DNA from: an uncultured virus (IMG/VR IMGVR_UViG_3300005673_000046)
Lineage: Duplodnaviria; Heunggongvirae; Uroviricota; Caudoviricetes
Virus record (IMG/VR): IMGVR_UViG_3300005673_000046
DNA: 64,000 nucleotides
Direction: 5' to 3' (one strand)
Part shown: in pieces, positions 1-64,000 of the stretch
How positions within the stretch are numbered: the stretch's first letter is position 1
How the letters are laid out: every line of letters starts with the position of its first letter
The notes under the pieces: generated by a model
Told to the model about the DNA's origin: nothing
Seen by the model: only the letters and a program-made list of their open reading frames with translations
Databases searched by the model: none
Translations under genes and position numbers: made by a program

Positions 1-1
1 C

Positions 2-58
2 GACGACAGCAAGACGCCCAACGTGGAGTTCAGCGGCGGCCCGCTGGACAGTCGATGA
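2..58 (+). CDS. 3' end of an upstream cassette gene (partial)
   Basis: Frame reads DDSKTPNVEFSGGPLDSR* into the first attC, as other cassette genes do; truncated by the window edge. Confidence 0.5.
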   Translation, partial: DDSKTPNVEFSGGPLDSR

Positions 59-101
59 ACCTGGGCGGCCGAGGGCCGTCCGCTGCAACGCAGGGTTAGA
101 A
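16..101 (-). mobile_element. attC: attC site 1
   Basis: Minus strand: TTCTAAC-cctgc-GTTGCAGC-ggAcggccc...gggccgcc-GCTGAAC-tccac-GTTGGGC; R'', L'', L' and R' boxes with two extrahelical bases. Confidence 0.88.
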
Positions 102-104
102 ACC

Positions 105-383
105 ATGACGGTGATAGACCTCGCACAAGCGAAAGCGGAAAAGACGCCGCACCTGAGCGGAACGGCGGTGTGCTTGGCATGTAAGCACGAGTGGGTGGCG
201 GTGGCGCCAGTCGGGGCGGTATGGATGGAGTGCCCGGCCTGTTCGCTTGAGCGCGGAAGGTATCGAGGCCCGGTGCAGCTAGACCGCGACCATTGGCACT
301 GCCACTGCGGTAATGATCTGTTCCAGGCCACGCAAGATGGGATGTACTGCCCGAACTGCGGGGAGTGGCAGCATGGTTTCTAA
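105..383 (+). CDS. Cys-rich Zn-finger/ribbon protein (cassette gene)
   Basis: CxxC/CxC pairs (CLAC, CPAC, CHC, CPNC); stop TAA lies inside the TTCTAAC core box. Confidence 0.85.
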   Translation: MTVIDLAQAKAEKTPHLSGTAVCLACKHEWVAVAPVGAVWMECPACSLERGRYRGPVQLDRDHWHCHCGNDLFQATQDGMYCPNCGEWQHGF

Positions 384-449
384 CGGCGGAGTGGAGCCGC
401 ACGCGGAGGCCGCAGGCCGTAGCGTGTCGGCTCGCACGACTGGTTAGGC
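378..449 (-). mobile_element. attC: attC site 2
   Basis: Minus strand: GCCTAAC-cagtc-GTGCGAGC-cgAcacgc...gcgtgcg-GCTCCAC-tccgcc-GTTAGAA. Confidence 0.9.
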
Positions 450-494
450 CCCGGCTCCGAAGCGCGCAATGCAACCGTACTAGGACTAAACGAC

Positions 495-833
495 GTGGAT
501 AAGCAAACCGACCTGATTTCGAGGCTGCAAGACGAGGCCGACTTGTGCCGCAACGATGGCGCCGCCGACATTGCCGCGCTGCTGGATGAGGCGGTTGAGG
601 CGATACGCGACCGCAACCATGACACGCAAGTGGGCGAGAAGTGGCGCCAGGACAGCCGGCTGGAGACGTGGTTCCCGCTGACGGCCGAGCAGCGGAAGGT
701 CGAGCAAGCGGTGCTTGCCGAACTGGTGCTGAAGACTGGCGAGCTGATCGAGCACTTGCAAAGGACCGGGCGCCTGAAGCCCTGCTTCTACATGCCGGCG
801 CTGGCTGATGCGCGCAACGTGCTGGCGAACTGA
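495..833 (+). CDS. hypothetical phage protein (cassette gene)
   Basis: GTG start after AGGA; protein-like composition. Confidence 0.75.
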   Translation: MDKQTDLISRLQDEADLCRNDGAADIAALLDEAVEAIRDRNHDTQVGEKWRQDSRLETWFPLTAEQRKVEQAVLAELVLKTGELIEHLQRTGRLKPCFYMPALADARNVLAN

Positions 834-850
834 CAAGGAAGACATGACAC

Positions 851-1231
851 ATGGACACGCCCGAAGAGCGCGCGCTGACCGCTGCCGTGTTTGAGGCTCT
901 CGACCTGAGCCCAGAGCAGTTCTTGACGGACGGCGGCTTGGTCAATCGCGGCAAGCTCCGCGCGGCCCTTTGGTATCCGCATGACTACCTGCCAGAAGGG
1001 CACTGGATGCGCGCTGCCGATGAAGGGCGATTGCGTGCGGAGAACGCCGCGCTCAAGCGCGACCTGCAGTACGCCAGGGACGGGCTGACGAAGGGGCGCA
1101 CGCGGATGCGAGAAGACAACGAGCGGTTGCGCGCCGCGCTGGTGAAGATTGAGGCCGGCATGTGCATTGACCCGCGCACTGTGGCGCGCGAGGCATTGGG
1201 GCCTAACGTTCGAGGCAAGCCGCGCCGCTAG
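851..1231 (+). CDS. hypothetical protein with coiled coil (cassette gene)
   Basis: AAGGA RBS; LRAENAALKRDL coiled coil; C-terminus reads into attC3. Confidence 0.75.
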   Translation: MDTPEERALTAAVFEALDLSPEQFLTDGGLVNRGKLRAALWYPHDYLPEGHWMRAADEGRLRAENAALKRDLQYARDGLTKGRTRMREDNERLRAALVKIEAGMCIDPRTVAREALGPNVRGKPRR

Positions 1232-1257
1232 GCGTCGGCTTGGGCGAGGGGTTGGCC
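1201..1257 (-). mobile_element. attC: attC site 3 (57 bp, 59-be-like)
   Basis: Minus strand: GGCCAAC-ccctc-GCCCAAGC-cgAcgcc-tagc-ggcgcg-GCTTGCC-tcgaac-GTTAGGC. Confidence 0.88.
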
Positions 1258-1285
1258 GGCGTGGTTCCGGCGCGAAAGGACAGGC

Positions 1286-1717
1286 ATGAACCAAGACAAG
1301 CAAACGGATGGCGGCGAGGACCGCGAGTTTCGCGAGTGGTGTATTGCTGCCGCGCAGTCCGCCGAAGGCTCTGCGTCGATCACGGCGCGCAACGCATGGA
1401 ACGCTCGGGCCGCCCTGGCAAACATTGCGGTGGGCGCGTACCTCGGGAAGATGACGCTGCGAGACCGTGACGTTGCGATGGATGCATCGCTGGAGTCCTT
1501 GCAAACCACCGCCTACGCCGATGGCCGCGCAGACGAGCGCACCGAAGTTCGTGCCGAAGTCTTGCGCGAACTGCTGGAGTGGGAGGCCCACTACATGCAA
1601 CTGGCTCGGGGCGGCGACAGAAGCGGGCACAGCGATGCTCGGGCAGACGCGGCGCGTGAGATTCACGACCACCTGCGCAGTTCGTGGGAAGTGCGCGGCA
1701 AGCAACAAGCCGGCTAA
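1286..1717 (+). CDS. hypothetical phage protein (cassette gene)
   Basis: AAGGA RBS; stop TAA lies inside the GGCTAAC core box. Confidence 0.8.
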   Translation: MNQDKQTDGGEDREFREWCIAAAQSAEGSASITARNAWNARAALANIAVGAYLGKMTLRDRDVAMDASLESLQTTAYADGRADERTEVRAEVLRELLEWEAHYMQLARGGDRSGHSDARADAAREIHDHLRSSWEVRGKQQAG

Positions 1718-1811
1718 CGCCTGAGTTCAGGCGCCCGCCAAGGCTGCACGGCGGCGTGAGATGCAGCGAGGCGGCCCGCCGTGGCGGGTCGCCTGGAACG
1801 ACCAGTTCGGC
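1712..1811 (-). mobile_element. attC: attC site 4
   Basis: Minus strand: GCCGAAC-tggtc-GTTCCAGG-cgAcccgcca...tggcgggcg-CCTGAAC-tcaggc-GTTAGCC. Confidence 0.88.
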
Positions 1812-1843
1812 TGGGTACAGATGCACCGGAAAGGAGGCCCGCG

Positions 1844-2104
1844 ATGGGCAAGCTACAACTGAGCGCCGCCGAGAAGGCGGTGATGGACAAGGGCGTCGAG
1901 TTTGGCATGAACATGCTCAAGCTGGTGCCGACCGACGACGCGCTGGCAAAGGAGGCGCACATCACGGGCGTGCTGATCGCCTTCTGGGGCGCGCTGTGGG
2001 GCACGTTCGGCACCGAGTACGCGCGCGGCTTCATCGAAGCCCAGCTCCGAGGCATGGAACCCGGCCAACCGCACGAGCGGTTCACGCCGCCCCGAGTGCA
2101 GTAA
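1844..2104 (+). CDS. hypothetical protein (cassette gene)
   Basis: AAGGAGG RBS before ATG 1844; starts MGKLQLSAAEKAVMDKG. Confidence 0.8.
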   Translation: MGKLQLSAAEKAVMDKGVEFGMNMLKLVPTDDALAKEAHITGVLIAFWGALWGTFGTEYARGFIEAQLRGMEPGQPHERFTPPRVQ

Positions 2105-2107
2105 GAG

Positions 2108-2160
2108 GCCGAACTTGAATTACCGGACACCCTCCCCAGGCCCTGTCCGATAACGCCGCT
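2108..2160 (-). mobile_element. attI-like or degenerate attC site ending the array
   Basis: Minus-strand core GTTCGGC (2114-2108); inverted repeat TTACCGGACA/TGTCCGATAA (2120-2129/2144-2153); no RYYYAAC R'' box. Confidence 0.55.
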
Positions 2161-2174
2161 GTACCATTCTCCGA

Positions 2175-3164
2175 ATGACCAAGCGCCCCGGTCTGCCGAA
2201 GCGGGTCTACGAGAAGCACGGCCGCTACTGGTTCGTCGACGCGACGGGCAAGTGGAATGCCCTGACCCGCGTGAGCGAAGGCTTGCCCGCGATGTTCCGC
2301 GCGCTGGCCACGCTGACCGACCGCGAGCTGCGCAACGACACGATGCCGGCCGTCGCTGCCCGCTGGGTGGAGTTCAAGCTGCCTCACTGGGCGCCTGGCA
2401 CGGCCGAGGACATGAAGCGCAGCGCCGACCTGGTCGCCAGGCGCTTTGCCGAGTTCCGGCCCTCCGAAGTCACCACGCCGGTCTGCTGGGAGTTCCTGAG
2501 CGCCTACAGGGGCACGCCGCGGGCCCACAACCGCCATCGCACCGTGCTCAAGGGGATACTCGCGTTCGCCGCGCGTGAGGGGCTGCGCGAGGGCTTCTCG
2601 CCGTTGGACAACATCCCCCAGATGCGGATGGAGCCGCGTCGGCGGATCGTCACCGACGCCGAGGTCAAGGCGCTCAAGACCGCGCTCATGCAGCAGGCCC
2701 GCGGCGGCGCGACGCACTGCTTGATGGTGGACCTGTGCATGCTCACCGGCCAGCGCATCGGCGACGTGCTCAAGATGCGCTGGCAGGACGTCACCGACGA
2801 CGGCCTGCTGGTGGACCAGGGCAAGACGGACGCCCGACTCACAATCGAGTGGACGCCCGAGCTGCGCCAGGTGATCGACGCCTGCGCGGCCGGACGCGAC
2901 CGCATCGGCTACCTGCTGGTGCAGTCCACCGGCAAGCCCTACCGCTACGCCGGGGTGCGCAGCGCATGGGTGCGCGCGTTGGCCCGCGCCGGCATCGAGG
3001 ATCTGCACATTCACGACCTGCGCGGCCGCGCTGGCGCGGACGTGACCGATGAGCGCGGCATCGAAGAAGCGCAGCGCCTGCTCGGGCACGAGTCGGTGCG
3101 GATGACCGAGCACTACGTCAGGGGCAAGACCAGAAGGCGGGCCCGGCCCGCTGGAGCGAAGTGA
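2175..3164 (+). CDS. int: phage-type tyrosine recombinase/integrase
   Basis: TGQRIGD (R), QGKT (K), HDLR, LLGH, TEHY (Y); N-terminal LPKRVYEKHGRYWF arm-binding-like segment; no IntI-specific insertion. Confidence 0.95.
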   Translation: MTKRPGLPKRVYEKHGRYWFVDATGKWNALTRVSEGLPAMFRALATLTDRELRNDTMPAVAARWVEFKLPHWAPGTAEDMKRSADLVARRFAEFRPSEVTTPVCWEFLSAYRGTPRAHNRHRTVLKGILAFAAREGLREGFSPLDNIPQMRMEPRRRIVTDAEVKALKTALMQQARGGATHCLMVDLCMLTGQRIGDVLKMRWQDVTDDGLLVDQGKTDARLTIEWTPELRQVIDACAAGRDRIGYLLVQSTGKPYRYAGVRSAWVRALARAGIEDLHIHDLRGRAGADVTDERGIEEAQRLLGHESVRMTEHYVRGKTRRRARPAGAK

Positions 3165-3198
3165 TGCAACGACGATCTTTCCAGCTTGTGTTGCGTCA

Positions 3199-3384
3199 AT
3201 GAACAGCGCGGAGATGATGATTGCCATGGGCTACGGCGGCGCGGCGCTGCTCGCGCTCAATACGATCCTGTGGCTGCTGCTCGCCACCGATGCGTGGTGC
3301 CTGCGCAGGGCGGGACTCAACGCGGCGCTGGCGCTGCTGATGCTTGGCTATGGGCGCCTCGGAGAGTGGCTGACAGGTGTCTAA
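3199..3384 (+). CDS. small membrane protein
   Basis: 61 aa with two hydrophobic segments. Confidence 0.45.
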   Translation: MNSAEMMIAMGYGGAALLALNTILWLLLATDAWCLRRAGLNAALALLMLGYGRLGEWLTGV

Positions 3385-3544
3385 GAACCGCCCCAGAACC
3401 CGCATGAATGCTGGGTCGGGTTCGGCGGAATTCGTTAGACGAATCGGCCGCTAACCCGCATGGATGCTCACTTTCGCACCTGCCTTCTAAGCTGGTGCCC
3501 ATCCTATGGTGAGTGTCTAATTTTCGGCCGATTGTCTAATTTTC
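3378..3544. mobile_element. attP: attP region
   Basis: Core GCACCTGC-CTTCTAA-GCTGGTGC (3476-3498); arm-like repeats TGTCTAA at 3378, 3514, 3533 and inverted TTAGAC at 3435; repeat AACCCGCATG(A/G)ATGCT at 3397 and 3453; just downstream of int. Confidence 0.75.
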
Positions 3545-3617
3545 CGCCCGTAGCTCAGCTGGATAGAGCACGCGCCTTCTAAGCGCGGGGTCGGGGGTTC
3601 GATCCCCTCCGGGCGGG
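3544..3617 (+). tRNA. tRNA-Arg(TCT), CCA not encoded
   Basis: Acceptor CCGCCCG/CGGGCGG, D arm GCTC/GAGC, anticodon arm CGCGC-CTTCTAA-GCGCG, T arm GGGGG-TTCGATC-CCCTC. Confidence 0.95.
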
Positions 3618-3619
3618 CA

Positions 3620-6600
3620 TCACTGCTCCTCCAGCTCGTACCCCTCGGCGCGCGCGCGCCGGCGCTCGACCTCTTGCCAGCGCCGGTCGATCTTGCGCAT
3701 CGCCTTGTCGATGGCGTCCTGCTCGGCCTCCCAGCGGTCATCCTCGGACAAGCCGCTGCGCTCCAGGCCGATGATGGTCCGCCGCAGCTGGGCTTCGATT
3801 TCCCGCAGCTCGGCGTTGATGCCCTGCATGAACAGGTATTCCTGCGTCTCCGGGGCGTAGCTGCCCAGCTTGACGCCGATGGCGCTGAAGAAGGCCTGCG
3901 CCAGCGATGCCTTCTCCTGGCCCAGCGGGCCGGGCTCGATGCGGCCGCGCCAGGCGTTCAGCAGGTTCTCGGTGCTGTAGGTGCCCGGCAGGCCTGGGAA
4001 GTTGGGCATCAGGCCCTTCCACAGGTGTTCGGCGCTGGCGCCCAGCTTCTCGCCGAGCTCGTCGGTGCGCAGCGTGATGTCGCGCCCGGTGAAGCCGGCG
4101 GTGTTGAGCATGAACTCGAAGAACAGCACGGCCGGGCCGCCCGGGATCAGCGGCGGCGGGATCGGGACGGCGGCGTTGCCTGTGCCCGTGTCCACGATGT
4201 CGCCCAGCGCCACCCAGCGCCGCACGTCCAGGAAGACGGGGTTGCCGTTGGCGTCGTTCCAGGGCATGCGCACCAGCTTCGGGGTCAGGAAGCCCCAGAT
4301 GCGCCCGGCCTTCTCGTCGGCCAGCCAGGCGCGTTCGCGCTCCTCGTCGCCGTCGTCGCCCAGCATCATGTAGGCCAGCGTGTTCAGCGACCCAGCGACC
4401 AGGCCGTACTTCATGAGCTTGTGCGGCTTGTCGACCGCGGTCTTCAGCATCATCGGCACCGCCCGGTAGGTGAAGGAGAAGAACGGCCAGACGGTGCGCC
4501 GCATCGCGTTGACCCACGGCGCGGAGATTTCGTAGTTGAGGAAAGAGTCGCGCGCGAACTTGCCGGCGTCGTGGTCACTGATGCCGTCCTCGCGCGCCTT
4601 GACGAAGGCGGCCAGGCGGAACACCACATCCTCGGCGCCGTACAGCTTGATGAGCTTGCGCGGCACCCAGGCCGCCGCGCGACCGACTGGCGCATCCTTC
4701 GCGGCCGCCAGCGCCTGGCGATACTCCCGGTGGCGCAGCAGGTCCATGACCTGGGCCGCGGTGATGAGCGATTGGCCGCCGGCGTCGCGCTCAATCTCGC
4801 GCCGCAGCTCCTCGAGCAGCGGCTTGTAAAGCTCCTCGCGGATTTCGACCTCGTTGAACATGCCGGCGTCGCCGCCGTTGTCCTCGAAGTCCTCCACCAG
4901 CTTCTTCATCTCCGGGTCGGAGCGCGCGGTGGCCATCGCCCTGAGCGCCAGGTACAGGTGCCGGCCCTGAATGTCGTGCATGTCCGCGAACAGCCAGTTG
5001 GCCATCACGTTGTTCATGTGTGTGACCGGACTCAGCGCGGTCTTGCTGATCTTCCAGAGCTTGAGCATGCTCTGCCACAGCCTGGACAGCTGCCCCTGGT
5101 CGGTGAACTGACCGATCTGGCGCAGCTCGTTCCAGACCGGCCCCGGCACCCAGCGGCCGGCCAGGTTGCCGAACGCGGTGACGTTGGTGCCCTTGATCTT
5201 GGTGCTCGGCACCTGGACCCACTCGTTCTTGAGGTAGCTGCGCGCCAGGAAGTAGCTGGCGTCGGCCTGCTTGGCCCCTGCCGGCAGGCGCGACTCGTCG
5301 GCGACTGACTCGTTGCGCGCGACCCAGTCCAGGAAGCGCGCCGTCTCGATGTCGCGCGTCATCTGCATCATGGTGGCCACGGTGGCGAACTTGACCTCCT
5401 GAATCTCGCCCATCTTCGTGCGCTCGGCCAGGGTGAAGTCGCGCCACATGCCGACCTTGTCCTTCTGGTCGAAGAACCGGGCTTCCCACAGGCCATCGTT
5501 GCGCCAGCCCAGCAGGTGTCGCGGGATCGGCACGTCCTCGGGCCAGTAGACGATCTGGCGGATGCGGCCCAGCGGCTGGCCGTTCTCGTCCTCGAACAGC
5601 TGCGGCGTGTCGTCGTCGCGCGGCTTGTCGCGCAGCTCCAGGCGGTGGAACTTCTGGCCCTTGAGCGAGGGATCGTGCGCGCCACTGTTGGTCTTGCGCT
5701 GCCACCAGTCGGCGGTCCCGATCTGCGCCATCGAGGCGTTGTCGCGCATGCCGCGGCCCTTGAGCGTGTCGCCCAGAATGCGGATCGACCGCGACTTGAC
5801 CTCGTTGGCCAGGCGCTCGTCGGCGGTGTGACGCTCGTAGCTGCGGTGCATGTACGCGAAGCGGTTGCGCTCGCGTGACTCGGCGCTGATGAGCCCCAGG
5901 CGCACGGCCTCATCGGACAGGTGCTCGATGTCCTGCTTGAGGCTGGCCAGCACGGCGCGCTGTCCTTCCGGCAGCGCGTCGAACAGGGCGGCCGCGGCGC
6001 GCATGGCCGGCTCGGCCCCGGGGTTCTCGGGGTTGGTGTTCATCCACAGGTACGCGACGCGCGACTGCTCCATCGTCAGGGCGCGGAGCTTGTCCACCGT
6101 CTCGCGGGTCTTGCGCGCGTTGACCCGGATCGCGGTGCGCATCGCGGTCTTGGCCTCGCTGAAGCCATCGCTCACGCCGTAGCGGTCCACCAGCCCGGCC
6201 TTGATGTATTCCCAGTAGTCGCCCATGTGACCGCCCAGGAAGGCGTCGGCCATCCTGCCGGCATGCACTGCCCCGGGGGCGACGACCTTCTTGATGAGCG
6301 CGTCGACCGGCGTGGCGACCAGCTGCACCGGCTTCTCGATGGCGTAGTTCACCAGGTCGAAGGCGCTGAATGGCGTCTCCATGGTCGCGCGCGGCAGCTT
6401 GAGGCTGATCGGGCGCAGCGACGGGGGCGCAGCGGCGGGCGGCGGCTGCTGGCTCAGCGCCGGCAGCTCGCCGCGGTCGACATGCGGCGTCGCCGCCACG
6501 GCGCGCCGGGCGGACATCAGCAGGTCGAAGGTTTCCGCCTCGGTCAGGCTCTCCAGCCAGTCGGCAATGGCCTTGCCGAACTCGCCGAACCGCTGGCGCA

Positions 6601-9600
6601 GGGCGCGCTGCAGGCTGGCCATCACGTAGCGCCAGGCCTTGGGCGCCGGCGCGCCGGCAGCGCGATCGGCCAGCGCCTCCTCCACCGCCAGCGCCTGAAC
6701 GGCCTGCTCGGCATCCTGCCGCGACATCCCCAGGCCGACCCTGGCCTGCACCTGCGCGGCGCCCCACTGGGCATGCCAGGCAGCCGCCTCGGTCGCCAGC
6801 GCAGGGTTGGCGGCGCGCAGCGCCAGCATCATCTGGGTGTAGCGGTCGCCCAGGAACGCGCGCAGGCCGAAGTGCCCGTAGACCTCGTGCCAGAGCACCC
6901 GCAGGCCCTCGTCGATGCTGCCGATCATGTCCGCGACGAGGAACACCCGGCCATCGGGCATCAGCAGCCCGCGCGTGCTGTTCAGCGCGCGCATGCGGCG
7001 CAGGTAGTCCTGGATGTCCGGCGGCAGCTCGGCGGCAGTGCGGGCAACGGCCACGACCGGCATGCCGGGCTCGCGCGACCAGTGCCTGGTGGCCTCGGCC
7101 ACGGCGGCGCCGAGCTTGTCCGGCGCGACGCCGGGGGCGTACTTGCTGCGCCGCTTCGTCGCCGGCTGCCCGGACATCACCGGCAGCCCGCCGCCGGGCT
7201 CGGTGCCGCGCTCGGCGGCCGAGGACATGCTGACCGGGTCGATCACGTCCAGCAGGCGGACGTCGGCCAGCGCCAGCGCGGCCTTGATGTTCTCCAGGGT
7301 GCGCTCGTCGTAGGCGCCGCCCGGGTTCATGACCAGCACCGTGCTGGCGGCCGCCTCGGCCGCCGAGTTGATGAGCCGGTCGTAGCGGTCATCCTGGCGA
7401 AGCCGGCCGGCCACAGCGGGCGCCAGCGGCACCCAGGCGGTGGGCTTGCTCTGGTAGTTCATGAACAGCAGGCCCGGCCGCGAGTCCGCCGCATGCAGCA
7501 CGAGCGCCTTGTCCTTGGCCTCTGCAGGCGAACCGATCACGCTGAGGCCGGTCTGGCGAGACTCGATGGTGCGCTCGACCACGGGCACCGTCGTCGTCGT
7601 GGTCGCGCTCGGCGTGACCACGCCGCTGTAGGTGCCGCCCTCCGGGGTGACGGCCATGAAGCGGGTGATCCCGTCATCGTCGGCCACCGCGGCCAGGCCG
7701 CGCCAGCGCACGGTCGACGGCTCGAAGGAGCGCGCCATCGCCTGGCTCAGGTTCTCGTCGGCACGCGACAGTTCGCTGCGGCCGCTGGGGTGGTTGTGGA
7801 CCGCCCATACCGAGTGCGCATCCTTGATGCGCATGGCCTCCATCAGCACGACGCCGGGATAGACCGAGGTCTGCGACGGAGCGCCCTTGAAAGCGCCGAT
7901 GATGGCCAGCGGGCGGCCGTTCTTGTCGGTGACGAGCGCGTCGAAGTGCTCGACGGCGTAGCGCGTCAGCGCGGAGAGGGCTGCGGCCGCCTCGTTCCAG
8001 TTGGTGACGCGAGCAACCGGCAGATCGTGCCGCCGGACTTCGACGAGCTGGCTGGTGACGTGGTAGATGCCGGGGAAGAACGGGTCTTCCCGCACAGATA
8101 CGGCGTTGGGGGCTGGTACGTTCCGACGCGGGGCGCGGCCGGCCCGAGGTGGATTTCCTCCTCGGGGATCGGGTAGCGGTTGTTCGAACAGGTCATAGTT
8201 GGCCTCGGGCTCGTTGACAGCGTACACCGCGCGCTCCTGCGCGGCAACGGGCGGCACGGGGAAGGCGTCCAGCACCATCTGCAGGCGGTGCAGTGCAACG
8301 AAGGTGCCCCCGTCCTTGTTGAAGACGAAGGACTCCGGCAGCGCGGCCTTCACCTGCTGCGCGTCGACGTGCCGCAGGATCACGCCGAGAATGAGCTTGC
8401 CCTGGCGCGTGGTGTGCCCGATGACCTCCAGCCCGTGCTTGGTCGCCAGCTCCTCGCCGCTGGTCCTGGCCTCGGCCTTGGCGGCCTTCTTCTTCTCGCG
8501 CTCCTGGCGCGCCTGGTCGGCCGGCGGCGCGGCACCGTCGACGCCTTCCTCGGCGCCTTCCTCGGCGCGCGGCTTCGTGCGCTCTGGCACGCCCAGGTTC
8601 TCGACCTCGCCGAACAGCTCGGCAATGTCCTGCGTGCCGGAGAAGTCGTACTCCACCGGCGCCGGCGCGGTCTGGTCCTTGCCCAGCTTGTCGATCACGA
8701 CGATGCGCGTGCGGACGCCGGTGCCGGCGCGCGCGAAAGCCACGCCAGGCAGCCGGATGGTGGCGACGACATGGGCGCCCGGCGCGATGGGCTCGGACTT
8801 CTTGCGCGGGCCGGACTCCTCCAGCTTGTCGATGGCCGAGCCGAGCACGGGTTCGATGCGCCCGGTGTCCTGCATCTTGGCCATGACGTGGGTGTCGTGG
8901 ACCTCGCGGACGTGCCCCACGCGTCCGTTGCGCAGCTCGATGCGGTCGTCGTAGAACAGCTCGGCCTCGCCGTCGGCGATGCGGGCAGTGCCCAGCGCCT
9001 TGATCGGCACGTCCTGGGTGCCGCGCAGGAACTTCTCCAGCCGCGCGTCGGCGGCCGGCCCCTCGGGCAGCAGCGCGACGATGCGGCCGCCCTCGAACAG
9101 GTGCTGGTTGTAGGCCTTGGCCAGGTGCTCGAAGGCCAGCTTGCCGCCACGCTCGAACGGCGGGTTCATGGCGATGCCCCAGGCCTTGTTGGCCGCGGGC
9201 AAGTCCTCGAAGCGGGTTTCGCGGATGTCGCCGTCGAAGACCATGGCCAGGCGCGAGGCCAGCACGGTGCTGGGCTCGACGGCCAGGCGATGGACGGTGT
9301 CGGGCAGCCAGCGCGCGATGGCGCCGTGGCCGGCGCTGGGCTCGATGGCGAGCTCGCCGGGCCGCAAGTCCAGCCACTGGACCATCTTCAGGCCGATGGG
9401 CTCGGGGGTGGGGTAATACTCGTGCCCCTCCTCGCTCTTGGTCTGCTGGTTCTTCTTGCGCTGGGCCCAGTACATGGACATGGCGCGGTCCCAGTCGCTG
9501 AGAATCTGCGCCATCTCGCGGTCGCGCGCCTTGCCCCCGGTGCCCTCGCCCTCGAAGCCTGGTGGCCAGTCGCCCGTGTCCTCGAAGGCCTCGATGTAGG

Positions 9601-12600
9601 CGTCGCGCAGCCCGCGCGCCATCTCGCCCAGGCCCAGGTTCTCGGCCGCCTCCGCGCGCTCGGCGATCTTCTCGGCGAAGGCCGCGCGCTCCCAGGACGT
9701 CTGGGTGTTGAAGTAGCGGAACATCGCGTTGGAGGCCTGCCCCACGCGGTAGATGCGGCCCTCCTGCTGGATCGAGCGCGTCGGGCGCACCGGCAGGCCC
9801 AGGTTGATGAGCACGCGCTGGTGCTTGCCCGTGGTGTCGTGGCCGCTCCAGCCCTTGTCCTTGTCGGCCTGCACGACGAGCAGCGCCGGGCCGGTGTCGT
9901 CGTCGTTGAACCAGTCGACGGCGGCGACCTTCTCCTTGTCGGAGATGCGGCCGTTGAGCACGCGCGCGCGGTCGGCGAAGTGCTCCATCATGGTCTGGAT
10001 GGGGCTCTTGAGCGTGTCCCACGGGTAGGTGACGAGGTCGTCGAACTCCTTGCGCCAGGCCTCCATCGCGGCGTAGGCCCAGGCGTCTTCCTGCGGGTTG
10101 AACTTGACGTTGAACGGGTCCAGGCGCTGGCCCTGGATCAGGTCGTGGAACAGCACGACCTTGCGGCCCAGCTCGAGCTGAGCGCGGATGTACGGCACAG
10201 CCGCCTCGGCCTTGATGGCCTCCAGCATGCGCATGCGGGTCAGGTAGTCGAACTCGCTGCGCAGCTTGCGGCTGGCCTTGTGGATGCCGGCGCGCAGCTT
10301 GTCGAGGCCGCTCTTGGGGTCTTTCTCGTACTCCTCGCGCGCGCCCTCGGTCAGGAACGGCAGCGCCTCGCTGGGGTCGGCTTCCCAGAACCACTGCAGG
10401 CCGCGGTCGATGCGCTGGCCGATGGCCGAATTGGCCGCGATGAACTTGCGGTCGTAGTCGAAATCCGACAGCAGCATCCGGCCGCGCAGCACGCCCTGGT
10501 TCTTGAGCCAGGTGTTGAACTGGCGCTGCATGATGCTGCTGTTGACCGACCACTCCGGCTTGGTCAGCTTGCCGTAGCGCATGCGCCAGCCGAAGTGCTG
10601 GATCATGAAGTTCTGGTAGGCGCTCGGCGCGTTGTAGCCGCGGCCCGGGACGAATCCCTCGTTCCAGTCGAACAGGTAGCCCTGCGCGATGACGGTGGAC
10701 TGCTCCCAGGCGAACGGCGTGGCCGACAGCATCAGCAGCCGCGTGCGGCCGGCGCCCTGCCCCTGCTCGATCAGCGACTCCTGCTGGACCTTCAGCTCGG
10801 CGAAGCGGCGCACCTTGGGCAGCAGCACCTTGTCGATTTCGGCCGCGGCGGCGTGGTTCTGCTTCTCCAGGTGCCCTGCCTGCTCGATGGTCAGCGCCAC
10901 GATTTCCGCGTACAGCTCGGGGTGCGCCATCTGGGTCCGCGTCTCGGCCGACTCCGGGTGCATGGTCAGCGCCCGGATGCGCAGGCCCGACTCGGTGATG
11001 GTGCCCTCCTGACTCTGGCCCATCTCGTGGACCTCGTCGGCGATGACCAGATCCCACCGGCGCTTGAGCAGCGCGTTGTTGTCGCGCAGGTTGGCGTAGG
11101 TCGTGACGACGACGCCCGTGCCGTGGTCCTTGGTGTTCTCCAGCGCCGTGACCTTGAGGCCCAGGTCCGGGCCGGAGCGCAGCCACCCTTCCAGGATGTT
11201 GCGGTCGGGCACGACGACGAGGATGGCGTCCTTGCCCTGCTTGGCGAACCGCTTGGCCACGCCCAGGCCGGTATAGGTCTTGCCGGTGCCGGTGCCGTTG
11301 GTGAACAGCATGCCGTAGCCGGTCGGCTGGGTCAGCCGCGCCTCGGCGTCGATGACATCCTGCTGCTGCTCGGGCAGCAGCATGGGCAGCGAGGCCCGGA
11401 TGTTCTCCTCGTCGTTGAGCTTGACGGGCAGCGCCTCGGCCTGGCGCTGCAGCTGGCGGCGCTTCAGGACATCGGCGGCGGTGCTTCGAGCAGCGTCCTC
11501 AACAGCCCCGTCTGAGATGGGGTCAGATGCCTTTCCTTGATCGCCAGCGAAATCGCCTCGTTGATCGTCAGCACTTCGGGCACCGTCTCGGCCCACTCGG
11601 GGTTGGCCTCCAGCACGCGGCCGATCGCCTGGCGTTCCTGCAGCAGGGGTGCCACTTCCAGGTACGCCAGCGCCACCATCGGATCGCTGACCCGGGCGCG
11701 CAGCGCGTCCCCCAGCTTGTCCGTTTCCGGCGGGAGGTCGCGCACGTCCATCGCCAGCAGGCGCTTCCACAGGGGCGTCTTGGCCAGCGGGGCGATCTGG
11801 CTGCGGAGTCGGTGGGGTGCGTACAGGAGCATCGGGGGCCTCCGTCAAGTCGGCCTTGGACTTCACCTGCGCCACCGTCATCAGGTCGTCGACGCTGCCG
11901 TCGGTGTAGCGGGCGGACATCGAAATGTACGCCCCCTGCAGATGCTTCAGGGTGAGGGATTCGGCGGCCTGGGGACCGATGAACTCGGCGACGTCGGCCA
12001 GCGCCTTCGCCGCGGCCTCGCGGAAGGTCCGCTTGCCCTCGATCACCGCGGCGTCCAGCAGCTCGGCCAGCACCGGCAGCAGCGCCTGCTCCTGCTCGCG
12101 CGTGAGCGCGGGCGGCGCTGGCTTGTCGCCATACTCCGGGCCGGGCTCCTCGGCCTTGGGCGGCCCGAAGATGTCGGACATGCGGCCCAGGGCGGTCAGG
12201 CGCTTCGTGCGCGCCTCGGCCTCGCGCTCCGGCGTCGGCGCGTTCTCGCTGCGGCCCAGCGGGCCTGCGGCGAACTCGCGGGCGTCCGGCCAGGTGGAGT
12301 GCCACCGCGGCGTCTCGCCAGGCTTGCGCACCCAGCGGTCGCCCTCCTTGACGACCTCCACGACCTTCACGGCCCAGCCTCCGGCCTCGGTCGCCGGCTG
12401 GAACTCCAGCACCTCGTCGAATCCAGCGTAGCCCTGCACGATGTTGCCGGGCGTGTAGTAGGCGCGCAGCCTCTCGAACTTGGCTTCGTACTCGGCCTCG
12501 GCCTTGTTGAGCCGGTCCACGCGCGGCCGACGGCCGGGCCCGATGTCGTCGAACCGATCTTGCGGGTCGCGCCTGGCGCGCTGCAACAGCCGCTTGAGCC

Positions 12601-15600
12601 GCTCGTCGATCAGGCGGACCTCGGCGGGCGTCAAGCCGCTGCTCACCAGCGGGCCGCGCACGCGCTGCGCAGCCAGGCGCTGCGCCAGCAGCGTCGCGCC
12701 AGCGTCGGTCGCCTCCTGGATCATGCCCCGCAACCGGCTATCGGCCTCCATGCGGGCGCGATCCGCTGGGCTGACCTTGGGCCCCTTCTTGGCCGGCGCC
12801 GGCGGTGCGACCGAGTCCTCCGGCCCGGACAGCTCGCCGTCCAGCGCGAAGGCCTGCACGGTGCCCGGCGCAAAGCGCGGGTCGTCCAGTGTGTAGGTGG
12901 TCTGCATGGCGCCGCCGCCCACGTTCAGCGACTTGACCGCCGTGACCTTGGTGCGCAGCGGCGGACCGTCGGGCTCGCCGTCCGGGGTGCGTGGCTGCCA
13001 GGTGACGGGGTCGCCACTGGCGAAGCGCGGACCAGCGGCCTCCAGCTCCGACCAGCGCAGCATGCGCGAGCCGCCGACCTCGAAGCGCACGATGGCGCCC
13101 TCGAAGGCCGGCCCGGGGCCGTAGAAGCTTTCGACATACCCGGGCTGCCCGGATGCGAGTTCGCGCACGCGCTGCAGCTTGCCGACGGGGGCGTAGCCGT
13201 CGACCTCGACGCCGTCCTTGAGGTAGCGCGCGACCTGGCGGAAGCCTTCGGGGATGGCCGGCTGCGCGTCGTCCTCCGGGAACGGCTTGCGGCCTTCGAC
13301 CGCGCGCTCGATCCAGTCACCCTGGATGCCCGGCGCGTTCTTCAGGGCCCGCACCGCGGCCAGCAGGCTCTTGCGTAGCTGCTCGCCGAGCCCGTCATCT
13401 GTCGGCCACAGGTCTTTCTGGCTGAGGGCCTGGATGCCGGTGTCTTGCACCTTGCGGCCACCGTCCCACTTCGATTCCTGGGTCTGCCACTGCTGCAGCC
13501 ATTGCGCCGCGGTCATGCCTTCGGGCTTGATCCTGTTGCTCTCCAGGCGATCGGCGCCGATCAGCTGAAACGCGCGGCCATAGTCGCGCAGGGCCGGATA
13601 GGCGGTGTTGAGCCAGTAGTCGCGGATGCGCTGGCGCGCCCCCTGCTGCTGGTCGTCAGCCGGCGCTGGCGTCGCCGCCGGTGGCGCGGCGGGCGGGTCG
13701 TAGGCGCTGATCGAGCCGAACAGGTCATCCGCGCCAGGCGCGGTCAGCGTGAAGTTGTCGCGGTCGGCGTCGGCGCGCGCGCGGTTCTCGCGCTCGGCGC
13801 GCTCGGCGGCCTCGCGGGCCAGGCGCTCGCGCTCGGCCCTGGCGTCGGCCTCCAGGCGGGCTTGCTCGTCCTCGGCGCGGCGGCGCAGCTCGGCCTCGTC
13901 GTAGGGTCGAAGCAGCGGGTCGGCTTCGCCTTGCTGCTCGTCGTCCAGCCACCAGTCGCGCCCAACCGCTGACGGGCGAGCGGCATCGAGAAGCTGCTGC
14001 GCGAAGTCCCGTTCCTCGGGCGTGTCCAGTCGAACGCTGCTGCGCGACCCCGCGACCTCGCCGTCGTAGCTCAGAACCTCGCCGTCAAGCCGAACGGCGT
14101 TCATCTTGCCCAAGACGGCGGTGATGAGCTGCCGCCTCGTGGCGGTTCCGATCTGGAGGCCGAGACGCGAATCGAACGCGCCGGCGGTGATCGGCTCGTC
14201 CAGGATGCTGCGCGCACCAGGCGCCGGCGCGTTCACGTCGCCATGCCGCTGCCATGGCCTGGTCAGGTCGATGTGTGCCTTGCGGTAGGCGTCGGCCAGG
14301 CGCTCGACGGGCTGGATCATGAACAGGGTCCGCATGCGCTCGACGCTGTTCTTCGGCGACAGCCGCAGGTTCGCGCCGATCAGGCGAACCTGCTCCTCGG
14401 TGAGCGCCGCGATGGAGCGGTCCACGGCATCGAGGAACCTGGCGCGGGCAACGTCCATGCCCGACTCGCGCGCCTCGCGGTCCTTGGCCCACTGCAGCGA
14501 CCGCTGGAGCTTGGCGAGCTGGCCCTTGCGCGACTTCAGCTGCTCGGCGGTGTAGGCATCCAGCAGCGCCTTGGCTTCCTTGCTGTGGCGCGCCCAGTGG
14601 TCGGGCCCCACGTAGGACTTCGGCGTCTGCGGCTTCAGGCGCTGCTCGGCCTCATGGCGGGCTCGCAGGTGCAGGATGCGGATGGCCCGCTCGATTTCCT
14701 CGACCGTGCGGCCGCCATCCGGCGGGCGCGGCGCAGGCGGGGCGGCCGCAGCCTGGTCGCCATCGGCCGGCAGGCCCGCCACGTACTGCTTGATCGCCCG
14801 GTTCATCTCCCCGGTGCCGCCGATGAACTCGCGCACCGAGGCGTCTTCGGGGATCGCACCGTCCTCGATGGCCTTGGCCACCGCGGCGCGCATCACGCGC
14901 CGGTAGTGCTCGCCGCCGACGATCTGGATGTCGCGCGGCATGGCGGCCAGCAGGCCCACCGGCAGCTCGCCGCTGGCGATCGAGGCCACCAGCTCGTCGG
15001 CGCGCTCGGCCGTCATCAGCTGGTCGTAGGGCTCGATCACCTGGTCGGGCCGCACGAAGCCGTGCTTGGCCGACAGGATGAACAGCCGCGGCGGGCTCTG
15101 CGCGCCCAGCGCCTTGCGGTAGGTGTTCCACAGCGGGCCGGTGTAGAAATCCTTGGCCGGCGTCGGCGCGCCGAGCTTCATCGCCCCGCATGGCATGAAC
15201 AGCCCGCACTCGTCGCGCAGGACATCGGGCGCACGCTCGCGCCCGTTGACGACCCGCGAGGCTAGGTCTTCGAGCCGCCGGACGGCTTCTTGACGACCAT
15301 CCCTCGGCGCAACCGCTCCAGGCGCAACAGGCGCTCCCTGTCCGCCGGGTCCATCTTGGCCAGCTTCAGCATCGCGTCGCGCTGCTTCTTGCTCTTGGGC
15401 GGCTTCCTTGGCCAGTTCATCGGCAATCTCCTGCTCGCTGAATCCCAGCGCGCGCATCTGGTCGGCCAGGGACTGCGGCGGCGCAGGCGCATCCCAGGCA
15501 ACGTCGTCGTCATCGAGCGCGTCGAGTTCAGCCGGCGTGATCCCGGCCTCCTCCATGATGGCACGGCGCTCGGCCTCGGCCTCGGCGGCCGCTTCCTCGT

Positions 15601-18600
15601 CCAGAGCCGGGTACAGCAGCTCCGGGTGGTTGTCCGCGAGCCACTGCTCGCGTTCCTGCGGCGTCATGGCCTCCCAGGCCTGGCGCTCTGCGTCCTCGTC
15701 GGCCTGATCCTCGGCCTGCTGTTCCGCGCGGGTCTTGGGCTCGTCGCGGTTGAGCGCACTCGTCACCAGTGCGCGTGCTGCCTCGTCGGCGGCCTTGTAG
15801 TCGGCCTCGTAGGAGCCGGGATCGAGGTAGCCCTCCTCCTCCATCCACAGCGCGAGCTCGTTGGTGTCGGCGATGCCGCCGTCGCGGAACAGGCCGCCGA
15901 TGCCGGAGACGGGCGGGTTGAACCAGCGCGCCACCGGGCGGCCGTTGCGGTCGCGGCCCAGCTCCTTCTTGAAGCTCAGATCGTGCAGCAGGCTCGGGTC
16001 GATGCCGCCGAGCTGCCGGCTGATTTCGGCGAGCATCCTGGAGCCCCAGACGGTGGCCGGATGCGAGCGCACGCCGGCAACGCGGCGCACGGCCTTGGGC
16101 GTCTCCTGCGGTTCATCCCAGCGCAGGTCGTCGACCGTGCGCTGTCCGATGGCCGCCTCGATCTTGGCGGCGATCTGCTCGGGCGTGTCGTCCTTCGCCT
16201 CGGTGTTGATCGAGCGCAGGAAAGCCTCGCCCGCGGGGGTGAGCTGCCGCTTGATCGGGTGGACGAGGTCGGCCTTGCGCAGCGCCTCCAGCACGCTCAA
16301 GTCCGCGCTGGCCGTCAAGGCGCCGTTCATCATGTCGACCAGCGTGTTCAGCACCGCGCCGCCCTTCCACGGCTCCTTGCGCTGCACGCGCGTCGGCGGC
16401 TTGACGCCGGTGACTTCCTCGACCCACTTGGCGATGGCGCGCGCCTGCTGGCGCTGGCGCTCGCTCGCCAGGCTGCCGGTGGCCTCCAGGATGTTGAACG
16501 CGCTGCGCTGCAGGCTGCGCCCGGCAGCGCGCAGCGCGTCCTCGCGGGTGGGGAAGGTGTCGACCACGCTGGGCGAGCTGCTGCCGCCGCTCATCGAGCC
16601 GCCGGTGGTGTTGTAGTGGCTGCCCGGCGCCCAGGTGCCGTCTTCCAGCTCGACCAGGCTGATGTCCGCCTTGACGCCCTTGGCCTGGCCCTTGGGGGCC
16701 GGCATGACCAGCGTCGTCATGTCCGGGGTGCTGTCCGGGACGAAGACGCCGTGGTCGTTCGGCGCGTGGCCGCCCTTCGTGCGGATGCGGGGCCTGCCTT
16801 CGGGCGTCGGAGCGAGGGGTGCGGCGCCGGCCGGCGTTCCTGGCCCGCCAGGGACGCTACCCGATGAAGCCTCCTCGACAGGCCCCGGCGGCGCCGCGGG
16901 CACATTGTCGCGCACCGGCTGGCCGAGGATGCCCCCGAGGCTTTCTAGGGCCTTCCGGCGCTTCTCGGCGGCGGCGCTGGGGGCCTGCGGCGGCGCCGCG
17001 GGAGGCGGCGCGGCCGGCTCCGGTGTGGCCTGCTCGACCTGGCTGGCCAGGTCTTCGCGGTTGGCGGCGAACTTGGCCGCCAGAGCCTCGGCATGGCGGT
17101 CGCCGAACTCGTTGCCGTACTCCGCGAGGATGCCCTCGATGTCGCGCAGCGCGCTGCGCGCCGCGCCGCGCATCGTCTCGATGTCCTCGGGCTTGGCCGG
17201 CTTGCCGGTTTCGGGATTGGTGCCGGTGCGCAGCGCGTCCAGCAGCATGTTGGCTGCGGCCAGGTCGGTCTGGATGCGGCCGACCACCTGCTGGTGCGTG
17301 TCGCGCACGGCCTGCGTCAGGTAGACGGGGTCGTCCTCCAGGCCCTCGAACATCGAGTTGCGGCCGGCCGCGGCCAGCTCGTCGAACTGCGGACGCGGGT
17401 AGGTCTTCTCGTAGTCCGGCGTGTCGCTCAGTGCAGCGTCCTGAAGTCCAGCTCCAGGCTGGGCGCTTCCGGCTCCCGGTCTGCCAGTATCGCCATCGCC
17501 GGGTGCAGGCGCTCCGGGAACATCGCCAGCGGGATTGACTCCCCCGGGTACAGCAGCATCCGGTCCCAGATTTCCGCCGCCTCGGCCAGCGTTATCGAGC
17601 ACTCCAGGACCGGCTCCACCAGGAACCGCGGGAGCAGCTGCCACGTCAGACTGGTCATCGAATCCCTCCTTGAAGGCTGGCGAGAACGGCGCCTTGTGGT
17701 TGCCGGTCTTGATCCAGTCCTTGAACATCGGCATGTCCATGCCGCTCAGGTAGCCCAGGCCCCGCCAGTCGGGCGTGTAGTTGGCGCGGTAGGCGGCCTC
17801 GGCCTCTTGCGGGCTGGCGAAGCCCAGCATGACCTTGTGCTCGTCGAACTTCCCGGTGCGCGGGTCGCGCTGGTCGATCACGAAGACCGGGCCGTCGTAG
17901 TCGGGCGGCGTGCCGGGCTTGATGAAGGTGTCGACGTGGTCGCCGTCCTTGCCTTCGGTGCCGCGGATGTAGCCGTAGTGCGACTGGACCGTGTTCTCCC
18001 AAGGCTTCCCGTCGGGGTCCACGCCGCGGCGCACCGAGCCCTGCGGGTTCTCGATGCTGATGTCCAGGCCGCCCAGGCGGATGTGGCCCTTCTTGTAGTT
18101 GCCGGCCTCCTTCTGCGGGTCGGTCGGCTCCGGGAGGTCGTTGGTCGGGCTCGTGGCGGCGCCGTGCGCCGCGTCGTCGACCGGGGTGCCCAGTAGCGCG
18201 CCGGCGTCCATCGGCGCGTCCGGGTTCGCTGGCGGCGATGCGGCGGCGGCCGGCGGTGCGGCGGCGGTGCGCGGCTGCACCGGAATCTGCGGCGTGATGC
18301 CGGGCCGCTGGCCGAAGTCTGGCGGCAGGGGCGGGAGGTCGCCCATCGTGGGCTCGCGGCGCTCGGGCGCCGGCGCGCCGCCGCGGCCGCCGGTGCGCAG
18401 GCGGCCGATGGCCGCGCCGCCGGCCTGCATGACGCCGGTGGCGATGAAGGTCTGGACCGCGGTGTCGCGCATCGACTCCAGGAAGCCAGCGACCGTGATG
18501 TCCTCGTCCAGGCCGAGCTTGGTCCCGTCCACCAGGTACTGGCCGGCGCTGGTGATCTGCTCGCCGATGCCCTCACCGACCTGGCCGCGCACGACCTGGC

Positions 18601-19963
18601 CGACGCCGGCCGAGAACAGCCCGCGCCTCTCCAGCGCGACGACCGCGCGCTCGGCCCACTGCGGCAGCTCCTCCAGCGTCTTCTTCGCGGCCTGGCCGCG
18701 CAGCGCGTTCATGGCGGCCGGGATGAGGCCGTACCGCTCGCCGATGTACTCCAGAGCGCCCATGATGGCCGCCCGGCCGGCGGCGTGTGACGGCGCCAGG
18801 CCCTCGATGCGGCCTTGGATGAACTCCTGGCCGAAGACCTGGGTGCCCATGATCCCCATGGCCACGCGGGCGCCGGCCATCGGGTTCTTGGTCAGCACCG
18901 TCGTCGCCGCGCCGGCGCCCATGGCCGGCAGCATCTGGCCGACCGAGTTCATGGCGCCCACGCCCATTCGCTCGAGGTAGGCCGCCGGGGAAACCCCGAG
19001 CACGCCCATCTCCTCGGCGCGCTGGCGGATGGTCAGCAGCTCGTTGGCGGCATCGACCTTGACCTGCGCGCGCTTGCCCTCCTTCTCGTAGAGCTTGGCG
19101 CCCTCCTCGTCGCCGAGGGCGCGCAGCGCCATGGCCATGCCGCCCTGGACGGACTGCTTCAGGCCCTGGCCGGCGGCGAACAGGCCGCGCTGCGCGATGC
19201 CGGAGTCCTTGAGCTGCGCGCCCTCGGCCTTGGCCGCTGCCTCCTCCTCCAGGGAAAGCGGCGAGTCGATCGCCTTGGCCTGGCCGGGCAGCACGGTCAG
19301 CCCGCCCTGCAGCGCCTGGTTGCCGGCTACGCCGGCCGCCACGTCGCCGCGCATGCCGCCCTCGATCAGCCGCTCTGCGCGCGCCTCCATCGGGGCGTCC
19401 GGCGTCTGCACGCCGGTCGTCTCCTGCAGCTTGGCGTCGGCATCGAGCTGGCGCACCGCCTCGGTCATCGCCGTGCGCATCCAGGCCGGCAGGTCTTCGC
19501 GGGCGAGCTGGGCCCGGCGCACCTGCGGCGGCATGGCCCCGAGCTGGGCCTTCAGCGCCGCGAAAGCCTCCTTCGACAGCGGCGACGGGCGGCGCAGGCC
19601 GGGCTTGACCGGGTTCTGGTCGGAGTGATCTGCGAGCGTGGCGTCCGGCGCTGGCGGCGAGGCGATCTGCTGCGCCGCGGTGGTCATCTCGTCGGCGATG
19701 TTCCCGCCTGGCGGCTCCTGGCTGGGGCTCGTCACCCGGTCGACGACCTGGCCGAGCGCCTGCGCGGTTCGCTCGCCCATGGACAGCTTGCGCGGCGGCG
19801 GCGCGGGCGGCGGGTTCTTGTCCCAGCCGTAGATCGCATCCCACTCCTGCGGCGAAAGCTGGCCACGGCGCTGCTTGCCCCCCTTCTGGGGGGCGGGGGG
19901 TTCGGGGTGCGGCTTGGTTTCGACCGCGTCGTAGATGCTGTCCCAGTCGACCTGGTTGCTCAT
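3620..19963 (-). CDS. giant polyvalent (DarB-like) protein, 5447 aa: PPase-like, DUF6884-like, SF2 helicase, N6-adenine MTase, JAB/RadC and zincin metallopeptidase domains
   Basis: AGNYKKGH..ENPQGS..HYGYI..DGDHVD; CGAMK..YTGP..ILSAKHG; GTGTGKT, DEVH, QQEGRIYRVGQ; EPSAGHG and NPPF; HNHPSG..SRAD; HEVYGHFGL..EEALA. Confidence 0.92.
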   Translation of the reverse strand: MSNQVDWDSIYDAVETKPHPEPPAPQKGGKQRRGQLSPQEWDAIYGWDKNPPPAPPPRKLSMGERTAQALGQVVDRVTSPSQEPPGGNIADEMTTAAQQIASPPAPDATLADHSDQNPVKPGLRRPSPLSKEAFAALKAQLGAMPPQVRRAQLAREDLPAWMRTAMTEAVRQLDADAKLQETTGVQTPDAPMEARAERLIEGGMRGDVAAGVAGNQALQGGLTVLPGQAKAIDSPLSLEEEAAAKAEGAQLKDSGIAQRGLFAAGQGLKQSVQGGMAMALRALGDEEGAKLYEKEGKRAQVKVDAANELLTIRQRAEEMGVLGVSPAAYLERMGVGAMNSVGQMLPAMGAGAATTVLTKNPMAGARVAMGIMGTQVFGQEFIQGRIEGLAPSHAAGRAAIMGALEYIGERYGLIPAAMNALRGQAAKKTLEELPQWAERAVVALERRGLFSAGVGQVVRGQVGEGIGEQITSAGQYLVDGTKLGLDEDITVAGFLESMRDTAVQTFIATGVMQAGGAAIGRLRTGGRGGAPAPERREPTMGDLPPLPPDFGQRPGITPQIPVQPRTAAAPPAAAASPPANPDAPMDAGALLGTPVDDAAHGAATSPTNDLPEPTDPQKEAGNYKKGHIRLGGLDISIENPQGSVRRGVDPDGKPWENTVQSHYGYIRGTEGKDGDHVDTFIKPGTPPDYDGPVFVIDQRDPRTGKFDEHKVMLGFASPQEAEAAYRANYTPDWRGLGYLSGMDMPMFKDWIKTGNHKAPFSPAFKEGFDDQSDVAAAPAVPGGAGPGVLDNAGRGGGNLGPDAAVPGGVNPAGDVPGAPAPGDGDTGRPGAGSAQPGAGLQDAALSDTPDYEKTYPRPQFDELAAAGRNSMFEGLEDDPVYLTQAVRDTHQQVVGRIQTDLAAANMLLDALRTGTNPETGKPAKPEDIETMRGAARSALRDIEGILAEYGNEFGDRHAEALAAKFAANREDLASQVEQATPEPAAPPPAAPPQAPSAAAEKRRKALESLGGILGQPVRDNVPAAPPGPVEEASSGSVPGGPGTPAGAAPLAPTPEGRPRIRTKGGHAPNDHGVFVPDSTPDMTTLVMPAPKGQAKGVKADISLVELEDGTWAPGSHYNTTGGSMSGGSSSPSVVDTFPTREDALRAAGRSLQRSAFNILEATGSLASERQRQQARAIAKWVEEVTGVKPPTRVQRKEPWKGGAVLNTLVDMMNGALTASADLSVLEALRKADLVHPIKRQLTPAGEAFLRSINTEAKDDTPEQIAAKIEAAIGQRTVDDLRWDEPQETPKAVRRVAGVRSHPATVWGSRMLAEISRQLGGIDPSLLHDLSFKKELGRDRNGRPVARWFNPPVSGIGGLFRDGGIADTNELALWMEEEGYLDPGSYEADYKAADEAARALVTSALNRDEPKTRAEQQAEDQADEDAERQAWEAMTPQEREQWLADNHPELLYPALDEEAAAEAEAERRAIMEEAGITPAELDALDDDDVAWDAPAPPQSLADQMRALGFSEQEIADELAKEAAQEQEAARRDAEAGQDGPGGQGAPVAPGAVAPRDGRQEAVRRLEDLASRVVNGRERAPDVLRDECGLFMPCGAMKLGAPTPAKDFYTGPLWNTYRKALGAQSPPRLFILSAKHGFVRPDQVIEPYDQLMTAERADELVASIASGELPVGLLAAMPRDIQIVGGEHYRRVMRAAVAKAIEDGAIPEDASVREFIGGTGEMNRAIKQYVAGLPADGDQAAAAPPAPRPPDGGRTVEEIERAIRILHLRARHEAEQRLKPQTPKSYVGPDHWARHSKEAKALLDAYTAEQLKSRKGQLAKLQRSLQWAKDREARESGMDVARARFLDAVDRSIAALTEEQVRLIGANLRLSPKNSVERMRTLFMIQPVERLADAYRKAHIDLTRPWQRHGDVNAPAPGARSILDEPITAGAFDSRLGLQIGTATRRQLITAVLGKMNAVRLDGEVLSYDGEVAGSRSSVRLDTPEERDFAQQLLDAARPSAVGRDWWLDDEQQGEADPLLRPYDEAELRRRAEDEQARLEADARAERERLAREAAERAERENRARADADRDNFTLTAPGADDLFGSISAYDPPAAPPAATPAPADDQQQGARQRIRDYWLNTAYPALRDYGRAFQLIGADRLESNRIKPEGMTAAQWLQQWQTQESKWDGGRKVQDTGIQALSQKDLWPTDDGLGEQLRKSLLAAVRALKNAPGIQGDWIERAVEGRKPFPEDDAQPAIPEGFRQVARYLKDGVEVDGYAPVGKLQRVRELASGQPGYVESFYGPGPAFEGAIVRFEVGGSRMLRWSELEAAGPRFASGDPVTWQPRTPDGEPDGPPLRTKVTAVKSLNVGGGAMQTTYTLDDPRFAPGTVQAFALDGELSGPEDSVAPPAPAKKGPKVSPADRARMEADSRLRGMIQEATDAGATLLAQRLAAQRVRGPLVSSGLTPAEVRLIDERLKRLLQRARRDPQDRFDDIGPGRRPRVDRLNKAEAEYEAKFERLRAYYTPGNIVQGYAGFDEVLEFQPATEAGGWAVKVVEVVKEGDRWVRKPGETPRWHSTWPDAREFAAGPLGRSENAPTPEREAEARTKRLTALGRMSDIFGPPKAEEPGPEYGDKPAPPALTREQEQALLPVLAELLDAAVIEGKRTFREAAAKALADVAEFIGPQAAESLTLKHLQGAYISMSARYTDGSVDDLMTVAQVKSKADLTEAPDAPVRTPPTPQPDRPAGQDAPVEAPAGDGRARPPAGNGQAGGRAARPGQRSDGGAGVPGSGTPAAGTPGDRPRAGGQPRVGRDGARSADDQRGDFAGDQGKASDPISDGAVEDAARSTAADVLKRRQLQRQAEALPVKLNDEENIRASLPMLLPEQQQDVIDAEARLTQPTGYGMLFTNGTGTGKTYTGLGVAKRFAKQGKDAILVVVPDRNILEGWLRSGPDLGLKVTALENTKDHGTGVVVTTYANLRDNNALLKRRWDLVIADEVHEMGQSQEGTITESGLRIRALTMHPESAETRTQMAHPELYAEIVALTIEQAGHLEKQNHAAAAEIDKVLLPKVRRFAELKVQQESLIEQGQGAGRTRLLMLSATPFAWEQSTVIAQGYLFDWNEGFVPGRGYNAPSAYQNFMIQHFGWRMRYGKLTKPEWSVNSSIMQRQFNTWLKNQGVLRGRMLLSDFDYDRKFIAANSAIGQRIDRGLQWFWEADPSEALPFLTEGAREEYEKDPKSGLDKLRAGIHKASRKLRSEFDYLTRMRMLEAIKAEAAVPYIRAQLELGRKVVLFHDLIQGQRLDPFNVKFNPQEDAWAYAAMEAWRKEFDDLVTYPWDTLKSPIQTMMEHFADRARVLNGRISDKEKVAAVDWFNDDDTGPALLVVQADKDKGWSGHDTTGKHQRVLINLGLPVRPTRSIQQEGRIYRVGQASNAMFRYFNTQTSWERAAFAEKIAERAEAAENLGLGEMARGLRDAYIEAFEDTGDWPPGFEGEGTGGKARDREMAQILSDWDRAMSMYWAQRKKNQQTKSEEGHEYYPTPEPIGLKMVQWLDLRPGELAIEPSAGHGAIARWLPDTVHRLAVEPSTVLASRLAMVFDGDIRETRFEDLPAANKAWGIAMNPPFERGGKLAFEHLAKAYNQHLFEGGRIVALLPEGPAADARLEKFLRGTQDVPIKALGTARIADGEAELFYDDRIELRNGRVGHVREVHDTHVMAKMQDTGRIEPVLGSAIDKLEESGPRKKSEPIAPGAHVVATIRLPGVAFARAGTGVRTRIVVIDKLGKDQTAPAPVEYDFSGTQDIAELFGEVENLGVPERTKPRAEEGAEEGVDGAAPPADQARQEREKKKAAKAEARTSGEELATKHGLEVIGHTTRQGKLILGVILRHVDAQQVKAALPESFVFNKDGGTFVALHRLQMVLDAFPVPPVAAQERAVYAVNEPEANYDLFEQPLPDPRGGNPPRAGRAPRRNVPAPNAVSVREDPFFPGIYHVTSQLVEVRRHDLPVARVTNWNEAAAALSALTRYAVEHFDALVTDKNGRPLAIIGAFKGAPSQTSVYPGVVLMEAMRIKDAHSVWAVHNHPSGRSELSRADENLSQAMARSFEPSTVRWRGLAAVADDDGITRFMAVTPEGGTYSGVVTPSATTTTTVPVVERTIESRQTGLSVIGSPAEAKDKALVLHAADSRPGLLFMNYQSKPTAWVPLAPAVAGRLRQDDRYDRLINSAAEAAASTVLVMNPGGAYDERTLENIKAALALADVRLLDVIDPVSMSSAAERGTEPGGGLPVMSGQPATKRRSKYAPGVAPDKLGAAVAEATRHWSREPGMPVVAVARTAAELPPDIQDYLRRMRALNSTRGLLMPDGRVFLVADMIGSIDEGLRVLWHEVYGHFGLRAFLGDRYTQMMLALRAANPALATEAAAWHAQWGAAQVQARVGLGMSRQDAEQAVQALAVEEALADRAAGAPAPKAWRYVMASLQRALRQRFGEFGKAIADWLESLTEAETFDLLMSARRAVAATPHVDRGELPALSQQPPPAAAPPSLRPISLKLPRATMETPFSAFDLVNYAIEKPVQLVATPVDALIKKVVAPGAVHAGRMADAFLGGHMGDYWEYIKAGLVDRYGVSDGFSEAKTAMRTAIRVNARKTRETVDKLRALTMEQSRVAYLWMNTNPENPGAEPAMRAAAALFDALPEGQRAVLASLKQDIEHLSDEAVRLGLISAESRERNRFAYMHRSYERHTADERLANEVKSRSIRILGDTLKGRGMRDNASMAQIGTADWWQRKTNSGAHDPSLKGQKFHRLELRDKPRDDDTPQLFEDENGQPLGRIRQIVYWPEDVPIPRHLLGWRNDGLWEARFFDQKDKVGMWRDFTLAERTKMGEIQEVKFATVATMMQMTRDIETARFLDWVARNESVADESRLPAGAKQADASYFLARSYLKNEWVQVPSTKIKGTNVTAFGNLAGRWVPGPVWNELRQIGQFTDQGQLSRLWQSMLKLWKISKTALSPVTHMNNVMANWLFADMHDIQGRHLYLALRAMATARSDPEMKKLVEDFEDNGGDAGMFNEVEIREELYKPLLEELRREIERDAGGQSLITAAQVMDLLRHREYRQALAAAKDAPVGRAAAWVPRKLIKLYGAEDVVFRLAAFVKAREDGISDHDAGKFARDSFLNYEISAPWVNAMRRTVWPFFSFTYRAVPMMLKTAVDKPHKLMKYGLVAGSLNTLAYMMLGDDGDEERERAWLADEKAGRIWGFLTPKLVRMPWNDANGNPVFLDVRRWVALGDIVDTGTGNAAVPIPPPLIPGGPAVLFFEFMLNTAGFTGRDITLRTDELGEKLGASAEHLWKGLMPNFPGLPGTYSTENLLNAWRGRIEPGPLGQEKASLAQAFFSAIGVKLGSYAPETQEYLFMQGINAELREIEAQLRRTIIGLERSGLSEDDRWEAEQDAIDKAMRKIDRRWQEVERRRARAEGYELEEQ
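7966..8196 (-). CDS. possible nested +1-frame ORF (76 aa)
   Basis: GAGG 6 nt before ATG; MTCSNNRYPIPEEEIHLG...; the distal half looks like frame shadow. Confidence 0.35.
   Translation of the reverse strand: MTCSNNRYPIPEEEIHLGPAAPRVGTYQPPTPYLCGKTRSSPASTTSPASSSKSGGTICRLLASPTGTRRPQPSPR
11464..11832 (-). CDS. nested +1-frame gene inside the giant gene (122 aa)
   Basis: GGAGG 6 nt before ATG; Leu/Glu/Ala-rich helical composition; host frame is a low-complexity linker here. Confidence 0.75.
   Translation of the reverse strand: MLLYAPHRLRSQIAPLAKTPLWKRLLAMDVRDLPPETDKLGDALRARVSDPMVALAYLEVAPLLQERQAIGRVLEANPEWAETVPEVLTINEAISLAIKERHLTPSQTGLLRTLLEAPPPMS
15262..15420 (-). CDS. nested +1-frame gene (52 aa, basic)
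   Basis: AGGAG 7 nt before ATG; MNWPRKPPKSKKQRDAMLKLAKMDPADRERLLRLERLRRGMVVKK. Confidence 0.6.
   Translation of the reverse strand: MNWPRKPPKSKKQRDAMLKLAKMDPADRERLLRLERLRRGMVVKKPSGGSKT
17428..17658 (-). CDS. nested +1-frame gene (76 aa)
   Basis: AGGAGG 6 nt before ATG; MTSLTWQLLPRFLVEPVLECSITLAEAAEIWDRMLLYP. Confidence 0.72.
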   Translation of the reverse strand: MTSLTWQLLPRFLVEPVLECSITLAEAAEIWDRMLLYPGESIPLAMFPERLHPAMAILADREPEAPSLELDFRTLH

Positions 19964-19973
19964 GAGGCGGCTC

Positions 19974-21152
19974 TCACTTCCTGGGGGCTCGCTCGCCGGG
20001 GGCGGGGTTGCGCTTGAGCCATGCGTTGATCGCGCCGTTGATGGCGTCGGCGCGGCTCAAGCCCTGCTGCTGCTCGGCCATCTGTGCCGCACGGGCGATC
20101 TGAGCCGTGGCCGTGTCCCCGATGCGCGTGCCGCCCAGCGGGCCCTGCATGCGTTGGCCGGTGATGCGGATGACCTCGTCGTGGATGGCCTTGTAGGTCT
20201 TGCCGTCGTCGTCGGCGTCCTTGCCCTCCCTGCCCAGGCGCGCGGCCTCCACACGCGCGTTGGCGCCGGTGGTGGCAGCGTCGCGCGTGGCGCTGGCGCT
20301 GGTTTCGGTGCGCGTCTGCGCGGCGGTGTTGTTGATGTCCGCGAGGGACTTCTCGTGGCCGAAACGCTCCCTGGCGAGCGAACGGTCGTGGCCGAACTTG
20401 ACGCCGGCCAGGCCGACGTCCAGGTCGTGCTTGTAGCCGGCGGTCGCGCGGTCCTCGCCGCCCTTGACCTGTTCGGTGGCGCGGCGCTCCTGGCCTTCGA
20501 CGCGGATCTGCTCGACCTTCTGATCGCCCTTGAACCGCTCGAGCATCTGGCTGAAGTTGAACTTGATTTCCTCCTCGGCGGCCTTGGCCGGGTCGGCCAG
20601 CGAGGTCTTGATGGCGCCGACCACGCGGCGCGGATCGAGCTTGGCCTCCGAGCCGTCGGAGTAGCGCACCAGGATCGCGGGCGCCTGCGCCGGCAGCTGC
20701 TCCACCGCGTCGGCGCCGGGCAGCTTCTCGACCGCCACGATGTCGCGCCCGTCGAAGACCGTGGCGTGGTGCCGGCGCAGCAGCTTCTCGATGTCGCCGT
20801 CGACCTCGAACTCCTGCAGCGCGCGGCCGCGCAGCATGGTGCGCAGGCCTGCGACGGTGCCCTCGTTCTTCAGGTAGCTCTGCCAGTCGCCGGCGCGCGC
20901 CAGCGCGATGCCGCGGGCCTCGGCGGCGCGCATCTTCGTCTCGTCGGTGGGAACCCACTGCCCTTGCGCGCCGTTGGCAGCCCACTCGGCCTTGGACCGC
21001 TCGAAGACCCGGGCAGCTTCCTGGTCGGCCTCCATGAGCGTCTTCTGCGCCTGGCGCTCGCGCTTGATCGCCGCTTGGCGCTGGCCCCACTCGACACCCT
21101 CCTGGCCCGCCTTGACGACGTCCATGAGGGTCATCTGTCCGTTGATCGGCAT
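19974..21152 (-). CDS. putative internal virion/ejection protein
   Basis: GAGGAG RBS; helical; lies between the pilot-like gene and the giant gene. Confidence 0.6.
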   Translation of the reverse strand: MPINGQMTLMDVVKAGQEGVEWGQRQAAIKRERQAQKTLMEADQEAARVFERSKAEWAANGAQGQWVPTDETKMRAAEARGIALARAGDWQSYLKNEGTVAGLRTMLRGRALQEFEVDGDIEKLLRRHHATVFDGRDIVAVEKLPGADAVEQLPAQAPAILVRYSDGSEAKLDPRRVVGAIKTSLADPAKAAEEEIKFNFSQMLERFKGDQKVEQIRVEGQERRATEQVKGGEDRATAGYKHDLDVGLAGVKFGHDRSLARERFGHEKSLADINNTAAQTRTETSASATRDAATTGANARVEAARLGREGKDADDDGKTYKAIHDEVIRITGQRMQGPLGGTRIGDTATAQIARAAQMAEQQQGLSRADAINGAINAWLKRNPAPGERAPRK

Positions 21153-21163
21153 GGTGGTTCTCC

Positions 21164-22735
21164 TCAGTCGCCGCGGCCGCCGTTGAGCATGCCGTAGAGC
21201 TGCACGCCGGCCCCCAGGCCGCCGAGCTTGGCGTTGGCCTGCGAAATCTGCGTGGCCAAGTCATGGCTGGCCAGGCTGCTGAACAGGCTACCAGCCGAAC
21301 TGGTTGCGTTGGACGCCGCGCCGTACAGGTTGCTGGTGACGGCGGCCGGCTGGGTAGCCGCGGAGGCCAGCGCGCCGTAGCCACCGGTGGCCGCCTGACC
21401 CTGCTGGCCGGCGAGACTTGCCGTGGCCAGGCTGGTCGACGGCATGTTGCGCCCGAACTTCGCGGCGTTGTCCAGGTAGGCGATCGCCCGGTTCTCGGCG
21501 TCGCGTCGCGCCGCGCCGCGCGCGCCGCCGACACCCTTGGCCGCGGCCAGCAGGCCCTCGGCCTCGATGGCGGCGATCTTCTCGGGGTTCGCGCCGGCCA
21601 TCTGCAGGCGGCGTCGGCTCTCGGTCATGGCCGCGTCGTACTGGCCCTGCGTCTCCAGCGCGGCCCGCTCGCTCTCCTGCGCGATGCGCCCAGGCGAGGC
21701 CATCTCCAGCGAGCGCGACGCGAGCTGCTGCTCCACCGGCTTCCACGTGTCGTTGTAGAAGTTCCAGGCCTCGTCGCTGCGCTCGATGCTCTTGCCCTGC
21801 ATCGTGATCGACTGCTGAATCTGCTCGGTCAGCATCGGCTTGAACTCCTCGAACAGCGCCATGGAGTCCGCGTACTGCTTCTCGGCCAGGTCCATCTGGC
21901 GCTTGCCGATTTCGGCGTTCGTGCGCGCCGCCTCGTTGAGGCCGCTGGTGTCGGCCGGCTGCGGCGCGGTCTGCTTGCCGGCCATGTAGCCGGTCATGGC
22001 CAGGCCGGCCAGGTCGATCCAGTTGCTCGCGGTCATGCCCATGCTTGCCCCTGTCTTAGTTGCGGGAGGTACGGCCGCCGGCGCGCCGGCGGCGGGTGCT
22101 GCGCTGCCGGCGGGTGCTGCGCTGGCCAGAGAGGCGCCGCTGCCGGCGACGGCTGTCCCGGCGCCGGCATAGCCACCAGTGACGGTCGGGGCCAGCGCGC
22201 CAGCGTTGGCCTCCAGGAAGGCCGCGGTCGCTGCGTCGGTCGCGCCGACACCGGCCCCAGCCCCAGCGCCCGCGCCAGCGCCGGCGCCGCCCAGCGCGCC
22301 GCCGATGGCGTGGCCGCCGAGCGCCGCGGTGCCGACGATCGCCACCCCCTCGCCGAATGCCTGCCACCCGGCCTTGGCGCCCGACTTCTGCTTGTGGTCG
22401 CGGATGCTGCTGTCGTCGAGCATCCAGTTGCCGTCGGCGCCCTTGCGGTAGGCCGCGGTCATCAGCTCGTACTTGTGCCCGCCGGGCTTCTGGAAGGTGG
22501 CCAGCAGCGTGCCGTCGGACTGCTGCGCCAGGCTGTTGAACTTGGACTGGAAGGGCGTCTGGGCGAGCGCGTCGAGGTCCAGCGCGTACTCGCTCTGCGG
22601 CTGCCACTGCGGAAGTTCCTGGCTTCCAGCCAGGGCATCCAGGTATCCGGCCGGCAGCTTCGCCCGCTGTTCGTCAGCGGTGCCGTGGTGGATGACCGGC
22701 AGCTTGCGGATCGCGGCGTAGGGGTCAGTGGCCAT
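21164..22735 (-). CDS. putative DNA ejection/pilot protein
   Basis: Gly/Ala/Gln-rich with hydrophobic Gly-rich segments; follows the tail genes. Confidence 0.6.
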   Translation of the reverse strand: MATDPYAAIRKLPVIHHGTADEQRAKLPAGYLDALAGSQELPQWQPQSEYALDLDALAQTPFQSKFNSLAQQSDGTLLATFQKPGGHKYELMTAAYRKGADGNWMLDDSSIRDHKQKSGAKAGWQAFGEGVAIVGTAALGGHAIGGALGGAGAGAGAGAGAGVGATDAATAAFLEANAGALAPTVTGGYAGAGTAVAGSGASLASAAPAGSAAPAAGAPAAVPPATKTGASMGMTASNWIDLAGLAMTGYMAGKQTAPQPADTSGLNEAARTNAEIGKRQMDLAEKQYADSMALFEEFKPMLTEQIQQSITMQGKSIERSDEAWNFYNDTWKPVEQQLASRSLEMASPGRIAQESERAALETQGQYDAAMTESRRRLQMAGANPEKIAAIEAEGLLAAAKGVGGARGAARRDAENRAIAYLDNAAKFGRNMPSTSLATASLAGQQGQAATGGYGALASAATQPAAVTSNLYGAASNATSSAGSLFSSLASHDLATQISQANAKLGGLGAGVQLYGMLNGGRGD

Positions 22736-22744
22736 AGCTCGCCC

Positions 22745-24271
22745 TTACCAAGTTGCGTGCGCGACGCGACGCCATGTGTTCGTCGCAACGCACACGTAGA
22801 TGAATGAGGCATCCCAGCAGATTTCGCCCTGCACCCCCGCCGCGCCGGCGCTGGCCGGGGTCTTCCCGGTGCGCACGCGGAAGCTGTCGGCGTTGATGTC
22901 CAGCTTGCGCGTCGGGGCGCCAGTACCCAGGCCCAGGTTGCCCTCCAAGTAGGACTGCACGCCGCTCGTCGAGTAGAGAGCGTAGTTGTTGGCTGCCGCC
23001 GGAATCTCGCAGCGGAAGGCGATGTTGGTGCCGGCCTTGCTGTAGTCCGAGAACACCGCGAAGCCAGCAGCACGGGTCAGCGTCGAGCCAGCACCGACAG
23101 TGCCTTGGTAGGCGCGGAACGAATACAGGTCGGGCAGCGTGAAAGCGGCCGCGGCCGTGTTGGCGGTGTGGCTGACCCCAACGAGCGCCGTCGTGCACGT
23201 GGCCGGCGCGATGTTGTGGCCGTAGAAGTTGTGGTAGACCGCCGCGGTGGGCTCGACGATCGGGTAGGCACTCATGAAGGTGCTGCTGACGAAGTTGCCA
23301 ACGTGGAGCGTGCCGGTCGCCGTCAGCCGCAGTTTCTCGGTGCTGTTCGTCCAGATGCGGAAGGAGTCGTCGGCGTGGCTGTAGCGGATCAGGCCGGCGT
23401 ACTGCCCCGCGCCACTGGTGGCGTCGGAGAACGCGATGTCGTTGGTCGTGGTCGCGCCCAGCGTGATGCCGGCGCCGCCGCTCGCCAGCGGGTCGCCGAC
23501 CTGAAGCAACGTGGCGTTGGCGCCGCTGGTGACGGGGGTCGTCCCGATGCCCAGGCCGATGCTGTTCCACAGCGCGCGCAGCGTGTCGTTGACGATGAAG
23601 GCGACCGAATGGTTCGTCTCGGAGCCGATTTCGACGCGGTTCGGCCTGGTGGAGTGGTTGCTGCCCATCGCGCGCAGCACGCCGCGCGCCTGGTCGGCCT
23701 GGGCGTCCACCTGCGCCACGGCCGCAGCGCCTGTCGATGCGTTCTCCAGCCTGGTGCGCGTCGTGGCGTTCTGGTCCTGGCGCACGTGCAGCCGCTGCAT
23801 CGGCGTCACGCCGATGCCCACGCGCTGCGAGGCATCCAGGCGCATCGCCTCCACGCCGCCGGTGGCCACGGCCAGCGCGTCGGTCGCGGCCCAGAACAGG
23901 CCGGTGTTGGTGTCGCTCGCCGCCGCCACGCTGGGCGTGCCAACAGCCCCGTCGGGGAACTTGCCCGCGCCGGCCCCGGTTAGCATGTTGGCCACGTCCT
24001 GCAGCAGCTGCAGCACGCGCGCCGTCAGCGCGCGCGTCTCGCCCTGCGTCGGGATGAGTTGGTAGGCCTGGCCGGAGAGCGTCGAACCCGCGTAGTTGCG
24101 CGCCAGGGTGATGCTCGTGTTGTTGTTGACCGACAAGACCTCGTAGAGTTCTTTGTCGGGGCCATAGAAGGCCCAGCCCTGGCTGACGTGCTCGGCCCAG
24201 GTCGTGCCGACGCCGACGATGTTCGGGCTGCCGCTGGTGACGTTGACGGTTCCGGTGGAGTACCAGCTCAT
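22745..24271 (-). CDS. tail fibre/spike protein
   Basis: MSWYSTGTVNVTSGS N-terminus, VGIG repeats, C-terminal GEICWDASFIYVCVATNTWRR. Confidence 0.85.
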   Translation of the reverse strand: MSWYSTGTVNVTSGSPNIVGVGTTWAEHVSQGWAFYGPDKELYEVLSVNNNTSITLARNYAGSTLSGQAYQLIPTQGETRALTARVLQLLQDVANMLTGAGAGKFPDGAVGTPSVAAASDTNTGLFWAATDALAVATGGVEAMRLDASQRVGIGVTPMQRLHVRQDQNATTRTRLENASTGAAAVAQVDAQADQARGVLRAMGSNHSTRPNRVEIGSETNHSVAFIVNDTLRALWNSIGLGIGTTPVTSGANATLLQVGDPLASGGAGITLGATTTNDIAFSDATSGAGQYAGLIRYSHADDSFRIWTNSTEKLRLTATGTLHVGNFVSSTFMSAYPIVEPTAAVYHNFYGHNIAPATCTTALVGVSHTANTAAAAFTLPDLYSFRAYQGTVGAGSTLTRAAGFAVFSDYSKAGTNIAFRCEIPAAANNYALYSTSGVQSYLEGNLGLGTGAPTRKLDINADSFRVRTGKTPASAGAAGVQGEICWDASFIYVCVATNTWRRVAHATW

Positions 24272-24507
24272 CGTGGCTTCCCATCATCTCGAAGTACCGG
24301 CGGGAACTGGCGCCGCTGCTGCTCGGCCCAGTAGGCCGCGGCGCAGTGGTCGTCCTGCCAGAAGAAGACCGTGTTGATGCACGCGCGGATCGCGCGCCAG
24401 CGAGGCTTGTGCTGCTGGCGATGCGCGCGCGAGCTCGTGCTCTCGTCGGGGTAGCCGCCCAGCAGCGCGTTGAGGAACTGCGTGAGGGCGACGCCGATGT
24501 GCGTCAT
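24268..24507 (-). CDS. small tail-region protein
   Basis: QFLNALLGGYPDESTSSRA..FFWQDDHC motif typical of phage tail regions; coupled to both neighbours. Confidence 0.75.
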   Translation of the reverse strand: MTHIGVALTQFLNALLGGYPDESTSSRAHRQQHKPRWRAIRACINTVFFWQDDHCAAAYWAEQQRRQFPPVLRDDGKPR

Positions 24508-25031
24508 GTACCTTCCCACGTGATCGCCTCCACTTCTTCGATGGTCGTCGCCGCGTTGATCGCCGCCTCGCGGGCGGCGAACTGGGCGAACATGGCTTCG
24601 ATGTGCCCGCCGAGCGCCGTGTAGACCTGCAGTGCCTGCGAGGAGTTGACGGTCGTCCAGGTGTTGTCGGCGAGCCGCCAGGGCTTGTCTTCCATCAGCG
24701 GGTCGGCCATCGCGGCCACCGCCAGACCGACCAGGCGAAGCTGCGCGGTGCTGTCGCTGTCGAAGGGCAGCGAGTTCCAGGTGAAGCCGCCCTCGATGGC
24801 GGCATCTCGCGCAACCCGCATGTCTGCGATGCGGTCGGCCTTGGCCTGCTCCAGCGTTCGCGGGTCTTGCCAGACCAGCACGCTGTCGATCAGGAAAGCT
24901 GCGTGTCTCGGTGACGGCCGCGCACCCCAGCCGGGCCAGCCGTCGAACTGAATCCAGCCATCGCCAGGGATCGTGTCCGCCTCGACGACGCCAACAATGC
25001 GCTCGCCGTCCAGGGTCAGGAAGTGGCTCAT
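24504..25031 (-). CDS. DUF4376-like tail fibre assembly protein
   Basis: GGFTWNSLPFDSD..WRLADNT..ITW; ATGA overlap with upstream fibre gene. Confidence 0.8.
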   Translation of the reverse strand: MSHFLTLDGERIVGVVEADTIPGDGWIQFDGWPGWGARPSPRHAAFLIDSVLVWQDPRTLEQAKADRIADMRVARDAAIEGGFTWNSLPFDSDSTAQLRLVGLAVAAMADPLMEDKPWRLADNTWTTVNSSQALQVYTALGGHIEAMFAQFAAREAAINAATTIEEVEAITWEGT

Positions 25032-27601
25032 ATTGCTTGGATGGCCAGGAAGCCGACGGAGTTGACCGCCACGCGGCCATTGGCGTCGCGCACCGTGCAG
25101 GTGGCAACGCCACCAATCTCGCCGAACCGCACGGTCGCCGTGCAACCGATCGTGCTGCTGCTCGAGTTGCCGGTCATGATGATTTCGTTGGTTCCTTGGC
25201 TGCCGTCGGCGTTGGTCATCGAGAAGACCCACGAGTAGGTGTAGGGCGGCGTGCCGCCCGACGGCGTCGCGGTGCGTGACGCAAAGACATGGGTGAACGG
25301 CACCGACGGCTGCGAGTAGTTCTGATTCCCGCCGTTGAAGCTGACCGTGAACTCGTCGAGCGCAAGGTTTTCCTTCTTGACGATGGCGCCGTTGAGCGTG
25401 AGCACCGTGCCGTTGAAGGTGATGTTGGTCGTGCCGTTGCCGGCGGCCCAGGGACCGCCGGCGTTGAAGACCGCGCCGGAGCCGGTCATGGTGGTTCCGC
25501 TGATAGCGGGCGTGGTCCCGACGCTCAGCGTGCCGTTGAAAGTCCCCGTGACCCCCGACAGCTGGCCCCGGATGAAGGCGTTGTTGAACTCGACCGAGCC
25601 GTCGGAGTGGATGCGGAAGCCCGACGTGCCCGCGACGAAGTTGCTCGACTGGATGGCCGAGCCACCGATGGTGATGTTGCCGATGGTGCCGGCGGTGGCG
25701 TACACCGTGCCGCGCACGACGACCCCGGAGAACTCGGCCGTGCCGTTGGGCCGGATGCGCCAGCCCGAGCTGCCGCTGACGAAGACCGTGCTCTTGAGGT
25801 CGCCGCCCACCGTGCCGTCGCCCACCGTGAGCTTGGCCGCGCTCAGGTTGGCGACCTTCGCATCGTCGATGGCCGCGTCGCCGATCTTGACCCGCGTGAT
25901 CGAGCCGCTGCGGATGAACACCTCGTCGATGTAGACGCCCTTGAGCACCGGCTCGCCGTTGAGCGTGGTGTTGGTCGTCTGCACGAAGAACGGCAGGATG
26001 TCGTCGATGTCGCCGCTGCCGGTCGGCGCGCCGATCCAGAAGCGGTCGGCCAGCACGCCGAAGTCGATGGTCGGGCCGGCCGTGCCGCCGCTGGTGCCGG
26101 TGATGCCGAAGCCGCCGACGACCGTGCGCCCGTCCGCTGTCAGCTCGGTGCGAACCGTGTACTTCGAGCTGATGTGCCCCGTCTCGCCGGCGCGCACCGT
26201 GGCCTCGGTCTGCAGCGCCGCATAGGTCGGGTTGTTGCCGACCGTGGGCGTGTCGACCTTGGCAAACAGCGTGGTGACGTTGCTGGCGATCGCGTCGGTG
26301 TGCGCCTTGGTGTAGGTGTAGCTCTGGACGTAGGCCTCGCTGGCGCTGATGACGCCGGCGTCAGCCGCCTGGTAGGCCGCGGTCAGGTTCGTCGAGAGCG
26401 TGTTGAGCGCGCCGTCCACGTCGGAGCGCGAGTAGGCCCAGGTCTGCGTGTAGGCCTGCGCGGTGCTCAGGGTGGTGTCGTCGGCCGTCGTGAACGCGGT
26501 CGTCAGGAGCGTGGAGGCCGTGGCAATGGCCGCGGTCATCGACGCGGTCGTGCTGTAGTCGGTCAGCAGCAGCGAGCGCGTGGCCGCGAGGCCGGTCGTC
26601 GGGTTCTGCACCTCGGCGGCCAGAGTCTCGCGTGCCAGCGCCTCGGCCTGGTCGCCGCTCACGCGCGCCGCCGTCTCCTGTTGCACCAGCGCCAGCAGCG
26701 TCGCGTTGCCGGTCTGCAGCGCGGCGGTCAGGGTGACGATCTGCTCGGCAAGTTGCGTGTCGCCCTGGTTGATGACGTTGCGGACCTCCTGCAGCGCGGT
26801 GCCGCGGTCGCGGGCCTCGTTGAGCAGCGCCTCGGCGCGGCGCAGGCCCTCCTCATGGACCGTGAGCGCGGCCTCCAGCGCACGGCGCGCGGCCTCGTCG
26901 ATGTCGTGCGCCAGGCGCGTGATCGGGCGGGACAGGTCGGCGTAGAGCTGGCCCATCCTGATCTGCTGCGACAGGGCCTGCAGCACGGCCGGGATGTCCA
27001 CGCCCGTCGTCGCCACCACGCCATGCGTGCCTCCAGCGGGGTTGGTGGACTCCACGCCATCGACCGTCACCCACTTGATCCACAGGTGCCAGGTCTTCGA
27101 TGGGCCGGTGGCGTAGGCGTGGAAGGTGATCGGTCCGACCGCGGTGTCGATCAGCTTCGTGCGCGGGTCGCCGAAAGTCGGCTCCGTCTCGCCGATCAGG
27201 CGCACGGCGCCGTAGATGCGCGTGGCGAAGTGCCCATGCCCCTCGGTGTAGATCGGGGCGTCCCACTCCATGAGGATGTTGGTGAAGCCGGCCGTGGCCG
27301 CGAAACCCGTCGGCGTGGGCGGCGGCGTCAGGTCCGGGACGTAGGGGTCGCTCGGCGGGCCTGGCGGGCCGGGCACGGGCACATATCCGCCGCCGCCGAT
27401 GCCGTCACCCGCAACGAGCTGGCCGCCTGGCGTGAAGCGCAGCACCCCGGCCTGCACCAGGCGACGCAGGTCGACGAACTTGTCGAGCTGGTCGCCGACA
27501 GTGGCCTGGGTCGGATCGCGCGTCTGAACGTAGGCGCGCAGCTGCTTGAGGAAGTTGGCCGCGTTCTCGCTGGGCAGCTGCGGGATGCCGGAGCCGGCCA
27601 T
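25028..27601 (-). CDS. tail tip/host-specificity fibre (DUF1983/gpJ C-terminal-like)
   Basis: FGVLADRFWIG..PFFV..GVYIDEVFIRSGSITRVKI; FnIII-like PPPTPTGF; coiled coil. Confidence 0.8.
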   Translation of the reverse strand: MAGSGIPQLPSENAANFLKQLRAYVQTRDPTQATVGDQLDKFVDLRRLVQAGVLRFTPGGQLVAGDGIGGGGYVPVPGPPGPPSDPYVPDLTPPPTPTGFAATAGFTNILMEWDAPIYTEGHGHFATRIYGAVRLIGETEPTFGDPRTKLIDTAVGPITFHAYATGPSKTWHLWIKWVTVDGVESTNPAGGTHGVVATTGVDIPAVLQALSQQIRMGQLYADLSRPITRLAHDIDEAARRALEAALTVHEEGLRRAEALLNEARDRGTALQEVRNVINQGDTQLAEQIVTLTAALQTGNATLLALVQQETAARVSGDQAEALARETLAAEVQNPTTGLAATRSLLLTDYSTTASMTAAIATASTLLTTAFTTADDTTLSTAQAYTQTWAYSRSDVDGALNTLSTNLTAAYQAADAGVISASEAYVQSYTYTKAHTDAIASNVTTLFAKVDTPTVGNNPTYAALQTEATVRAGETGHISSKYTVRTELTADGRTVVGGFGITGTSGGTAGPTIDFGVLADRFWIGAPTGSGDIDDILPFFVQTTNTTLNGEPVLKGVYIDEVFIRSGSITRVKIGDAAIDDAKVANLSAAKLTVGDGTVGGDLKSTVFVSGSSGWRIRPNGTAEFSGVVVRGTVYATAGTIGNITIGGSAIQSSNFVAGTSGFRIHSDGSVEFNNAFIRGQLSGVTGTFNGTLSVGTTPAISGTTMTGSGAVFNAGGPWAAGNGTTNITFNGTVLTLNGAIVKKENLALDEFTVSFNGGNQNYSQPSVPFTHVFASRTATPSGGTPPYTYSWVFSMTNADGSQGTNEIIMTGNSSSSTIGCTATVRFGEIGGVATCTVRDANGRVAVNSVGFLAIQAI

Positions 27602-29248
27602 CTAGACCAAGTCCTCGAAGTTCTCGGCCAGCAGCAGGCCCTGCGCGGTCCCGGTGGTCACGATCTGGAGCTGGAACTCCTGCGCGAGGTAGCCGCCGGG
27701 CAGCGTGAAAGGCTCGCCGCTGGCCACCGTGCGCTGGAAGACCTGGGTCCAGGCGTGCGTGCCGTTGCTCTGCAGGATGTTGGCCCACAGCGTCACCTGC
27801 GCGCTGATGGGCGTGTCCGCCTCCACCTTGGCCGCGCCCGGGTTGGTCGGGTACGGGTGGCGCACGACGCCGGTCTTGAACGTCACCGGCAGTTGTGCCG
27901 CCGCGGTGTGGTGCCAGCGCCGGATGACGTTGCCGACGTCCTGGAGATACAGCCGGTCGCTGATCGGGTCGTAGAAGACCCCGCGCGCGCCCTGCGTGAG
28001 GAAGATGATGCCCCGCGGGTTGCGCGGGTCGATCATGAAGCCCTTGAGGCCGTTGCCATCGTCGTAAAAGCCGATGTACTGGTCCTCGTAGCGCGTGCCG
28101 ATGAGCGTGCTGGGCGCCATCGCCGACCACTGCTCGGGCGTCAGCATGTCGGCCGTCACCACGTTCGGGCGCACGCCCTCGCCGATGAAGCACAGGCCGT
28201 TGGGGGAGCCCCAGGCCACGCCGCCGTTGACGCCGGCGATCGAACGCTTGGACGTACACGACTGGTCGAACTCGATGGGCTGCTCGCCCATGCCCAGCGG
28301 CGACGCGCCGGTCAGCAGGAAGGGCTGGGCGGTGGTCAGGATGAGCCAGTTCTGCAGCCACTTGCCGGTGCCCACGATGTCGTCGGGCAGCGCGGCCTGG
28401 TACTTCACCGGCCAGGCCCACGGCTTGTAGGGCTCGCAGATGGCGTAGCTCTTGCCGAAGAAGCCTCCGATCATCCCGTTCCACAGGCTGATGAGGCCCT
28501 TGAGGTTGCTCGGCGGCATCTCCCAGGCCGGCTTGAGCTCGCTGCCGCCGGACTCGAGAATCCGGCCGCGCGAGCCGGTGTCGGTGTGCGCGGTCGTGGC
28601 CACCGCGATTTCGGCCACGAGCGCGTACTCCGAGCCGTCGACCGAGACGTAGATGCAGCGCAGCGTGACGTCGGGGTGGCCGCCGGGGACGGGATCGAAG
28701 GTGTCCAGGTCCACGGTCGAGCCGCCCGGGACCACGATGCTCCTGGGCAGGCCTGGCGCGCCCTCGCGGCCCTGATTGTTCTTGAAGGTGTCCACGTACA
28801 CGCGCGTCTCGTCGGCGCCGCTGCCAGCGACGTCGAGCGTGGCGTTCATGGCCGTGGTCGGCTTGGGTATGCCCAGCGGCCGGCTGGCGGCCGGCTGCGG
28901 CGTGGCGGGCAATCCGAGGACGTTGTCGGTGCGCTTGGGTGCGCCGTCGCCGGTGTAGTAAATCTCCTCGGTCGTGTCGTTGGCGATGAGGCTGCGCACC
29001 ACGTCGACATCGACGGTCCACTGCAGCCAGGCCGAGGTGTCGCTGACCACGGCGCGGTTCATGCGGTAGGCCGAGATGAGCGGCGTCACGCCGCCGGTCG
29101 TCACCACGGTCGAGGCCTCGCGCCAGCCGCCCAGGTTGGCCGCGCCGGGGCGCAGGTTGACGCAGTTGACCCCGAAGCCCTCGGGCAGCCGCTTCTTGTC
29201 GGCGCGCAGGTTCGCGCCGAAGAAGTTGGACCATGCGGCGATCAGCAT
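27602..29248 (-). CDS. tail nozzle/stabilisation protein
   Basis: Beta-rich 548 aa; EPYKPWAWP motif; follows the adaptor genes. Confidence 0.7.
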   Translation of the reverse strand: MLIAAWSNFFGANLRADKKRLPEGFGVNCVNLRPGAANLGGWREASTVVTTGGVTPLISAYRMNRAVVSDTSAWLQWTVDVDVVRSLIANDTTEEIYYTGDGAPKRTDNVLGLPATPQPAASRPLGIPKPTTAMNATLDVAGSGADETRVYVDTFKNNQGREGAPGLPRSIVVPGGSTVDLDTFDPVPGGHPDVTLRCIYVSVDGSEYALVAEIAVATTAHTDTGSRGRILESGGSELKPAWEMPPSNLKGLISLWNGMIGGFFGKSYAICEPYKPWAWPVKYQAALPDDIVGTGKWLQNWLILTTAQPFLLTGASPLGMGEQPIEFDQSCTSKRSIAGVNGGVAWGSPNGLCFIGEGVRPNVVTADMLTPEQWSAMAPSTLIGTRYEDQYIGFYDDGNGLKGFMIDPRNPRGIIFLTQGARGVFYDPISDRLYLQDVGNVIRRWHHTAAAQLPVTFKTGVVRHPYPTNPGAAKVEADTPISAQVTLWANILQSNGTHAWTQVFQRTVASGEPFTLPGGYLAQEFQLQIVTTGTAQGLLLAENFEDLV

Positions 29249-29252
29249 GGCG

Positions 29253-29873
29253 TCACACCGGGGACGGCTTCACGCGCAGCCGGTTGCGGCGGATGGGCCC
29301 GGCGTCGCTGGAGCGATCCAGCGCCAGCGCCAGGTACAGGCTCTCGTGGCGCGCCGACTCGCGCGGGTCGTAGTACGGGCGGGCCTTGTGGCGGAACATC
29401 CGCGACAGAGCCCGGTGGATGATCGGCTCGCGGTGTCTGCGGTACAGGTCGTCGTCGAGTCCGCTGGCGCCGCTGCCCGGGGCGTAGGCCACGGTGGCGA
29501 CGATGGCCTCGCCGCCGGCGACTGGCGTGGGCAGCAGCTGCAGCGTGTCGCGCGCGATGACGCGGGCGAGCTTGGCCGTGCCGACCTCGCCGGGCTCGAT
29601 GTCGTCGCTGTCGCCGGGGACCATCTCACCGACCTCGCGGCCGCCCACCCAGATCGCCGGCAGCCCGACCATGTCGGTGTCCGCGGGCGGGGTGAAGGTG
29701 TAGGCGCTCTGCAGCGCCACGGTGCTGCCGAAGGAAACGCTCGCGGCGCGCCAGACCCGCGACAGCTCGAAGTAGTCGCGCGCGGAGGCGCGCACCTCGT
29801 CGAGCATCACCGGATGAGCGGCGTCGGTCAGGTAGGCCGTCAGCTCGTCGACCAGGGTGGTCCACGGCACCAT
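29253..29873 (-). CDS. head-tail adaptor-like protein
   Basis: Likely true start MVPWTTLV at 29873 after GGAGG; position in the morphogenesis operon. Confidence 0.65.
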   Translation of the reverse strand: MVPWTTLVDELTAYLTDAAHPVMLDEVRASARDYFELSRVWRAASVSFGSTVALQSAYTFTPPADTDMVGLPAIWVGGREVGEMVPGDSDDIEPGEVGTAKLARVIARDTLQLLPTPVAGGEAIVATVAYAPGSGASGLDDDLYRRHREPIIHRALSRMFRHKARPYYDPRESARHESLYLALALDRSSDAGPIRRNRLRVKPSPV

Positions 29874-29875
29874 GG

Positions 29876-30592
29876 TCAGCCTCCCGCCGGCGCGCCGTTG
29901 CCGGCGCTCTCGGCGCCGTCGGAGAGCATGGCCAGGTTCGCGTCGAGCGCCTTCACGCGCGCGTCCTTGATGCCCAGGCTCTGCAGGAACAGCTGGTAGT
30001 AGGCGGTGGCCGCAGGGTTCTTGGTGTAGTTGGTCTGCTTGGCCATCGCGCGGAACAGCACGTAGTACTGGAGCGCGTTGGCGTAGATGTCGTCGATGAC
30101 GATGGTGTTGCCGATGGCCGCCAGCTCGGCCGGGACCGCCGAGTAGATGACCTCGCCCTTGTGGGTCGTGCCGTTGGCCTGGGGCCAGCGGTAGAAGGCC
30201 TTGGGCTCGTTCGGGTCGAAGAAGTAGTGGATGGCGTCGGCCGCGGCGTCGGCGTGCCAGTTGGGGCGCTGCTCGTCGAGCCACAGCATCGGCCGCACGG
30301 TGACGGCGCGACCCGGGGTGACGCCGTCGTTGGCGAAGTTCCGCAGGAACTTCATGAACTGCACACCGTCGGCCAGGTTGAGCCCGGCCAGGGTCTGGCG
30401 CGTGCCGGCCTGGAAGGTGACGATGCTGCTCTTGATGTAGGCCGAGGGCAGGTTGATGACGACCTCGCGCTGGCCGTCGTTGATCCACCGCAGGATTTCC
30501 TCCACCGGCCAGCGAACACCGTTGCCGCCGTTCGTGTCGTTGAGGATCGTCCAGGCGCGGTCGGCGATCATCTGTCCGGTGAAGGTCGGCAT
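29876..30592 (-). CDS. head-tail adaptor (DUF6682-like)
   Basis: VRWPVEEILRWINDGQRE; IDDIYANALQYYVLFRA. Confidence 0.75.
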   Translation of the reverse strand: MPTFTGQMIADRAWTILNDTNGGNGVRWPVEEILRWINDGQREVVINLPSAYIKSSIVTFQAGTRQTLAGLNLADGVQFMKFLRNFANDGVTPGRAVTVRPMLWLDEQRPNWHADAAADAIHYFFDPNEPKAFYRWPQANGTTHKGEVIYSAVPAELAAIGNTIVIDDIYANALQYYVLFRAMAKQTNYTKNPAATAYYQLFLQSLGIKDARVKALDANLAMLSDGAESAGNGAPAGG

Positions 30593-30595
30593 CGC

Positions 30596-31261
30596 TCACT
30601 CCTCGGCGCTGGGCGCAGCGATCGCGGCCGCGTAGACGGCGCTCTGCAGCTCCTCGTGCGAGGCGCGCAGGTTGACCTTGAGGGAGTTGACCCGCGCGAA
30701 CACCTTGAGGTCGTTGACCGCGTACTCGGACAGGTCGATTTCGTCGCCGGTGTCGACGTCGATCAGCTTGGTCGTGGAGCCTTCGACGGGCGTGAAGCGC
30801 ACGCGCGGCGGCGCGCTGTCGATCGGGTCTTCGGGCGGAATGTCCTCGCCGGCCTGGGCGGCGGGCTCGCCTTCCGGCGGTGGCTGGATCGGCTCGATCG
30901 GCTCGATCGGCTCGATCGGCCTCTCGGTGATCGGCGCGCCCGGCGCGTGCAGCGTGAGGCCGAGCTTGGCGGCGGCCAGCGCAATCAGCTCGGGGGTGAG
31001 CAGGTTGAGCACGTGGGGCAGGTTCTCGGGCGCCAGCGCGGCGGCGGCGGCCGGCGGCGCGTGCAGGCGCTTGGCCCGCTGGATGGCGGCCTGGTCGTCG
31101 GCGCGAACCCAGACATCGGGGTGCTGCAGCAGCGCGCCGGCGGCGTGGCCGGGCACCATGCGCACGGCGTTGGGGGCGTCCCACCAGATGCCGGTGCCAG
31201 CGACGGTGTCCTGGCGGCGCGGCTTGGTGCCGACGTACATGATGGGGATGGGTGCGGACAT
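30596..31261 (-). CDS. hypothetical head-associated protein
   Basis: YVGTKPRRQDTVAGTGIWW; PIE repeats; GGAG RBS. Confidence 0.7.
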   Translation of the reverse strand: MSAPIPIMYVGTKPRRQDTVAGTGIWWDAPNAVRMVPGHAAGALLQHPDVWVRADDQAAIQRAKRLHAPPAAAAALAPENLPHVLNLLTPELIALAAAKLGLTLHAPGAPITERPIEPIEPIEPIQPPPEGEPAAQAGEDIPPEDPIDSAPPRVRFTPVEGSTTKLIDVDTGDEIDLSEYAVNDLKVFARVNSLKVNLRASHEELQSAVYAAAIAAPSAEE

Positions 31262-31286
31262 GGGTTCGCTCCGGTTCGGGTTGGGG

Positions 31287-31329
31287 AAAAGACAGCGGGC
31301 CCGTCCCCGGGTGGGGAGGGCCCGCTGTT
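31287..31329 (-). terminator. intrinsic terminator after the capsid/decoration genes
   Basis: ACAGCGGGCCC/GGGCCCGCTGT stem followed by CTTTT on the minus strand. Confidence 0.65.
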
Positions 31330-31372
31330 CAAGGCGGCTGGGGTCAGCCGTTCACAGGAGACGCTGAGGCAA

Positions 31373-31801
31373 TCAGCGCAGACCGACCATGCTGCCGACG
31401 GCGATGGCGAAGACCTCGCCGGCCTGCCAGGTGCCGCCGGTGTTGATGGTCAGGCGCAGCATCACGTCCTCCTCGAACGTGATCGGCTTGAACGCGCAGT
31501 ACATGCGACCACCCGCGCGCAGCAGGGTCTGGCCGGCCGCGGCGAAGTATTGGTCGTTGTCGACGATGGTGCCGCCGGGCAGCTTGACGAAGCCCAGGCG
31601 GAACAGCGAGGTCGTGGTGCTCTCGATGTCGTCGGCCTGGATGATGAGGTCGCTGTACTCGATGCCCTTGGGCAGCAGCCAGTCGAAGGTGTCGTTGGCC
31701 GCGAGGGTCAGGGGGACGACCTTGTCGACGATGCGCGCGACGTTGCCGTCCACGCGCTGCAGCTTCGGGGCCGCGAACTTCACGGACTTGTATTGGGCCA
31801 T
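31373..31801 (-). CDS. capsid decoration/cement protein
   Basis: 142 aa beta-rich, directly after the major capsid gene; AGGAG RBS. Confidence 0.65.
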   Translation of the reverse strand: MAQYKSVKFAAPKLQRVDGNVARIVDKVVPLTLAANDTFDWLLPKGIEYSDLIIQADDIESTTTSLFRLGFVKLPGGTIVDNDQYFAAAGQTLLRAGGRMYCAFKPITFEEDVMLRLTINTGGTWQAGEVFAIAVGSMVGLR

Positions 31802-31877
31802 GTGAGGCTCCTAGAAGGTTGGGTTGAGGCGCGCGCGTGGCGTGAGGCCTGCGCGCGCCGGATCAGGCTGACGAGGG

Positions 31878-33179
31878 TCAGACCAGGCGCTTGCGCACGA
31901 CCGAGTCGATGATCGCCGCGCCGAAGTCGGTGGGCTCCAGGTCGCCATCGGCGTTGGGCAGCGAGAAGCGCAGCTTCTGCTCGGCGCCGATGATTTCGCC
32001 GGCCATCTCCAGGTTGCGGCCGAAGTTGGTGCGGTTCTCCAGCAGCGAGTAGGTTTCCTCGCTGGTCTGGTTCGCACCCGAGCACAGCGCCAGGGCCTGC
32101 GCGCTCAGGAACACCGAGCGGGCGACCATGTGGGTCGTGCTCAGCGCGCCGGCCACGGTGACGTTCGTCTCCGTGGCGGTGAGGCGGTTGGCCTGGGTGA
32201 TGTGCTTGACGACGGCGTTGGCGCTGAAGCGGATGCCGAAGTGCATCTTGCGCACCAGCACGCCGTTCCAGAGCATCGGGCCGCCGGCGAACAGCGGGTG
32301 CGCCCCCATGCGGCCGTACTGCGCGCGCTGCACCGCGTTGGCCTGGAAGGTGCGGATGTTGTTGTTGGCCGTGTTGTCGGTCAGCAGCGAGTCCCACACC
32401 AGCGGGTCGACGTACAGCACGCCCTTGATGGGGTCGTCGCCCGCGCCCTCGTCGCCGGGGATCTGCAGCGGCGACATCTTGACGGTCATCTCGTCCCAGA
32501 TCGCGGCCCAGGCGTCGATGTGCGCCAGCAGCAGCCGGTCGGCGGTGTCGACGCTGGCCAGCTGTTGGCCGCCCTGGATCAGGTCGGTGCCGTCGACCAC
32601 GAAGTGCCGGTTGAAGGTCGGCGCGAGCACCGGGTTGACCATCTGCTCGACGAAGTCGGGATCGGTGTCGAGCGGCAGAATCCAGTCGGTGCCGTTCTGC
32701 TCGCCGCGGGCGCCGGCCAGGTGCGTCAGGCAACGCTGCCAGCGGAAGCGCGGCATGCCGCCCTTGAGCTGGTTGAGCGCGTTCATGCGCAGCGAGTGCG
32801 GCGTGCGCGCCTGGCTCATCTTGCCGCCGGCGGACACCGGCAGCGTGGCCATGTCGATCTTGATGTCGACGGAGCTGTACTTCAGCTCGGCGCCCATACC
32901 CTCGGCGTTGCGGTCGCCCATGACGGCGCGCAGCTTGGCCACGTGCGCGCAGTCGACCTGGACGAGCGTGCCGGGGCCCTTGGAGAGTTCGTCGACGCGG
33001 ACGATCGGCATGTCGTTGGACGACTGCTGCCGAATCTTGCGCATCGCGTCGTCGTGGCTCGGCATCGGGCCGGTGAGCGACTTGATGGGGGTGGGTTGGC
33101 GCACCGCCATCGCGGAAAGCGCCTTGGAGAACTGCTTGTTGGCCAGCGGCGAGCTGGCCGAGACATTGGTCATGCCCAT
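31878..33179 (-). CDS. major capsid protein (DUF4043/N4-gp56-like)
   Basis: 433 aa; PIVRVDELSKGPG, GGKMSQART, HPLFAG..WNGVLVRK, DFG; follows the scaffold. Confidence 0.88.
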   Translation of the reverse strand: MGMTNVSASSPLANKQFSKALSAMAVRQPTPIKSLTGPMPSHDDAMRKIRQQSSNDMPIVRVDELSKGPGTLVQVDCAHVAKLRAVMGDRNAEGMGAELKYSSVDIKIDMATLPVSAGGKMSQARTPHSLRMNALNQLKGGMPRFRWQRCLTHLAGARGEQNGTDWILPLDTDPDFVEQMVNPVLAPTFNRHFVVDGTDLIQGGQQLASVDTADRLLLAHIDAWAAIWDEMTVKMSPLQIPGDEGAGDDPIKGVLYVDPLVWDSLLTDNTANNNIRTFQANAVQRAQYGRMGAHPLFAGGPMLWNGVLVRKMHFGIRFSANAVVKHITQANRLTATETNVTVAGALSTTHMVARSVFLSAQALALCSGANQTSEETYSLLENRTNFGRNLEMAGEIIGAEQKLRFSLPNADGDLEPTDFGAAIIDSVVRKRLV

Positions 33180-33241
33180 GGTTGAGGTTCCTGGTCGTGG
33201 AACCGCACCACGCGGTCATGCCGCGGCGTGGAGTGGGCGCG

Positions 33242-34249
33242 TCAGCCGGAGGTTCGGTTGAGCGCGGCCATCACTTCCTCGTCGCTGGCCATGGCGTGGA
33301 AGTTCGGTTCCGAGTGGGTCGGTGGAACCCCGCCGCGCACGTCGGACAGCGTCTCGGGCGCCCTGGTGGGCGCGCGCGCGACGGCATCGCGGATGGCGGC
33401 AGCGGGGTCGGGAGGGGGTGGCGGCGGCGGCGGGGTGCCGGCGCTGCCGAGTTCCGCGTTGACCCTTCGGACGACTTCTTGCAGGCGGTCGTGGACCGGT
33501 GCGTTCTTCCAGCGATCGAGCTTCAGCAGCAGCCCGTCCGTCACCTTGGCCAGTTGCCAGTGCTGCTGGTACTGGGGCAGGTGCTGCCAGTCCGACAGCG
33601 CCGGGACGTCATCCACCGCGGCCTGGAGGTCGGGGTCTTGGATGACTTCCGGGACGAAGTCGGGGTCTGGCGGCGGCGGCGGTGGTGCGCTCGCGGTGAG
33701 CTGCTGCAGCTTGGCGCTCATCGCACGCATGGCCTTGCCGATTTCCGGGAAGTCGGCTTCGGCGCGCGCGATGACGGCCTCGATGTCGTCGGGGTCGTCC
33801 GACGGCTCCGGGGTCTTGCCTGCGGCGGCTTCCTGCAGCCTCATCTCGAGGTCGAGCACCCGGTCGCGCAGGACTCGCTCCTGATGGCGCGAGGCGCGCA
33901 GCGCGGCGCGCACGTCGCCCTCTTTCGCGGGCGGCTGGCCGCTGGGCGCCGGTGCTGCAGCCGGCGGCGTCGGTGCCGCAGCCGGAGCCGGCGGCGCCTG
34001 GGTAGGCGCGGGGCTCGGTGGCTGGGTCGGCGCTGCTGGCGCTGCTGGCGCTGCTGGCGCTGCTGCTGGTGCTGCTGACAGTGCGGGCGGCTGAGGGGGC
34101 GCCGTGGGCTCGGTGGGCAAGATGCCTTCCTGCTCCAGGAGCGCCTGGTCCTCTGCGGTCGCGTTCGCATCCAGCTCGGCGATGAGCTTGTGCTCGAACT
34201 CGGCGAGTTCCTTGAGTTCGCTGGTTTCGGTCGTCGTCTCCGTGGTCAC
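33242..34249 (-). CDS. capsid scaffolding protein
   Basis: Acidic, Pro/Ala-rich, coiled coil; directly upstream of the capsid gene; GTG start after GGAG. Confidence 0.75.
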   Translation of the reverse strand: MTTETTTETSELKELAEFEHKLIAELDANATAEDQALLEQEGILPTEPTAPPQPPALSAAPAAAPAAPAAPAAPTQPPSPAPTQAPPAPAAAPTPPAAAPAPSGQPPAKEGDVRAALRASRHQERVLRDRVLDLEMRLQEAAAGKTPEPSDDPDDIEAVIARAEADFPEIGKAMRAMSAKLQQLTASAPPPPPPDPDFVPEVIQDPDLQAAVDDVPALSDWQHLPQYQQHWQLAKVTDGLLLKLDRWKNAPVHDRLQEVVRRVNAELGSAGTPPPPPPPPDPAAAIRDAVARAPTRAPETLSDVRGGVPPTHSEPNFHAMASDEEVMAALNRTSG

Positions 34250-34568
34250 GTTGAAAGCTCCATGTCGCCTTGACGGGGGCGGTCCCGAGACGACGAAGCC
34301 CCTGCAGCCGGAATCCGGCCCAGGGGCTTCGAGGTCGCCGTCCAGAGGGGTCGCGCCTGCTCGTTGGACGAGTCGTGCAGGCGGCTGCCACGGCTGGGGT
34401 GCAACACCACCGGCCGCCGCGGCTCAAGCCGATGGCTGAGAAGCTGTCCGCTGCACTGCGCGCAGCGCAGCGGACAGTTCCCGAGGAAATTGGCCAATTA
34501 CCGGCGCATCTGTGCGTTCGGGGTTCCTGGCTTAATTCGTCGAATTTCCGGGCTCGACTCCGAAGCCT

Positions 34569-34841
34569 CTACGCGAGCAGGCTCCTGATGGAGTCCAGGC
34601 TCAGGTCCAGGTAGCGGTGGACGACCTCGTAGACGGCCAGCGACGGCAGCGCGCCGGCGCACGTGGCCGCGCAGTCCCAGCCGTCGCGCGTGTGCGCATG
34701 CGGGCGCTTGCGGTCGTACTCCTCCTTCAGCCACCCAGCCGCGCAGGCCGCTGCCAGGCCCAAGGTCGGGCTGATGAGGGCCGGCAGCACCGACACCGCG
34801 AAACCGGCAGCGAAGTGCATGAGCTTGTCCTTGTGGCGCAT
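34569..34841 (-). CDS. small membrane protein (VanZ/YfiM-like motif)
   Basis: DKLMHFAAG..KEEYD..DGWDCAAT. Confidence 0.7.
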   Translation of the reverse strand: MRHKDKLMHFAAGFAVSVLPALISPTLGLAAACAAGWLKEEYDRKRPHAHTRDGWDCAATCAGALPSLAVYEVVHRYLDLSLDSIRSLLA

Positions 34842-35038
34842 GGCGCTTCCTTCCGTGATCGAGGCCGTGGCGCGCCTCTTGCGTTCATGTCAGCGACCGC
34901 TTACAGTCGCGCCGCATTGACCGAAACCCGTCCGGCTGGGAAGCAAGAGCCCGAGCCGGCAGAAAGGCGCCAGGTGAGCCTGGTGTCCTGGGTCACCGGT
35001 GGCGTCTTGAGGGGAGAACGTGGCGCCCGGTCATGAAG

Positions 35039-35073
35039 AAAGCCCCGGAGGGTCTGCAGCCTTCCGGGGCTTT
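35039..35073. terminator. potentially bidirectional terminator
   Basis: AAAGCCCCGGAGG/CTTCCGGGGCTTT stem with T-rich tails on both strands. Confidence 0.65.
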
Positions 35074-35384
35074 GTTCTTGGTGGCGGGGCCAGGGGGTGC
35101 GTGTCACGCCGGGCGCAACAGGTGTCAACCATGTCGCAACCGTGGCGCCCCCAGAAAGCTCAATCGTGGCAACGAGTTGGCGCGCATGGCGCAACCTGTC
35201 CGCAACCAGGTGCGACAGGAACACGCCGGGAGTCCGGTATATGCGGCCGCGGCTTGCGGCAGAGGGCGACGAGGCCTGGCGGGCACCCTAGTTAGGGTGG
35301 GCGACAGATTCCGCGGGTGGCCCGGCTGGAACCGACGAAACCGACGAAACCATGCGGGCGGCTCGCCCGATTCCCTGACGGTGC

Positions 35385-37460
35385 CTATTCGGTGGTGGCC
35401 GCGTCGGCCTCGGCCAGGGCCTCGTTGATGCGGCTCTCCTCGTCGGTCTGCTTGGCCTTGGCGAGGGTCAGCTCGGTCTGGGCGCCCTTGAGTTCGACGT
35501 TGGCCAGGCGTTCGGCGACGCGAGCCTGCTTCTCCTCCAGCTCGGCCTGCTGGGCGGCGCTGGCGAGGGCCTTGTTGCGTTCGGCCTCCTGGGCGGCCAA
35601 CTGCTCGGCCTGGGCGCGGGCCTGGCGGGTTCCGCCTGGGGGCAGGCCCATGACCTTGCGGAAGTCCTCGGCGGCGAGCTTGCGGGTTTCGGAGTCGAGG
35701 CTGGATGCCTCCAGGAAGGCCGGCACGAGCACCGCGGCGCCTTGGGGGAAGTTCCCCAGGCCCTTGATGATTTCGGCGATCATGGTCTGCTGCTGGGCGC
35801 GAGCGGCGGGCGAGGCGGGCACGTCGGACAGGCCCACGCGCACGGGGGCGTCCTTGACCATGTTCTTCGGCAGCTTGTTCTCGTCGAAGGTGTTGAGCAC
35901 GACGACGCGGCGGGTGGAGCCCTCGCCGACCTTGACGCGCAGGTCGGCCTCGCTGTGGTCTTCGACGATGAGGTCGAGCAGCCCCTCGTAGGTGGCGCGG
36001 CGCGAGATGGTGAAGTTGTCGTTGAGGTCGCCCATGGCGACGATGCCCTGCTCCACCAGGCCGCTGATGGCCACGCCGGAGGTGACGCCTTGCGGGGCGT
36101 TGCCGAGCTGCACGGGGTAGACGCCGCTGACGTCCTGGATCAGCTGCTTGGCGTCCTGCATGACCTCGTACTGCTCCTTCTGCAGCGTGAGGCTGGACTG
36201 CACGACGACGCCGTTGGCGTTCTTGCGCTGGGCGTTGAGGATCAGCAGCATGTCGGGCCGCTGGACGTTGTTGACCAGGTCGACCCAGTTGTTCTTCTCC
36301 AGGTCGAGGGCGTCGTTGTCGGCCGTCACCTGGCGGGCCTTCAGCAGCCACTGGATGCGCAGGCGGCGCTCGTTGTACTCGTCCTGGGGGTCGATCATCC
36401 CGTCGACGAGGCCGTAGGGGGCGCGGTCCTCGTCGTCGCGGAATGCGAAGAACGGGATGTAGGGGAACGAGCGCCGGGTGGTGCCGACGTCCATGAGCCG
36501 GTACGGGCCTGCGAAGATGGCCTTGCGGACCTGGGTGGTGAGCACCTTCTCCAGCTTGACCAGGCCGCGCTGCAGGGCGGTGACGTGCAGCGGGTTCTTC
36601 TCGTCGAAGATGATGGTGCGGGTGGGCGAGATGCGCATGACCACGGCGCGGGCCGGCACGCGATACCAGACCTCGTACATGCGCACGCGCTTGCGCAGCG
36701 TGTCGAGCCATTCCGCGGAGCTGACCTTGAAGCGGCGGAAGTCGTCGAAGGCGCGCAGCATGTCGCTGGCGTGGTTCGCGTGCTCCTCGATGAGCTGGTT
36801 GGCCGCCCAGCCTTCCCAGGAGTTCGCCAGCATGCGCAGGATGTGCCTGTGCTCGGGCATGGCGGCTTCGAGCTCGTCGAGGTCTTTCCACTCCATGCGG
36901 GCGACCCAGCGGGCGTCGCGCAGCAGCTGGTCGCGGGCGTGCCAGTCCCAGTACATCGAGTTCCGATGCACTTCGCGCACGCGGTACGGGTAGGCCAGCG
37001 GATCTTGGTCGCGCGAGACTTCGATCCAGCCGATGCCGCCCTTGACCTGGCCGGCGTAGGCCTGGCCGATGGCGATTTCGGTGTAGGCCTCGCGCTGCGC
37101 CTCCTTGAAGGCGGTGTTGAGGAAGTCGACGACGTCGGAAAGCTCGTCGTCGTCGGCCTCGATGCGCACGTCCGAGCGTGTGCGGGCCTCGAAGCCCAGG
37201 ACCGCGTTCACGGTGCGCTGGATGAGGTTGGTGGCGCGCGGCTTGAGCCCTTCGGCGATGGCCCAGGCCTGCTGCTGCTCGTCGAGCTGCTTGCCGTCGT
37301 AGTAGGCGTGGCACAGGTCGGAGCGGCGGCGCCAGCGATCGGGCTGGTCGTTGCAGTCGCGCACCAGGCGCTCGAGCGAGCGCAGGTCGAAACCGTCCTT
37401 GGCCTGGTCGCGCCAGTCGCGCCCGCCCGCGTCATGGGGCTTGATGGGCTCGATGTTCAT
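35385..37460 (-). CDS. portal protein (P22-like)
   Basis: YYDGKQ, NLIQRTVNAVLGFE, PQDEYNER, SGVAI; C-terminal helical barrel; follows TerL. Confidence 0.9.
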   Translation of the reverse strand: MNIEPIKPHDAGGRDWRDQAKDGFDLRSLERLVRDCNDQPDRWRRRSDLCHAYYDGKQLDEQQQAWAIAEGLKPRATNLIQRTVNAVLGFEARTRSDVRIEADDDELSDVVDFLNTAFKEAQREAYTEIAIGQAYAGQVKGGIGWIEVSRDQDPLAYPYRVREVHRNSMYWDWHARDQLLRDARWVARMEWKDLDELEAAMPEHRHILRMLANSWEGWAANQLIEEHANHASDMLRAFDDFRRFKVSSAEWLDTLRKRVRMYEVWYRVPARAVVMRISPTRTIIFDEKNPLHVTALQRGLVKLEKVLTTQVRKAIFAGPYRLMDVGTTRRSFPYIPFFAFRDDEDRAPYGLVDGMIDPQDEYNERRLRIQWLLKARQVTADNDALDLEKNNWVDLVNNVQRPDMLLILNAQRKNANGVVVQSSLTLQKEQYEVMQDAKQLIQDVSGVYPVQLGNAPQGVTSGVAISGLVEQGIVAMGDLNDNFTISRRATYEGLLDLIVEDHSEADLRVKVGEGSTRRVVVLNTFDENKLPKNMVKDAPVRVGLSDVPASPAARAQQQTMIAEIIKGLGNFPQGAAVLVPAFLEASSLDSETRKLAAEDFRKVMGLPPGGTRQARAQAEQLAAQEAERNKALASAAQQAELEEKQARVAERLANVELKGAQTELTLAKAKQTDEESRINEALAEADAATTE

Positions 37461-39019
37461 GCGTAGCCCCTCATGCGGCGGAACGCGCGCACGTCGGCCA
37501 CGATGCCCGCCTCCGGCAGGCCGTCAACGAAGGTCATCGCCACGGCGTCCCCCTTGTCTGGCGAGCGGCCAAGCAGCTCGCGGATGTCGTCCTTGGGCAG
37601 CATCTGGATCGCCGCGGTCTTGCCCAGCGTCACGATCTTGAAGCGCATCGCCGCCAGGTCGGAGAACAGCTCCTGGTCCGGCGGCAGCGCGATCGGCTCG
37701 GTTGCCGTCGGGTCCAGCGCCTCGCGCAGGCGCCAGTACATGAGCGCGCGCACGTTGCGGAAGCGGAAGTTGCCGGTCTTGTCGAGGGACGTGGTCCCCT
37801 CGGAGGCGTTGACCGAGAACATCTTGAGCCCCAGGCCCTTGCAGAAGTCCAGCGCCGAGGAGCCGATGCCGATGGAGTCCACCGCCACCGGCGCCCCGTT
37901 GCGCACGTGCTGCACCGTCAGCGCCGCTGTCGAGGGCCCGTCCGACGTCACCGCCCCGGGCACACAGATCAGCTCGTCGAACCACTCGCGGTGCCGCCTG
38001 GCGATCGCCGTGCGGTCCAGGCCACCGCGCGCCGGGTCCAGACCCACCGCGCTCATCGGCCCCTTGATGTCCCGCGGCTTCCACCGCGCCTGCGCCGCCC
38101 GTATCCACGCCGTCGGCAGCACCTGCCACACGTCGTCGCGGCGCCCCGCCATGAAGTTCCCGTCCCGCATCTGCGAGCGGAACGGCTCCGGCAGCGAGTC
38201 CAGCGTCGCCTCGTACCCCGTCACCCGCAGGAACAGGTTGTCCTTCACCGACGACGGAATGAACGTCCGCGAGTGCGGCTGCACCCACTTTCGCCCCACC
38301 AGCACCGGCTTCGAGTTCGGCACCTCTCGGTCCTTGCCCTCCTCGTCGGACACGAACCAGCGCAGTTCGCCAGGCTTCGCCGGGTTCGGATGCTCCGGGT
38401 CCAGCCACGGCGCGAAGAACCGGATGACCCACTCCCCTTCCGAGTCCGTCGGCGGGTTCCCCGCCATCACCACCCTCTGCCGGACCTTCAGGCTCCCCGT
38501 GCGCTTCCAGCCCATCAGCTGGCGCACCTGCATCTCCGTGAAGTGCGTCACCTCGTCGAACGCAATCAGGTCGTGCGGCCGCCCTTGGTACTTCTTCCAG
38601 TCCCCAGGCTCCTTCACCGACCCCAGCTCAAGCGTCCGACCCTCCGAAAGCCCCGCCACCGGCGGCAGCCTCCAGATTCGGTCCTGCCCGTCGTACCCCG
38701 CTCGCGTGCCCAGAATCTCCGCAACACGCTCCTCGATCCCGACAAGCTGCACCGCCTCGCGTCGGAAGATGATCGACTTCTCGTGCTCCGTCAGCGCCAG
38801 ACCTATCTCCAGGTCCGTCTTCCCCCCGCCCGCCGACCCCCCGTAGAACACCACGTCGGCCCGCGTCTCCGCAGCCCACGTCTGCGGCCCCCTCTGCGGC
38901 GACCACAGCACTTCCCCCACACCCAGAGCCTGGTCCAGCGCCGCCCTGTCCTCCTCCGACAGCCACGGCATCAGCTCCATCAGCTCATGCGGGTCCGCTA
39001 CTTCCGGCGTTCCGCTCAT
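37457..39019 (-). CDS. terL: terminase large subunit
   Basis: YGGSAGGGKT Walker A, AFDEVT Walker B, GNPP, GLDPARGGLD, SPDKGDA. Confidence 0.95.
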   Translation of the reverse strand: MSGTPEVADPHELMELMPWLSEEDRAALDQALGVGEVLWSPQRGPQTWAAETRADVVFYGGSAGGGKTDLEIGLALTEHEKSIIFRREAVQLVGIEERVAEILGTRAGYDGQDRIWRLPPVAGLSEGRTLELGSVKEPGDWKKYQGRPHDLIAFDEVTHFTEMQVRQLMGWKRTGSLKVRQRVVMAGNPPTDSEGEWVIRFFAPWLDPEHPNPAKPGELRWFVSDEEGKDREVPNSKPVLVGRKWVQPHSRTFIPSSVKDNLFLRVTGYEATLDSLPEPFRSQMRDGNFMAGRRDDVWQVLPTAWIRAAQARWKPRDIKGPMSAVGLDPARGGLDRTAIARRHREWFDELICVPGAVTSDGPSTAALTVQHVRNGAPVAVDSIGIGSSALDFCKGLGLKMFSVNASEGTTSLDKTGNFRFRNVRALMYWRLREALDPTATEPIALPPDQELFSDLAAMRFKIVTLGKTAAIQMLPKDDIRELLGRSPDKGDAVAMTFVDGLPEAGIVADVRAFRRMRGYA

Positions 39020-39071
39020 CGAACGATCCACGTGAAACAGTACGGCATAGGGGTTTCTCCGAGGTCCATGC

Positions 39072-39488
39072 TCAGGGGGCTGGTGGACGCTGGGGCCCCA
39101 TACCAATCACCCCCCCGGGCTCGCGCGCTTCGGCCTCCCCCCCCGGGGGGTCGCGGGACTCCGGGGCCTGGGGGCCGGCGGCGGGCTGGCGGGCGGGCCT
39201 GGGCGGGCGCGGCGGGTGGCTGGTGCTGGCGGCCCAGTGCTGCCAGGCCGGGCAGGCTGCGCCGTCGGTGCGGTCGCGGCGCACGATGCCGAACGAGCGC
39301 ACCAGGCCGGCGCTGACGGGGTCGAGGCAGGTCAGGCGCAGGCCGAGGTGGTCGCACGAGCCGCAGCAGCGGGCCGAGCCGCTGGCCAGGCGCCAGGCTG
39401 CGCGCCGCTCGATGCTGGGCGCGCTGGCCGGCGGCCTGGGCGGTGGCACTGGTGCGCCCGTGAAGGTCGGGCGGCGCTGGCCGGTCAT
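39072..39488 (-). CDS. hypothetical Cys-containing protein between terS and terL
   Basis: GAGG before ATG 39488; CCGSCDHL..C..CPAW. Confidence 0.45.
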   Translation of the reverse strand: MTGQRRPTFTGAPVPPPRPPASAPSIERRAAWRLASGSARCCGSCDHLGLRLTCLDPVSAGLVRSFGIVRRDRTDGAACPAWQHWAASTSHPPRPPRPARQPAAGPQAPESRDPPGGEAEAREPGGVIGMGPQRPPAP

Positions 39489-39498
39489 CGCGCTGGCC

Positions 39499-40281
39499 TC
39501 AGTGCAGCGGGCCGAGCTGGCCAGGCGCGCCAGGCTGGCCAGGCGCCGGCGGGTCTGGCAGCGCGCCAGGCGGCGCGGCGGGGTCGCGTGGGGCCCTGGC
39601 CTGGGCCTTGCGGGCCCGGTCGAGGATCGCGGCCACGCGCGCGGCGCGCTCCACGTCCGACAGGCTCTTGCGCTTCGCGTCGTCGCTGGCCGAGTCCTTG
39701 ATGCCGAAAGCGGTGCGCTCCATGTGCTGGAGCTTTGCCAGGGCATCGGCCAGCTTGTGCGCGCTGGTGGCCCGTGAGTGCAGCCGCAGCAGGTTGCGCA
39801 GCTGCTCCATGATCGTGCCGCGCTCCAGCGGGTCCATGCCTTCCGTGGCCTTGCGCACTGCCTCGGCGATTGCCTCGGGCTGCAGGCTCACCGACTCCAG
39901 CTCGGCCACCAGGCCGGCAGTCACCGCGCGCGCCCGCTCGATGTCGGTCCTGTGCTTGAGGATCACGTCCCGCGCCAGCACCGCAGTCGCCAGCACCGTC
40001 GAGGCCTCGCCACCGCGCCGCACCACGGCATCCTCGGCCAGCAGCGCGTCCGTCGCGCGCGCCACCTGATCCGACGACACCCGGCGCCACGACCCCGGAT
40101 CACGGATGCGGTCCTGGCCGCGCCGGTTGCAGATGGTCGCGTCCGATATGCCGAACAGGGCCCCAAGCTCCTTATCCGTCATCCGCGAGCTGCAGTAAGC
40201 CGACTCCACCGCCAGCCAATCCACCTTTTTCCGCGGCGGCCGGTCCGTAAGTGCTTGATTTGTATTCGGTTTTCTGGGCAT
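39499..40281 (-). CDS. terS: terminase small subunit
   Basis: VDWLAVESAY..DKELGALFGISDATICNR HTH; ERTAFGI; upstream of terL. Confidence 0.75.
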   Translation of the reverse strand: MPRKPNTNQALTDRPPRKKVDWLAVESAYCSSRMTDKELGALFGISDATICNRRGQDRIRDPGSWRRVSSDQVARATDALLAEDAVVRRGGEASTVLATAVLARDVILKHRTDIERARAVTAGLVAELESVSLQPEAIAEAVRKATEGMDPLERGTIMEQLRNLLRLHSRATSAHKLADALAKLQHMERTAFGIKDSASDDAKRKSLSDVERAARVAAILDRARKAQARAPRDPAAPPGALPDPPAPGQPGAPGQLGPLH

Positions 40282-40293
40282 CGCACAAAGTCC

Positions 40294-40349
40294 TTGCAAG
40301 GTGTCCGATATATGCCTACAGTCGGGGCTAACCGTTCGTTATTCGGAAC
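40294..40349 (+). promoter_or_regulatory. sigma70 promoter plus repressor operator for the accessory operon
   Basis: TTGCAA-17-TACAGT; GTTCGTTATTCGGAAC (40334-40349) matches the cI/cro operators. Confidence 0.6.
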
Positions 40350-40396
40350 GGTTGCAGCCAGGCGGCGGGCCTGGCACCTACCCGAGGACTTGAGGC

Positions 40397-40609
40397 ATGG
40401 CACACACGACGATCGAGGGACGCGAGGCGCGCGACCCTGAGCTGACGAGGGCACTGAACCGGCTGGGCCGGGCTGAGATAGAGGCGGCCCTGAACTGGGG
40501 CGGTTTCGCCACCTACGACCACGAGACGACCGAGGAGCTGCGCGAGGCGCTGGGGCGTGCGGTCGAGGATGGGGACGTCGAGCTGCAGACCGTCGAGGTG
40601 GCGCTGTGA
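40397..40609 (+). CDS. hypothetical protein
   Basis: GAGG RBS; first gene of the coupled operon. Confidence 0.7.
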   Translation: MAHTTIEGREARDPELTRALNRLGRAEIEAALNWGGFATYDHETTEELREALGRAVEDGDVELQTVEVAL

Positions 40610-41013
40610 ACGCGGCCGCGGTCGATCCTGGGGCGGTGGGCGAGGCGCTGCGGCTGGAGCTGGTCCGGCACCTGCCGAGGTCGGCGGTCTATGCGGCGGT
40701 GCTGACCTGTGCGGTCATGAAGGGCGCGACTGCGAGCCAGGCGGCGCGGGCGCTGCTGGTGGCGGCGCGGGTGGCGCAGCCGGAGCCGGCCGTGCAGCCG
40801 CTGCGGCCGCTGCCGGGCTGGCGGCTGCAGTGGGAGCGCGGCGTCGTGGCCAGCCTGGCGGCGCTGCTGGGGTGCAGCGAGGGCGAGGCGGGCGACGTGC
40901 TGGAGGTCTGGACTCCGGCGCTGGCCTACATGGCGCTGGGGCCTGGGGACTGTGTCCCGCCGGAGGCTGCCGCGGCGGCGATCGAGGCGGCGGCCGCGCA
41001 GGTGCGGCCATGA
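40606..41013 (+). CDS. hypothetical protein
   Basis: GTGA overlap with the previous gene. Confidence 0.65.
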   Translation: MNAAAVDPGAVGEALRLELVRHLPRSAVYAAVLTCAVMKGATASQAARALLVAARVAQPEPAVQPLRPLPGWRLQWERGVVASLAALLGCSEGEAGDVLEVWTPALAYMALGPGDCVPPEAAAAAIEAAAAQVRP

Positions 41014-41300
41014 GTGCGGCTGTCGTGAGTGCGGCGGCCAGGCTGGGCCCCGAGCATGCCGACGCGGCCGTGCTGCGGTCCCTGCGCGACCAGTGGCTGG
41101 GCCGGGCGCGAGCGCAGGGCTGGAAGCCCGGCAGTGCGCGTTACTCCACCCATCAGCTGGAGTTCTGGGTCGGCGCCTGCGCGGCGCTGGACGCGACCGG
41201 GCAGCCGTCCATCCCCTCGATGCTGCTCACGCTGCTGTCGGTCGGCCGGGACTGCGCGAGCCTGATCCGCGACCCGGCGCCCGAGGGAGTGCAGCCATGA
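41010..41300 (+). CDS. hypothetical protein
   Basis: ATGA overlap; starts MSAAVVSAAARLGPEH. Confidence 0.65.
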   Translation: MSAAVVSAAARLGPEHADAAVLRSLRDQWLGRARAQGWKPGSARYSTHQLEFWVGACAALDATGQPSIPSMLLTLLSVGRDCASLIRDPAPEGVQP

Positions 41301-41512
41301 GGGCCCGGCCGGACCTGACGCGCGAGCGCGACGTGCGGGCCGCGTTCTGGCGGGAGAACCCGAAGGCCGACCGGCGGCGCATCCCGAACCACAGCGGCAA
41401 CGGGACGATGCACTGCGCCGACACGCGGGCGGCCTTCGTGGACTGGCTCGATGCGGCCAGCCGCGAGGGGCGCATCACGCAAGAGCTGGCGCAGCGCGTG
41501 ACCTTGGGCTGA
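41297..41512 (+). CDS. hypothetical protein
   Basis: ATGA overlap; DTRAAFVDWLD..EGRITQELAQRVTL. Confidence 0.7.
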   Translation: MRARPDLTRERDVRAAFWRENPKADRRRIPNHSGNGTMHCADTRAAFVDWLDAASREGRITQELAQRVTLG

Positions 41513-41711
41513 CCCCAGCCCCTTGCCCCGCGTGCGGGGCTTGGGGGTGGGGCTTGGGGGTGGGGCCTCGCAAGGGCCTCGACCCGCCGGTTAAGTCTCG
41601 AACCCGGGCATGCCGCGCCCCGGGGGAGTCTTCGGTAAGGCGTGAAACGGTGGAAGACGGGGGCGGGCGACGGTCCGCCCCCATAGCGGCAACCCGATGA
41701 GGACACACCCG

Positions 41712-42212
41712 ATGAGCTACACGTCCCAGAGCATCAGCGGCGCGCACGACCACGCGCGCCGCATCGTCACGGGGGGCGACCGTTCCCTGCAGTGCATGCC
41801 GATCCGCGACTGGATCGAGTTCGGCCCTTGGGGGGCAGGCGGCGGGCCGCTGGACGCGCCCGAGCTGCTGCCGCGGGGCAGCGTGGACTGCATCACCTGG
41901 CATTCCGGCGACGGGCGGCCCGTGGTCGCACCGGGCGAGCTGCGCCGGCCGATGGCCGCGGCCCTCGCGGTCCGGGCCGCGCAGGCCTTGGGCTACGACG
42001 GGGTGCGCACCGCCGGCGGCGTGGTGGCCTGGGAGGACTGGCCGCTTGCCGACGACGACCGATTGACCCTGGACGAGGGGCGCCCCGCCCTCATGGGCCC
42101 GTGGCGCCTGCCGCACACCTGGGAATGCGAGGCCTACGCAGCGAAACACGGCAGCGCCGCGGGCCTCATGTCGCGCGACGCCTGGCCGCTGGTGCGCGCC
42201 GAGGACGACTGA
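41712..42212 (+). CDS. hypothetical protein
   Basis: GAGGACACACCCG-ATG leader. Confidence 0.65.
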   Translation: MSYTSQSISGAHDHARRIVTGGDRSLQCMPIRDWIEFGPWGAGGGPLDAPELLPRGSVDCITWHSGDGRPVVAPGELRRPMAAALAVRAAQALGYDGVRTAGGVVAWEDWPLADDDRLTLDEGRPALMGPWRLPHTWECEAYAAKHGSAAGLMSRDAWPLVRAEDD

Positions 42213-42215
42213 GCC

Positions 42216-42443
42216 ATGGACGTCCGCATCGCCATCGAGCTGTCGGGCATCCGCCCGGTCGAGCTGGCCGCGCGCATCACCAGCGCCGTGCAGCGCGCCG
42301 TCGAGGTCGCGCAGCGCATGCCGCCGCCAGGCGCCCAGGCGGCCTACAGCGCGCACGACAGCGTTGGCCGGCACATCGGCACCGTCACCGTGGCCACCAG
42401 CCACCCCGCCCCCACCACGCACGCGAGGAGCTACCCGCTATGA
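42216..42443 (+). CDS. hypothetical protein
   Basis: In operon; good codon bias. Confidence 0.6.
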   Translation: MDVRIAIELSGIRPVELAARITSAVQRAVEVAQRMPPPGAQAAYSAHDSVGRHIGTVTVATSHPAPTTHARSYPL

Positions 42444-42658
42444 GCTACCGCACCACCCGACCCCGCCTGATGGAAGCCGGCCGCACCGGCGTCTGTGCCG
42501 AGAAGGGCACGCCCATCAAGCGGGGGGACCGCATCCTCTACGACCCCGCGAAGCGCGCGGCCTACTGCGCCGACAGCGCGGCCTACAAGGCCGAGGAGGA
42601 GCGCCAGCGCGCCGACGCCTGGAACCGGGCCCACAACATGGCCGACGCCAACTGGTGA
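42440..42658 (+). CDS. hypothetical protein
   Basis: GAGGAG RBS, ATGA overlap; CAEKGTPIKRGDRILYDP..YC. Confidence 0.7.
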   Translation: MSYRTTRPRLMEAGRTGVCAEKGTPIKRGDRILYDPAKRAAYCADSAAYKAEEERQRADAWNRAHNMADANW

Positions 42659-42665
42659 GCCGGCC

Positions 42666-42872
42666 ATGAGCACCGACACCATGGCCCCGACTCGCCACCT
42701 GGACGACGACGCCACCGCGGATCGCATCGGCCAGAAGCTGGCGCAGCTGCTGCACCTGCCCCGCGTGCTCACCGGCCCAGACCGCGGCCGCTACCGCACC
42801 GCATGGGGTTCCAAGACCCCCGCAGGCCTGGCTCGCACGGTGGCGCGCGTGCTGCACGAGGACGCGCCATGA
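42666..42872 (+). CDS. hypothetical protein
   Basis: GRYRTAWGSKTPAGLAR motif; in operon. Confidence 0.65.
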   Translation: MSTDTMAPTRHLDDDATADRIGQKLAQLLHLPRVLTGPDRGRYRTAWGSKTPAGLARTVARVLHEDAP

Positions 42873-43081
42873 AGCAGCACCAGCATCGCCCCGCCACCCG
42901 GGCCCCGCACGGCGCGCCCGAGTTCATCGAGCGCATCGCCCTGTACTGCACCAAGCGGCACAAGCGGGCTTTCCGGGCCCGCGGCGGCAGCGAGTGGGTC
43001 CGCCGGCTGATCGACGCCGACCTGGCGGCCAATCCGGTCGACCCCAAGCCGGTGCGCGGCCCGCGCCGGCCCGCCCGATGA
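42869..43081 (+). CDS. small ribbon-helix-helix-like DNA-binding protein
   Basis: IALYCT..AFRARGGSEWVRRLID. Confidence 0.5.
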   Translation: MKQHQHRPATRAPHGAPEFIERIALYCTKRHKRAFRARGGSEWVRRLIDADLAANPVDPKPVRGPRRPAR

Positions 43082-43299
43082 GCACGCTCGCCGAACTGCA
43101 GGCCTGGTGCCGCGAGGCCAAGGCCCGCGGCGACATCGTGGACTGGGGGCCCGCCTGCGACGGCGCGGCCATCCAGATCCGCACGGAACAGGGCTGGGCG
43201 CCGCCGGACTACGGCAGCGACACCGCCCCGGACCGCATCAACGGCACCGACCCCCGCGACGAGCACGACGCGGGCTTCCTGACCTGGAGGACCACATGA
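43078..43299 (+). CDS. hypothetical protein
   Basis: ATGA overlap. Confidence 0.55.
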   Translation: MSTLAELQAWCREAKARGDIVDWGPACDGAAIQIRTEQGWAPPDYGSDTAPDRINGTDPRDEHDAGFLTWRTT

Positions 43300-43454
43300 C
43301 CGAGCCCACCCGCCGCCTGGCCACCCGCGTCGAGCCGACGCGCCGCCTGGCCACCACGAGCACGAAGCCCTGCCCCTACCGGCCGAGCTACGCCACCGAC
43401 ATCCGCGCCACCTTCCGGCGCATCCAGCGCCAGCAGCGCGCAGCCAAGGAGTGA
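43296..43454 (+). CDS. hypothetical basic protein
   Basis: GGAGG RBS; EPTRRLAT duplicated; YRPSYATDIRATFRR. Confidence 0.6.
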   Translation: MTEPTRRLATRVEPTRRLATTSTKPCPYRPSYATDIRATFRRIQRQQRAAKE

Positions 43455-43457
43455 GCC

Positions 43458-44318
43458 GTGAGCTACACCACCCCCGACTTCGCAGACGACGCGATGGACC
43501 TGCTGCAGGCCGACGGCTACGAGGTCCACGAGGAGGCCGACGACGACACGCGCAGCGACGGCGGGACCGCCGGCCACCACTGGACGCTGACCCGCGACGG
43601 CCGCCGCGTCGCCACCGGCCCGAGCTTCGAGAGCGAGCACCAGGCCTGGCTGGACGCGCTCGCGCACCGGCTGCGCGAGCGCGCGTCCGAGGCGCCGCCG
43701 ACGCCGGGGTCCAACACCGCCCCGCTGACCGTGCGCGACCTGTGCCTGATCGAGGCCGGGCTGCTGTGCCTGCGGCACGTCATCGAACAGACCAATGGCG
43801 ATCCGCCGAACGACGTGCACGACGCGCTGCCGGCCGGCATCGAGCACCCGTCCGAGGAGGCCGACAAGCTGCTGGCGCGGCTGATCGAGCACAAGGCCCG
43901 CGCCGAACGCTTCATCGTGCTGGAGCACGAGCTGACCGACCAGGCGATGAGCGACCTACTCACCACCGCCGTCGAGTCGGGGACCGCGGCCGTGCGCTAC
44001 TGGGCCGACATCACGCGCATCCTGCGAGACAACCCGACCGACCTGAACGTGGTCGAGTTCGAGGCCGAGGTCAGCGAGGAGGGTCCGGTCACGGTGGACC
44101 ACCCCGACATCCCGGCCGCCGAGGTTTCGCGCTTCGTTTGCGACCGCCAGACCATGCGCGACGGCATCCGGCGCCTGCTGGCGCCAGGCGCCAACGTCCA
44201 CGCCAGCATCCGCAACGACGTGATGCTGCTGTGCACCGACCCCGAGCACGCGGCCGACGCCGACACCGCCGACGCTGTCGTGCAGTTCGCTGTCTTCGGC
44301 GAGCTGGTCTTCGGATGA
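43458..44318 (+). CDS. hypothetical acidic protein
   Basis: AAGGAG RBS, GTG start; C-terminal DADTADAVVQFAVFGELVFG. Confidence 0.75.
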   Translation: MSYTTPDFADDAMDLLQADGYEVHEEADDDTRSDGGTAGHHWTLTRDGRRVATGPSFESEHQAWLDALAHRLRERASEAPPTPGSNTAPLTVRDLCLIEAGLLCLRHVIEQTNGDPPNDVHDALPAGIEHPSEEADKLLARLIEHKARAERFIVLEHELTDQAMSDLLTTAVESGTAAVRYWADITRILRDNPTDLNVVEFEAEVSEEGPVTVDHPDIPAAEVSRFVCDRQTMRDGIRRLLAPGANVHASIRNDVMLLCTDPEHAADADTADAVVQFAVFGELVFG

Positions 44319-44530
44319 GCGCCACCGCATGCGCCCGCTGGCTGGGCCACGACCCGGCGCCGCCGCCAGGCATCCGGCGCGGCACCCGGGCCTGGCTGGC
44401 TTGCATCACCGACGGCCCCGCCCTGCTCTGGCACGGCGGCACCCACAAGCACCACACGGCCGCACTGGCCGAGGCCGAGGCCGAGCTGGCCAGGCGCAAC
44501 GCCCCCAAGGGGCAAGAGGAGCGCGCATGA
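44315..44530 (+). CDS. hypothetical protein
   Basis: ATGA overlaps on both sides. Confidence 0.55.
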   Translation: MSATACARWLGHDPAPPPGIRRGTRAWLACITDGPALLWHGGTHKHHTAALAEAEAELARRNAPKGQEERA

Positions 44531-44694
44531 CCTGGATCGAGAAGCTGATCCTCGCCGCCGTAGTGGCCTTCCTTGTCGTGAGCTGCATCGGCTTCGCCCG
44601 CCAGGCCGAGGAGTTCGAGCAGCACTGCCGCGATGCCGGCGGGACGGCCGTTCACAACGGCCGCAACTACGAGTGCATCCAGCGCCAGCGATGA
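44527..44694 (+). CDS. small membrane-anchored protein
   Basis: GAGGAG RBS; N-terminal TM helix; C..GG...C. Confidence 0.7.
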   Translation: MTWIEKLILAAVVAFLVVSCIGFARQAEEFEQHCRDAGGTAVHNGRNYECIQRQR

Positions 44695-44770
44695 CCCCAC
44701 CGCCCAGGCCCTGCCGGGGCCTGGCCAGTGGCGCCAGCCGGCACCACGTCACCCGAGGACACACCCGATG
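44695..44770 (+). repeat. intergenic leader repeat, copy 1
   Basis: GCCCAGGCC..GGCCTGGCCAGTGGCGCCAGCCGGCACCACGTCACCCGAGGACA; similar to 46668-46747. Confidence 0.75.
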
Positions 44771-45190
44771 AACAAGTCCATCACCCCGAGCCTGCGCCGC
44801 GGCCACGACGGCGCCCTGCGCGTCGAGTCGCGCCACCCGCTGAGCTTCGACCGCCGCGCCATCGACGTGCTGACCCACAAGGGCCACCGCGGCCTGACCT
44901 GCAGCGCGCAGTGCATCCAGCTCGCCCCGGACGGCCTGACCTTCAGCTTCGTGCTCTACCAGGACTGGCACGTGCTGCTGGCCGCCGAGAACGCCCGCGG
45001 CACCGAGCGCGCGCTGCGCGAGCTGCACGCCAAGGGCCTGCAGCGGCTGCGCGAGCTGCTGCCGGCGATCCACCAGAAGTACGGCCAGCCCGAGCCACGG
45101 CCGAGCGACTACGCGCTGCTGCTGACCGACCCGGCCGAGCTGGAGCGCGAGCGCGCGGCCGAACTGGAGTTCGAGGCCCGCGTGGCCTGA
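44768..45190 (+). CDS. hypothetical protein
   Basis: Starts MNKSITPSL after the GAGGA leader. Confidence 0.7.
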   Translation: MNKSITPSLRRGHDGALRVESRHPLSFDRRAIDVLTHKGHRGLTCSAQCIQLAPDGLTFSFVLYQDWHVLLAAENARGTERALRELHAKGLQRLRELLPAIHQKYGQPEPRPSDYALLLTDPAELERERAAELEFEARVA

Positions 45191-45257
45191 AGCGCCCTTC
45201 ACCCCTGAAGCCGGCTTCACCCCTGAAGCCGGCTGCACACCATCACCGAGGACCGAC

Positions 45258-45866
45258 ATGGCCATTCAATCCTCCCCCTGGGGCGCCGTGCAGCACGAGC
45301 AGCGCGTGGCCGAGGGCATCACCTACGTCAGCACCGCCGGACACGGCGGCTATCGCGTCACGCAGCCTCGGCTGAAGACCATGCCGCCCGAGCTGCAGGG
45401 CATCATGCCTTTCGCCGGGCCGGGCTGGTACGAGCACGACCTGGACTGGGTCATCGTGGCGCTGGCCTGGCCCGACCACTTCCCGCCGCACGTGCGCGCC
45501 GCCGCCGTCAGGACCGCCAGGACGCTGCCCGACGAGCACTACATGGTGGCCGCGCGCCACTGGCTGCTGTCCCCGGCCGGCCAGGCGCTGCGCACCGAGG
45601 CCGAGGCCTGGGAGCGCGAACACGCCGACCACTACGCCGTCAGCGCCAGCGGCACGATCCCGCGCCGCTACGAGCACGTGGCCGAGCGGCTGCTGCCCGA
45701 CATCCGGCGCCAGCACGGGAGCACGGCCTACCTGAGCTGGGCCGCACTGCGCGGCATCGTGCGCAACAGCACCGCCGAGGCGCTGCTGCTGCCCGCCGAG
45801 GTCAACGCCCCGACGGTCCGCTTGGCCGACATCCCGGCAGAGCGAGTGCTGAGGGTCACGCCATGA
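45258..45866 (+). CDS. DUF7007-like domain protein
   Basis: SPWGAVQ..AEGITYVSTAGHGG..WYEHDLDW. Confidence 0.7.
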   Translation: MAIQSSPWGAVQHEQRVAEGITYVSTAGHGGYRVTQPRLKTMPPELQGIMPFAGPGWYEHDLDWVIVALAWPDHFPPHVRAAAVRTARTLPDEHYMVAARHWLLSPAGQALRTEAEAWEREHADHYAVSASGTIPRRYEHVAERLLPDIRRQHGSTAYLSWAALRGIVRNSTAEALLLPAEVNAPTVRLADIPAERVLRVTP

Positions 45867-46123
45867 GCGACGACGACGCACTGCGCGATGCGCTGACTCG
45901 CCTTACGCACGCCACCCGTCAGCACGCCGCCGCAGAGCTTGCGCTGCGCAAGGCCCGAGCCGAGTTGAACGACGCCGAGGACGAGGTCTTGAACTGCGCC
46001 GGCCACCGCGACTCTGTGTTCCCCGTGATCCACGGCGGCATCGTCTACGTGCTGCCCGATGAATACTGGGAGCGCCCCAAGGGCGATCGCATCGCGGTCC
46101 TCGTGCCGAGGAGCCTGACGTGA
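45863..46123 (+). CDS. hypothetical protein
   Basis: ATGA overlap. Confidence 0.6.
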   Translation: MSDDDALRDALTRLTHATRQHAAAELALRKARAELNDAEDEVLNCAGHRDSVFPVIHGGIVYVLPDEYWERPKGDRIAVLVPRSLT

Positions 46124-46665
46124 GCCACCTGCACCACGACGACGCGCGCCAGGCCGATCCGCTGTGGCGCCACGCGCACCTGCTGCGCTGCCTGCACGCG
46201 GCGCACCAGCCGCGCCTGGACGAGCTGGCGCAGCGCCGGCGCCGCATCCTCACGGCCAGGCGCATCGAGCGCGAGGACCGGGCCGAGCGCGAGCTGGCGC
46301 AGCTGCTGGAGTCCCTGGACCTGGACAACGCACCGGCAGACGCCCCTTGGCAGGTCCGGCTCATGGTCGAGGAGAACCGCATGCGCCTGAACATGGCCCG
46401 ATGGGCCGAGGGCGGCCGCATCGGCATGGTCATCGAGTCGCGCGACTCCGACTGCGTCTACAGCGTGCGCGCGAAGGTGCTCAACGCGCGCTGGCCCACC
46501 GTGCAGGCCTACATGCAGCGCACCGAGGACGGCGCCGACGGCCCGGTCCACTTCCGGCTGTGCAGGCCCAGCTCGCTGCGCGAGTTCGAGCCCGTCACGC
46601 GCGACCTGGTGCTTGAGGCCATGGAGGAGGGACACCCGCACCACGTCGTTTCGCCGATCGGCTGA
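46120..46665 (+). CDS. hypothetical protein
   Basis: GAGGAG RBS, GTGA overlap; TRDLVLEAMEEGHPH. Confidence 0.7.
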   Translation: MSHLHHDDARQADPLWRHAHLLRCLHAAHQPRLDELAQRRRRILTARRIEREDRAERELAQLLESLDLDNAPADAPWQVRLMVEENRMRLNMARWAEGGRIGMVIESRDSDCVYSVRAKVLNARWPTVQAYMQRTEDGADGPVHFRLCRPSSLREFEPVTRDLVLEAMEEGHPHHVVSPIG

Positions 46666-46667
46666 GG

Positions 46668-46747
46668 CCCCACGGCCCAGGCCTGCGCGCCAGGCCTGGC
46701 CTGTGGGGCCATCCCGGCACCACTTCACCCGAGGACATCGACCCATG
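46668..46747 (+). repeat. intergenic leader repeat, copy 2
   Basis: GCCCAGGCC..GGCCTGGCCTGTGGGGCCATCCCGGCACCACTTCACCCGAGGACA. Confidence 0.75.
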
Positions 46748-47239
46748 CAACCCGACAACCAAGACCAACCGGCCGAACGCCGCAGTGTGCGCGTCGTCAC
46801 GCCCGAGCAGTTCCTCAAGCTGCTGCGCGACCTGCCTCCGGCCACCGAAGACAAGGGCGCCGCCGCGGGCGCCAGCGAGGACCACAAGAAGGAGAAGTGT
46901 CGGCCGGCCACGGCCGACGAGGTCCGCCACCTGCTCGCGCGCCCGCGGCTCCGCACCGGCGACGTGGTGCGCCTGCTGCCCTTCGCGGCGCCGCGCTTTC
47001 GGTGGCCCGGCCCCACCGACGAGTGCATCGTCACGCAGGTGCTGGACGAGCCGCACCGCAGCGGCGAGCACGCCACGCCGCAGACCGCCGAGCGGCTGGA
47101 CATCGCGCTGGCGTTCACCAACAGCGACGGCCTCCTGGTCGAGTGCCTGTACGACAGTCGGTGCTTCGAGCGCATGGGCAGCGTGGTGAACAACGACATC
47201 GTCGATCCCGATTGGAACCCACGCGCGCCGCCGCGATGA
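46745..47239 (+). CDS. hypothetical protein (SH3/KOW-like beta domain)
   Basis: LRTGDVV..CIVTQVLDEP..YDSRCFE. Confidence 0.7.
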   Translation: MQPDNQDQPAERRSVRVVTPEQFLKLLRDLPPATEDKGAAAGASEDHKKEKCRPATADEVRHLLARPRLRTGDVVRLLPFAAPRFRWPGPTDECIVTQVLDEPHRSGEHATPQTAERLDIALAFTNSDGLLVECLYDSRCFERMGSVVNNDIVDPDWNPRAPPR

Positions 47240-48808
47240 ACCGCACCGTCATCCCTTCCGGCGCCCAGATCAATGCCAACCAGAAGGCCCAGGTGGCATT
47301 GAGCACGGCGGCCCTGCAAGAAGCCGTGGGCAAGCTGGTCGCCCGCTACATCCAAGACATCGAATCCAAGGAGAACCCTGTGAGCAAGACCCTCGAAGCC
47401 GCCAAGACCGTCCACGTCGCCGCCATCGAACGGCATGGCGAGAAGCTGACCATCCCGGCGAACATGAACCTGCAAGACGCCGCCGCCCTCATCAAGGCGC
47501 GCATGGAGTACGAGGACACCGAGGTCCGCATCATGGAGAAGTTCGACGTGCTGCCCTTCGACGGGGCCCACGCCCTCAACGAAGTGCTGCGCGCCAAGTT
47601 CGGCTGGGCGCAGGGCGTGGCGATCGAGTCGTTCTTCGGGCAGATCGCGCCGATGCTGCTCTCCGGCGAGGTCGCCCCCGGCGTCATCGCGCAGGTGCCC
47701 TGGGGCCGCTTGTCCCTGCCCACGATCAAGGGCCACATCGAGACGGGATCGACCCGCGAGAACGGGCGCGTGCGCTTCGCCATCATGGCGGCCGTGCTGC
47801 GCCGCGACGAGGCGACGATCCGCTCGCTGTTCGACGAGGTGCGCGAATACCTCAAGACCGGCTCGATCTACATGGGCAAGGCGGTGCGCGCGCTTCCGCA
47901 CCGACGACGGCGACTACCTGGACATGCCGCGCATCGAGTTCATCGACACGCGCTCGACCGACCCCGACGACCTGATCTACCACCCGGACCTGGCCGCGGC
48001 GATCCAGACCAACCTGTTCACGCCGATCACGCGCGCGACCGACTGCGCGGCCAACGGCATCCCGCTGAAGCGCGGCATCCTGCTGGGCGGCACCTTCGGC
48101 ACGGGCAAGACCATGGCCGCGGCCGTGGCGGCGCGCCTGGCGGTGGACGCGGGCATCACCTACGTCTACGTGCCCCACGCCGACGAGCTGGCCGACGCCA
48201 TCGAGTTCGCCCGGCAGTACCAGTCCCCGGCGTGCGTCGTCTTCTGCGAGGACGTCGACCGCGTCGTGGCCGGCGAGCGGTCGGTGGAGATGGACGACAT
48301 CCTCAACATCATCGACGGCATCGACTCCAAGGACGCCAACGTCATCACGGTGCTGACCACCAACGACCTGCACTCGATCAACCAGGCGATGCTCCGGCCG
48401 GGCCGCCTGGACGCCATCATCGACATGATCCCGCCCGATGCGGCAACCGCCGAGCGGCTGCTGCGGCGCTATGCCGGCCCGGCCATCGCGCCCGACACCG
48501 AGCTGACGGTGGCGGCGGGAATCCTCGCGGGGCACATCCCGGCCGTCATCGCCGAAGTGGTGCGCCGCGCGAAGCTCGCGCAACTGCGCCGCCAGGCGCC
48601 CGGCACGCCGGTCACGCAGCTGAGCCAGGAAGCCCTGATCGAGGCGGCCCAGACGATGCGGGCCCAGGTCAGCCTGCTCAAGGACCGCACGAAGATCGAG
48701 CCGATGACGCTGGACAGCATGCTCGCCCAGACCCTCGCCCTGGCGCTGGAGCCGCAGATGCAGCGCCTCGAGGACCGGCTGCGCAGCATCGAGAAGGAAG
48801 TCAGCTGA
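47236..48808 (+). pseudogene. AAA+ ATPase split by a frameshift near 47890
   Basis: N-half ..GSIYMGKAVR continues in another frame as RFRTDDG..GILLGGTFGTGKT..FCEDVD..TTN..MLRPGRLD; alternative start GTG 47380 with AAGGAG. Confidence 0.8.
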
Positions 48809-48870
48809 TCGAGCGCCGGCCGCCGCGCCGGCGCGCGGCGGCCCTTTCTTGCCCACTGGAGCACAACACC

Positions 48871-49158
48871 ATGCACCGCGAAGTCCTGCGGGCCAGCGGC
48901 ACGCGAGAGCCGCTGCCGCACCCCATCACGATCACGAAGGCGGCCGAGCTGATCGGCGCCGACACCCTCACCACGGTCAACCTGCGCGACGGCCGGATCA
49001 TGCTGGTCGACGACACCGGCCACCACAAGGGCCTGCCGATCAACGCCGAGGCGACCAGCCTGTATCACTCGATCTGCAGGCCGGGCACCACCTGGAAGAT
49101 CGTCGGCGACGCCGTGATCGTGTTCGACGCCGACTACGCCGAAGACGACGAGCCATGA
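48871..49158 (+). CDS. DUF3846-like protein
   Basis: MLVDDTG..KGLPINAEAT..IVGDAVI. Confidence 0.65.
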   Translation: MHREVLRASGTREPLPHPITITKAAELIGADTLTTVNLRDGRIMLVDDTGHHKGLPINAEATSLYHSICRPGTTWKIVGDAVIVFDADYAEDDEP

Positions 49159-49394
49159 AGCTCACCGGCAAGGCCAAGACCGCCGTCAACCGCAAGACCG
49201 ACGAGCGGCTGCTCAAGCGCGGCGGCTGGATTCTCCCCGTGCGCCTGACGCCCAAGGCGGTTCAGGACATGACGCTGATCGCGCGCTACTACGGCCTGAA
49301 GTCCAACGCCGAGGCTATCCGGCTGGCGCTGGACCACAAGGGCAACCGGCTGCGCCAGCTCATGTCGAGCGCAGGCGCAGGCCGCAAGCCCTGA
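49155..49394 (+). CDS. ribbon-helix-helix-like DNA-binding protein
   Basis: LPVRLTPKA..YGLKSNAEAIRLAL. Confidence 0.55.
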   Translation: MKLTGKAKTAVNRKTDERLLKRGGWILPVRLTPKAVQDMTLIARYYGLKSNAEAIRLALDHKGNRLRQLMSSAGAGRKP

Positions 49395-49944
49395 CGGCGC
49401 GATCGCTCTCGCGCAGGCCCAGCGCCTGCGCGAGCAGCACCCGCGCGCGGCGCAGCACCTGCGACACGCGCGACGCTGACACCCCGACCGCCGCGGCTGC
49501 CTCGGCTTGCTCGTCGAATCTCAGCGCGGCCTCGAGCGTTTCCAGCTCGCGCGCCGTGAGCCGCTTGCGCAGGAACGCCACCGCCTGCGCAGCGATCAGC
49601 GCCGATTCCGGGTCGTCCCCGGACACCCCCAGCCAGTCGTCGGCGTCGTCGGGCAGCGGGAAGGTCATCAGGTTCAGCATGCGCCTGCTGAAGCCCTTGC
49701 GCCCCCCCTGCGCCCGCAGCTCCTCGACCACGGCCCAGAGCGCCTGCTGATACGCAGCCGAGAACTCCGGCAGCCCGGCGCGGCCCTTGCGCGTGCGCCA
49801 CAGCGCGATGTGCGCGGCCTGGTACAGGTCGTCGACCTCCACCGTCGGCGGCACCCAGCCCCTGCTGACCGCCGCGGATACCGCATGGCCGACCGCCCGG
49901 TTCTCCTCGGCCGTCAGCAGCGGGCAGCGGTTGCGCTTGCGCAT
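49360..49944 (-). CDS. sigma70-family-like factor
   Basis: Region-2-like DDLYQAAHIALW; region-4 HTH QAEAAAAVGVSASRVSQV. Confidence 0.7.
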   Translation of the reverse strand: MRKRNRCPLLTAEENRAVGHAVSAAVSRGWVPPTVEVDDLYQAAHIALWRTRKGRAGLPEFSAAYQQALWAVVEELRAQGGRKGFSRRMLNLMTFPLPDDADDWLGVSGDDPESALIAAQAVAFLRKRLTARELETLEAALRFDEQAEAAAAVGVSASRVSQVLRRARVLLAQALGLRESDRAVRACGLRLRST

Positions 49945-49947
49945 CGC

Positions 49948-50373
49948 CTACTTCCAGGTGGGCACGCGGGCCAGGTAGGTTTCCGCGGCCTTCGCGGCCA
50001 GGTCCACCACGCTCAGGTCCGTCAGGCCCGTCACCTGCGGCATGTGCGGCAGCAGCTGATGCACCAGCTGCGCCTTCGACGGCGGCGTCCACGGGGGCGG
50101 CGGCGCGCTCATCGCATCCGCGAGGCGGTTCTGCGCCGCGATCGAGTCGCGGATGGCCGCCGCGGTGCGGTCCTGGGCCGCGGCCAGCGCGCGCGTGGCC
50201 TCGATCTGCCCGCGCCGCAGCTCGGCGTCCTGCAGCATCGCCGCAATGCGCAGGTACACGTCCCACTCTTGCCAGGTCGCCCCGCTGGGCGGCGTCGGTG
50301 GCGGCGTCGGCAGCGGCGGCGGGTCGCCGGCCGGGTCAGGTGAGTCCGGGCCGCCTGGTGTCGTCTCGCTCAT
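49948..50373 (-). CDS. hypothetical Pro-rich protein
   Basis: AAGGAG RBS. Confidence 0.65.
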   Translation of the reverse strand: MSETTPGGPDSPDPAGDPPPLPTPPPTPPSGATWQEWDVYLRIAAMLQDAELRRGQIEATRALAAAQDRTAAAIRDSIAAQNRLADAMSAPPPPWTPPSKAQLVHQLLPHMPQVTGLTDLSVVDLAAKAAETYLARVPTWK

Positions 50374-50677
50374 GTCGGGACTCCTTGGATTGAACGAAGG
50401 CGCTCAGCGGCACCCGCACGGCGTCGCCATCGGCGAAGGCGACTTGAACCACGCGCCCGCGCAACACCCAGCAGCCCGGCACCACCACCTGGCCGTCGGC
50501 GCTGCGCCACTCGGCGTAGTGAGCGCCGCCCACGCAATGGCGCACCTCGTCGGTGAGCACGACCCGGGAACCGCTGACGCCAGGCGTCTCGGCCACCGGC
50601 GCGGCCACGCCGCTCGATGCCCCCAGCAGCGCCAGCGCCAGCAGCGCGGCCCACAGCACGATGGCAAGGCGTTTCAT
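50336..50677 (-). CDS. small exported protein
   Basis: Signal peptide MKRLAIVLWAALLALALLG; C..GCW motif. Confidence 0.65.
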   Translation of the reverse strand: MKRLAIVLWAALLALALLGASSGVAAPVAETPGVSGSRVVLTDEVRHCVGGAHYAEWRSADGQVVVPGCWVLRGRVVQVAFADGDAVRVPLSAFVQSKESRHERDDTRRPGLT

Positions 50678-51138
50678 GGCTTCACGGCTCCGGCACGACG
50701 AGGCCATCCGGCGAGCACTGCGCGAAGATCGGCGCTGCACTGTTCAGCGCCCTCGACAGCCGCAGCTGCAGTTCGCACAGCATCGCCCAGTAGTGCCCCG
50801 AGGGTTTCGGCTCGGCCACGGCAGGCGGCGACGGAATCGTCGGCAGGGCCGGCGGCGTAGGCGGCGACGTCGTCGCGCAGCCGGTCACGATCAGCGCGCA
50901 GAGCACGCTCGATGCGCGCATGCCGCGCGCGGTCCGCTTCACGTCCATGCTGGGCCTCCGTCACCTTCTGCTGCCAGCCGGTTTCGATGCGCCTGGCGTT
51001 CTCGGCGTGCGCCAGCGCCACCGCGAGCTTGGCCTCGCGCTCGGCCGCCTCGCGGTCCAGCGCCGCGTCCAGCTTGAGCCACAGGACCGCGCAGGCCAGC
51101 GCCAGCGCGGCGATCACGCCGAGGAGCACCCGCAGCAC
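50674..51138 (-). CDS. i-spanin (Rz-like)
   Basis: N-terminal TM helix and periplasmic coiled coil; follows the endolysin. Confidence 0.8.
   Translation of the reverse strand: MLRVLLGVIAALALACAVLWLKLDAALDREAAEREAKLAVALAHAENARRIETGWQQKVTEAQHGREADRARHARIERALRADRDRLRDDVAAYAAGPADDSVAACRGRAETLGALLGDAVRTAAAAVEGAEQCSADLRAVLAGWPRRAGAVKP
50682..50948 (-). CDS. o-spanin (Rz1-like lipoprotein) nested in Rz
   Basis: Lipobox-like IVTG-C followed by a Pro-rich tract; alternative frame. Confidence 0.75.
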   Translation of the reverse strand: MDVKRTARGMRASSVLCALIVTGCATTSPPTPPALPTIPSPPAVAEPKPSGHYWAMLCELQLRLSRALNSAAPIFAQCSPDGLVVPEP

Positions 51139-51141
51139 AGC

Positions 51142-51645
51142 TCAGGCCTCCGACTCGCTCAGCTTGCCCGGCTCCCTGTACGGCGCCGGCGGCAGCTCGC
51201 CCCAGGCCAGCGGCTTGCGGTAGGCCACGACCCGCCAGGTCGGGAACCACGCCAGGCTGACCGCGTCGCCCTGGTTGCCGCCCAGCAGCTGGACATACTG
51301 GTGGCCGGGTGAGCGCGCGGTGACGAAGCCGACATGTCCGCCGCCCTCGCGCTGCAGCACTGCCAACGCGCCCAGCCGCGGCGGCGTGGCTTCGCCCCAC
51401 TGCCGCCAGGCCAGCGCGCTCGCGTACTGCTTCGGGTAGGGCATGCCGCACTCGTCGAAGACGGCCGCGCAGAACGCGCCGCACCACGGCAGCTTGCTGT
51501 CGTCCTCGCCGTAGTGCTTCCAGAACCAGGCGCCGCCGCGCAGGCGGTGCCACAGATCCTTGATCCAGGAGTTCGAGGCCGGGCCGGGAACCTCCCGCTG
51601 CCCGATCCATTCGCGCGCGGTGCGCAGCCAGGTCGGATCGTCCAT
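51142..51645 (-). CDS. endolysin, TIGR02594/NlpC-P60-like
   Basis: PWCGAF, GGGHVGFV, LLGGNQGDAV. Confidence 0.88.
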   Translation of the reverse strand: MDDPTWLRTAREWIGQREVPGPASNSWIKDLWHRLRGGAWFWKHYGEDDSKLPWCGAFCAAVFDECGMPYPKQYASALAWRQWGEATPPRLGALAVLQREGGGHVGFVTARSPGHQYVQLLGGNQGDAVSLAWFPTWRVVAYRKPLAWGELPPAPYREPGKLSESEA

Positions 51646-51646
51646 G

Positions 51647-51877
51647 TCAGGCCTCCACGGCGGCCAGGAATTGCTCGGCCGCCTCGATTTCGTCGCCGTG
51701 CATGTCGCGCCAGCCAGCGAACGGCTCGCGCAGGCGCATGGAGCCGTGGTCGGGGGCGTAGTCCATCTCGGCCATCTCGCGCGGCATGGGCGGCGGCGAG
51801 CTGAAGACGCGGATGCGGCAGCCGGCGCAGGCTCGCCCGGTCTTGCCGTCCCAGATGAGACGGCGCAGCAGCTTCAT
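51647..51877 (-). CDS. hypothetical protein
   Basis: Fills the gap between holin and endolysin. Confidence 0.55.
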   Translation of the reverse strand: MKLLRRLIWDGKTGRACAGCRIRVFSSPPPMPREMAEMDYAPDHGSMRLREPFAGWRDMHGDEIEAAEQFLAAVEA

Positions 51878-51886
51878 GGGGCCGGA

Positions 51887-52294
51887 CTACAGCGGTGGCT
51901 TGTCGCGGCCGCGCAGCCGGCGGTGGAGCTCGTCGGCGATGTCGGCGATGTCTGACTGGCGGCGGCGCTCCAGGAAGTTGAACACCCAGCGCACGACCGT
52001 CCAGGCAGGCAGCCCGCACGCGAAGACCAGCCCCAGCATCGACACCAGGCCCAGGTAGCTGTCCGCCCAGGCGTGCAGGTTGAAGTGCAAGATCACGAAG
52101 GCGCCGCCGGCCACCGAGCCGAGCACGGTGCAGATGATGCCCACGATCCACTCGCGCAAGCTGCGCGGCGGGGTCATGCACATGACCACGACCGCAGCCA
52201 GGCCGGCGCCAGCGGCCGCGGCGCCAGCCGCGCCGCCGATGGCCTTCCACCCCACCACGCCGGCGGCGGCGCCCGAGGATGCCGGGTCGCTCAT
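51887..52294 (-). CDS. holin
   Basis: Three TM segments; FACGLPAWTVVRW; upstream of the endolysin. Confidence 0.8.
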   Translation of the reverse strand: MSDPASSGAAAGVVGWKAIGGAAGAAAAGAGLAAVVVMCMTPPRSLREWIVGIICTVLGSVAGGAFVILHFNLHAWADSYLGLVSMLGLVFACGLPAWTVVRWVFNFLERRRQSDIADIADELHRRLRGRDKPPL

Positions 52295-53634
52295 TGCATG
52301 AGCCCCGCGATGCCAGTGCTGAGCATGTTCGGCAGATTCGGCAACACCAGACGCAGATGCTGCGACGGGATGCCCCACCAGCGCAGAAGCTCACCGGCGT
52401 ACTGGTCGCACGACAGGGTCGGGATGCTGCGACCCTGGCCGGAGTCCTGCGGACCGTCGACCGTCATGTCGTAAGGCGCCCCGTAGATCGAGCCGTTGAC
52501 CGAGCCGCCCATCACGAAGTGGTGCCCGCCCCAGCCGTGGTCCGTGCCGAGGCGGCCGTTCTGGATAAGCGCGCGGCCGAAGTCGCTCATCGTGAAGGTC
52601 GTGACGCTGTCCTGCATCGACAGGTCGCCCAGCGCCAGCCAGAAGGTGTTCAGCGCCTCGTCCACCGTGCTCATCAGCGCGTCATGCCGCGCGCGCAGCG
52701 AGTCGTGCGTGTCGAACCCGCCGATGCTCACGAAGAACAGCTGCCGGCGCTGCGCGAACTGGGTGCGCGAATGGATCACGCGCGCCACCACGCGCAGTTG
52801 CTGGGCCAGGCTGTTGCCGGAGACGGCGTCGAAGCGGCCATTGGGCGTGCCGGGCAGAGCCTGCAGCGCGGCGGCCAGCGAGGCCTGGCGCGCGATCGCC
52901 GACGTCATCCGGTCTGCCCAGTACCCCTGAAGCGCGTTCTGGTAGTCCGAGCGGATGCGCGCGGCCGCGGCGTGGCCGCCGGACTCCACGGTCGTCGAGT
53001 GCGCGGTGAAGGACTCGATCGTGCTCGGGCCGGCCTCCTGCATGTCCGAGGAGCGCAGCCCGGCGTAGCCCCGCATCAGCGTCTGCAGGCCCGACACACT
53101 GAAGCCTGGCGGCAGGCCGTCCGTCGGCGCCGGGTTGAAGTAGCCGGCAGCCAGGTTCGCTGCGCGCCCGAACCAGCCGCGCAGGATCGGCAAGCCGAAC
53201 TGCTCCAGGGCCTGCCACTGCTGCTGCTGGGAATTGTGGCTGAACAGCTGCTGCGCGATGCGCACAGACCTGGCCTGGTAGGCCTGGCGCGTGGTCGGCT
53301 CGATCAGCATGCCGACGTTGAGCACGACACCCAGGTCGCCGGCGTCCCACCGGGTCTTGAGCCCGCCCAGGTTGTGGTGCAGTCGCCAGTCGGCGCCCAG
53401 GTGATTCGTCGGCGCCTGCGCGATCGGGATGCCGACGTTCGTCTGGTCGGGCCGGTAGAAGTCGTACTGCTGGCGATTGGCCCCGGTCAACGGGATGACC
53501 GTGTTGTAGTGGTCGTTGCCGCCGAACAGGAAGACGCAGACCAAGGCCCTGAAGTCGGTCCCGCCGCCCGCTGCCGCAGCCGCTGTCAGGTCGGCGACGA
53601 CATTCGGGGCGGTGTAGCTGGCTGGCACGCTCAT
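52291..53634 (-). CDS. DUF1501 family protein
   Basis: DFRALVCVFLFGGND, LFSHNSQQ, GGFDTH, MSDFGR, GTDHGWGG. Confidence 0.9.
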   Translation of the reverse strand: MSVPASYTAPNVVADLTAAAAAGGGTDFRALVCVFLFGGNDHYNTVIPLTGANRQQYDFYRPDQTNVGIPIAQAPTNHLGADWRLHHNLGGLKTRWDAGDLGVVLNVGMLIEPTTRQAYQARSVRIAQQLFSHNSQQQQWQALEQFGLPILRGWFGRAANLAAGYFNPAPTDGLPPGFSVSGLQTLMRGYAGLRSSDMQEAGPSTIESFTAHSTTVESGGHAAAARIRSDYQNALQGYWADRMTSAIARQASLAAALQALPGTPNGRFDAVSGNSLAQQLRVVARVIHSRTQFAQRRQLFFVSIGGFDTHDSLRARHDALMSTVDEALNTFWLALGDLSMQDSVTTFTMSDFGRALIQNGRLGTDHGWGGHHFVMGGSVNGSIYGAPYDMTVDGPQDSGQGRSIPTLSCDQYAGELLRWWGIPSQHLRLVLPNLPNMLSTGIAGLMQ

Positions 53635-53644
53635 GGCTGTCCCC

Positions 53645-55576
53645 TCAAAGCTGGATGCGGAAGTCCGGGCTGGAGACGACCAGCTGCGCGGCCACCGAGA
53701 CGCGGTCCTGCTGCTCGGTGTCGGTGCCCGTGGCCATGCTGCCCGTGACGCTCTCGATCGAGGCGCGCAGCCCCGGGCTCATGCGGCCGCCGCAGAACAG
53801 CAGGTTCAGCCGCTCGGCCAGCTCGGCCGCAGTGCCTGTGACCGGCAGGTAGGAGGCATACCCGCCCGATGGTATGTAGACCGAGTTCGCGGGCGTGTCA
53901 CGCGGCTCCGAGGCCGTCCAGCGGTTGCGCAGCCTGTTGACGCTGCGCACCATCAGCACGTCCGACCACTGGCCAATCTCCGGGGCTTCGAGGCCCCACT
54001 CGGCCAGCGAGCCCTCGGTGTGGTTCGCGTCGTGGAAGCCGAAGATGCTCGGCGCGCTGAGGAAGTCGGCGTTGCCGAAGTCGTTCATGTGGTCCGTGCG
54101 CGAGTTCTGCGCCCACGACAGGAAGCCGCTGTTGTTCTCGCGGTGCATGACCCGAAGCCAGTGAATCCAGCACTCGAAGCCGTCGCGGACCCGGCCGCCG
54201 TGCTCGTCGATGGCACCGTCGTATGAGGCCTCCGGGTCGCACAGGATCGCCGTCCACAGCGCCTTCATGTCGCCGCGCACGCCGAAGCCGTTGTCGATGA
54301 ACTTGGCCGCCACGCGCGCCACGTAGGCCGGCGTGGGGTTGCTCTTGACCAGCATCTGGATGAAGCGGCGCGCGACGAAGGGCGGCGTGTTCGGGTGGTT
54401 GAAAAGCGCGTCGTGCACGATCGTCAGGTTCGTCACCGGATCGGTGCCCTCCGTGATGTCGACGCGGCCGCCCAGCGCGCGCTTCGCTCCCCACTCGTAC
54501 AGGTAGTGAAAGTGCTTCTGCCGCAGGTCCGGGTTGTCGAACAGCATCTGCGCGCGCGTCAGATTGTTCGAGATGCCGAACCGCGTGCGCATGTTGCTGA
54601 TCGTGCCGGCCGAGGGGTTGGGGTCGGTGTAGAGGTTGCTGGCCAGGTCGGGCCGGCACAGCCCGGTAAAGGCCCGCGCGAGCTGCCGGATGTCGTCGTT
54701 GGTGTAGGTCGGGATCGGCTGGCCGTCGGTGTCCAGGCGCTGCGTGCCATCGGGGTTCAGCTCCCACAGCCCGATGGTGAACAACTGCATGATTTCCCGC
54801 GCGTAGTTCTCGTCAGGCTGGGTAGAACCGTCGGGGGCCGCCTTCTCGTTGGCGTTGAAGGTCAGCATGCTGGCCATTGGGGTGCTGTAGCTCACGCTCT
54901 CCAGCAGTTCGCGGAAGTTGCCGAAGACGTGCGCGTTCAACCGGTCAAGCCAGCACGGGCCTTCGTAGTTGGCGACGCTGGCAATGCCGCCGCCAGGGAA
55001 TCCGACCGGAAAGAACTTGGCCACCGCCCACAGGCACCGCAAGCGCAGGATGGCCGGCTCGGCGTGCAACCCGAAGCCGGTGTTGACGGTGTAGCTCACG
55101 GGCGATGCATACGAGGCCCCCGCGACGTCGGTGGCGCTGATGGGCGCGTCGAACATGCGCTGGCGGAACGATTTGGACAGCGACATGGCGAGCTGCTGGC
55201 GCACCCACAGCTTGCGCGAGCCCAGCGTGTGGCAGGCCTGGATTTCGGCCCAGGTGGCGCCCATCGCGGCCTGGCGCAGGAAGTGCGCCGACTCGCGCAG
55301 GGTGGTGATCTTGTCCGTGGCGTGCTCCGTGCCTATCAGGCTGGCCACCGCGGCCGACACATCGGCCTTCGTCGGCACGCCACCGGCGGCGGATGCGCCA
55401 CGCACGGCGTTCGTCTCGCCGGCGGTCAGCAGTTGGACCATCTTCTCGCCGTCCCACCAGAAGGTGCGCGACGGCTTCTCGTCGCTGGTCTGATACCAGA
55501 CCCCGGGCCGCCCCTCGATGCCGGGGCCGCCCGGCGTGGCGCGGACCTCGGACGAGCGGATGAGCTGGATGTTCAT
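53645..55576 (-). CDS. DUF1800 family protein
   Basis: FGNFRELLE, PDENYAREIMQLFTIGL, FNHPNTPPF, LVKSNPTPAYVARVA, GDMKA. Confidence 0.9.
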   Translation of the reverse strand: MNIQLIRSSEVRATPGGPGIEGRPGVWYQTSDEKPSRTFWWDGEKMVQLLTAGETNAVRGASAAGGVPTKADVSAAVASLIGTEHATDKITTLRESAHFLRQAAMGATWAEIQACHTLGSRKLWVRQQLAMSLSKSFRQRMFDAPISATDVAGASYASPVSYTVNTGFGLHAEPAILRLRCLWAVAKFFPVGFPGGGIASVANYEGPCWLDRLNAHVFGNFRELLESVSYSTPMASMLTFNANEKAAPDGSTQPDENYAREIMQLFTIGLWELNPDGTQRLDTDGQPIPTYTNDDIRQLARAFTGLCRPDLASNLYTDPNPSAGTISNMRTRFGISNNLTRAQMLFDNPDLRQKHFHYLYEWGAKRALGGRVDITEGTDPVTNLTIVHDALFNHPNTPPFVARRFIQMLVKSNPTPAYVARVAAKFIDNGFGVRGDMKALWTAILCDPEASYDGAIDEHGGRVRDGFECWIHWLRVMHRENNSGFLSWAQNSRTDHMNDFGNADFLSAPSIFGFHDANHTEGSLAEWGLEAPEIGQWSDVLMVRSVNRLRNRWTASEPRDTPANSVYIPSGGYASYLPVTGTAAELAERLNLLFCGGRMSPGLRASIESVTGSMATGTDTEQQDRVSVAAQLVVSSPDFRIQL

Positions 55577-55589
55577 GGGCAACTCCAGA

Positions 55590-55618
55590 AAGCACAAAGC
55601 CCGCCGAATGGCGGGCTT
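55590..55618 (-). terminator. intrinsic terminator between the tRNA and DUF1800
   Basis: AAGCCCGCC-ATTC-GGCGGGCTT followed by TGTGCTTTCT on the minus strand. Confidence 0.65.
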
Positions 55619-55752
55619 CAGGATCAAGAACGGGGCGATGGTGCAGGCGAGCGCAACGTCTATGCCTCGGCCGGCGCTACCCTGCACAGCGCGCCGGCGC
55701 CTATGACTTCATCCCGTGGGACGCACCACGGTTAGCCCCTGCGGGGTGTATC

Positions 55753-55827
55753 TGGATGCGAAGGCCGGAATCGAACCGACGACCTGGTGGTTATGAGCCA
55801 CCCGCTCTACCACTGAGCTACCTCGCA
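55753..55827 (-). tRNA. tRNA with CAT anticodon (Met or Ile2), CCA encoded
   Basis: Acceptor TGCGAGG/CTTCGCA, D arm GCTC/GAGC, GGTGG-CTCATAA-CCACC, GTCGG-TTCGATT-CCGGC, T-CCA. Confidence 0.92.
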
Positions 55828-55978
55828 AGGGAATTCAGGGACGAGTTCGCCCGCCTATGGGCGCCGCGGCACGCGCGGATCAGGCGGCACGGCCGCCAGG
55901 CGGGGGCTCCGGGGAGCCTGTGATCTGCCGCCCGGCCGTTGTCGGCGGGGTGGCCTGTTCCCTATTCGGGGTGGCTCC

Positions 55979-56006
55979 ATTATGCAGCGCCAGGTCCGTG
56001 TGTCCA
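55979..56006 (-). promoter_or_regulatory. putative sigma70 promoter upstream of the tRNA/lysis block
   Basis: TGGACA-16-CATAAT on the minus strand. Confidence 0.45.
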
Positions 56007-56097
56007 CCCTCGGAGTCTTCGGGGTCATCCTCGGGCCCGTCCCAGGCGTCGGCATAGCGGGCCTGCATGGCCGCCTGCCGGGCCCTGGCGCGGCGGC

Positions 56098-56943
56098 TCA
56101 TTGCGACGGAACCTTGTACGACGTGGCACCCAGGAACACCGGCCTGCCCAGCGCCTCGGCCACGCGCTTGCGCAGCTCCTCGATGGCGTGCTCGCGGTCC
56201 TTGTGGGGGCGGTCCAGGTCGTACCACAGCCGCAGCTCGCCGCCGTCCATCACGCGGTAGCGCAGCTTCGCGCGGATCTTGTGCATCGGGCCGTTCTTGA
56301 GCACCGGGATGGCGATGTCGATGTCCTGCGGAATCTCGAGCATGCCGTTGCGCGCGCTGCCCTCGATCGTCTCCTCGTAGCGAATCTGGACCTGGCCGTT
56401 GTCCAGCCTCGTCGCGCTGCCGAAGCGCAGCGTCTTCTTGACCTCCAGCTGCAGCGCGACCTCCAGCACCTGCGCGGCATCCGGCCGGACGATGTCGACC
56501 AGGTTGTCCTCCAGGAACGTGCCGAATTCGCGCTGGCTCATCGGGGAGCCATCCTTCGCGGTCCACGTCTTCCACTCGATGCTCGGCTTGCAGTGGTAGG
56601 TGGCGGCGTACTGCTTCCAGCCCGGGGCGCCGCCGTGGTCGTCGATCACGGCGACCAGCACCGTGTTGTCGTCGTTCTCGGAGTCCAGGTAGATGCGGGT
56701 CGCGTCCGTGGCCTCCTGCTTGACGTAGTCGATGAAGCTCTGCTCGTCCTGCAGCCGGGTCAGGCCGCGCTTGCGCATCGGCTCGGGCATCAGGAACTCC
56801 AGGCCCTCGATCCGGTCGCCCCGGTCCATGACGATGAAGGGGACCGAGCCGGCCATGGGCATCACGCGCGCATCGGTCGCGCGGCGCGCCAGCTCGGCGA
56901 CGACTTCGGCCTCGGTGACGGTCTTGATCTGCGGGGTGTCCAT
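56098..56943 (-). CDS. YfdQ/DUF2303 family protein
   Basis: SFIDYVK, VAVIDDH, MSQREFGTFLEDNLVDI, RLDNGQVQ, ARLRYR-like motif. Confidence 0.88.
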   Translation of the reverse strand: MDTPQIKTVTEAEVVAELARRATDARVMPMAGSVPFIVMDRGDRIEGLEFLMPEPMRKRGLTRLQDEQSFIDYVKQEATDATRIYLDSENDDNTVLVAVIDDHGGAPGWKQYAATYHCKPSIEWKTWTAKDGSPMSQREFGTFLEDNLVDIVRPDAAQVLEVALQLEVKKTLRFGSATRLDNGQVQIRYEETIEGSARNGMLEIPQDIDIAIPVLKNGPMHKIRAKLRYRVMDGGELRLWYDLDRPHKDREHAIEELRKRVAEALGRPVFLGATSYKVPSQ

Positions 56944-56967
56944 CGGGTTCTCCTTGGGTTGTGGCGC

Positions 56968-57318
56968 TCAGGCCTTGTTGACGACGCGGACCTCGGTGGT
57001 CGCCTTCTCGATGACGGTCAGCCCCTCCAGCTCGCCCTGGCGCGGGTCGCTGCGCTGCAGGTGGCCGTCGGGGGTGGCGTACAGCAGCGTGATGCCCTTC
57101 TCGGGCTTGGGCGGCGTGACCTTGAAGTCGTCGACGATTTCCATGGGGCCGCCCTTGCTGGGCTTGATCTTGATGGTCAGCGTCAGCGAGCCGCCCTTGC
57201 CGGAGGACTCGGCCTCCTTGACCAGGCGCTGCAGCGCGGCGTCCAGGTCGACGGCCAGCGCGCCGCGGCGCAGCGCGTTGATGGTGTCGGCGAAGGTTCG
57301 CTTGGGGATGTCGCTCAT
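56968..57318 (-). CDS. conserved phage protein typically paired with DUF2303
   Basis: GKGGSLTLTIKIKP..TPDGHLQRSDPRQGEL. Confidence 0.8.
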   Translation of the reverse strand: MSDIPKRTFADTINALRRGALAVDLDAALQRLVKEAESSGKGGSLTLTIKIKPSKGGPMEIVDDFKVTPPKPEKGITLLYATPDGHLQRSDPRQGELEGLTVIEKATTEVRVVNKA

Positions 57319-57425
57319 CGGGGACTCTCCGGTGGGTTGAAGAAAGCGGGCGGCGCTTGCGCGCGGCGGCGGGGAACAACGGGAGGGAGGAGGAGGCTCA
57401 ACCCCGCCGCACTCGCCCGGGAAAC

Positions 57426-57680
57426 TCAGGACTCGCGCTTGGCGTCGCGCTCGTGCTTCTCGAAGGGGAACTTGCCGCTGACCAGCGCGCCGAAGGCCTT
57501 GCCGATCGACTCGGCCTCGGCCAGCGACTGGTGGACCTCGGCGGGCACGCCGTCGTACACGTAGGCCGCCTGGCTGCTGTGGAAGGTCAACACCAGGCGC
57601 TGTGCCGCAGGGTCGTAGCCCATGCCGCTGATGCGCGTTGATCCCGTGACGGGCTTGACCAGGTCGAAGACGCTACCCAT
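57426..57680 (-). CDS. KTSC domain protein
   Basis: STRISGMGYD..LTF..YVYDGVP..AESIGKAF. Confidence 0.85.
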   Translation of the reverse strand: MGSVFDLVKPVTGSTRISGMGYDPAAQRLVLTFHSSQAAYVYDGVPAEVHQSLAEAESIGKAFGALVSGKFPFEKHERDAKRES

Positions 57681-58011
57681 TGCTGCGCCCCTTGAGCTTG
57701 TTGATGTGATCCATGCCGTCGTCGTTGAGCATCTGCACGGCCACCCGGACATCGTTGGCGACGTCCGAGTGGTTGTCGTTGATGAGGGCCTCCAGCATTG
57801 AGCCCTGAACCGCGCAGAGGAACGGGGCCAGGGCCTGGATGATGTCCGGCGGGGCTTCCTTGATGAGTGACGCCATCGTGCTGTTGTTGTAGAGCAGCGC
57901 CGTCAGGTGCATGACGCGCGTTGAAGTCGCCTCGCCCCGCACGGCCTTGAGGTTGTCGACGAAGTCCCGAAGCCGCGGCGCGTCCGGCATGGCGTTCGCG
58001 GGGCCGCTCAT
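57673..58011 (-). CDS. hypothetical protein
   Basis: Coupled to its neighbours; starts MSGPANAMPD. Confidence 0.65.
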   Translation of the reverse strand: MSGPANAMPDAPRLRDFVDNLKAVRGEATSTRVMHLTALLYNNSTMASLIKEAPPDIIQALAPFLCAVQGSMLEALINDNHSDVANDVRVAVQMLNDDGMDHINKLKGRSNG

Positions 58012-58892
58012 ACGACCCCCTTGCGAATCGCCACCGACTCGCGGTACACGGCCCGCAGGCCCGGGACGGTCATGCCCTCCTCCAGCGCGGCGGCGAGCTT
58101 GTTGGCCGCGCTCTGGTCCAGCGACAGCAGGTTGACGAGGCTGCGGTCGCCCTTGGCCAGGCGCTCGGCACACGCCACGATCAGCGCGTCCAGCGACAGC
58201 AGCTCGGCCTCCCACTTGCCGCGCACGCCCTTGGCGCGCACCGCGGTCGGCTTGGCGACGACGTGCAGCGCCTGCACGGCCTGCACAGCGGCGCCGGTGG
58301 CCGCGTCCTGCACCTGCGAGGCCTGCTGCAGCAGCTCTGCGGCCATGATGCCGTCGTGCTGCTTGGCCGCGGCGATCAGCTCGGCCGCCTGAATCTTGGC
58401 CTCCAGCTCGGCATCGGCGGCCCGGCGCGCGGCCTCCTCGCGCTCGCGGCGCTCGCGCTCGGCACGCTCGGCGGCCTGGCGCCGCTGCTCGCGGTCGTAG
58501 TCGACGATCTTGGTGCGCAGCGCGTCCAGGACCACCTTCACGTGCTGGCGCGGCGTGTTGTAGCCGGCGTTGATGAGCTTGACCACCGCGTTGTAGGGCC
58601 CGACCTGGGCCTGGCGCTCGCGCTCGATTTCGCCGCTGTCGGAGGCCACCGCGGCCAGCCGGCCGGCAATCTCCTGCGCCTCGGCCAGCATGTCCGGCGA
58701 GTCGATGACCAGGTCACGCCCGACCTCGATGTCGTCGGCGATCTTGTCCAGCAGCTCCTGCACGCGCATCGTGCTGGCCACCAAGCGGCTCTCTGGGGAT
58801 ACCTCCACCAGGTCGCCGATGCGCTCCAGCGCCGGCGCGAGCGCGCCGCGGCGCTCCATGAGCGCCTGGGTTTCGGGGATCATGAGCTTCAT
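58008..58892 (-). CDS. coiled-coil protein of the recombination module
   Basis: GGAGG RBS; long EAR-rich coiled coil; C-terminal VPGLRAV. Confidence 0.7.
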   Translation of the reverse strand: MKLMIPETQALMERRGALAPALERIGDLVEVSPESRLVASTMRVQELLDKIADDIEVGRDLVIDSPDMLAEAQEIAGRLAAVASDSGEIERERQAQVGPYNAVVKLINAGYNTPRQHVKVVLDALRTKIVDYDREQRRQAAERAERERREREEAARRAADAELEAKIQAAELIAAAKQHDGIMAAELLQQASQVQDAATGAAVQAVQALHVVAKPTAVRAKGVRGKWEAELLSLDALIVACAERLAKGDRSLVNLLSLDQSAANKLAAALEEGMTVPGLRAVYRESVAIRKGVV

Positions 58893-59494
58893 CGTCTCGC
58901 CTCCTGCCATTGATGGACGGCCAGCAGCCCCGTGAAGCAGCTCCAGTCGTCCGGGGACGTCCAAGGCAGCAGCTCGTAGCTGCCATCGGCCGCCAGTTGC
59001 ACCGTGCCGCGCCGGTCCAGCGCGGCCTCGGGGTCTTGTTCCGCAAACATCGAGCGATAGGCGGCGGTCTGCACGCCCCACGGCTCGTGCGCATCGGTCG
59101 CCGTCTTGATGTCGATGGTCCAGACGCCGGGCATCGACCCATGCAGCGAGCCCCTGCGATCCGGCGTGCCGGCGTACTTGAGCCGCGCCGAGTACATCGG
59201 CTGCTCGATGGCGAACCAGCGCGGATCGTGGTCCTGCAGAAACGCCTTCCACGCCCGCAGGTAGCCGTGAAAGCGCGCGTGCTGCGGGTCCGCCAGCATC
59301 GCCGCCTCGTCCAGCAGCCCCAGGTCGTAGGCCTCCGTGAGCTTGTGGACGTAGGTGCCGCGCTCCTGCGCGGCGCGCAGCACCGCTGGCGGCACACGCG
59401 ACCAGTCGTGCAGCGGCGCCATGATCTGGGTCACGCTCGGCACGCGCACACCGTTCCACCGGTAGGTATGCGTCGCCTCGTCGAAGGTGAGCAC
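58889..59494 (-). CDS. PD-(D/E)xK exonuclease
   Basis: FDEATHTY..PSVTQI..RGTYVH..YAGTPD..IDIKT..QTAAY. Confidence 0.85.
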   Translation of the reverse strand: MLTFDEATHTYRWNGVRVPSVTQIMAPLHDWSRVPPAVLRAAQERGTYVHKLTEAYDLGLLDEAAMLADPQHARFHGYLRAWKAFLQDHDPRWFAIEQPMYSARLKYAGTPDRRGSLHGSMPGVWTIDIKTATDAHEPWGVQTAAYRSMFAEQDPEAALDRRGTVQLAADGSYELLPWTSPDDWSCFTGLLAVHQWQEARR

Positions 59495-59496
59495 GG

Positions 59497-60669
59497 TTAG
59501 CCCAGCTTGGTCTTGGCCAACCTCCACTGCTCCTTGGTCAGGCCGTCCAGCGTGTTCGGGTCGACGTTGACGCCCACCGAACGCAGCAGCTCACCCAGGT
59601 CGACGTCGGCCGCCTCGCAGGCGCGCCGCAGGTTCTGCCGCTCGCCGGCACTGGCCAGCAGCGCGGCCGGCGCGGCCGGCGGCGGCGGGGACAGAGGCGG
59701 CGCCACCTGGGCGGGTGCCGGCGCGGGGCTCGGGCCATCGTCCCACGGCAGGTCACTGTCGCCGTACTGGCCGCTCTGCTGGCCGCTCGGCGTCGGCCCC
59801 GGGGCCGGCTCCGGCGCTGGGGCCGGCTCCGGCGCTGGGGCCGGCTCCGGTGCAGGCGCCTGGGCGCGCATCGGCGGCGTCGGCGGCGCTGCGGGCGGCG
59901 CTGCGGGCGGCGGCGGGACTTCGATCGTCTCCGGCGTGATGTCGATGATGTCGCGCTCGACCTCGGCCGGCTGGCCCATGCCCATGACGATGTCGCTGGC
60001 GTGGATCGCCGCGAAGAAAGTTCCGGCGCGGTACTGCAGCATCAGCTCGCGCATTTCGCCCTGCCACTTGCTGCCGTCCTTCGCGTACCAGCCTTCTTCG
60101 ACGGCCATCTTCATGCTCACCGGCGGGCCCTCGACGCGCCGCGTGGTCAGCACGCCGTTCTGCCGCGCGTAGGCCCAGGCGCGGCACTCGACGTCCTCGA
60201 TTTCGACTTCGTGCTCGACGTAGTCGTACTTCCGGGTTTGCTTGTTCCAGCCCTGCTTCTCTCGGTACTTCGCCTTGATCTTGCCCCGCGGCTTGATGTC
60301 GTACTGCAGCGGCCCGAAGCGGCCCGACGCATTCACCGCGGCGATCTGGAACTTGCTCGTCCACCGCAGCTTGCCGTTGATGTTGTCGGCGTTCTGCATG
60401 ACGCTCACCACGCTCATGCCGATACTGCGCGCGACCTCGATGGCCACCAGGCAGTTGCCGATCGCGTTCGGGTTCTCGACGTAGGTGACGTTGAAGTCCC
60501 GATCCTTCTTCTCGATCGTGGCGCGGAACTGTTCGGGCACCGCGTTGCTGCTGGCCAGCGCGCGCGCCAGGCGGATGCCGAACTCGAAGCCCTGCGGAGA
60601 GAGCAGGTCGATGGGAGTGCTGCGCTGCGCTTCGACCGTGGCGACGGCGCGCGGCTCGGGTGCGTTCAT
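59497..60669 (-). CDS. RecT-like single-strand annealing protein
   Basis: ASSNAVP..NCLVAIE..VMQN..MAVEEGW..GSKW..MLQYRA; adjacent to the exonuclease. Confidence 0.75.
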   Translation of the reverse strand: MNAPEPRAVATVEAQRSTPIDLLSPQGFEFGIRLARALASSNAVPEQFRATIEKKDRDFNVTYVENPNAIGNCLVAIEVARSIGMSVVSVMQNADNINGKLRWTSKFQIAAVNASGRFGPLQYDIKPRGKIKAKYREKQGWNKQTRKYDYVEHEVEIEDVECRAWAYARQNGVLTTRRVEGPPVSMKMAVEEGWYAKDGSKWQGEMRELMLQYRAGTFFAAIHASDIVMGMGQPAEVERDIIDITPETIEVPPPPAAPPAAPPTPPMRAQAPAPEPAPAPEPAPAPEPAPGPTPSGQQSGQYGDSDLPWDDGPSPAPAPAQVAPPLSPPPPAAPAALLASAGERQNLRRACEAADVDLGELLRSVGVNVDPNTLDGLTKEQWRLAKTKLG

Positions 60670-60703
60670 GGGCGTTCCTCGATCGGGTTGATGACCCGCT
60701 GAC

Positions 60704-60744
60704 GTTCGTTTTACGGGTCGCCCGCAGTGTACGGCCTACCGAAC
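60704..60744. promoter_or_regulatory. leftward operators (OL-like)
   Basis: GTTCGTTTTACGGGTC (60704-60719) and GTACGGCCTACCGAAC (60729-60744). Confidence 0.55.
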
Positions 60745-60823
60745 ATCGTGACAACAAGGCGCCGCGTACCCCGTGGTCGCGGGGGCTATGTTCTAGGGGG
60801 TGCCGTTACCATTGCGCCGACTT

Positions 60824-61240
60824 ATGGACGCAGGCACCCAATGTGCCGACGGCCTGCGGTGGTCTTGGCAGACTGTCGGCGATGTGTTGATCCTTCGAGC
60901 GAACGGCCCATTCGGGCCGGCGGGCGCGCACGCGGTGCGCATGCGGCTGTGGCACGCGCAAAGCTCCTGCATCGTGCCTGTGCTCGATGTCCGAGCTGCG
61001 GTGCTGCTGCCCGGTGTGACCGACGAGCTTCCGGCGCGCGGCGTTCCCGTGGCGCTGCTGACGCTCGAGATACAGCGCGCTACGGCCGAGGCGTGGGCCT
61101 ACAGCGCGTGCGATGCCGGCCTGCTGTTGATGCCGTTCAGCGAGGAACGCGCGGCCGTCTCCTGGGCTGCGGCGCGCGCGCGGAATCGGCGCTGGACGCA
61201 GCGTCGGAGGCCTTGGCAGAGTCAGCTCGGGCGTCGATAG
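60824..61240 (+). CDS. hypothetical protein, possibly STAS/SEC14-like
   Basis: VLILRANGPF..VLDVR..VALL..PFSEERAAVSWA. Confidence 0.45.
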   Translation: MDAGTQCADGLRWSWQTVGDVLILRANGPFGPAGAHAVRMRLWHAQSSCIVPVLDVRAAVLLPGVTDELPARGVPVALLTLEIQRATAEAWAYSACDAGLLLMPFSEERAAVSWAAARARNRRWTQRRRPWQSQLGRR

Positions 61241-61601
61241 CGCGCAGCGCGTGCATCGCCAGCGCGTAGGCCTGCGATCGCTTGCGCGGGTCGGCGATCG
61301 CGTCCAGTGACTCGGCCAGGTCCAGCGCCTCGGCCGACAGGCGCATCAGCGGCGGCTGACCCGCCTCGCCGCCGGCCGCAATAAGCTGCCACGGCTCTAC
61401 CCCGAAGACCTGGGCCACGCGCTCCAGTACATCCAGGCCGATCGACGTCCCGCCATCCTTGATGCGGCTGGCGGTCGAAGGCGACACCTCGGCCTCTCTG
61501 GCCAGCCGGCGCAGGTTCTCTCGCCCCCACTGCTCAAGCATCAGCTGCGACACCGCCGCCCACAGGACGGCTCGCGTGTCTGTCACATCGCGGGTTTTCA
61601 T
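61137..61601 (-). CDS. XRE-family HTH repressor (CI-like)
   Basis: LRRLAREAEVSPSTASRIKDG..IGLDVLERVAQVFGVEPWQLI; divergent from the Cro-like gene; no S24 peptidase domain seen. Confidence 0.85.
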   Translation of the reverse strand: MKTRDVTDTRAVLWAAVSQLMLEQWGRENLRRLAREAEVSPSTASRIKDGGTSIGLDVLERVAQVFGVEPWQLIAAGGEAGQPPLMRLSAEALDLAESLDAIADPRKRSQAYALAMHALRAIDARADSAKASDAASSADSARAPQPRRRPRVPR

Positions 61602-61670
61602 GGCCTGTAAACCCTAGCAGGGTGGCGAACCGAATACGGTGCATCGAGTCGGGAATGGCCGACGTCTTAC

Positions 61671-61718
61671 GTACCGTAAAGCGAACCACATTGGCAGCCC
61701 AGGTTCGTTTCTCGGTAC
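61671..61718. promoter_or_regulatory. rightward operators (OR-like)
   Basis: GTACCGTAAAGCGAAC (61671-61686) and GTTCGTTTCTCGGTAC (61703-61718) as an inverted pair. Confidence 0.65.
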
Positions 61719-61727
61719 ACTGCGGGC

Positions 61728-61931
61728 ATGGCTCTGAAGATTTGCACTCCCGAGGACGTGCGCGAGCACCTGGAGAAGCTGGAGCTGTGGCAGCTCAAGC
61801 GTCTCAGCCGGCTGAGCAAGGTGCCGTACACGACGCTCTACGGTTTGCGGCAAGGCGTGACGCGCGACCCGAGGCTGAGCACGATCAACGCGATCGCTCC
61901 GCACTACCGGGCGTGCCAGCGGCCGCACTAG
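61728..61931 (+). CDS. Cro-like HTH protein
   Basis: LSRLSKVPYTTLYGLRQGVTRDPRLSTINAI. Confidence 0.85.
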   Translation: MALKICTPEDVREHLEKLELWQLKRLSRLSKVPYTTLYGLRQGVTRDPRLSTINAIAPHYRACQRPH

Positions 61932-62247
61932 GAGGGTCGTCGTGATCGCCGGCGCCACCCTCGGCGTCAATGCGACGTTGCAGTCGCTGCAGCATGTCGC
62001 CCGCATGCTCGGCGCGGCGGGTGGCGCGCTCGTAGCAGGCCTGGCCGGCCTGTTGGCTGACCTGCTCCAGCGCCACGCACTGCGCCCAGGACTCCAGCAT
62101 GTCGGCTGCCAGGCTGTTCTGTTGTGCCTGCAGCGCCCGAATGCGTGCCTCGCGCTCCTCATCGGCCGATGGCTGCACCAGCAGATGCGTCCCGTAGACC
62201 AGCGCCAGCAGCGCGGCCGCGGCGACGGCAATGCTTCGCGGCTTCAT
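61885..62247 (-). CDS. membrane-anchored/exported coiled-coil protein
   Basis: GGAG RBS; MKPRSIAVAAAALLALVYG signal/TM segment. Confidence 0.55.
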   Translation of the reverse strand: MKPRSIAVAAAALLALVYGTHLLVQPSADEEREARIRALQAQQNSLAADMLESWAQCVALEQVSQQAGQACYERATRRAEHAGDMLQRLQRRIDAEGGAGDHDDPPSAAAGTPGSAERSR

Positions 62248-62529
62248 GCCCTGCTCCCCTGTCTCAGCCGCTCAGGACGCACACACAGCGACGGCAAGCT
62301 CATCGAGCTGCCGACCCTGCGAGTAGGCGCCGCCACGGCTGATGGTCTTCGGCGGCTGGCCGCGGCCGAGGGCATGCCCCTGGCCGAGTTCGTTCGGACG
62401 CTGTTGGATGCGCGGGTGTTCGGTGCGGCTCATGTCGAAAGCCTAGCCGTCGATCGCATCCGGCGGGTGGTCGGAACCGGGGCCGCAAAAGGCCCGATTC
62501 CGGGGTCGCACTGGGAGGTGCGTCGATGA
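61942..62529 (+). CDS. protein in the cII position with an RHH-like C-terminus
   Basis: AGGAGG before GTG; LRRLAAAEGMPLAEFVRTLL. Confidence 0.5.
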   Translation: MIAGATLGVNATLQSLQHVARMLGAAGGALVAGLAGLLADLLQRHALRPGLQHVGCQAVLLCLQRPNACLALLIGRWLHQQMRPVDQRQQRGRGDGNASRLHALLPCLSRSGRTHSDGKLIELPTLRVGAATADGLRRLAAAEGMPLAEFVRTLLDARVFGAAHVESLAVDRIRRVVGTGAAKGPIPGSHWEVRR

Positions 62530-62873
62530 GCCTGGGGGTGGAGTCCGTCGCCACCGGCATCGAACTCAAGCGCGCCGGCCAGCAGCTCGCGCTGGACTTC
62601 TCCGGCTCCTGGGCCGAGGAGGTCGTCATGGAGTTCCGCGGCTGGGCGGCCATCGAGAAAGCCCGCGGCCTGGAGCGCACCACGATCGAGCGGTTCCGCG
62701 CCACGGCGCGCCACCAGCCGCCGTCGCACAAGGCGTGGGGCGCGCTGCCGCGCCTGCTCGTCGAGGCCGGGCTGATCGAGCCGGTGCTCGATGACACCGG
62801 CCAGCCGGTCTACCGGCGCGCGGCTTCACCCAAGACCCACGCGCATCCGGTGCGCCTGTGGAGGCTGCGCTGA
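62526..62873 (+). CDS. hypothetical phage protein
   Basis: GGAGG RBS; PPSHKAWGAL..HAHPVRLW. Confidence 0.75.
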   Translation: MSLGVESVATGIELKRAGQQLALDFSGSWAEEVVMEFRGWAAIEKARGLERTTIERFRATARHQPPSHKAWGALPRLLVEAGLIEPVLDDTGQPVYRRAASPKTHAHPVRLWRLR

Positions 62874-63802
62874 TGGGGGCCAAACTCATCCGCCAGGACA
62901 TCCTGGAGTCCGAGCGCGTGGCCAAGCTGCCCATGGAAGGGCGCTGGCTGTTCCTGGCCATCCTGCTGACGGCCGACGACCTGGGCCTGTTCGAGGCCAC
63001 GACGCACCGGCTGCACAAGAAGTCCGACCTCAAGCACGAGCACATCGAGCGGCTGCTGCCCATCCTGGCCGACCTCGACCTGATCCGACTGTACCCCGGG
63101 CCCGGCGCCAGAGTCTTCGGGTTCATCCCCCGCTACGGCCAACGTCTGCGGGTCCGGCGCGTCCGATTCCCCCTCCCGCCCATCGAACTGCTGGCCGGAG
63201 ACGAGGACGCCATCAAGAAATTCAACAACTTAGTCGCCGAACTCGCTGACAAATGCGGCGGATTGCAGCATTCCGCCGCAACGCGCGGCGAAGTGCGGCC
63301 TGAACCTGAACCTGAACCTGAACCTGAACCTGAACCTCCTAACGGAGGAATACCAACCACAGGTTCGCTTCGCTCACCTGTGGTCGTCGCCGGAGCTGGC
63401 GCTCCGGGCGACCAGACCGGGGTAATCCCGAAGACCACGGACCCGGCCAAGCCGTGGCTGGCGGTGGCTGAACGGTGCCCGCACCAGAAGCTCGTTGCGC
63501 TGTACCACGAGCTGCTGCCGACGCTGGACCGCGTCGCGCGCTGGGACGACCGCCGCCAGGCGTTTTCCCGCGGACGCTGGCGCGAGGTGGCCATCGAACG
63601 GCGCTGGCGGGACGAGGAGGAGGGGCTGCGGTACTTCGCCCGGTTCTTCCGCTACGTGGCCACCTGCCCGCACCTGATGGGCAAGAGCCCACCGCAGACG
63701 CCGGGCGGTCCGCCGTTCCAGGCCACGCTGGAGTGGCTGCTGCGGCCGACCAACTTCGTGAAGGTCGTCGAGGGCTTCTACGCCCCGAAGGAACGCACAT
63801 GA
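62873..63802 (+). CDS. replication initiator (O-like)
   Basis: wHTH-like N-terminus (LLTADDLG), (EP)n linker, C-terminal CPHQKLVALYHELLP..ATLEWLL..NFVKVVEG. Confidence 0.8.
   Translation: MGAKLIRQDILESERVAKLPMEGRWLFLAILLTADDLGLFEATTHRLHKKSDLKHEHIERLLPILADLDLIRLYPGPGARVFGFIPRYGQRLRVRRVRFPLPPIELLAGDEDAIKKFNNLVAELADKCGGLQHSAATRGEVRPEPEPEPEPEPEPPNGGIPTTGSLRSPVVVAGAGAPGDQTGVIPKTTDPAKPWLAVAERCPHQKLVALYHELLPTLDRVARWDDRRQAFSRGRWREVAIERRWRDEEEGLRYFARFFRYVATCPHLMGKSPPQTPGGPPFQATLEWLLRPTNFVKVVEGFYAPKERT
63299..63337 (+). repeat. (CCTGAA)x6.5 tandem repeat in the initiator linker, probably near ori
   Basis: Read directly; A/T-richer flanks. Confidence 0.85.
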
Positions 63803-64000
63803 GCAGAGGTTTCAACCCCGACACCGACGACGAGCCGGCCGGTAGTGCGCCGCCGTCGACCCTGCGCTGCAATGCCCACGGTTGCCCGCACCGCAGGACG
63901 GTGCGCACCGAGCTGGGCCAGCTGTGCAGCGCGCACGCCGCGGCGCCGCCGCACGAATGGCCGGCGCTGACGGCGCATCTGCAGCACCTGGCCGAGCGCG
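63799..64000 (+). CDS. hypothetical Zn-binding protein (partial)
   Basis: ATGA overlap; CNAHGCP..LCSAH. Confidence 0.65.
   Translation, partial: MSRGFNPDTDDEPAGSAPPSTLRCNAHGCPHRRTVRTELGQLCSAHAAAPPHEWPALTAHLQHLAER

Follow-up and report, generated by a model that had tools for sequence, protein, structure and literature searches.

The left end of the phage DNA analysed here (the window, a stretch of 64,000 nucleotides) very probably holds, at positions 16-2154, a genuine integron array of the class-1 type known from soil and freshwater proteobacteria, lying inside the genome of a temperate, lambdoid podophage-like phage. The array comprises four complete cassettes, each with its own minus-strand attC site, at least one further cassette to the left, and an attI-like site (Table 1). 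Four attC sites stand within 1.8 kb and no IntI is encoded within the window; having no integron integrase gene, the array is formally a CALIN, the term used in PMC9892861 for two or more attC sites without a nearby IntI, and it has kept an attI-like site. Phage-borne attC arrays have already been published, and we regard this array as a clear new instance whose layout is unusual and looks phage-adapted.

Table 1. Features at the left end of the window, in window coordinates (R2, covariance model described in the text; X5, a sequencing run of another sample).
Feature	Position	Strand	Details
Left-edge ORF 'MTYWW', 3' end	1..58	+	85 aa; begins 200 nt left of the window (L092 195-452)
attC site A	16..101	-	86 nt; crossover 21|22; R2 55.5 bits, E 5.6e-10; X5 contigs begin matching at 16
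Cassette 4	22..383	-	ends with attC A; ORF 105-383 (+), 92-aa zinc-ribbon protein; end boxes 95-101 / 378-384 complementary 7/7
attC site B	378..449	-	72 nt; crossover 383|384; R2 56.2 bits, E 3.9e-10
Cassette 3	384..1206	-	ends with attC B; ORFs 495-833 (+) and 851-1231 (+); end boxes 7/7
attC site C	1201..1257	-	57 nt; crossover 1206|1207; R2 52.3 bits, E 3e-9
Cassette 2	1207..1717	-	ends with attC C; ORF 1286-1717 (+), 143 aa; end boxes 6/7
attC site D	1712..1811	-	100 nt; crossover 1717|1718; R2 59.9 bits, E 5.8e-11
Cassette 1	1718..2113	-	ends with attC D and adjoins the attI-like site; ORF 1844-2104 (+), 86 aa; end boxes 7/7
attI-like junction	2108..2154	-	31 columns are invariant in an alignment with the junctions between array and intI in G002, G003 and G010
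Phage tyrosine integrase	2175..3164	+	329 aa; Pfam Phage_integrase 73.4 bits; phrog_1
tRNA-Arg(TCT)	3544..3618	+	ARAGORN, Rfam; between int and the 3' end of a giant virion-type gene

The attC sites

The attC consensus consists of an R'' box ending in AAC and an R' box starting with GTT, with L'' and L' inside, arranged as an imperfect hairpin. A preliminary description of this DNA had proposed four such sites on the minus strand. All four lie at the coordinates it gave, with lengths of 86, 72, 57 and 100 nt, and both their identity and their orientation are upheld by an anatomy like that of the aadA1 site of plasmid R100 and by reciprocal matches of two covariance models. Read on the minus strand, the first arm of every site is made up of a 7-nt box ending in AAC, 5 nt, 3 bp, an unpaired C or G, 6 bp and an unpaired A; there follow a variable stem-loop, 6 bp, 3 bp, 5-6 nt and a 7-nt box starting with GTT. 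The asymmetry that marks the recombining strand, two unpaired bases 6 bp apart on the R''/L'' arm, is present in all four sites, and the unpaired central spacers measure 5 versus 5-6 nt. In both the sequence alignment and the model alignments this layout is identical to that of the top strand of the R100 aadA1 attC, to which site C is also very close in sequence. The R' boxes of the four sites read GTTGGGC, GTTAGAA, GTTAGGC and GTTAGCC on the minus strand; the R' consensus given in the accessible text of PMC9892861 is G|TTRRRY. DNA folding of sites B and C yields the attC hairpin directly, with two bulged bases in site B; for A and D, which are longer, the fold of minimum energy deviates in the centre. 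The model alignment places two non-standard pairs in the inner box of site C.

A covariance model built from the four window sites alone (R1) found the R100 aadA1 attC with 51.8 bits (E 2e-12), the only strong outside match in 228,601 bases. Around 80 IntI1-like genes, the same model identified 99 sites at E <= 0.01 in 1,085,435 bases, with a match in 43 of the 80 loci. Every one of the 99 was on the strand opposite intI, and 93 were upstream of that gene, though upstream sequence made up 43% of the bases. A second model (R2), trained on these 99 sites, recovered the four sites in the 64-kb window at 52.3-59.9 bits (E 3e-9 to 6e-11) and gave no other match at E 10 anywhere in it; therefore, the four sites are not chance matches. 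The next-best R2 scores, in about 125 kb of other phage loci, were 15.1 and 11.7 bits. Because the R2 training sites were gathered via R1, this second test is not fully independent, whereas the R100 match and the strand and position statistics are independent of that circularity. On sequence evidence, the elements at 16-101, 378-449, 1201-1257 and 1712-1811 are established as attC sites.

Cassette units and their copies in other samples

It is likewise established that the units between these sites are bounded at AA|C points. Each unit runs from crossover to crossover and has its own attC at one end, and its first bases complete the R' box that pairs with the R'' of that attC. Across cassettes, 27 of 28 end-box positions are complementary, versus 19 of 28 for the two boxes within one hairpin, which is the pattern expected of cassettes. 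A fifth AA|C junction had been predicted at 2113|2114 and is present, with no attC to its right.

The left-edge ORF reads over the crossover 21|22 into site A and is part of a further cassette to the left. Since it is a cassette gene in other loci, the array continues past the left edge of the window, as had been suggested. The protein search returned 118 homologue clusters for this ORF, most covering 87-95% of the query, and among 15 IMG/VR loci the match ends at residue 71-85. We also considered that the cassettes had been inserted at a secondary GTT site within a phage backbone gene, and dropped this idea because the left-edge ORF is itself a cassette gene.

Among the remaining ORFs, 105-383 matches Pfam A2L_zn_ribbon (25.8 bits, cut-off 22.9), and 851-1231 overruns the boundary of cassette 3 by 25 nt, into site C. 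The protein search gave 26 homologue clusters, mainly partial, for ORF 1286-1717 and 301 for ORF 1844-2104. The preliminary description had spoken of phage-type genes, which does not apply to the window, where none of the five cassette ORFs matches a PHROG family; it does apply to the related arrays treated below. None of the window cassette genes occurs in the 80 IntI1-like loci, and the loci L093-L107 contain none except for one 53% match to ORF 851-1231.

Other communities contain at least one of the units by itself. The comparison of copies took in the source run and runs X5-X7, leaving aside the small-share runs X8-X20. Cassette 384-1206 is found in river, lake and waste-water samples, with the recombination points as its exact limits. 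A 5,253-nt contig of run X6, from another study, holds this unit alone, matching only 380-1208 of the window with 1 difference, and an X5 contig matches 521-1208 and then continues with sequence unlike the window. Some X5 contigs match the window from 16, others stop at 1208, and the stretch of cassette 4 is covered there by contigs matching 16-116 and 87-368; a contig of X7 bridges 208-1240 with an internal in-frame 233-nt deletion. No complete independent copy of units 22-383 and 1207-1717 was seen in these runs, and parts of 1337-2500 have little or no cover in X5-X7, to which no weight attaches. The units predicted earlier are nevertheless borne out by the solitary copy of 384-1206 and by homologues of ORF 1844-2104 that lie between two attC sites elsewhere. 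One joint in X5, from 36 to 1770, was rejected as an excision product; one of its sides measures just 21 nt, and we read it as likeness between attC sites. No joints appeared in the contigs of the source run, which in any case would not reveal rare excision products.

The phage genome and related viral arrays

The window represents the genome of a lambdoid podophage-like temperate phage from a sludge source. It encodes terminase, portal, major head protein, internal virion protein, RecT, exonuclease, repressor and replication initiator, and these structural and replication genes agree with the earlier view that the carrier of the array is a phage. The cassettes stand at the end of a rightward operon, directly 5' of the phage integrase gene and the tRNA-Arg region. 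The latter is the probable attachment region of the phage; the anticodon arm is partly repeated at 3476-3492, and positions 3511-3548 form a 19-nt tandem repeat. The source contig measures 68,308 nt, with only 394 nt to the left of the window and about 3.9 kb at the other end that fell outside the analysis. A search of window positions 1-3700 by DNA against a phage collection returned only tRNA matches, an exact 46-nt pattern had no occurrence in viral contigs, and the replication protein led to a single distant locus, in which attC sites are absent.

Each of the 15 IMG/VR loci that contain the left-edge ORF has attC matches (63 in total, every one on the minus strand). For homologues of ORF 1844-2104, attC sites were present in 6 of 11 loci (28 in total) and absent from the other five; in the six, an attC ends just before the start of the homologue, begins just after its stop codon, or both. 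DNA methyltransferase cassettes are present in the related arrays. An IntI above the NCBIfam cut-off is encoded in three of the 15 left-edge-ORF records (G002, G003 and G010, behind loci L097, L098 and L100), of which G002 and G003 are complete-looking siphophage genomes and G010 is a fragment. In G002 and G003 the order is array, IntI, phage Int and then convergent structural genes, and phage genes flank the array; the IntI of G002 is 58% identical to IntI1. These three resemble the window in attC type, in antisense ORFs, in junction sequence, in the placement of the array, which closes an operon and directly precedes the integration genes, and in the left-edge cassette gene that they have in common with it. 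They differ in being siphophage-like and in encoding IntI (413-426 bits, TIGR02249) followed by a phage integrase of 440-454 aa. The window portal and integrase had no match in G002 or G003, the two genomes searched.

We consider it improbable that the array is not phage-borne at all, being instead a host chromosomal integron beside a prophage or an assembly error at a repeat. The array does lie at the extreme end of the contig, just 394 nt past the window, and a tRNA gene, the usual border of a prophage, stands between int and the structural genes. Moreover, the linkage of array and phage is known from assemblies of runs of one study, which supplied all runs holding the whole stretch, and a contig that exceeds the source contig in length (82,757 nt) has one exact copy of the cassette proteins. 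However, a second assembly of the source run produced a 10,246-nt contig that joins the giant gene, the tRNA, int and the array and continues for about 3.8 kb, with 0 differences from window positions 1-5000 and with extension beyond them on both sides. In addition, int and the array lie to the same side of the tRNA, and at the opposite contig end phage replication genes read toward the array, which fits a circular or permuted phage map. Finally, G002 and G003 share the gene order and have arrays flanked by phage genes at either side, and the arrays of G004 and G005 are also internal.

The attI-like junction and the phage integrase

Read on the plus strand, the junction at 2108-2154 consists of a GCCGAAC box (crossover 2113|2114), GAATT, a 9-bp hairpin (2121-2129 / 2144-2152) and TAAC; on the minus strand it reads GTTATCG, about 30 nt and G|TT. 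R2 gave no match at 2108-2154, and the junction is not an attC. The 47 nt of the junction resemble the attI region of the complete integrons in G002, G003 and G010, a likeness drawn from four short sequences in all. Compared by eye, the layout also resembles attI1 of R100.

The gene at 2175-3164 is the only tyrosine recombinase gene in the window and holds the position that intI has in the IntI-bearing phages. It is very unlikely that its product took over the role of IntI on the attI-like site and the attC hairpins. Such a takeover would suit the position and orientation of the gene, its start codon 20 nt past the TAAC box (about 10-20 nt in the IntI-bearing phages), and the attC top strand opposite to it, as in 99 of 99 sites beside IntI1-like genes. 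The protein, however, is an ordinary phage integrase: TIGR02249 is absent from its NCBIfam matches at E 0.01, and it is 29% identical to the IntI of G002 over 134 aa. By our own count its box I arginine and HxLR motif are about 85 residues apart, versus about 131 in IntI1, so it is without the IntI-specific insert. In its relatives (45-60% identity) an excisionase-like gene precedes the integrase gene and attC arrays are absent, the tRNA attachment region adjoins the window gene, and arrays of the same kind occur in phages without any tyrosine recombinase (PF00589 matched in just 1 of 5 records of related array-bearing phages). Alignment of the region upstream of int with those of the integrase relatives showed nothing in common before the start codon, and thus no empty site was obtained. 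It is scarcely credible that the hairpins themselves are terminators, or regulatory or REP-like phage repeats merely resembling attC: they are G+C-rich and intergenic between co-directional genes, and attC sites are thought to contain weak terminators (accessible text of PMC9892861), but no T runs follow them, they have the asymmetric bulges, spacers and end boxes of attC and score as attC in the models, their end boxes pair across cassettes, the unit that they bound moves between contexts, and the other 62 kb of the phage contain no further copies.

Orientation of the cassette ORFs

All five cassette ORFs of the window are on the plus strand, antisense to the attC top strand, with attC upstream of the start codon. 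They do not have the usual form of a cassette, in which a promoterless ORF lies on the attC top strand, upstream of attC. Antisense placement of every ORF relative to its attC is unusual among cassettes.

The cassette ORFs appear to be antisense in about 20 related viral contigs as well, as judged by coding-strand rules that are imperfect. PHROG matches in the related arrays fell on 11 of 58 plus-strand ORFs versus 0 of 49 minus-strand ORFs, in a test that took in 107 of 212 ORFs, and three plus-strand ORFs had a Pfam match above the cut-off. Under a rule that takes the longest ORF, the phage arrays divide 26 to 17 and 17 to 5. A rule based on GC failed on control arrays of moderate GC, calling 18 plus, 9 minus and 26 undecided where the longest ORF gave 50 minus and 3 plus. 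Beyond PMC9892861 and general integron papers, literature searches for phage arrays with antisense cassettes, or for integrons on viral contigs from metagenomes, yielded no description.

Proposed mechanism and its meaning

No IntI gene was found in the 64-kb window or in the 394 nt to its left, with about 3.9 kb of the contig outside this search; recombination would therefore have to come from outside the phage. The array most likely depends on IntI supplied in trans. The copy of unit 384-1206 in another context, limited by the crossovers, lends indirect support to recombination of the sites by an integron integrase. The cassettes may be excised and inserted by the IntI of a host chromosomal integron or of a co-resident phage, which would act on the folded bottom strand, the plus strand here. 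The array may descend from, or exchange with, complete integrons at the same place in other high-GC temperate phages, where the order is array, intI, phage int. Since all of the cassette ORFs are on the plus strand, their expression would depend on read-through of the phage operon running into int rather than on an integron promoter.

A broader reading, which we offer tentatively but as a serious possibility, is that the window is an intI-less member of a phage-adapted branch of integrons whose antisense cassettes circulate between unrelated phages. The accessory region of high-GC temperate phages and of other phages of waste water and freshwater would be built from such cassettes, and these would be expressed within the phage operon that reads into intI and int. 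Among the phage-type genes of the cassettes would be DNA methyltransferases, a Mom-like modification protein and numerous PHROG families whose function is unknown, and podophage-like and siphophage-like phages would share the cassettes. If this is true, integrons are a gene-exchange system of the phages themselves and not only bacterial cargo.

Integron cassettes are usually viewed as moving between bacteria on plasmids and transposons. A phage that has cassettes and no IntI of its own suggests that such phages probably ferry and swap them. The present case is unusually clear, combining a phage with an array that is predicted to work and unrelated phages with common cassettes and sometimes their own IntI. 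If the reversed, operon-embedded layout is general, it would offer a mechanism for the mosaic 'moron' and nin-type regions of temperate phages, as well as a direct route for cassettes between phages and host integrons, including genes for anti-restriction methyltransferases.

Comparison with known systems

Qi et al. described CALINs and whole integrons of phages in 2023 (PMC9892861). The accessible text of that paper reports 21 such cases from 10,705 isolate genomes, just two sites being predicted in several of the cases, and recombination by IntI1 of 5 of 6 tested phage attC sites. The array orientation in phages TJE1 and PH101 is there termed typical. Four Burkholderia prophages are given as being without integrons in the accessible part of PMC13366799. 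As far as the text of PMC9892861 is accessible, the published phage CALINs resemble the window in being clusters of attC sites with small ORFs, mostly without IntI; methyltransferase cassettes occur in them as in the arrays related to the window, and the role proposed for them is, as here, phage-mediated spread of cassettes. Compared with what that text describes, the window has four high-scoring aadA1-like sites together with an attI-like site, and a cassette that is found in other samples; it is also one of about 20 uncultivated viral contigs, and its ORFs are all antisense to attC.

In2 of R100 (intI1, attI1, aadA1) agrees with the window in attC anatomy, in the sequence of site C, in having the attC top strand opposite the recombinase gene, and in a crossover box beside a GTTA-type box about 30-40 nt away. 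However, the R100 ORF is on the attC top strand and diverges from intI1, whereas the window ORFs are on the other strand and read toward the recombinase gene. The recombinase is IntI1 in R100 and not an IntI in the window, and the distance from the crossover to its start codon is, by our own count, 61 nt in the window versus 139 nt in R100.

The best outside matches of R1 (47-61 bits) were to chromosomal class-1-like integrons of Burkholderiales and Rhodocyclales (loci L053-L091; genera Thauera, Zoogloea, Aquincola, Piscinibacter and Roseateles). Like the window, these have high G+C and come from sludge or freshwater habitats; unlike it, they encode an IntI 68-98% identical to IntI1. By the longest-ORF rule, the ORFs of the IntI1-like loci are co-oriented with attC in 50 of 53 intervals, in contrast to the antisense ORFs of the window.

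The attC sites of the window

The first 2 kb of the window contain four G+C-rich imperfect hairpins (sites A-D) between small open reading frames, and on the minus strand all four follow one plan. The 5' part consists of a 7-nt box ending in AAC, 5 nt, 3 bp, one unpaired base, 6 bp and an unpaired A, and the 3' part of a variable stem-loop, the 6-bp and 3-bp partners, 5-6 nt and a 7-nt box beginning with GTT. The sequence following aadA1 in plasmid R100, read on the gene's own strand, has the identical plan with both unpaired bases on the 5' arm, and a five-way alignment of the aadA1 attC with the window sites has 25 invariant columns. The preliminary description had taken the hairpins for attC sites read on the minus strand, and this was correct, strand included. 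DNA folding yields the hairpin directly for sites B and C; the minimum-energy folds of the long sites A and D differ in the centre, and the three outer pairs of the inner box of site C are poor in the alignment to the second covariance model described below (R2).

Positions of features in the window and in related viral loci
Feature	Source	Position	Strand	Length
Site A	window	16-101		86 nt
ORF	window	105-383	+	
Site B	window	378-449		72 nt
ORF	window	495-833	+	
ORF	window	851-1231	+	
Site C	window	1201-1257		57 nt
ORF	window	1286-1717	+	
Site D	window	1712-1811		100 nt
ORF	window	1844-2104	+	
Tyrosine recombinase gene	window	2175-3164	+	
tRNA-Arg(TCT)	window	3544-3618	+	
Giant gene, 3' end next after tRNA-Arg(TCT)	window	3620-19963	-	5,447 codons
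tRNA-Met(CAT)	window	55753-55827	-	
Replication initiator	window	62858-63802		
Class-1-like complete integron	L112-L114 (G002)	18820-24965		
Class-1-like complete integron	L117 (G003)	7645-14746		
First-cassette ORF read-through	L113	2370-2447		
First-cassette ORF read-through	L117	10217-10300	-	
First-cassette ORF read-through	L100	1190-1266		

A covariance model trained on the four window sites alone (R1) was searched against 228,601 bases, made up of the window together with 50 kb of R100 and the nine loci that encode integrase relatives. The sole strong match outside the window was the aadA1 attC, on the aadA1 strand (51.8 bits, E = 2e-12), and the runner-up scored 18.8 bits. R1 was also applied to 80 bacterial-genome loci (1,085,435 bases) around relatives of the integron integrase (IntI) IntI1, each turned so that intI lay on the plus strand. 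At E <= 0.01 it found 99 sites, with a match in 43 of the 80 loci; all 99 were on the minus strand and 93 lay upstream of intI, versus 43% of the bases located there. The strongest of these matches were in contigs of Aquincola, Thauera, Piscinibacter and Zoogloea. The second model, R2, trained on these 99 sites without any window sequence and not fully independent because its training sites were gathered with R1, recovered exactly four sites in the window (52.3-59.9 bits, E = 3e-9 to 6e-11). No other window match reached an E of 10, and the next scores in the other loci searched were 15.1 and 11.7 bits. This circularity does not affect the R100 match or the statistics on strand and position.

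Cassette boundaries

In integron arrays, pairing is expected between the R'' box of a cassette's attC and the R' box that the first bases of the same cassette complete. The boxes flanking each gene unit of the window are complementary at 7, 7, 6 and 7 of 7 positions (27/28 in total), and the two boxes within one hairpin match at 4, 5, 5 and 5 positions (19/28). Contigs from public metagenomes show the boundaries directly. A 5,253-nt contig from another study (X6, riverine by its record) matches the window solely at 380-1208, with one difference, and diverges from it on both sides. Contig matches in a freshwater run (X5) start at position 16, and one of its contigs matches 521-1208 and continues into sequence unlike the window. 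The unit 384-1206 has hairpin B inside and hairpin C outside; the attC therefore moves with the genes to its right, and the minus strand is thus the cassette top strand, fixed independently of the models. A contig from a waste-water run (X7) spans 208-620 and 854-1240 without the 233 nt between (621-853). A 7-nt common sequence lies at the joint, and the deletion fuses the first 42 codons of ORF 495-833 in frame to ORF 851-1231.

The cassette region has a lower G+C content (65% for window 1-2000) than the phage genes (70%), with third-position values of about 0.73-0.83 versus 0.92-0.97, which is consistent with a foreign origin.

Related arrays in other viral genomes

Two ORFs lie in the 394 nt that precede the window on its left, a zinc-ribbon ORF of 65 aa and an ORF of 85 aa ("MTYWW") that passes the crossover at 21|22 and stops within site A. 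The latter has 118 homologue clusters of 47-145 residues, most of them covering 87-95% of the ORF. Among 15 IMG/VR loci with this ORF, the match starts at residue 1 or 2 in 13 and ends between residues 71 and 85, as expected of a cassette gene reading out into whatever comes next. All 15 loci have R2 matches (n = 63), without exception on the opposite strand to the ORF. A further 11 viral loci contain homologues of ORF 1844-2104; six of them hold 28 R2 matches, all opposite, with an attC ending just before the start of the gene, an attC beginning just after its stop, or both. The remaining five loci have the gene without attC, so it also exists outside cassettes. Arrays of 5-12 sites occur in four other records of 83-100% estimated completeness, and no tyrosine recombinase was found in these four. 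One 40,686-nt viral contig (G007, the record behind L095) has an attC array at both ends (36784-40618 and 115-217), as if its genome were circularly permuted and the assembly broken inside the array.

Orientation of the cassette genes

In R100 the ORF runs on the attC top strand, whereas all five window ORFs lie on the opposite strand. In the IntI1-like bacterial loci, the longest ORF was on the attC strand in 50 of 53 inter-attC intervals. Three of the window ORFs (495-833, 851-1231 and 1844-2104) pass a filter based on the G+C profile that genuine genes of the window genome show, namely first codon position above second and third highest. One of the five has a zinc-ribbon Pfam match above cut-off; searches of NCBIfam, Pfam and PHROG assigned no function to the cassette proteins, and none matched a PHROG. 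In the related viral arrays, the composition rule, which is unreliable on moderate-GC control arrays, placed 35 of 43 intervals of the MTYWW loci on the plus strand and one on the minus strand (seven undecided), and for the 22 intervals of the ORF 1844-2104 homologue loci the counts were 14, 2 and 6. The longest-ORF rule, cruder at the G+C of phage arrays, gave 26 plus and 17 minus for the former loci and 17 and 5 for the latter. Protein evidence is the cleanest strand test. Of 212 ORFs with 75 codons or more, counted over the two strands, 107 were put through the PHROG test, and at E <= 1e-6 it gave matches for 11 of the 58 plus-strand ORFs and for none of the 49 minus-strand ORFs. Among the plus-strand matches are DNA methyltransferases, a membrane "moron" and a modification protein resembling Mom, and Pfam added N6_N4_Mtase, RyR and DHHA1 above their cut-offs on that strand. 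The cassette ORFs of the phage arrays are thus antisense to the attC top strand and point towards intI or int. The obvious hypothesis would be that they are transcribed with the phage operon.

The window recombinase and the attI-like junction

The tyrosine recombinase next to the array (329 aa) matches Pfam Phage_integrase at 73.4 bits and phrog_1, and the NCBIfam integron-integrase model was absent from its matches at E 0.01. It shares 29% identity over 134 residues with true IntI and, by manual count, is missing the long IntI insert. It is a phage integrase, not an IntI, and probably acts at the tRNA-Arg region. Just upstream of that tRNA gene, the anticodon arm of tRNA-Arg recurs as a 17-nt copy (3476-3492), and 3511-3548 holds a 19-nt tandem repeat; both may belong to the phage attachment region as core or arm sites. 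Relatives of the recombinase (29-60% identity) are encoded in nine viral loci, with an excisionase-like gene upstream where aligned, and no site in these loci scored above 19 bits with R1 or R2. In L001, L003-L005 and L008 (about 7700-7990) this conserved small gene, excisionase-like by position, lies directly upstream of the integrase relative; it is absent from the window, where the array ends instead.

The NCBIfam IntI model scored above its cut-off in three of the 15 MTYWW records (426, 413 and 420 bits). Two of them, G002 and G003, were examined whole and are siphophage-like genomes of 47 and 55 kb, estimated to be 100% complete. Both encode terminase, portal, protease, major head and tail proteins, tail proteins, and replication or recombination genes, and an endolysin was found in G002, whose IntI is 58% identical to IntI1. 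In each of the two, the attC array comes first, followed by IntI, then by a phage integrase of 440-454 aa and finally by the last part of a convergent structural operon; in the window the order is identical except that IntI is missing. Neither the portal nor the integrase of the window has a match in G002 or G003, and the cassette gene is therefore common to different phages.

After the last crossover AA|C, the plus strand of all three IntI-bearing records has GAATTC, a short hairpin and TAAC, with the intI start codon 10-20 nt past TAAC. These elements recur at window 2108-2154, where the hairpin loop is longer, and the four junctions share 31 invariant columns. By eye, attI1 of R100 and the window junction both have a minus-strand GTTA-type box about 30-40 nt before G|TT. 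From these sequence features we read window 2108-2154 as an attI-like site, which would make the window array an integron platform that lacks its integrase and now adjoins the phage int gene. In the IntI-bearing phages, the first-cassette ORF runs through the crossover and the attI-like region and stops at the TAA of TAAC, which adds a similar short tail (N-x-N-S-T-A...).

The phage genome

PHROG matches across the window include small and large terminase subunits, portal protein, major head protein, internal virion protein and tail fibres, as well as a lysozyme domain, RecT, exonuclease, repressor and replication initiator. The portal is nearest to that of Achromobacter phage CF418P1 (39% identity) and also close to those of short-tailed Stx-converting lambdoid phages (33%). 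The giant gene is a single ORF with Pfam InPase, DUF6884, ResIII helicase and RadC-like JAB domains, and its product looks like the giant "polyvalent" virion proteins known from some phages and conjugative elements. A second tRNA gene lies within the phage genome.

Window position 1 corresponds to base 395 of the source contig, whose length is 68,308 nt. In a different assembly of the likely source run, one contig covers window 1-5000 with zero differences, reaching 1.45 kb further right and about 3.8 kb further left. That the array is host DNA or a mis-join seems to us quite improbable. Since the second contig passes the left end of the source contig, it suggests a circular or permuted genome.

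Comparison with known integrons

Most likely, the array would work by the standard mechanism, in which an IntI supplied by the host or another phage would fold the bottom strands of a pair of attC sites, or of a single attC partnered by attI, and exchange strands at G|TT. A 2023 report (PMC9892861, section 3.4) describes experimental IntI recombination for five of six phage attC sites; for the window phage we infer it. The report also describes attC clusters without IntI (CALINs) and three complete integrons in phage genomes, so that integron arrays in phages are of a known kind. Against the literature searched, several aspects appear to be new, although the supplementary tables of that report may list similar arrays: the quality of the window case, the cross-sample cassette evidence, the attI-like site adjoining a non-IntI integrase, and the systematic antisense layout, common to about 20 viral contigs, IntI-encoding phages included.

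Follow-up and report, generated by a model that had tools for sequence, protein, structure and literature searches.

A probable phage-borne integron remnant with cassette genes on the attC bottom strand

Positions 16-2174 of the window, the whole 64,000-nucleotide stretch of viral DNA analysed here, are very probably a phage-borne integron remnant, made up of an attI-like site (2114-2174) and at least four cassettes bounded by attC sites. The array is found at the far end of the early operon of a temperate phage, directly before the phage integrase and a tRNA-Arg attachment region. Integrons are best known from bacteria, in which they capture genes and spread antibiotic resistance, and phage-borne integron parts have been reported only recently, as rarities. 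The features on which the analysis draws are listed here; bit scores and E values of the predicted attC sites are for the covariance model R1, described below.

2-58, plus strand: 3' end of an upstream cassette-type gene (GC3 0.84, positive codon score), complete in locus L018 at 195-452
16-101, minus strand: attC_0, 86 bp (30.2 bits, E 1.5e-6, full length); on the plus (bottom) strand its R' box GCCCAAC is at 16-22 and its R'' box GTTAGAA at 95-101
22-383, plus strand: cassette c1, attC_0 and a zinc-ribbon ORF at 105-383, with the TAA stop in the R' remnant
378-449, minus strand: attC_A, 72 bp (35.9 bits, E 2.7e-8)
384-1206, plus strand: cassette c2, attC_A and ORFs 495-833 and 851-1231
1201-1257, minus strand: attC_B, 57 bp (26.5 bits, E 2.1e-5), the weakest site
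1207-1717, plus strand: cassette c3, attC_B and ORF 1286-1717, with the TAA stop in the R' remnant
1712-1811, minus strand: attC_C, 100 bp (39.3 bits, E 2.5e-9)
1718-2113, plus strand: cassette c4, attC_C and ORF 1844-2104; the first cassette, adjoining the attI-like site
2108-2174, minus strand: array start, a lone R' box (GCCGAAC on the plus strand, cut 2113|2114) and then the attI-like segment, with no intI behind it
2175-3164, plus strand: phage tyrosine integrase (Pfam Phage_integrase, phrog_1), not an integron integrase
3544-3618, plus strand: tRNA-Arg (TCT), of which the 3' 45 nt are 3574-3618

attC sites and the matching of cassette ends

The covariance model R1 was built from only five known attC sites, all from class 1 integrons (aadB, an orf cassette, cmlA5, aac(6')-Il and blaIMP-1), and was used to search the 64 kb on both strands (128 kb). 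It returned four full-length matches, all on the minus strand, at 26.5-39.3 bits and E 2.1e-5 to 2.5e-9. The next-best match in the window had an E value of 0.039, and the four sites scored only 8.6-9.3 bits when read on the plus strand. R1 also produced a false match (24.8 bits, E 9e-5) within the integrase coding sequence of loci L006 and L010, where there are no AAC/GTT boxes, so scores near that level, such as the 26.5 bits of attC_B, are not proof alone. By BLAST, attC_B aligns with the aadB attC of class 1 integrons, the minus strand of the window corresponding to the cassette top strand.

The features of attC sites treated in Nivina 2016 (PMC5027507) include the AAC/GTT boxes, the spacers, the bulges and the length. 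The bottom strand is expected to read 5'-RYYYAAC at R' and GTTRRRY-3' at R'', the AAC being conserved. In all four sites the outer boxes have AAC and GTT, with some letters off the R/Y pattern: the R' boxes are GCCCAAC, TTCTAAC, GCCTAAC and GGCTAAC, and the R'' boxes are GTTAGAA, GTTAGGC, GTTGGCC and GTTCGGC. Folds of the circularised DNA and the R1 alignment show a hairpin that is imperfect: about 5-6 nt per arm form an unpaired central spacer, and the terminal structure varies. The L'' arm of the bottom strand is described as having two extrahelical bases separated by about 6 bp, usually a G at position 16 and, at 23 or 24, a conserved T (PMC5027507). A bulged T is present at position 23 in each of the four sites (plus strand), and three of them have a second bulged base (G, C, G) 5-6 bp away. 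In attC_B, where the outer L box is mispaired, there is the T bulge only. The lengths all fall within the 57-141 bp range. Together these features support the identification of the intergenic hairpins as integron attC sites, which would be recombined by an IntI with a preference for the bottom strand.

A sequence-only reading of this DNA had claimed that the two ends of each cassette are complementary to each other, as a footprint of the insertion of circular cassettes. All four end pairs are present: 95-107 with 372-384 (13/13), 443-452 with 1198-1207 (10/10), 1251-1260 with 1709-1718 (9/10) and 1805-1811 with 2108-2114 (7/7). The boxes also match better across each gene (7/7, 7/7, 6/7 and 7/7) than within the hairpin as it sits in place (4/7, 5/7, 5/7 and 5/7), as that reading had held. 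When each unit was circularised in silico the fold improved at every site, by 2.0 to 8.6 kcal/mol (attC_0, -22.8 to -31.4; attC_A, -21.8 to -29.8; attC_B, -20.6 to -25.8; attC_C, -32.3 to -34.3 kcal/mol). Among 37 units in 11 arrays, the box match within the unit's own cassette exceeded the in-place match in 22, equalled it in 11 and fell below it in 4. Pairing of the ends across each gene is what follows if the cassettes were made and moved by the integron integrase (IntI), as we suppose they were.

How readily would such repeats arise in DNA of this composition? In region 1-2200 the longest exact inverted repeat is 13 nt, and there are three GTT-anchored repeats of at least 10 nt. An inverted repeat of at least 13 nt occurred in 4.8% of 500 dinucleotide shuffles and at least one GTT-anchored repeat of at least 10 nt in 1.4%; two or more of the latter occurred in none of the 500. 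Of 28 other 2.2-kb tiles of the window, four contained a repeat of at least 13 nt and none a GTT-anchored repeat of at least 10 nt. By these counts a lone 13-mer, and certainly a 7-mer, is unremarkable; it is the chain of GTT/AAC-anchored repeats that is remarkable.

Cassettes, their genes and their polarity

The sequence-only reading had attributed the paired ends to a G|TT crossover. This stands as G|TT on the minus strand, equivalent to the AAC boxes of the plus strand, but not at the plus-strand GTT boxes. The recombining strand is the plus strand of the window, with AA|C cuts predicted at 21|22, 383|384, 1206|1207, 1717|1718 and 2113|2114. Because the crossover falls in the plus-strand AAC boxes, each gene goes with its upstream attC and not with the downstream one. 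Because the attC bottom strand is the coding (plus) strand, the gene is found behind its own attC, antisense to the canonical cassette orientation. In a canonical cassette the ORF is on the attC top strand and readable from the Pc promoter; here the ORFs are on the bottom (plus) strand, and codon scores favour the plus strand in the cassette region. Across 38 units, the positive-scoring ORF was on the bottom-strand side in 28 and on the other side in none, with 10 undecided. The reversed gene polarity holds for 90 of 90 sites in 30 related loci. In one of these arrays, L042, a cassette encoding a Pfam N6_N4 methylase is opposite in strand to its attC sites. The textbook rule is that cassette genes face away from the platform. 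This consistent architecture breaks that rule, with genes on the recombining strand and, in relatives, intI downstream of the genes. Through the flipped polarity, the strand that recombines may come to lie on the non-template or lagging-strand-template side, which would favour folding. If the architecture is general, it offers a natural test of the control that strand placement has over attC folding.

Entire units recur in other DNA. The ORF of c1 (105-383) matches Pfam A2L_zn_ribbon (E 8e-6). Locus L055 matches 18-385 at 99.2%, and on either side the likeness breaks at AA|C to the base; the match of L054 is 98% over 78-385. In six loci (L054-L059) the likeness ends at 384-391. A 642-nt contig from run X11 spans 13-390 with one mismatch. 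For c2, in which ORF 851-1231 runs 25 nt beyond the cut and into attC_B, a riverine metagenome contig (X6) contains 380-1208 with one mismatch and is unlike the window before 380 and after 1208, and a contig from X5 matches 521-1208 and ends at 1208. The likeness of c2 to L016 is confined to 416-823, and the 3' part of attC_A accompanies the downstream gene in L013, L014 and L016. The end boxes of c3 match at 9 of 10 positions and its plus-strand frame is the best for coding; L012 has a partial homologue of 1547-1737. The likeness of L045 and L046 to c4 stops at 2114, and the same gene is first in the array of L044. Metagenome contigs were compared over 1-3300, and stretches without contig coverage are uninformative. 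An apparent joint of 36 to 1770 in X5 was left unused, since its flanking side was only 21 nt and below the bar of the tool, and a Nitrospirales contig (L017) was rejected as a relative on account of a weak protein match and no attC.

The sequence-only reading had proposed a BLAST search for the same unit boundaries elsewhere, and they are present: c1 and c2 occur at 99% identity or above in other phage contigs and other metagenomes, and the likeness ends at the predicted cut sites. These matches support the view that the cassettes are discrete mobile units. For the claim that the units were inserted independently, the data speak for independent movement somewhere and not specifically for separate insertion of each into this phage; the c1-c2 adjacency is also found in one wastewater contig.

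The gene ending at 2-58 has its last 12 codons and its stop codon inside attC_0, and its 15 relatives in viral contigs are all in or beside attC arrays. Homologues of two of the cassette genes are without a detectable attC at 5 of 11 and 8 of 15 loci. No function was found for four of the five cargo proteins in PHROGs, Pfam and NCBIfam, and a protein atlas gave only leads scoring below 0.9.

The array start and competing explanations

Beyond the cut in the lone R' box, likeness to L044 continues by BLAST to 2158; these roughly 44 nt (2115-2158) come from one BLAST extension and a loose five-way alignment. In L044 the homologous segment runs up to the start codon of an IntI (TIGR02249, 417.6 bits). 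Direct BLAST of the attI-like segment against L041 and L042 gave no match, and the R1 scan found no attC at 2108-2174.

No IntI was found within the 64-kb window among the ORFs scanned; the window spans 395-64394 of one metagenome contig, L018, located through the first 40 nt of the window, and this source contig continues 3.9 kb beyond. In the search for IntI the neighbouring integrase was compared with NCBIfam, and the integrase and most other larger ORFs with Pfam and/or PHROGs. No other recombinase was found among these ORFs. Of the 15 related viral records searched, 4 contain an IntI that scores above the family cut-off. The window lacks the intI beside the array that marks a complete integron. 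It does contain a CALIN in the IntegronFinder sense, described in Cury 2016 (PMC4889954) as a group of two or more same-strand attC sites, spaced by less than 4 kb, that has no integron integrase near it: there are four minus-strand sites within 1.8 kb, and the neighbouring integrase has no TIGR02249 match. With no IntI gene in the window, present-day recombination would need IntI in trans, from a co-resident phage or the host.

We suggest that intI has been lost from the array of this phage. A sigma-70 scan found no promoter, so that transcription of the cassettes by read-through from upstream phage promoters is something we only infer. On balance we lean towards a wider reading, in which the remnant is a decayed member of an undescribed phage-adapted integron and its cassettes belong to a common stock of small phage genes moved from phage to phage by IntI. 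This reading draws on the occurrence of such arrays in wastewater and freshwater phages with unlike backbones, with every cassette gene on the attC bottom strand. With the genes on that strand, the cassettes, attI, intI and phage integrase would be one co-directional unit read from the early promoters.

Could the array instead be a piece of a bacterial chromosomal integron, taken up in one block, and not a phage-native integron without intI? Illegitimate recombination would have brought about the uptake, or IntI would have acted at a secondary site of the attG type; we consider this origin improbable. Phages with fragments of host chromosomal integrons have been published (Qi 2023, PMC9892861), GWT sites that are not att sites can also receive cassettes through IntI (Loot preprint 10.1101/2022.09.11.507474), and the junction here reads ..CAAG|TT on the minus strand. 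However, the segment past that junction resembles the attI that precedes intI in a phage contig. All related arrays examined are among phage genes and have the same reversed polarity, and the nearest clusters of two cargo proteins are viral, as weak leads (scores below 0.9). A Betaproteobacteria MAG containing L016 has further arrays, but these also have phage-like neighbours.

Very little weight can be given to a new integron-like system in which the phage's own tyrosine integrase (2175-3164), and not IntI, recombines the sites. This gene does occupy the classical place of intI: the first crossover is 60 nt away, and the gene points away from the array top strand. Nevertheless, the absence of a TIGR02249 match is joined by the arm-type architecture of a phage integrase. 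Nine relatives of the integrase (29-60% identity) have the 3' fragment of tRNA-Arg alongside and no attC arrays, and in four related arrays a true IntI occupies that place, followed by a separate phage integrase. Since 3574-3618 recurs beside the relatives, it is probably the phage attachment core; Rfam found only the tRNA in 1-3700. The relatives share no DNA upstream of the gene, and no 'empty site' was found among them. A comparison of 13.5 kb of the structural region with known phages gave no close match in DNA, and the capsid protein is at most 47% identical to that of an Achromobacter phage.

That the hairpins are terminators or REP-type repeats, as the sequence-only reading had already denied, or chance palindromes with coincidental end matches, is contradicted by the present results: exact inverted repeats of 10-13 nt, taken singly, are not rare in this 70% G+C DNA and the sites as folded in place have modest z-scores (-1.6 to -3.1), but R1 has E values below 1e-4 in the window at these four places only, the GTT-anchored repeats of at least 10 nt are absent from the other tiles and never occur twice in one shuffle, a simple scan of 1-3700 for intrinsic terminators (a G+C-rich stem and a T run) found 0 sites against a shuffle mean of 2.2, and entire units are found elsewhere with breaks at the cut sites.

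Relation to known integrons

Cassette boundaries that are exact to the base and recur in independent samples make the array a clean case, and it suggests that phages exchange single small genes by integron recombination. If the reversed architecture is general, there would be a separate phage-specific cassette pool, and with it a route between unrelated phages for accessory genes, possibly counter-defence genes such as the methylases of relatives.

Phage-borne attC clusters have already been published. Among 10,705 phage genomes, Qi 2023 (PMC9892861) counted 17 CALINs and 3 complete integrons, and the typical cases described in its main text have the usual gene orientation. We found no description of reversed gene polarity in phage arrays in the literature covered, a partial set that takes in Qi 2023 apart from its supplements. 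Like the array in the window, the phage CALINs of that paper have at least two attC sites on one strand with no intI near, mostly small genes of unknown function, and attC sites that resemble those of bacterial integrons. Unlike them, as its main text presents them, the window has all genes on the attC bottom strand and an attI-like remnant, and its array is one of a related set spread over unlike phage backbones.

Classical arrays, such as those of the class 1 integrons on plasmids L001 and L002, share with the window the architecture and sequence of attC, the cut at AAC and the end-swap footprint. Their cassettes are likewise compact and apparently lack promoters, with stop codons in the box, and their attC top strand also runs away from the platform. 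In contrast to them, the genes of the array in the window run antisense to the top strand of attC, toward the platform, there is no intI, and the array is located in a phage early operon beside a phage integrase and attP.

The SALINs and small CALINs inserted at attG sites, as described in the Loot preprint (10.1101/2022.09.11.507474), are alike in having cassettes outside a complete integron and a G|TT-type junction. Here the junction continues into a segment homologous to a phage attI next to intI, which makes an attG origin less likely. Finally, the 'inverted integrase' integrons, for example in Treponema (Cury 2016, PMC4889954), also have a non-classical relative orientation of integrase and cassettes. 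In the Treponema type, as given there, intI has the same direction as attC, whereas in the phage relatives intI has the classical direction relative to attC, and the flip lies in the cassette genes.

Identity of the intergenic hairpins

The intergenic hairpins have a common plan comprised of ..AAC, a short spacer, a stem, a loop and GTT.., with one bulged T on the plus-strand 3' arm. Are these attC sites, as the sequence-only reading proposed, or terminators? BLAST of 1196-1262 against plasmids matched 2389 records and, in both of the two records examined, the match falls on the aadB cassette attC of a class 1 integron, with the cassette top strand aligning to the window's minus strand. A covariance model of known attC sites (R1), trained on five sites only (aadB, an orf cassette, cmlA5, aac(6')-Il and blaIMP-1) and searched against the 64 kb with filters off, gave four full-length matches, all on the minus strand.

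The four attC sites, with R1 scores and folding energies (kcal/mol) in place and circularised
16-101, minus strand: attC_0; 30.2 bits, E 1.5e-6; fold -22.8 as it sits, -31.4 circularised
378-449, minus strand: attC_A; 35.9 bits, E 2.7e-8; fold -21.8 as it sits, -29.8 circularised
1201-1257, minus strand: attC_B; 26.5 bits, E 2.1e-5; fold -20.6 as it sits, -25.8 circularised
1712-1811, minus strand: attC_C; 39.3 bits, E 2.5e-9; fold -32.3 as it sits, -34.3 circularised

The fifth-best match in the window (E 0.039) is without boxes, and the plus-strand reading of the four sites scores about 9 bits. R1 also gives a 24.8-bit match inside integrase coding sequence, at two identical loci, and therefore the case for attC_B, the weakest site, depends on the boxes and the boundary data. 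Nivina et al. 2016 (PMC5027507) describe attC sites of 57-141 bp that have AAC in the bottom-strand R', where cleavage separates A from C, spacers of 5-6 nt and, on the L'' arm, both a G close to position 16 and a T at 23/24. These features are present on the plus strand, with the single exception of attC_B, which has no second bulge. A simple scan of 1-3700 found no terminator-like and no sigma-70-like sites. Both the R1 matches and the lack of terminator-like sites in that span favor attC over terminators.

The ends of each cassette had also been described as complementary, a footprint of circular-cassette insertion. All four pairs are present, at 95-107/372-384 (13/13), 443-452/1198-1207 (10/10), 1251-1260/1709-1718 (9/10) and 1805-1811/2108-2114 (7/7). 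The boxes pair better across the gene (7, 7, 6 and 7 of 7) than in place (4, 5, 5 and 5 of 7), and the best partner of each GTT box among the five AAC boxes is the one across the gene to its right. Chance was controlled for with 500 dinucleotide shuffles of 1-2200 and 28 other real tiles. Exact repeats of at least 13 nt occur in 4.8% of shuffles and 4/28 tiles, and a repeat on its own is weak evidence. GTT-anchored repeats of at least 10 nt occur at least once in 1.4% of shuffles and in 0/28 tiles. The real region contains three and at least two were seen in 0/500 shuffles, so the anchored chain is not matched by the shuffles. The GTT/AAC-anchored chain of repeats is not due to chance.

Polarity and movement of the cassettes

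The bottom (recombining) strand is the plus strand, and the cuts are therefore placed on the plus strand, within AAC.

Predicted cuts AA/C, plus strand: 21/22, 383/384, 1206/1207, 1717/1718 and 2113/2114
c1, 22-383: attC then gene(s)
c2, 384-1206: attC then gene(s)
c3, 1207-1717: attC then gene(s)
c4, 1718-2113: attC then gene(s)

In-silico joining of the ends of each unit regains a closed R box, and the circularised fold is the better one at all four sites. The best coding scores are in plus frames in 4/4 units, and ORF 105-383 has a zinc-ribbon family match. The plus strand carries the genes and is the attC bottom strand; relative to canonical cassettes, every gene is therefore antisense. 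The lone box at 2108-2114, behind which an attC was looked for and not found, fits an array start in bottom-strand polarity; under the opposite polarity it would be a truncated site without explanation. Cassette ORFs 851-1231 and 2-58 go beyond the crossover, by 25 nt and 37 nt, respectively, into the attC of the cassette next to them, and thus their C-termini are set by the adjoining cassette.

Likeness beyond these boundaries would speak against the sequence-only reading. Homologues do not share flanks past the cuts, with limits at the c4 and c1 homologues, where no attC was detected at 5/11 and 8/15 loci, respectively, and at locus L012, which shares 1547-1737, 20 nt past the cut, with no scorable attC there. 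For c1, locus L055 matches 18-385 at 99.2%; side by side, identity starts directly after ..CCAA/C and stops at TTCTAA/C. The likeness of L054 (98%) and four further loci stops at 384-391, and 13-390 is present in an alkali-sediment run with one mismatch. For c2, likeness is limited to 416-823 in L016, a Betaproteobacteria MAG contig with phage lysozyme and tail genes, and covers 395/416-854 in L013 and L014. A 5.3-kb contig from a riverine run spans 380-1208 with one mismatch, both its flanks being unlike the window, and a freshwater contig stops at 1208. For c4, the likeness of L045 and L046 stops at 2114. A wastewater contig has c1 and c2 joined as in the window, but without 621-853, so that the front of the first gene adjoins the start of the second. 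In every case compared, a gene moves with the attC that precedes it and not with the attC behind. The finding is real, and integron cassette recombination was the right reading of it.

Two other features were observed in c2 and its relatives. ORF 495-833 has a 30-residue insert (593-698) that is absent from the L013 and L014 homologues. In one array of L014 (484-565 and 985-1044), the same leader of ~55 nt, from R'' box to start codon, is behind two different attC sites, and it also follows window 450-505; conservation is higher in this leader than in the attC sites.

Phage setting and the attI-like segment

The window is phage DNA, with a G+C of 70%, and a series of plus-strand genes has the array at its far end. 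The first 40 nt were matched in a single metagenome contig (L018, 68,308 bp), on which the window occupies 395-64394.

Minus strand: small and large terminase, portal, major head, internal virion and tail fibre genes, and a 5447-aa ORF
Toward the right end of the window: RecT, a repressor-like gene and a replication initiator
2175-3164, after the array: tyrosine integrase
3544-3618, after the tyrosine integrase: tRNA-Arg

The last 45 nt of the same tRNA-Arg follow relatives of the tyrosine integrase, and for this reason integrase and tRNA are taken as the phage's own attachment system. The 5447-aa ORF (3620-19963, minus strand; GC3 0.92) ends one base after tRNA-Arg. Between the lysis-like genes and the phage early region are a DUF1501/DUF1800 gene pair (52291-55687, minus strand), presumably of bacterial-type families, and tRNA-Met (55753-55827, minus strand). 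These may be a moron, or the joint of two elements.

The window's integrase has no match to TIGR02249, the integron integrase (IntI) family, and is not an IntI; its nine relatives have no arrays. No further recombinase was found among the larger window ORFs scanned against Pfam and/or PHROGs. Likeness to locus L044 continues past the cut, up to 2158, and the equivalent stretch of L044 stops at the start codon of a protein with 417.6 bits on TIGR02249 (cut-off 265). A five-way alignment has the common start ..GCCNAAC NNNAATT.. These ~44 nt suggest that 2114-2174 is an attI without its intI.

Related phage arrays and known integrons

With the upstream gene and three cargo genes as queries, we surveyed 47 gene-oriented loci. 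There are 90 R1 matches at E <=0.01 in 30/47 loci, which may in part be copies of one another, and the attC strand is opposite the query gene in 90/90. Across 38 inter-attC units, a positive-scoring ORF is on the bottom-strand side in 28 and on the other side in none, with 10 undecided. The end-swap footprint in 37 units has the own-cassette match better in 22, equal in 11 and worse in 4.

Of 15 related viral records searched, 4 contain an IntI that scores above the family cut-off; one of these 4 has terminal repeats and is rated complete. In the four loci read (L041, L042, L044 and L045), intI is directly downstream of the cassette genes, on the same strand and facing away from the array. In L041, L042 and L044, the cut of the first cassette and the start codon of intI have an attI-like spacer of ~40-55 nt between them, and L041 and L042 have a second, phage-type integrase after intI on the same strand. 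Since the window's large terminase has one distant match only among five of the related records, the backbones differ while the cassettes are shared.

The MAG containing L016 has two more arrays, L037 (G005:C6; 7 attC) and L038 (G005:C128; 3 attC); in both, the bottom strand carries the genes and the neighbours are phage-like. The sole IntI match in this MAG is a 115-aa N-terminal fragment on a separate contig. It also contains a low-G+C attC (L039:5011-5070, 62 bits) with flanks that, from translated ORFs alone, look like an IS110-type transposase and a resolvase fragment; this may be a piece of an integron of clinical type, with no relation to the phage arrays.

Integron cassette recombination as a kind is already known. 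Among 10,705 phage genomes, Qi et al. 2023 (PMC9892861) count 3 complete integrons, one In0 and 17 CALINs (attC clusters without intI), and they demonstrate recombination of phage attC sites with IntI1. A preprint by Loot et al. describes cassette insertion at GWT genome sites. According to a review (PMC8946536), the lagging-strand template favors attC folding, and the bottom strand is mostly on the leading-strand template in chromosomal arrays. The part of the literature covered contained no report of phage arrays whose genes lie on the attC bottom strand. What is new here is that the gene polarity is flipped, that a putative attI remnant stands without intI and that co-directional phage integrons form a family, and these points are worth pursuit. 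In the phage integron of L042, two adjoining cassettes (L042:9633-10923, minus strand) are DNA methyltransferase-like, one a Pfam-confirmed DNA methylase (N6_N4_Mtase, E 5e-13) with the same bottom-strand polarity and the other with a weak Dam match. The methylase cassettes of L042 resemble the methylase cargo reported for phage CALINs.

Follow-up and report, generated by a model that had tools for sequence, protein, structure and literature searches.

The window, a 64,000-nucleotide (64-kb) stretch of DNA from an uncultured tailed virus, carries close to its left end what appears to be an integron-like array of at least four gene cassettes, with four attC sites and an attI-like end, which lies within a run of plus-strand genes before a phage-type integrase gene. 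The first-pass annotation had delimited this feature as 105..2104; that interval covers the genes, but the first attC site begins at position 16, and the array extends beyond the window's left edge. All cassette genes lie on the same strand as the integrase gene that follows them.

The attC sites were located with a covariance model (R1) trained on only six attC sites, all from class 1 integrons, without any window sequence, the polarity of the training sites being set by intI1 and the resistance genes. A MAFFT alignment of all eight class 1 sites had misplaced two long ones, and six were kept for R1. The model served as a stand-in for IntegronFinder's own attC model, with a search space of 99,215 bases comprising the 64-kb window and four plasmid loci. 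The training set of a second model (R2), unlike that of R1, included sites from the window itself. A crude search for matched boxes was abandoned, as it returned 33 chance pairs in the window and missed the real sites.

R1 produced four full-length hits in the window, each on the minus strand, with E-values of 6e-5 to 1e-9 in 99 kb. E0 (16..101, 86 nt; the own site of cassette A) scored 27.3 bits on minus and 5.0 bits on plus, and 56.2 bits with R2; E1 (378..449, 72 nt; cassette B) scored 43.9 bits and was unlisted on plus; E2 (1201..1257, 57 nt; cassette C) scored 36.9 bits on minus and 7.0 on plus; and E3 (1712..1811, 100 nt; cassette D) scored 43.1 bits and was likewise unlisted on plus (plus-strand readings with filters off, window 1-2300). 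The sole further match in the window was partial (23550-23649, 13.1 bits, E 0.75). Class 1 sites scored 83-88 bits forwards and 14.6-23.4 bits backwards, and R1 is thus able to discriminate strands. A held-out genuine attC (L001, 2241-2300) reached 42.6 bits, in the range of the window sites; of two more held-out genuine types one reached 13.2 bits and the other was missed, which makes R1 a narrow model. The first-pass annotation had oriented every attC to the minus strand by its extrahelical bases, and had named a better score of an attC model on plus as the outcome that would speak against it; with R1, minus is far ahead at all four sites (27.3-43.9 against at most 7.0 bits), and the orientation holds.

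The polarity of an attC is set by unpaired extra bases on one arm of its hairpin. Each of the four sites aligns with R1 (22 pairs) over its full length, and both single unpaired positions of the model, on the 5' arm of the minus-strand reading, are occupied in each of them. When folded as DNA, the plus strands of E1 and E2 have the bulges in the 3' arm (two single-base ones in E1). In the minus reading, the spacers measure 5 bases on the R'' side and 6 bases on the R' side (5 in E0). The partner box of an attC core box has the form RYYYAAC; in the minus-strand reading, the sites have the box pairs TTCTAAC/GTTGGGC, GCCTAAC/GTTAGAA, GGCCAAC/GTTAGGC and GCCGAAC/GTTAGCC, with AAC and GTT present in each. 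Five of the eight boxes differ from consensus, by one position apiece, the core-box consensus being GTTRRRY (Qi et al. 2023, PMC9892861). The bottom strand of the aadB attC aligned with the plus strand of E2 in all four plasmid hits inspected, and an attC in another locus (L039, 1584-1668) is 82.6% identical to E0. A CALIN is defined by at least two attC sites on the same strand, spaced by less than 4 kb, and no nearby intI (Cury et al. 2016, PMC4889954); the cluster qualifies as one, with its four minus-strand sites inside 1.8 kb and the 64-kb window free of intI.

As ORF length is an unreliable strand caller in GC-rich phage arrays, coding strands were assigned by codon-position GC, Pfam matches and homology. 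ORF1 (105..383, plus) encodes a zinc-ribbon protein of 92 aa (Pfam A2L_zn_ribbon, E 8e-6) whose homologues are 42-99% identical; relative to L096, its substitutions by codon position number 12/6/31. ORF2 (495..833, plus; 112 aa, no assigned function) begins with GTG, 9 nt after an AGGA, has a GC content by codon position of 0.71/0.38/0.84, and is 62-64% identical to homologues in L038 and L039 that each lie between minus-strand attC sites. ORF3 (851..1231, plus; 126 aa; AGGAAG before its ATG; GC 0.71/0.49/0.80) has partial homologues in L081, L082 and L094. ORF4 (1286..1717, plus; 143 aa, no assigned function; AAGGA before its ATG) has 25 homologues besides the window's own protein, at 26-61% query cover, with L080 as the one viral locus. 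ORF5 (1844..2104, plus; AAGGAGG before its ATG; GC 0.67/0.43/0.90) encodes 86 aa with a hydrophobic stretch, with 9/7/26 substitutions relative to L084. The viral loci with homologues number 15 for ORF1, 3 for ORF2, 2 for ORF3, 1 for ORF4 and 11 for ORF5. GC3 exceeds GC1 and GC1 exceeds GC2 in all five ORFs, ribosome-binding sites precede ORF2 to ORF5, and the third codon position carries the most substitutions in 12 of 12 comparisons. PHROGs and NCBIfam yielded no function for ORF1-5; a tblastn search with window ORFs of both strands against integrase-related loci returned nothing at E 0.01; Rfam on the window returned two tRNAs only; and blastn of 1-3600 against the phage collection returned tRNA matches only. 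That the true genes would instead be those on the minus strand (1-954, 788-1708, 1714-2130), in canonical cassettes with the plus ORFs as their GC-rich shadows, is barely credible: minus ORFs of 138-318 aa are indeed present, and a tally by ORF length is undecided in high-GC arrays, but the long minus ORFs traverse attC sites, GC2 lies above GC1 or GC3 in four of the six minus ORFs tested and GC1 above GC3 in two, Pfam matches are absent from both window minus ORFs searched and from all 57 ORFs on the attC strand outside L154, and it is the plus frames in which homologues at 42-54% protein identity are found and before which (ORF2-5) the ribosome-binding sites lie.

The stop codons sit at or near the cassette boundaries. 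The TAA of ORF1 (381-383) lies within TTCTAAC (378-384), and that of ORF4 (1715-1717), within GGCTAAC (1712-1718), forms the final three bases of its cassette; the TAA of ORF5 (2102-2104) falls four bases ahead of the last box (2108-2114). The TAG of ORF3 (1229-1231) falls in the E2 loop, 25 bases beyond the crossover, and ORF3 thus reaches its stop only by borrowing 25 bases of the neighbouring site. Both the five complete plus-strand ORFs of the first-pass annotation and its placement of stop codons in or beyond the R' box, with TAA in TTCTAAC and GGCTAAC, are confirmed by these data.

Near-identical copies in other contexts define the units that move. Cassette A (22..383) consists of E0 and ORF1, with AA|C crossovers at 21|22 and 383|384 and end boxes that pair 12/12; L095 matches it with 99.2% identity over window 18-385 only, L094 with 98% over 78-385, and a contig from RNA library X16 covers 16-385 with 1 difference and unlike DNA past both ends. 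Cassette B (384..1206) comprises E1, a leader and two genes, ORF2 and ORF3; a 5253-nt contig from the riverine DNA run X6 covers 380-1208 with 1 difference and unlike DNA at either end, and the match of an X5 contig to the window stops at 1208. An apparent joint from 36 to 1770 in X5 (side 21) most likely reflects two attC sites that resemble each other, and was rejected. Cassette C (1207..1717) holds E2 and ORF4 between the left boxes of E2 and E3, and the boxes flanking its gene pair 6/7. Cassette D (1718..2113), with E3 and ORF5, adjoins the attI-like end; the right box of E3 pairs 7/7 with the box at 2108-2114, and homology to L085 and L086 ends at 2114. Pairing of boxes across a gene amounts to 27/28, against 19/28 inside one site. 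Integron integrases recombine attC sites at G|TT of the R' box, on the folded bottom strand. Allowing for shared box letters, the near-identical cassettes break at the predicted AA|C points (16-18, 380, 385 and 1208), and cassettes of 98-99.9% identity turn up in arrays of other make-up, on contigs from separate studies. The attC that belongs to a gene is therefore the left, upstream one, as the shared units 18-385 and 380-1208 show, and all five genes lie on the bottom strand of their attC, where a canonical cassette has its gene on the top strand and its own attC after the gene.

It could be argued that plus is the attC top strand after all, that each gene precedes its own attC, and that the asymmetry is noise in near-palindromes. 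The sites are imperfect palindromes, in which both end boxes match the box consensus, a stop inside a ...TAAC box beside the gene also occurs in canonical cassettes (aadA1), and the box-pairing test is symmetric and blind to the choice between the two models. Such an arrangement is nevertheless extremely improbable: a model without window sequence scores plus at no more than 7.0 bits against 27-44 for minus; the shared units hold the left attC and not the right one, as units of 96-443 or 444-1251 would; and three near-identical copies of ORF1 precede differing attC sites, of 72, 123 and 57 nt. The inversion of all cassette genes relative to their attC sites, put forward by the first-pass annotation, is thus backed by three independent lines: a polarity-aware model, the coding evidence and the points at which shared cassettes break off.

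The array ends at 2113|2114, followed by an attI-like stretch (2114..2165) that is a putative remnant of an integron platform. Homology to L084 continues past the last crossover to window position 2158, and both alignment and inspection of print-outs reveal a resemblance, with the same motifs, between 2114-2165 and the stretch from the last crossover to intI in L084, L085 and L006. These three loci carry a true IntI (TIGR02249, 417-450 bits) on the gene strand, directly after the array. In the window, a phage-type tyrosine integrase gene follows (2175..3164, plus; Pfam Phage_integrase and Phage_int_M), the only tyrosine recombinase found there, whose relatives occur in Burkholderiales prophages. 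As a candidate divergent IntI it was rejected, with no TIGR02249 match at E 0.01 (TIGR02249 cut-off 265 bits) and a BLASTP E-value of 0.35 to the IntI of L084; a tblastn search of the 64-kb window with three phage IntIs returned no IntI (best E 0.006 over 41 aa). Four features had gone unrecorded in the first-pass annotation: the attI-like end, the lack of an IntI, the cassette with two genes, and the position of each own attC upstream of its gene.

This phage-type integrase might itself have assumed cassette recombination. It starts 61 nt after the last crossover, close to the distance at which intI begins in L084 (53 nt) and in L085, and like intI it diverges from the attC top strands. A takeover of this kind is very improbable, however, as the enzyme is not an IntI, its gene adjoins a tRNA-Arg gene and repeats of the kind found at phage attachment regions, and attC hits among 33 loci with relatives of it occur in L006 only, which has an IntI of its own.

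The recurrence of the layout was examined in viral loci picked by likeness to the window genes or to three phage IntIs, which are for this reason related loci and not a random sample; IMG/VR contigs may moreover contain mis-sorted bacterial DNA. Among 29 viral loci found by cassette-gene homology, 15 contain attC hits, and anchor gene and attC are on opposite strands for all 59 of these, as they are for all 12 hits in L006, L038 and L039 (the anchor in L006 being the phage integrase). The other 14 have no attC at E 0.001, so window-type genes occur outside cassettes too. The 80 IntI-anchored viral loci gave 145 attC hits, of which 139 lie upstream of intI and divergent from it. The genes of 95 viral cassette bodies were called opposite to the attC strand in 59, on the same strand in 13 and ambiguous in 23, and the reversed-gene rule is accordingly not absolute. 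Pfam matches fall on 8 of 73 'opposite' ORFs and on 1 of 58 'same' ORFs, the latter in L154, where attC sites and genes alike run with intI; in divergent arrays, all eight genes with a Pfam match run with intI. By ORF length alone, the high-GC phage arrays are undecided, with 4 opposite, 2 same and 8 ambiguous calls of 14. The gene strand is ambiguous in L046, a second attC cluster in the MAG of L006, and the virus Rctr41k, with an IntI-like gene, all genes on one strand and no attC by R2, was counted neither way.

A bacterial control from one related family proved canonical: of 49 segments, 38 were same, 2 opposite and 9 ambiguous, with 8/8 Pfam hits on the attC top strand and 29/29 attC hits divergent from intI. 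The survey of ORF against attC polarity proposed in the first-pass annotation returned a reversed majority in the IntI-anchored viral loci (59/95) beside a canonical control, and its notion of phage-adapted cassettes can be both upheld and widened, since the layout is present in every related viral array examined, in three relatives beside a true IntI. The viral IntI proteins form a separate, viral-only side of the tree, and the cargo of related arrays includes DNA methyltransferases, Mom and PAPS-reductase-like genes.

These observations bear on whether the array is an inert passenger, a piece of a bacterial integron or CALIN taken up once by illegitimate recombination, with no ongoing exchange among phages. 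The window lacks IntI, the GC content of 1-2000 is 0.654 against about 0.70 elsewhere, and the cassette genes have a GC3 of 0.73-0.90, lower than in most phage genes (>0.9 by filter); off-target or illegitimate recombination is also one of the entry routes suggested for phage attC clusters (Qi et al. 2023, PMC9892861). A single uptake is nonetheless improbable. Cassettes of 98-99.9% identity are present in other arrays, with breaks at the crossover points; the reversed layout recurs, also with intact viral-side IntI; and, as the sampled bacterial arrays are canonical, a piece captured from a bacterium should have its genes on the attC top strand.

With regard to expression, a simple scan of 1-3700 found no promoter-like or terminator-like sites. 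Cassettes A and B are present as contigs in RNA libraries X15 and X16, which are unstranded and possibly contain DNA carry-over, and gaps in cover across four read runs carry no meaning. Read-through of the cassettes by a phage operon, the rightward early transcript of the first-pass annotation, fits this picture. The geometry of its replication argument is likewise sound: plus, the bottom strand of the attC sites, would be the lagging-strand template for a fork moving rightward, and an O-like replication gene (62858-63802) lies on plus.

Orientation might accordingly be set by replication or single-stranded DNA, with the bottom strands placed on the lagging strand or the non-template strand of the operon such that turnover is raised, and with the genes tracking the operon for separate reasons. 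The strand assignment and the O-like gene agree with this, and a bottom strand on the lagging-strand template favours attC folding and excision; inversion of a Vibrio array raised excision from below 7e-5 up to 3e-2 (PMC13108822). We regard this as possible but on balance unlikely: in the prophage state the array would be copied by host forks, whatever their direction, and L154, with its attC sites reversed relative to intI and its genes running with intI, suits genes that follow the operon better than attC sites that follow the fork.

The identity and polarity of the sites, the coding strand, the cassettes as units that move between contexts, and the presence of this layout beside IntI in relatives are established. 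We consider it likely that 16-2165 represents the attI-proximal part of an integron carried by the phage, one that lacks its integron integrase and whose genes are reversed as an adaptation to a phage gene cluster transcribed in one direction. The attC sites are ordinary, standing in the usual relation to attI and, in relatives, to intI, with the genes on the strand opposite the bacterial norm, which places each attC ahead of its gene; the genes run toward the integrase end and not away from it. The promoterless cassettes would be read through from an upstream phage promoter, such that only cassettes with reversed genes would be expressed there and phages would keep a mirror-image pool of cassettes. 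The intI gene may have been lost from an ancestor, with IntI for the window cassettes presumably supplied in trans by a co-resident phage or the host. To a broader proposal we assign about even chances, namely that phages of Burkholderiales-type hosts keep an integron lineage of their own, with a distinct IntI group, ordinary attC and attI sites, a mirror-image pool that the phage operon reads toward intI, and a cargo rich in DNA-modification and other counter-defence genes; the window would be a member of this lineage without intI that relies on IntI in trans.

In integrons, a promoter beside the integrase gene reads promoterless cassettes in one fixed polarity, and the choice of attC strand in recombination is thought to protect this polarity. 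The phage version keeps the recombination geometry and turns every gene, and two rules that were supposed to be linked are hence separable. If the broader proposal is correct, the reversal couples cassette expression, and perhaps shuffling, to phage expression and replication, and reversed genes would be silent once captured by a bacterial integron. A separate phage cassette pool is indicated, which raises the questions of whether an integron integrase shuffles accessory genes during infection, including those for DNA methyltransferases, Mom and PAPS-reductase-like proteins, whether strand placement tunes this shuffling, and to what extent phage and bacterial pools mix. For annotation, tools that assume genes on the attC strand will mis-assign the cassette content of viral contigs.

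Our search found no published description of a reversed-gene phage layout. The phage CALINs of Qi, Rajabal, Ghaly, Tetu and Gillings (2023, PMC9892861) are likewise attC clusters without an integron integrase in phage genomes, their attC sites are recombined by IntI1, and DNA methyltransferases are a cargo common to them and to the viral arrays scanned here; the portions of that report available to us make no mention of genes opposite attC, of an attI end or of a viral IntI group. With classical class 1 and related chromosomal integrons, the window shares attC architecture, crossover point and matched end boxes, and attC top strands diverge from intI in viral loci (139/145 hits) as in bacterial ones (29/29). 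In contrast to classical integrons, in which the genes run away from the intI end, the window genes occupy the attC bottom strand and point toward that end, the window has no intI, and a simple scan found no Pc-type promoter at this end. The complete integron of Shewanella phage M16-3 is canonical by its deposited annotation, with genes that diverge from intI, unlike the layout of the window. Some cassettes of chromosomal integrons that have promoters of their own are reverse-oriented; own-promoter cassettes are scattered exceptions in canonical arrays, however, whereas the window array is reversed throughout and the scan revealed no promoter-like site in it. As proposed for the window, own-promoter cassettes such as toxin-antitoxin modules are expressed independently of Pc (PMC13108822). 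Finally, in the 'inverted integron-integrase group' of Treponema and others (Cury et al. 2016, PMC4889954), a type that L154 resembles, the genes run in the direction of intI as they do here; there, intI is turned and the genes are canonical relative to attC, whereas in the phage arrays the genes are turned and intI and attC keep their usual arrangement.

The polarity of the attC sites was determined with a covariance model (R1) containing no window sequence. The third palindrome of the window (1198-1262), used as a query against plasmids, matched 2387 records; in all four matches opened it fell exactly on the attC site after an aadB or gar-type gene of a class 1 integron, with the window plus strand aligned to the strand opposite the resistance genes and intI1 to the right on plus. 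Of eight class 1 attC sites gathered, with polarity set by their genes and intI1, the six that aligned well went into R1, for which a structure of 22 pairs was written by hand. Over the window and the four plasmid loci, R1 returned four full-length window matches, all on the minus strand (16-101, 378-449, 1201-1257 and 1712-1811; 27.3-43.9 bits), and nothing further in the rest of the 64 kb except one 13-bit partial match. Read on plus in an unfiltered run, these intervals scored 7.0 and 5.0 bits or were unlisted. R1 is narrow (of three held-out genuine sites, two scored 42.6 and 13.2 bits and one was missed), and it discriminates strands, since genuine class 1 sites score 83-88 bits forwards versus 14.6-23.4 reversed. 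In its alignments of the window sites, both single unpaired 5'-arm positions are occupied and the 5- and 6-base spacers are present. This establishes the identity of the sites and confirms the first-pass annotation, which had placed every attC on the minus strand. The window's own sites made up part of the training set of a second attC model, R2.

The same annotation had assigned five complete ORFs to the plus strand (ORF1-5: 105-383, 495-833, 851-1231, 1286-1717 and 1844-2104), and codon-position GC, ribosome-binding words, homologues and a family match all favour this strand. GC3 > GC1 > GC2 holds in 5/5 plus ORFs and in none of the six minus ORFs tested; ribosome-binding words lie 5' of the starts of ORF2-5, the clearest being AAGGAGG ahead of ORF5; and ORF1 matches a zinc-ribbon family. 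ORF4 has 25 homologues, the window's own protein excluded, and viral loci with homologues number 15, 3, 2, 1 and 11 for ORF1 to ORF5, at identities down to 42%. In 12/12 nucleotide comparisons, changes were most frequent at position 3 of the plus-frame codons (e.g. 12/6/31), a test not decisive alone because one antisense frame has the same third position. Long minus-strand ORFs extend across the attC sites.

As to which site belongs to which gene, the 7-base boxes flanking a gene pair 27/28 and the two boxes within one site 19/28; pairing across genes is a mark of exchange at a fixed crossover and is symmetric as to polarity. Ownership follows from copies elsewhere. One viral contig (L095) matches the window at 99.2% identity over 18-385 and nowhere else, another (L094) is 98% identical over 78-385, and a contig from an RNA library spans 16-385 with one difference and is unlike the window past both ends; a 5253-nt riverine DNA contig from a different study carries 380-1208 with one difference, again between unlike DNA. 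The attC sites after three near-identical ORF1 copies measure 72, 123 and 57 nt. Because the shared units comprise the left attC and the gene(s), not the gene and the right attC, and break off at the AA|C in the left box of the following site (21|22, 383|384, 1206|1207), the array resolves, on sequence comparison, into four cassettes (22-383; 384-1206 with two genes; 1207-1717; 1718-2113) in which each gene is reversed relative to its own attC. The inversion claimed in the first pass thus stands, and the cassettes are established as units that have moved between contexts.

The ends of the first cassette (A) pair at 12/12 bases (95-106 with 373-384), and since the paired stretch contains both start and stop codon, ORF1 fills this cassette box to box. 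In the family of the two-gene cassette (B), a leader of about 45 nt following the attC and the junction behind ORF2 are both conserved (window 450-494 and 834-854; in two relatives by cassette gene, L038 3953-4270 and L039 502-560 and 975-1300). Different second genes follow this junction with no intervening attC, so genes are also swapped within a cassette by another route. Different genes at three places share their final five residues, overlapping the R' box, and then continue into the adjoining attC (window 1190-1231; L038 about 4510-4590; L039 about 895-955); because the reading frame runs on in this way, their last residues are set by the neighbouring cassette.

On the right, the array closes with a crossover box (2108-2114) that pairs 7/7 with the right box of the fourth attC. 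Homology to two viral contigs (L085, L086) stops at this box and that to a third (L084) continues to 2158. Because a like stretch directly precedes the integron integrase gene in L084, L085 and the prophage L006, window 2114-2165 is best read, from this likeness, as an attI-like remnant. The platform itself is established in these relatives: their IntI proteins score 417-450 bits (curated cut-off 265) with the domain pair Phage_int_SAM_4 and Phage_integrase, the 35.5-kb source contig of L084 carries terminal repeats and is rated complete, and the end of L006 adjoins host cytochrome c maturation genes. In the 64 kb of the window no IntI was found; a phage-type integrase there starts 61 nt past the crossover, about the position of the intI start in the relatives. 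In L084 and L085, intI is immediately followed, on the opposite strand, by another tyrosine integrase of phage type (5483-6505 and 5998-7119, respectively, both minus), so that the integron lies beside a phage integration module, as in the window. L086, a 58-kb IMG/VR contig (rated 76% complete), holds 14 attC matches in 5.7 kb (2277-7934), all on one strand in a reversed array; no IntI was found in this contig.

The window represents all or a large portion of a tailed-phage genome. By PHROGs, its minus strand encodes terminase, portal, major head protein, internal virion protein and tail fibres at about 20-40 kb; RecT and an exonuclease are also present, together with a repressor-like gene (61137-61601, minus) and an O-like replication gene (62858-63802, plus). 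At the left end, the five small plus-strand ORFs are followed by the phage-type tyrosine integrase (2175-3164, plus), tRNA-Arg (3544-3618) and a single 5447-aa ORF on minus (3620-19963), which ends 2 nt from the tRNA gene and adjoins the structural genes. The interval between integrase and tRNA contains a 24-nt inverted repeat (3379-3440), a 17-nt copy of the tRNA anticodon region (3476-3492) and two 19-nt direct repeats (3511-3548); the repeats in 3379-3618 probably constitute this integrase's attachment region together with its arm sites. Relatives of this integrase (53-68% identical) come from assemblies of Hydrogenophaga, Roseateles, Rubrivivax and Caldimonas, which makes a member of Burkholderiales the probable host. 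The full stretch is present in four bioreactor-sludge runs, from which it may derive.

The polarity of ORFs and attC sites was surveyed over phage arrays, as proposed in the first pass. With window-gene homologues as anchor, 59/59 attC matches, from 15/29 viral loci, have the anchor gene on the other strand; the other 14 are without an attC match, so the window's cassette genes also occur outside cassettes. L006, where the anchor is the phage integrase, L038 and L039 add 12/12 opposite matches. A further set was anchored on IntI and comprised the best 80 of 278 viral-contig stretches encoding relatives of phage IntIs, samples that are related and selected. In it, 49/80 loci have attC matches; of these matches, 139/145 show the usual geometry, lying upstream of intI and on the strand opposite to it. 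By a codon-position GC score, 59 of the 95 cassette bodies have their gene opposite the attC top strand, 13 on the same strand and 23 are ambiguous (36/95 not opposite). In a Pfam scan omitting L171 (a duplicate of L169) and ORFs below 60 aa, matches were found for 8/73 opposite ORFs (Dam, N6_N4 methylase, D12 methylase twice in related contigs, Mom twice, a PAPS-reductase domain and an Rv2179c-like exoribonuclease) versus 1/58 same-strand ORFs, the latter from viral contig L154, where the attC sites run with intI. There (7001-9833) intI precedes the attC sites and shares their strand, an arrangement of the inverted-integrase type, and one cassette gene matches DpdA, a DNA-modification family.

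As control, 151 genomes of the family of the L006 assembly were searched, giving attC matches in 104 and IntI above cut-off in 65. In 49 cassette bodies from 30 bacterial attC loci, the clearly longer ORF is on the attC-top strand in 38 and on the other strand in two, with nine ambiguous, and 8/8 Pfam matches (81 ORFs) are on the attC-top strand. In 30 bacterial IntI loci, 29/29 attC matches diverge from intI, and nearly every ORF-bearing body has its longest ORF on the top strand. The L006 assembly has three further attC sites on another contig (C83, 87547-87998), with ambiguous gene strand. A quick maximum-likelihood tree of 110 IntI proteins (79 viral, L006 and 30 bacterial; partial L179 left out) has one branch (98% SH-aLRT) separating 70 viral or prophage rows and no bacterial row from 30/30 bacterial and 10 viral rows; the split is only a lead in these sequences, because the tree is unrooted, viral rows were selected for their similarity to phage IntIs, and only the 30 highest-scoring bacterial proteins were included.

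In L006, all called genes from 216 to the phage integrase at 10984 are on plus, and a simple scan found no promoter or terminator in the cassettes. A one-directional phage gene cluster without such detected signals suggests that an integron inside it would be read through from upstream into intI or int. Reversed cassettes would then be the only ones expressed in such arrays, and a mirror-image pool would be maintained; newcomers at attI would come to lie at the far end of the transcript, beside intI rather than a promoter. Movement in the window phage would require IntI from elsewhere, and IntI is common in the sampled host family. The first pass had also invoked replication: the plus strand, the attC bottom strand, would be the lagging-strand template for a rightward fork, a placement that, according to PMC13108822, favours folding and greatly raised excision in Vibrio. 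The window sequence sets neither an origin nor a fork direction nor the joining of its ends, and the genes of L154 keep to the direction of intI even with its attC sites inverted; we regard replication as a possible added effect, not as the main cause.

A literature search for the reversed layout found no description. Integrons and 17 CALINs (attC clusters without integron integrase) in phages, with attC sites proven to work with IntI1, are reported by Qi et al. 2023 (PMC9892861), whose text, as far as compared here, describes no reversed genes. In the isolate collection only 9 phage records hold an IntI relative, and of the two opened, that of Shewanella phage M16-3 is, unlike the window, annotated canonically.
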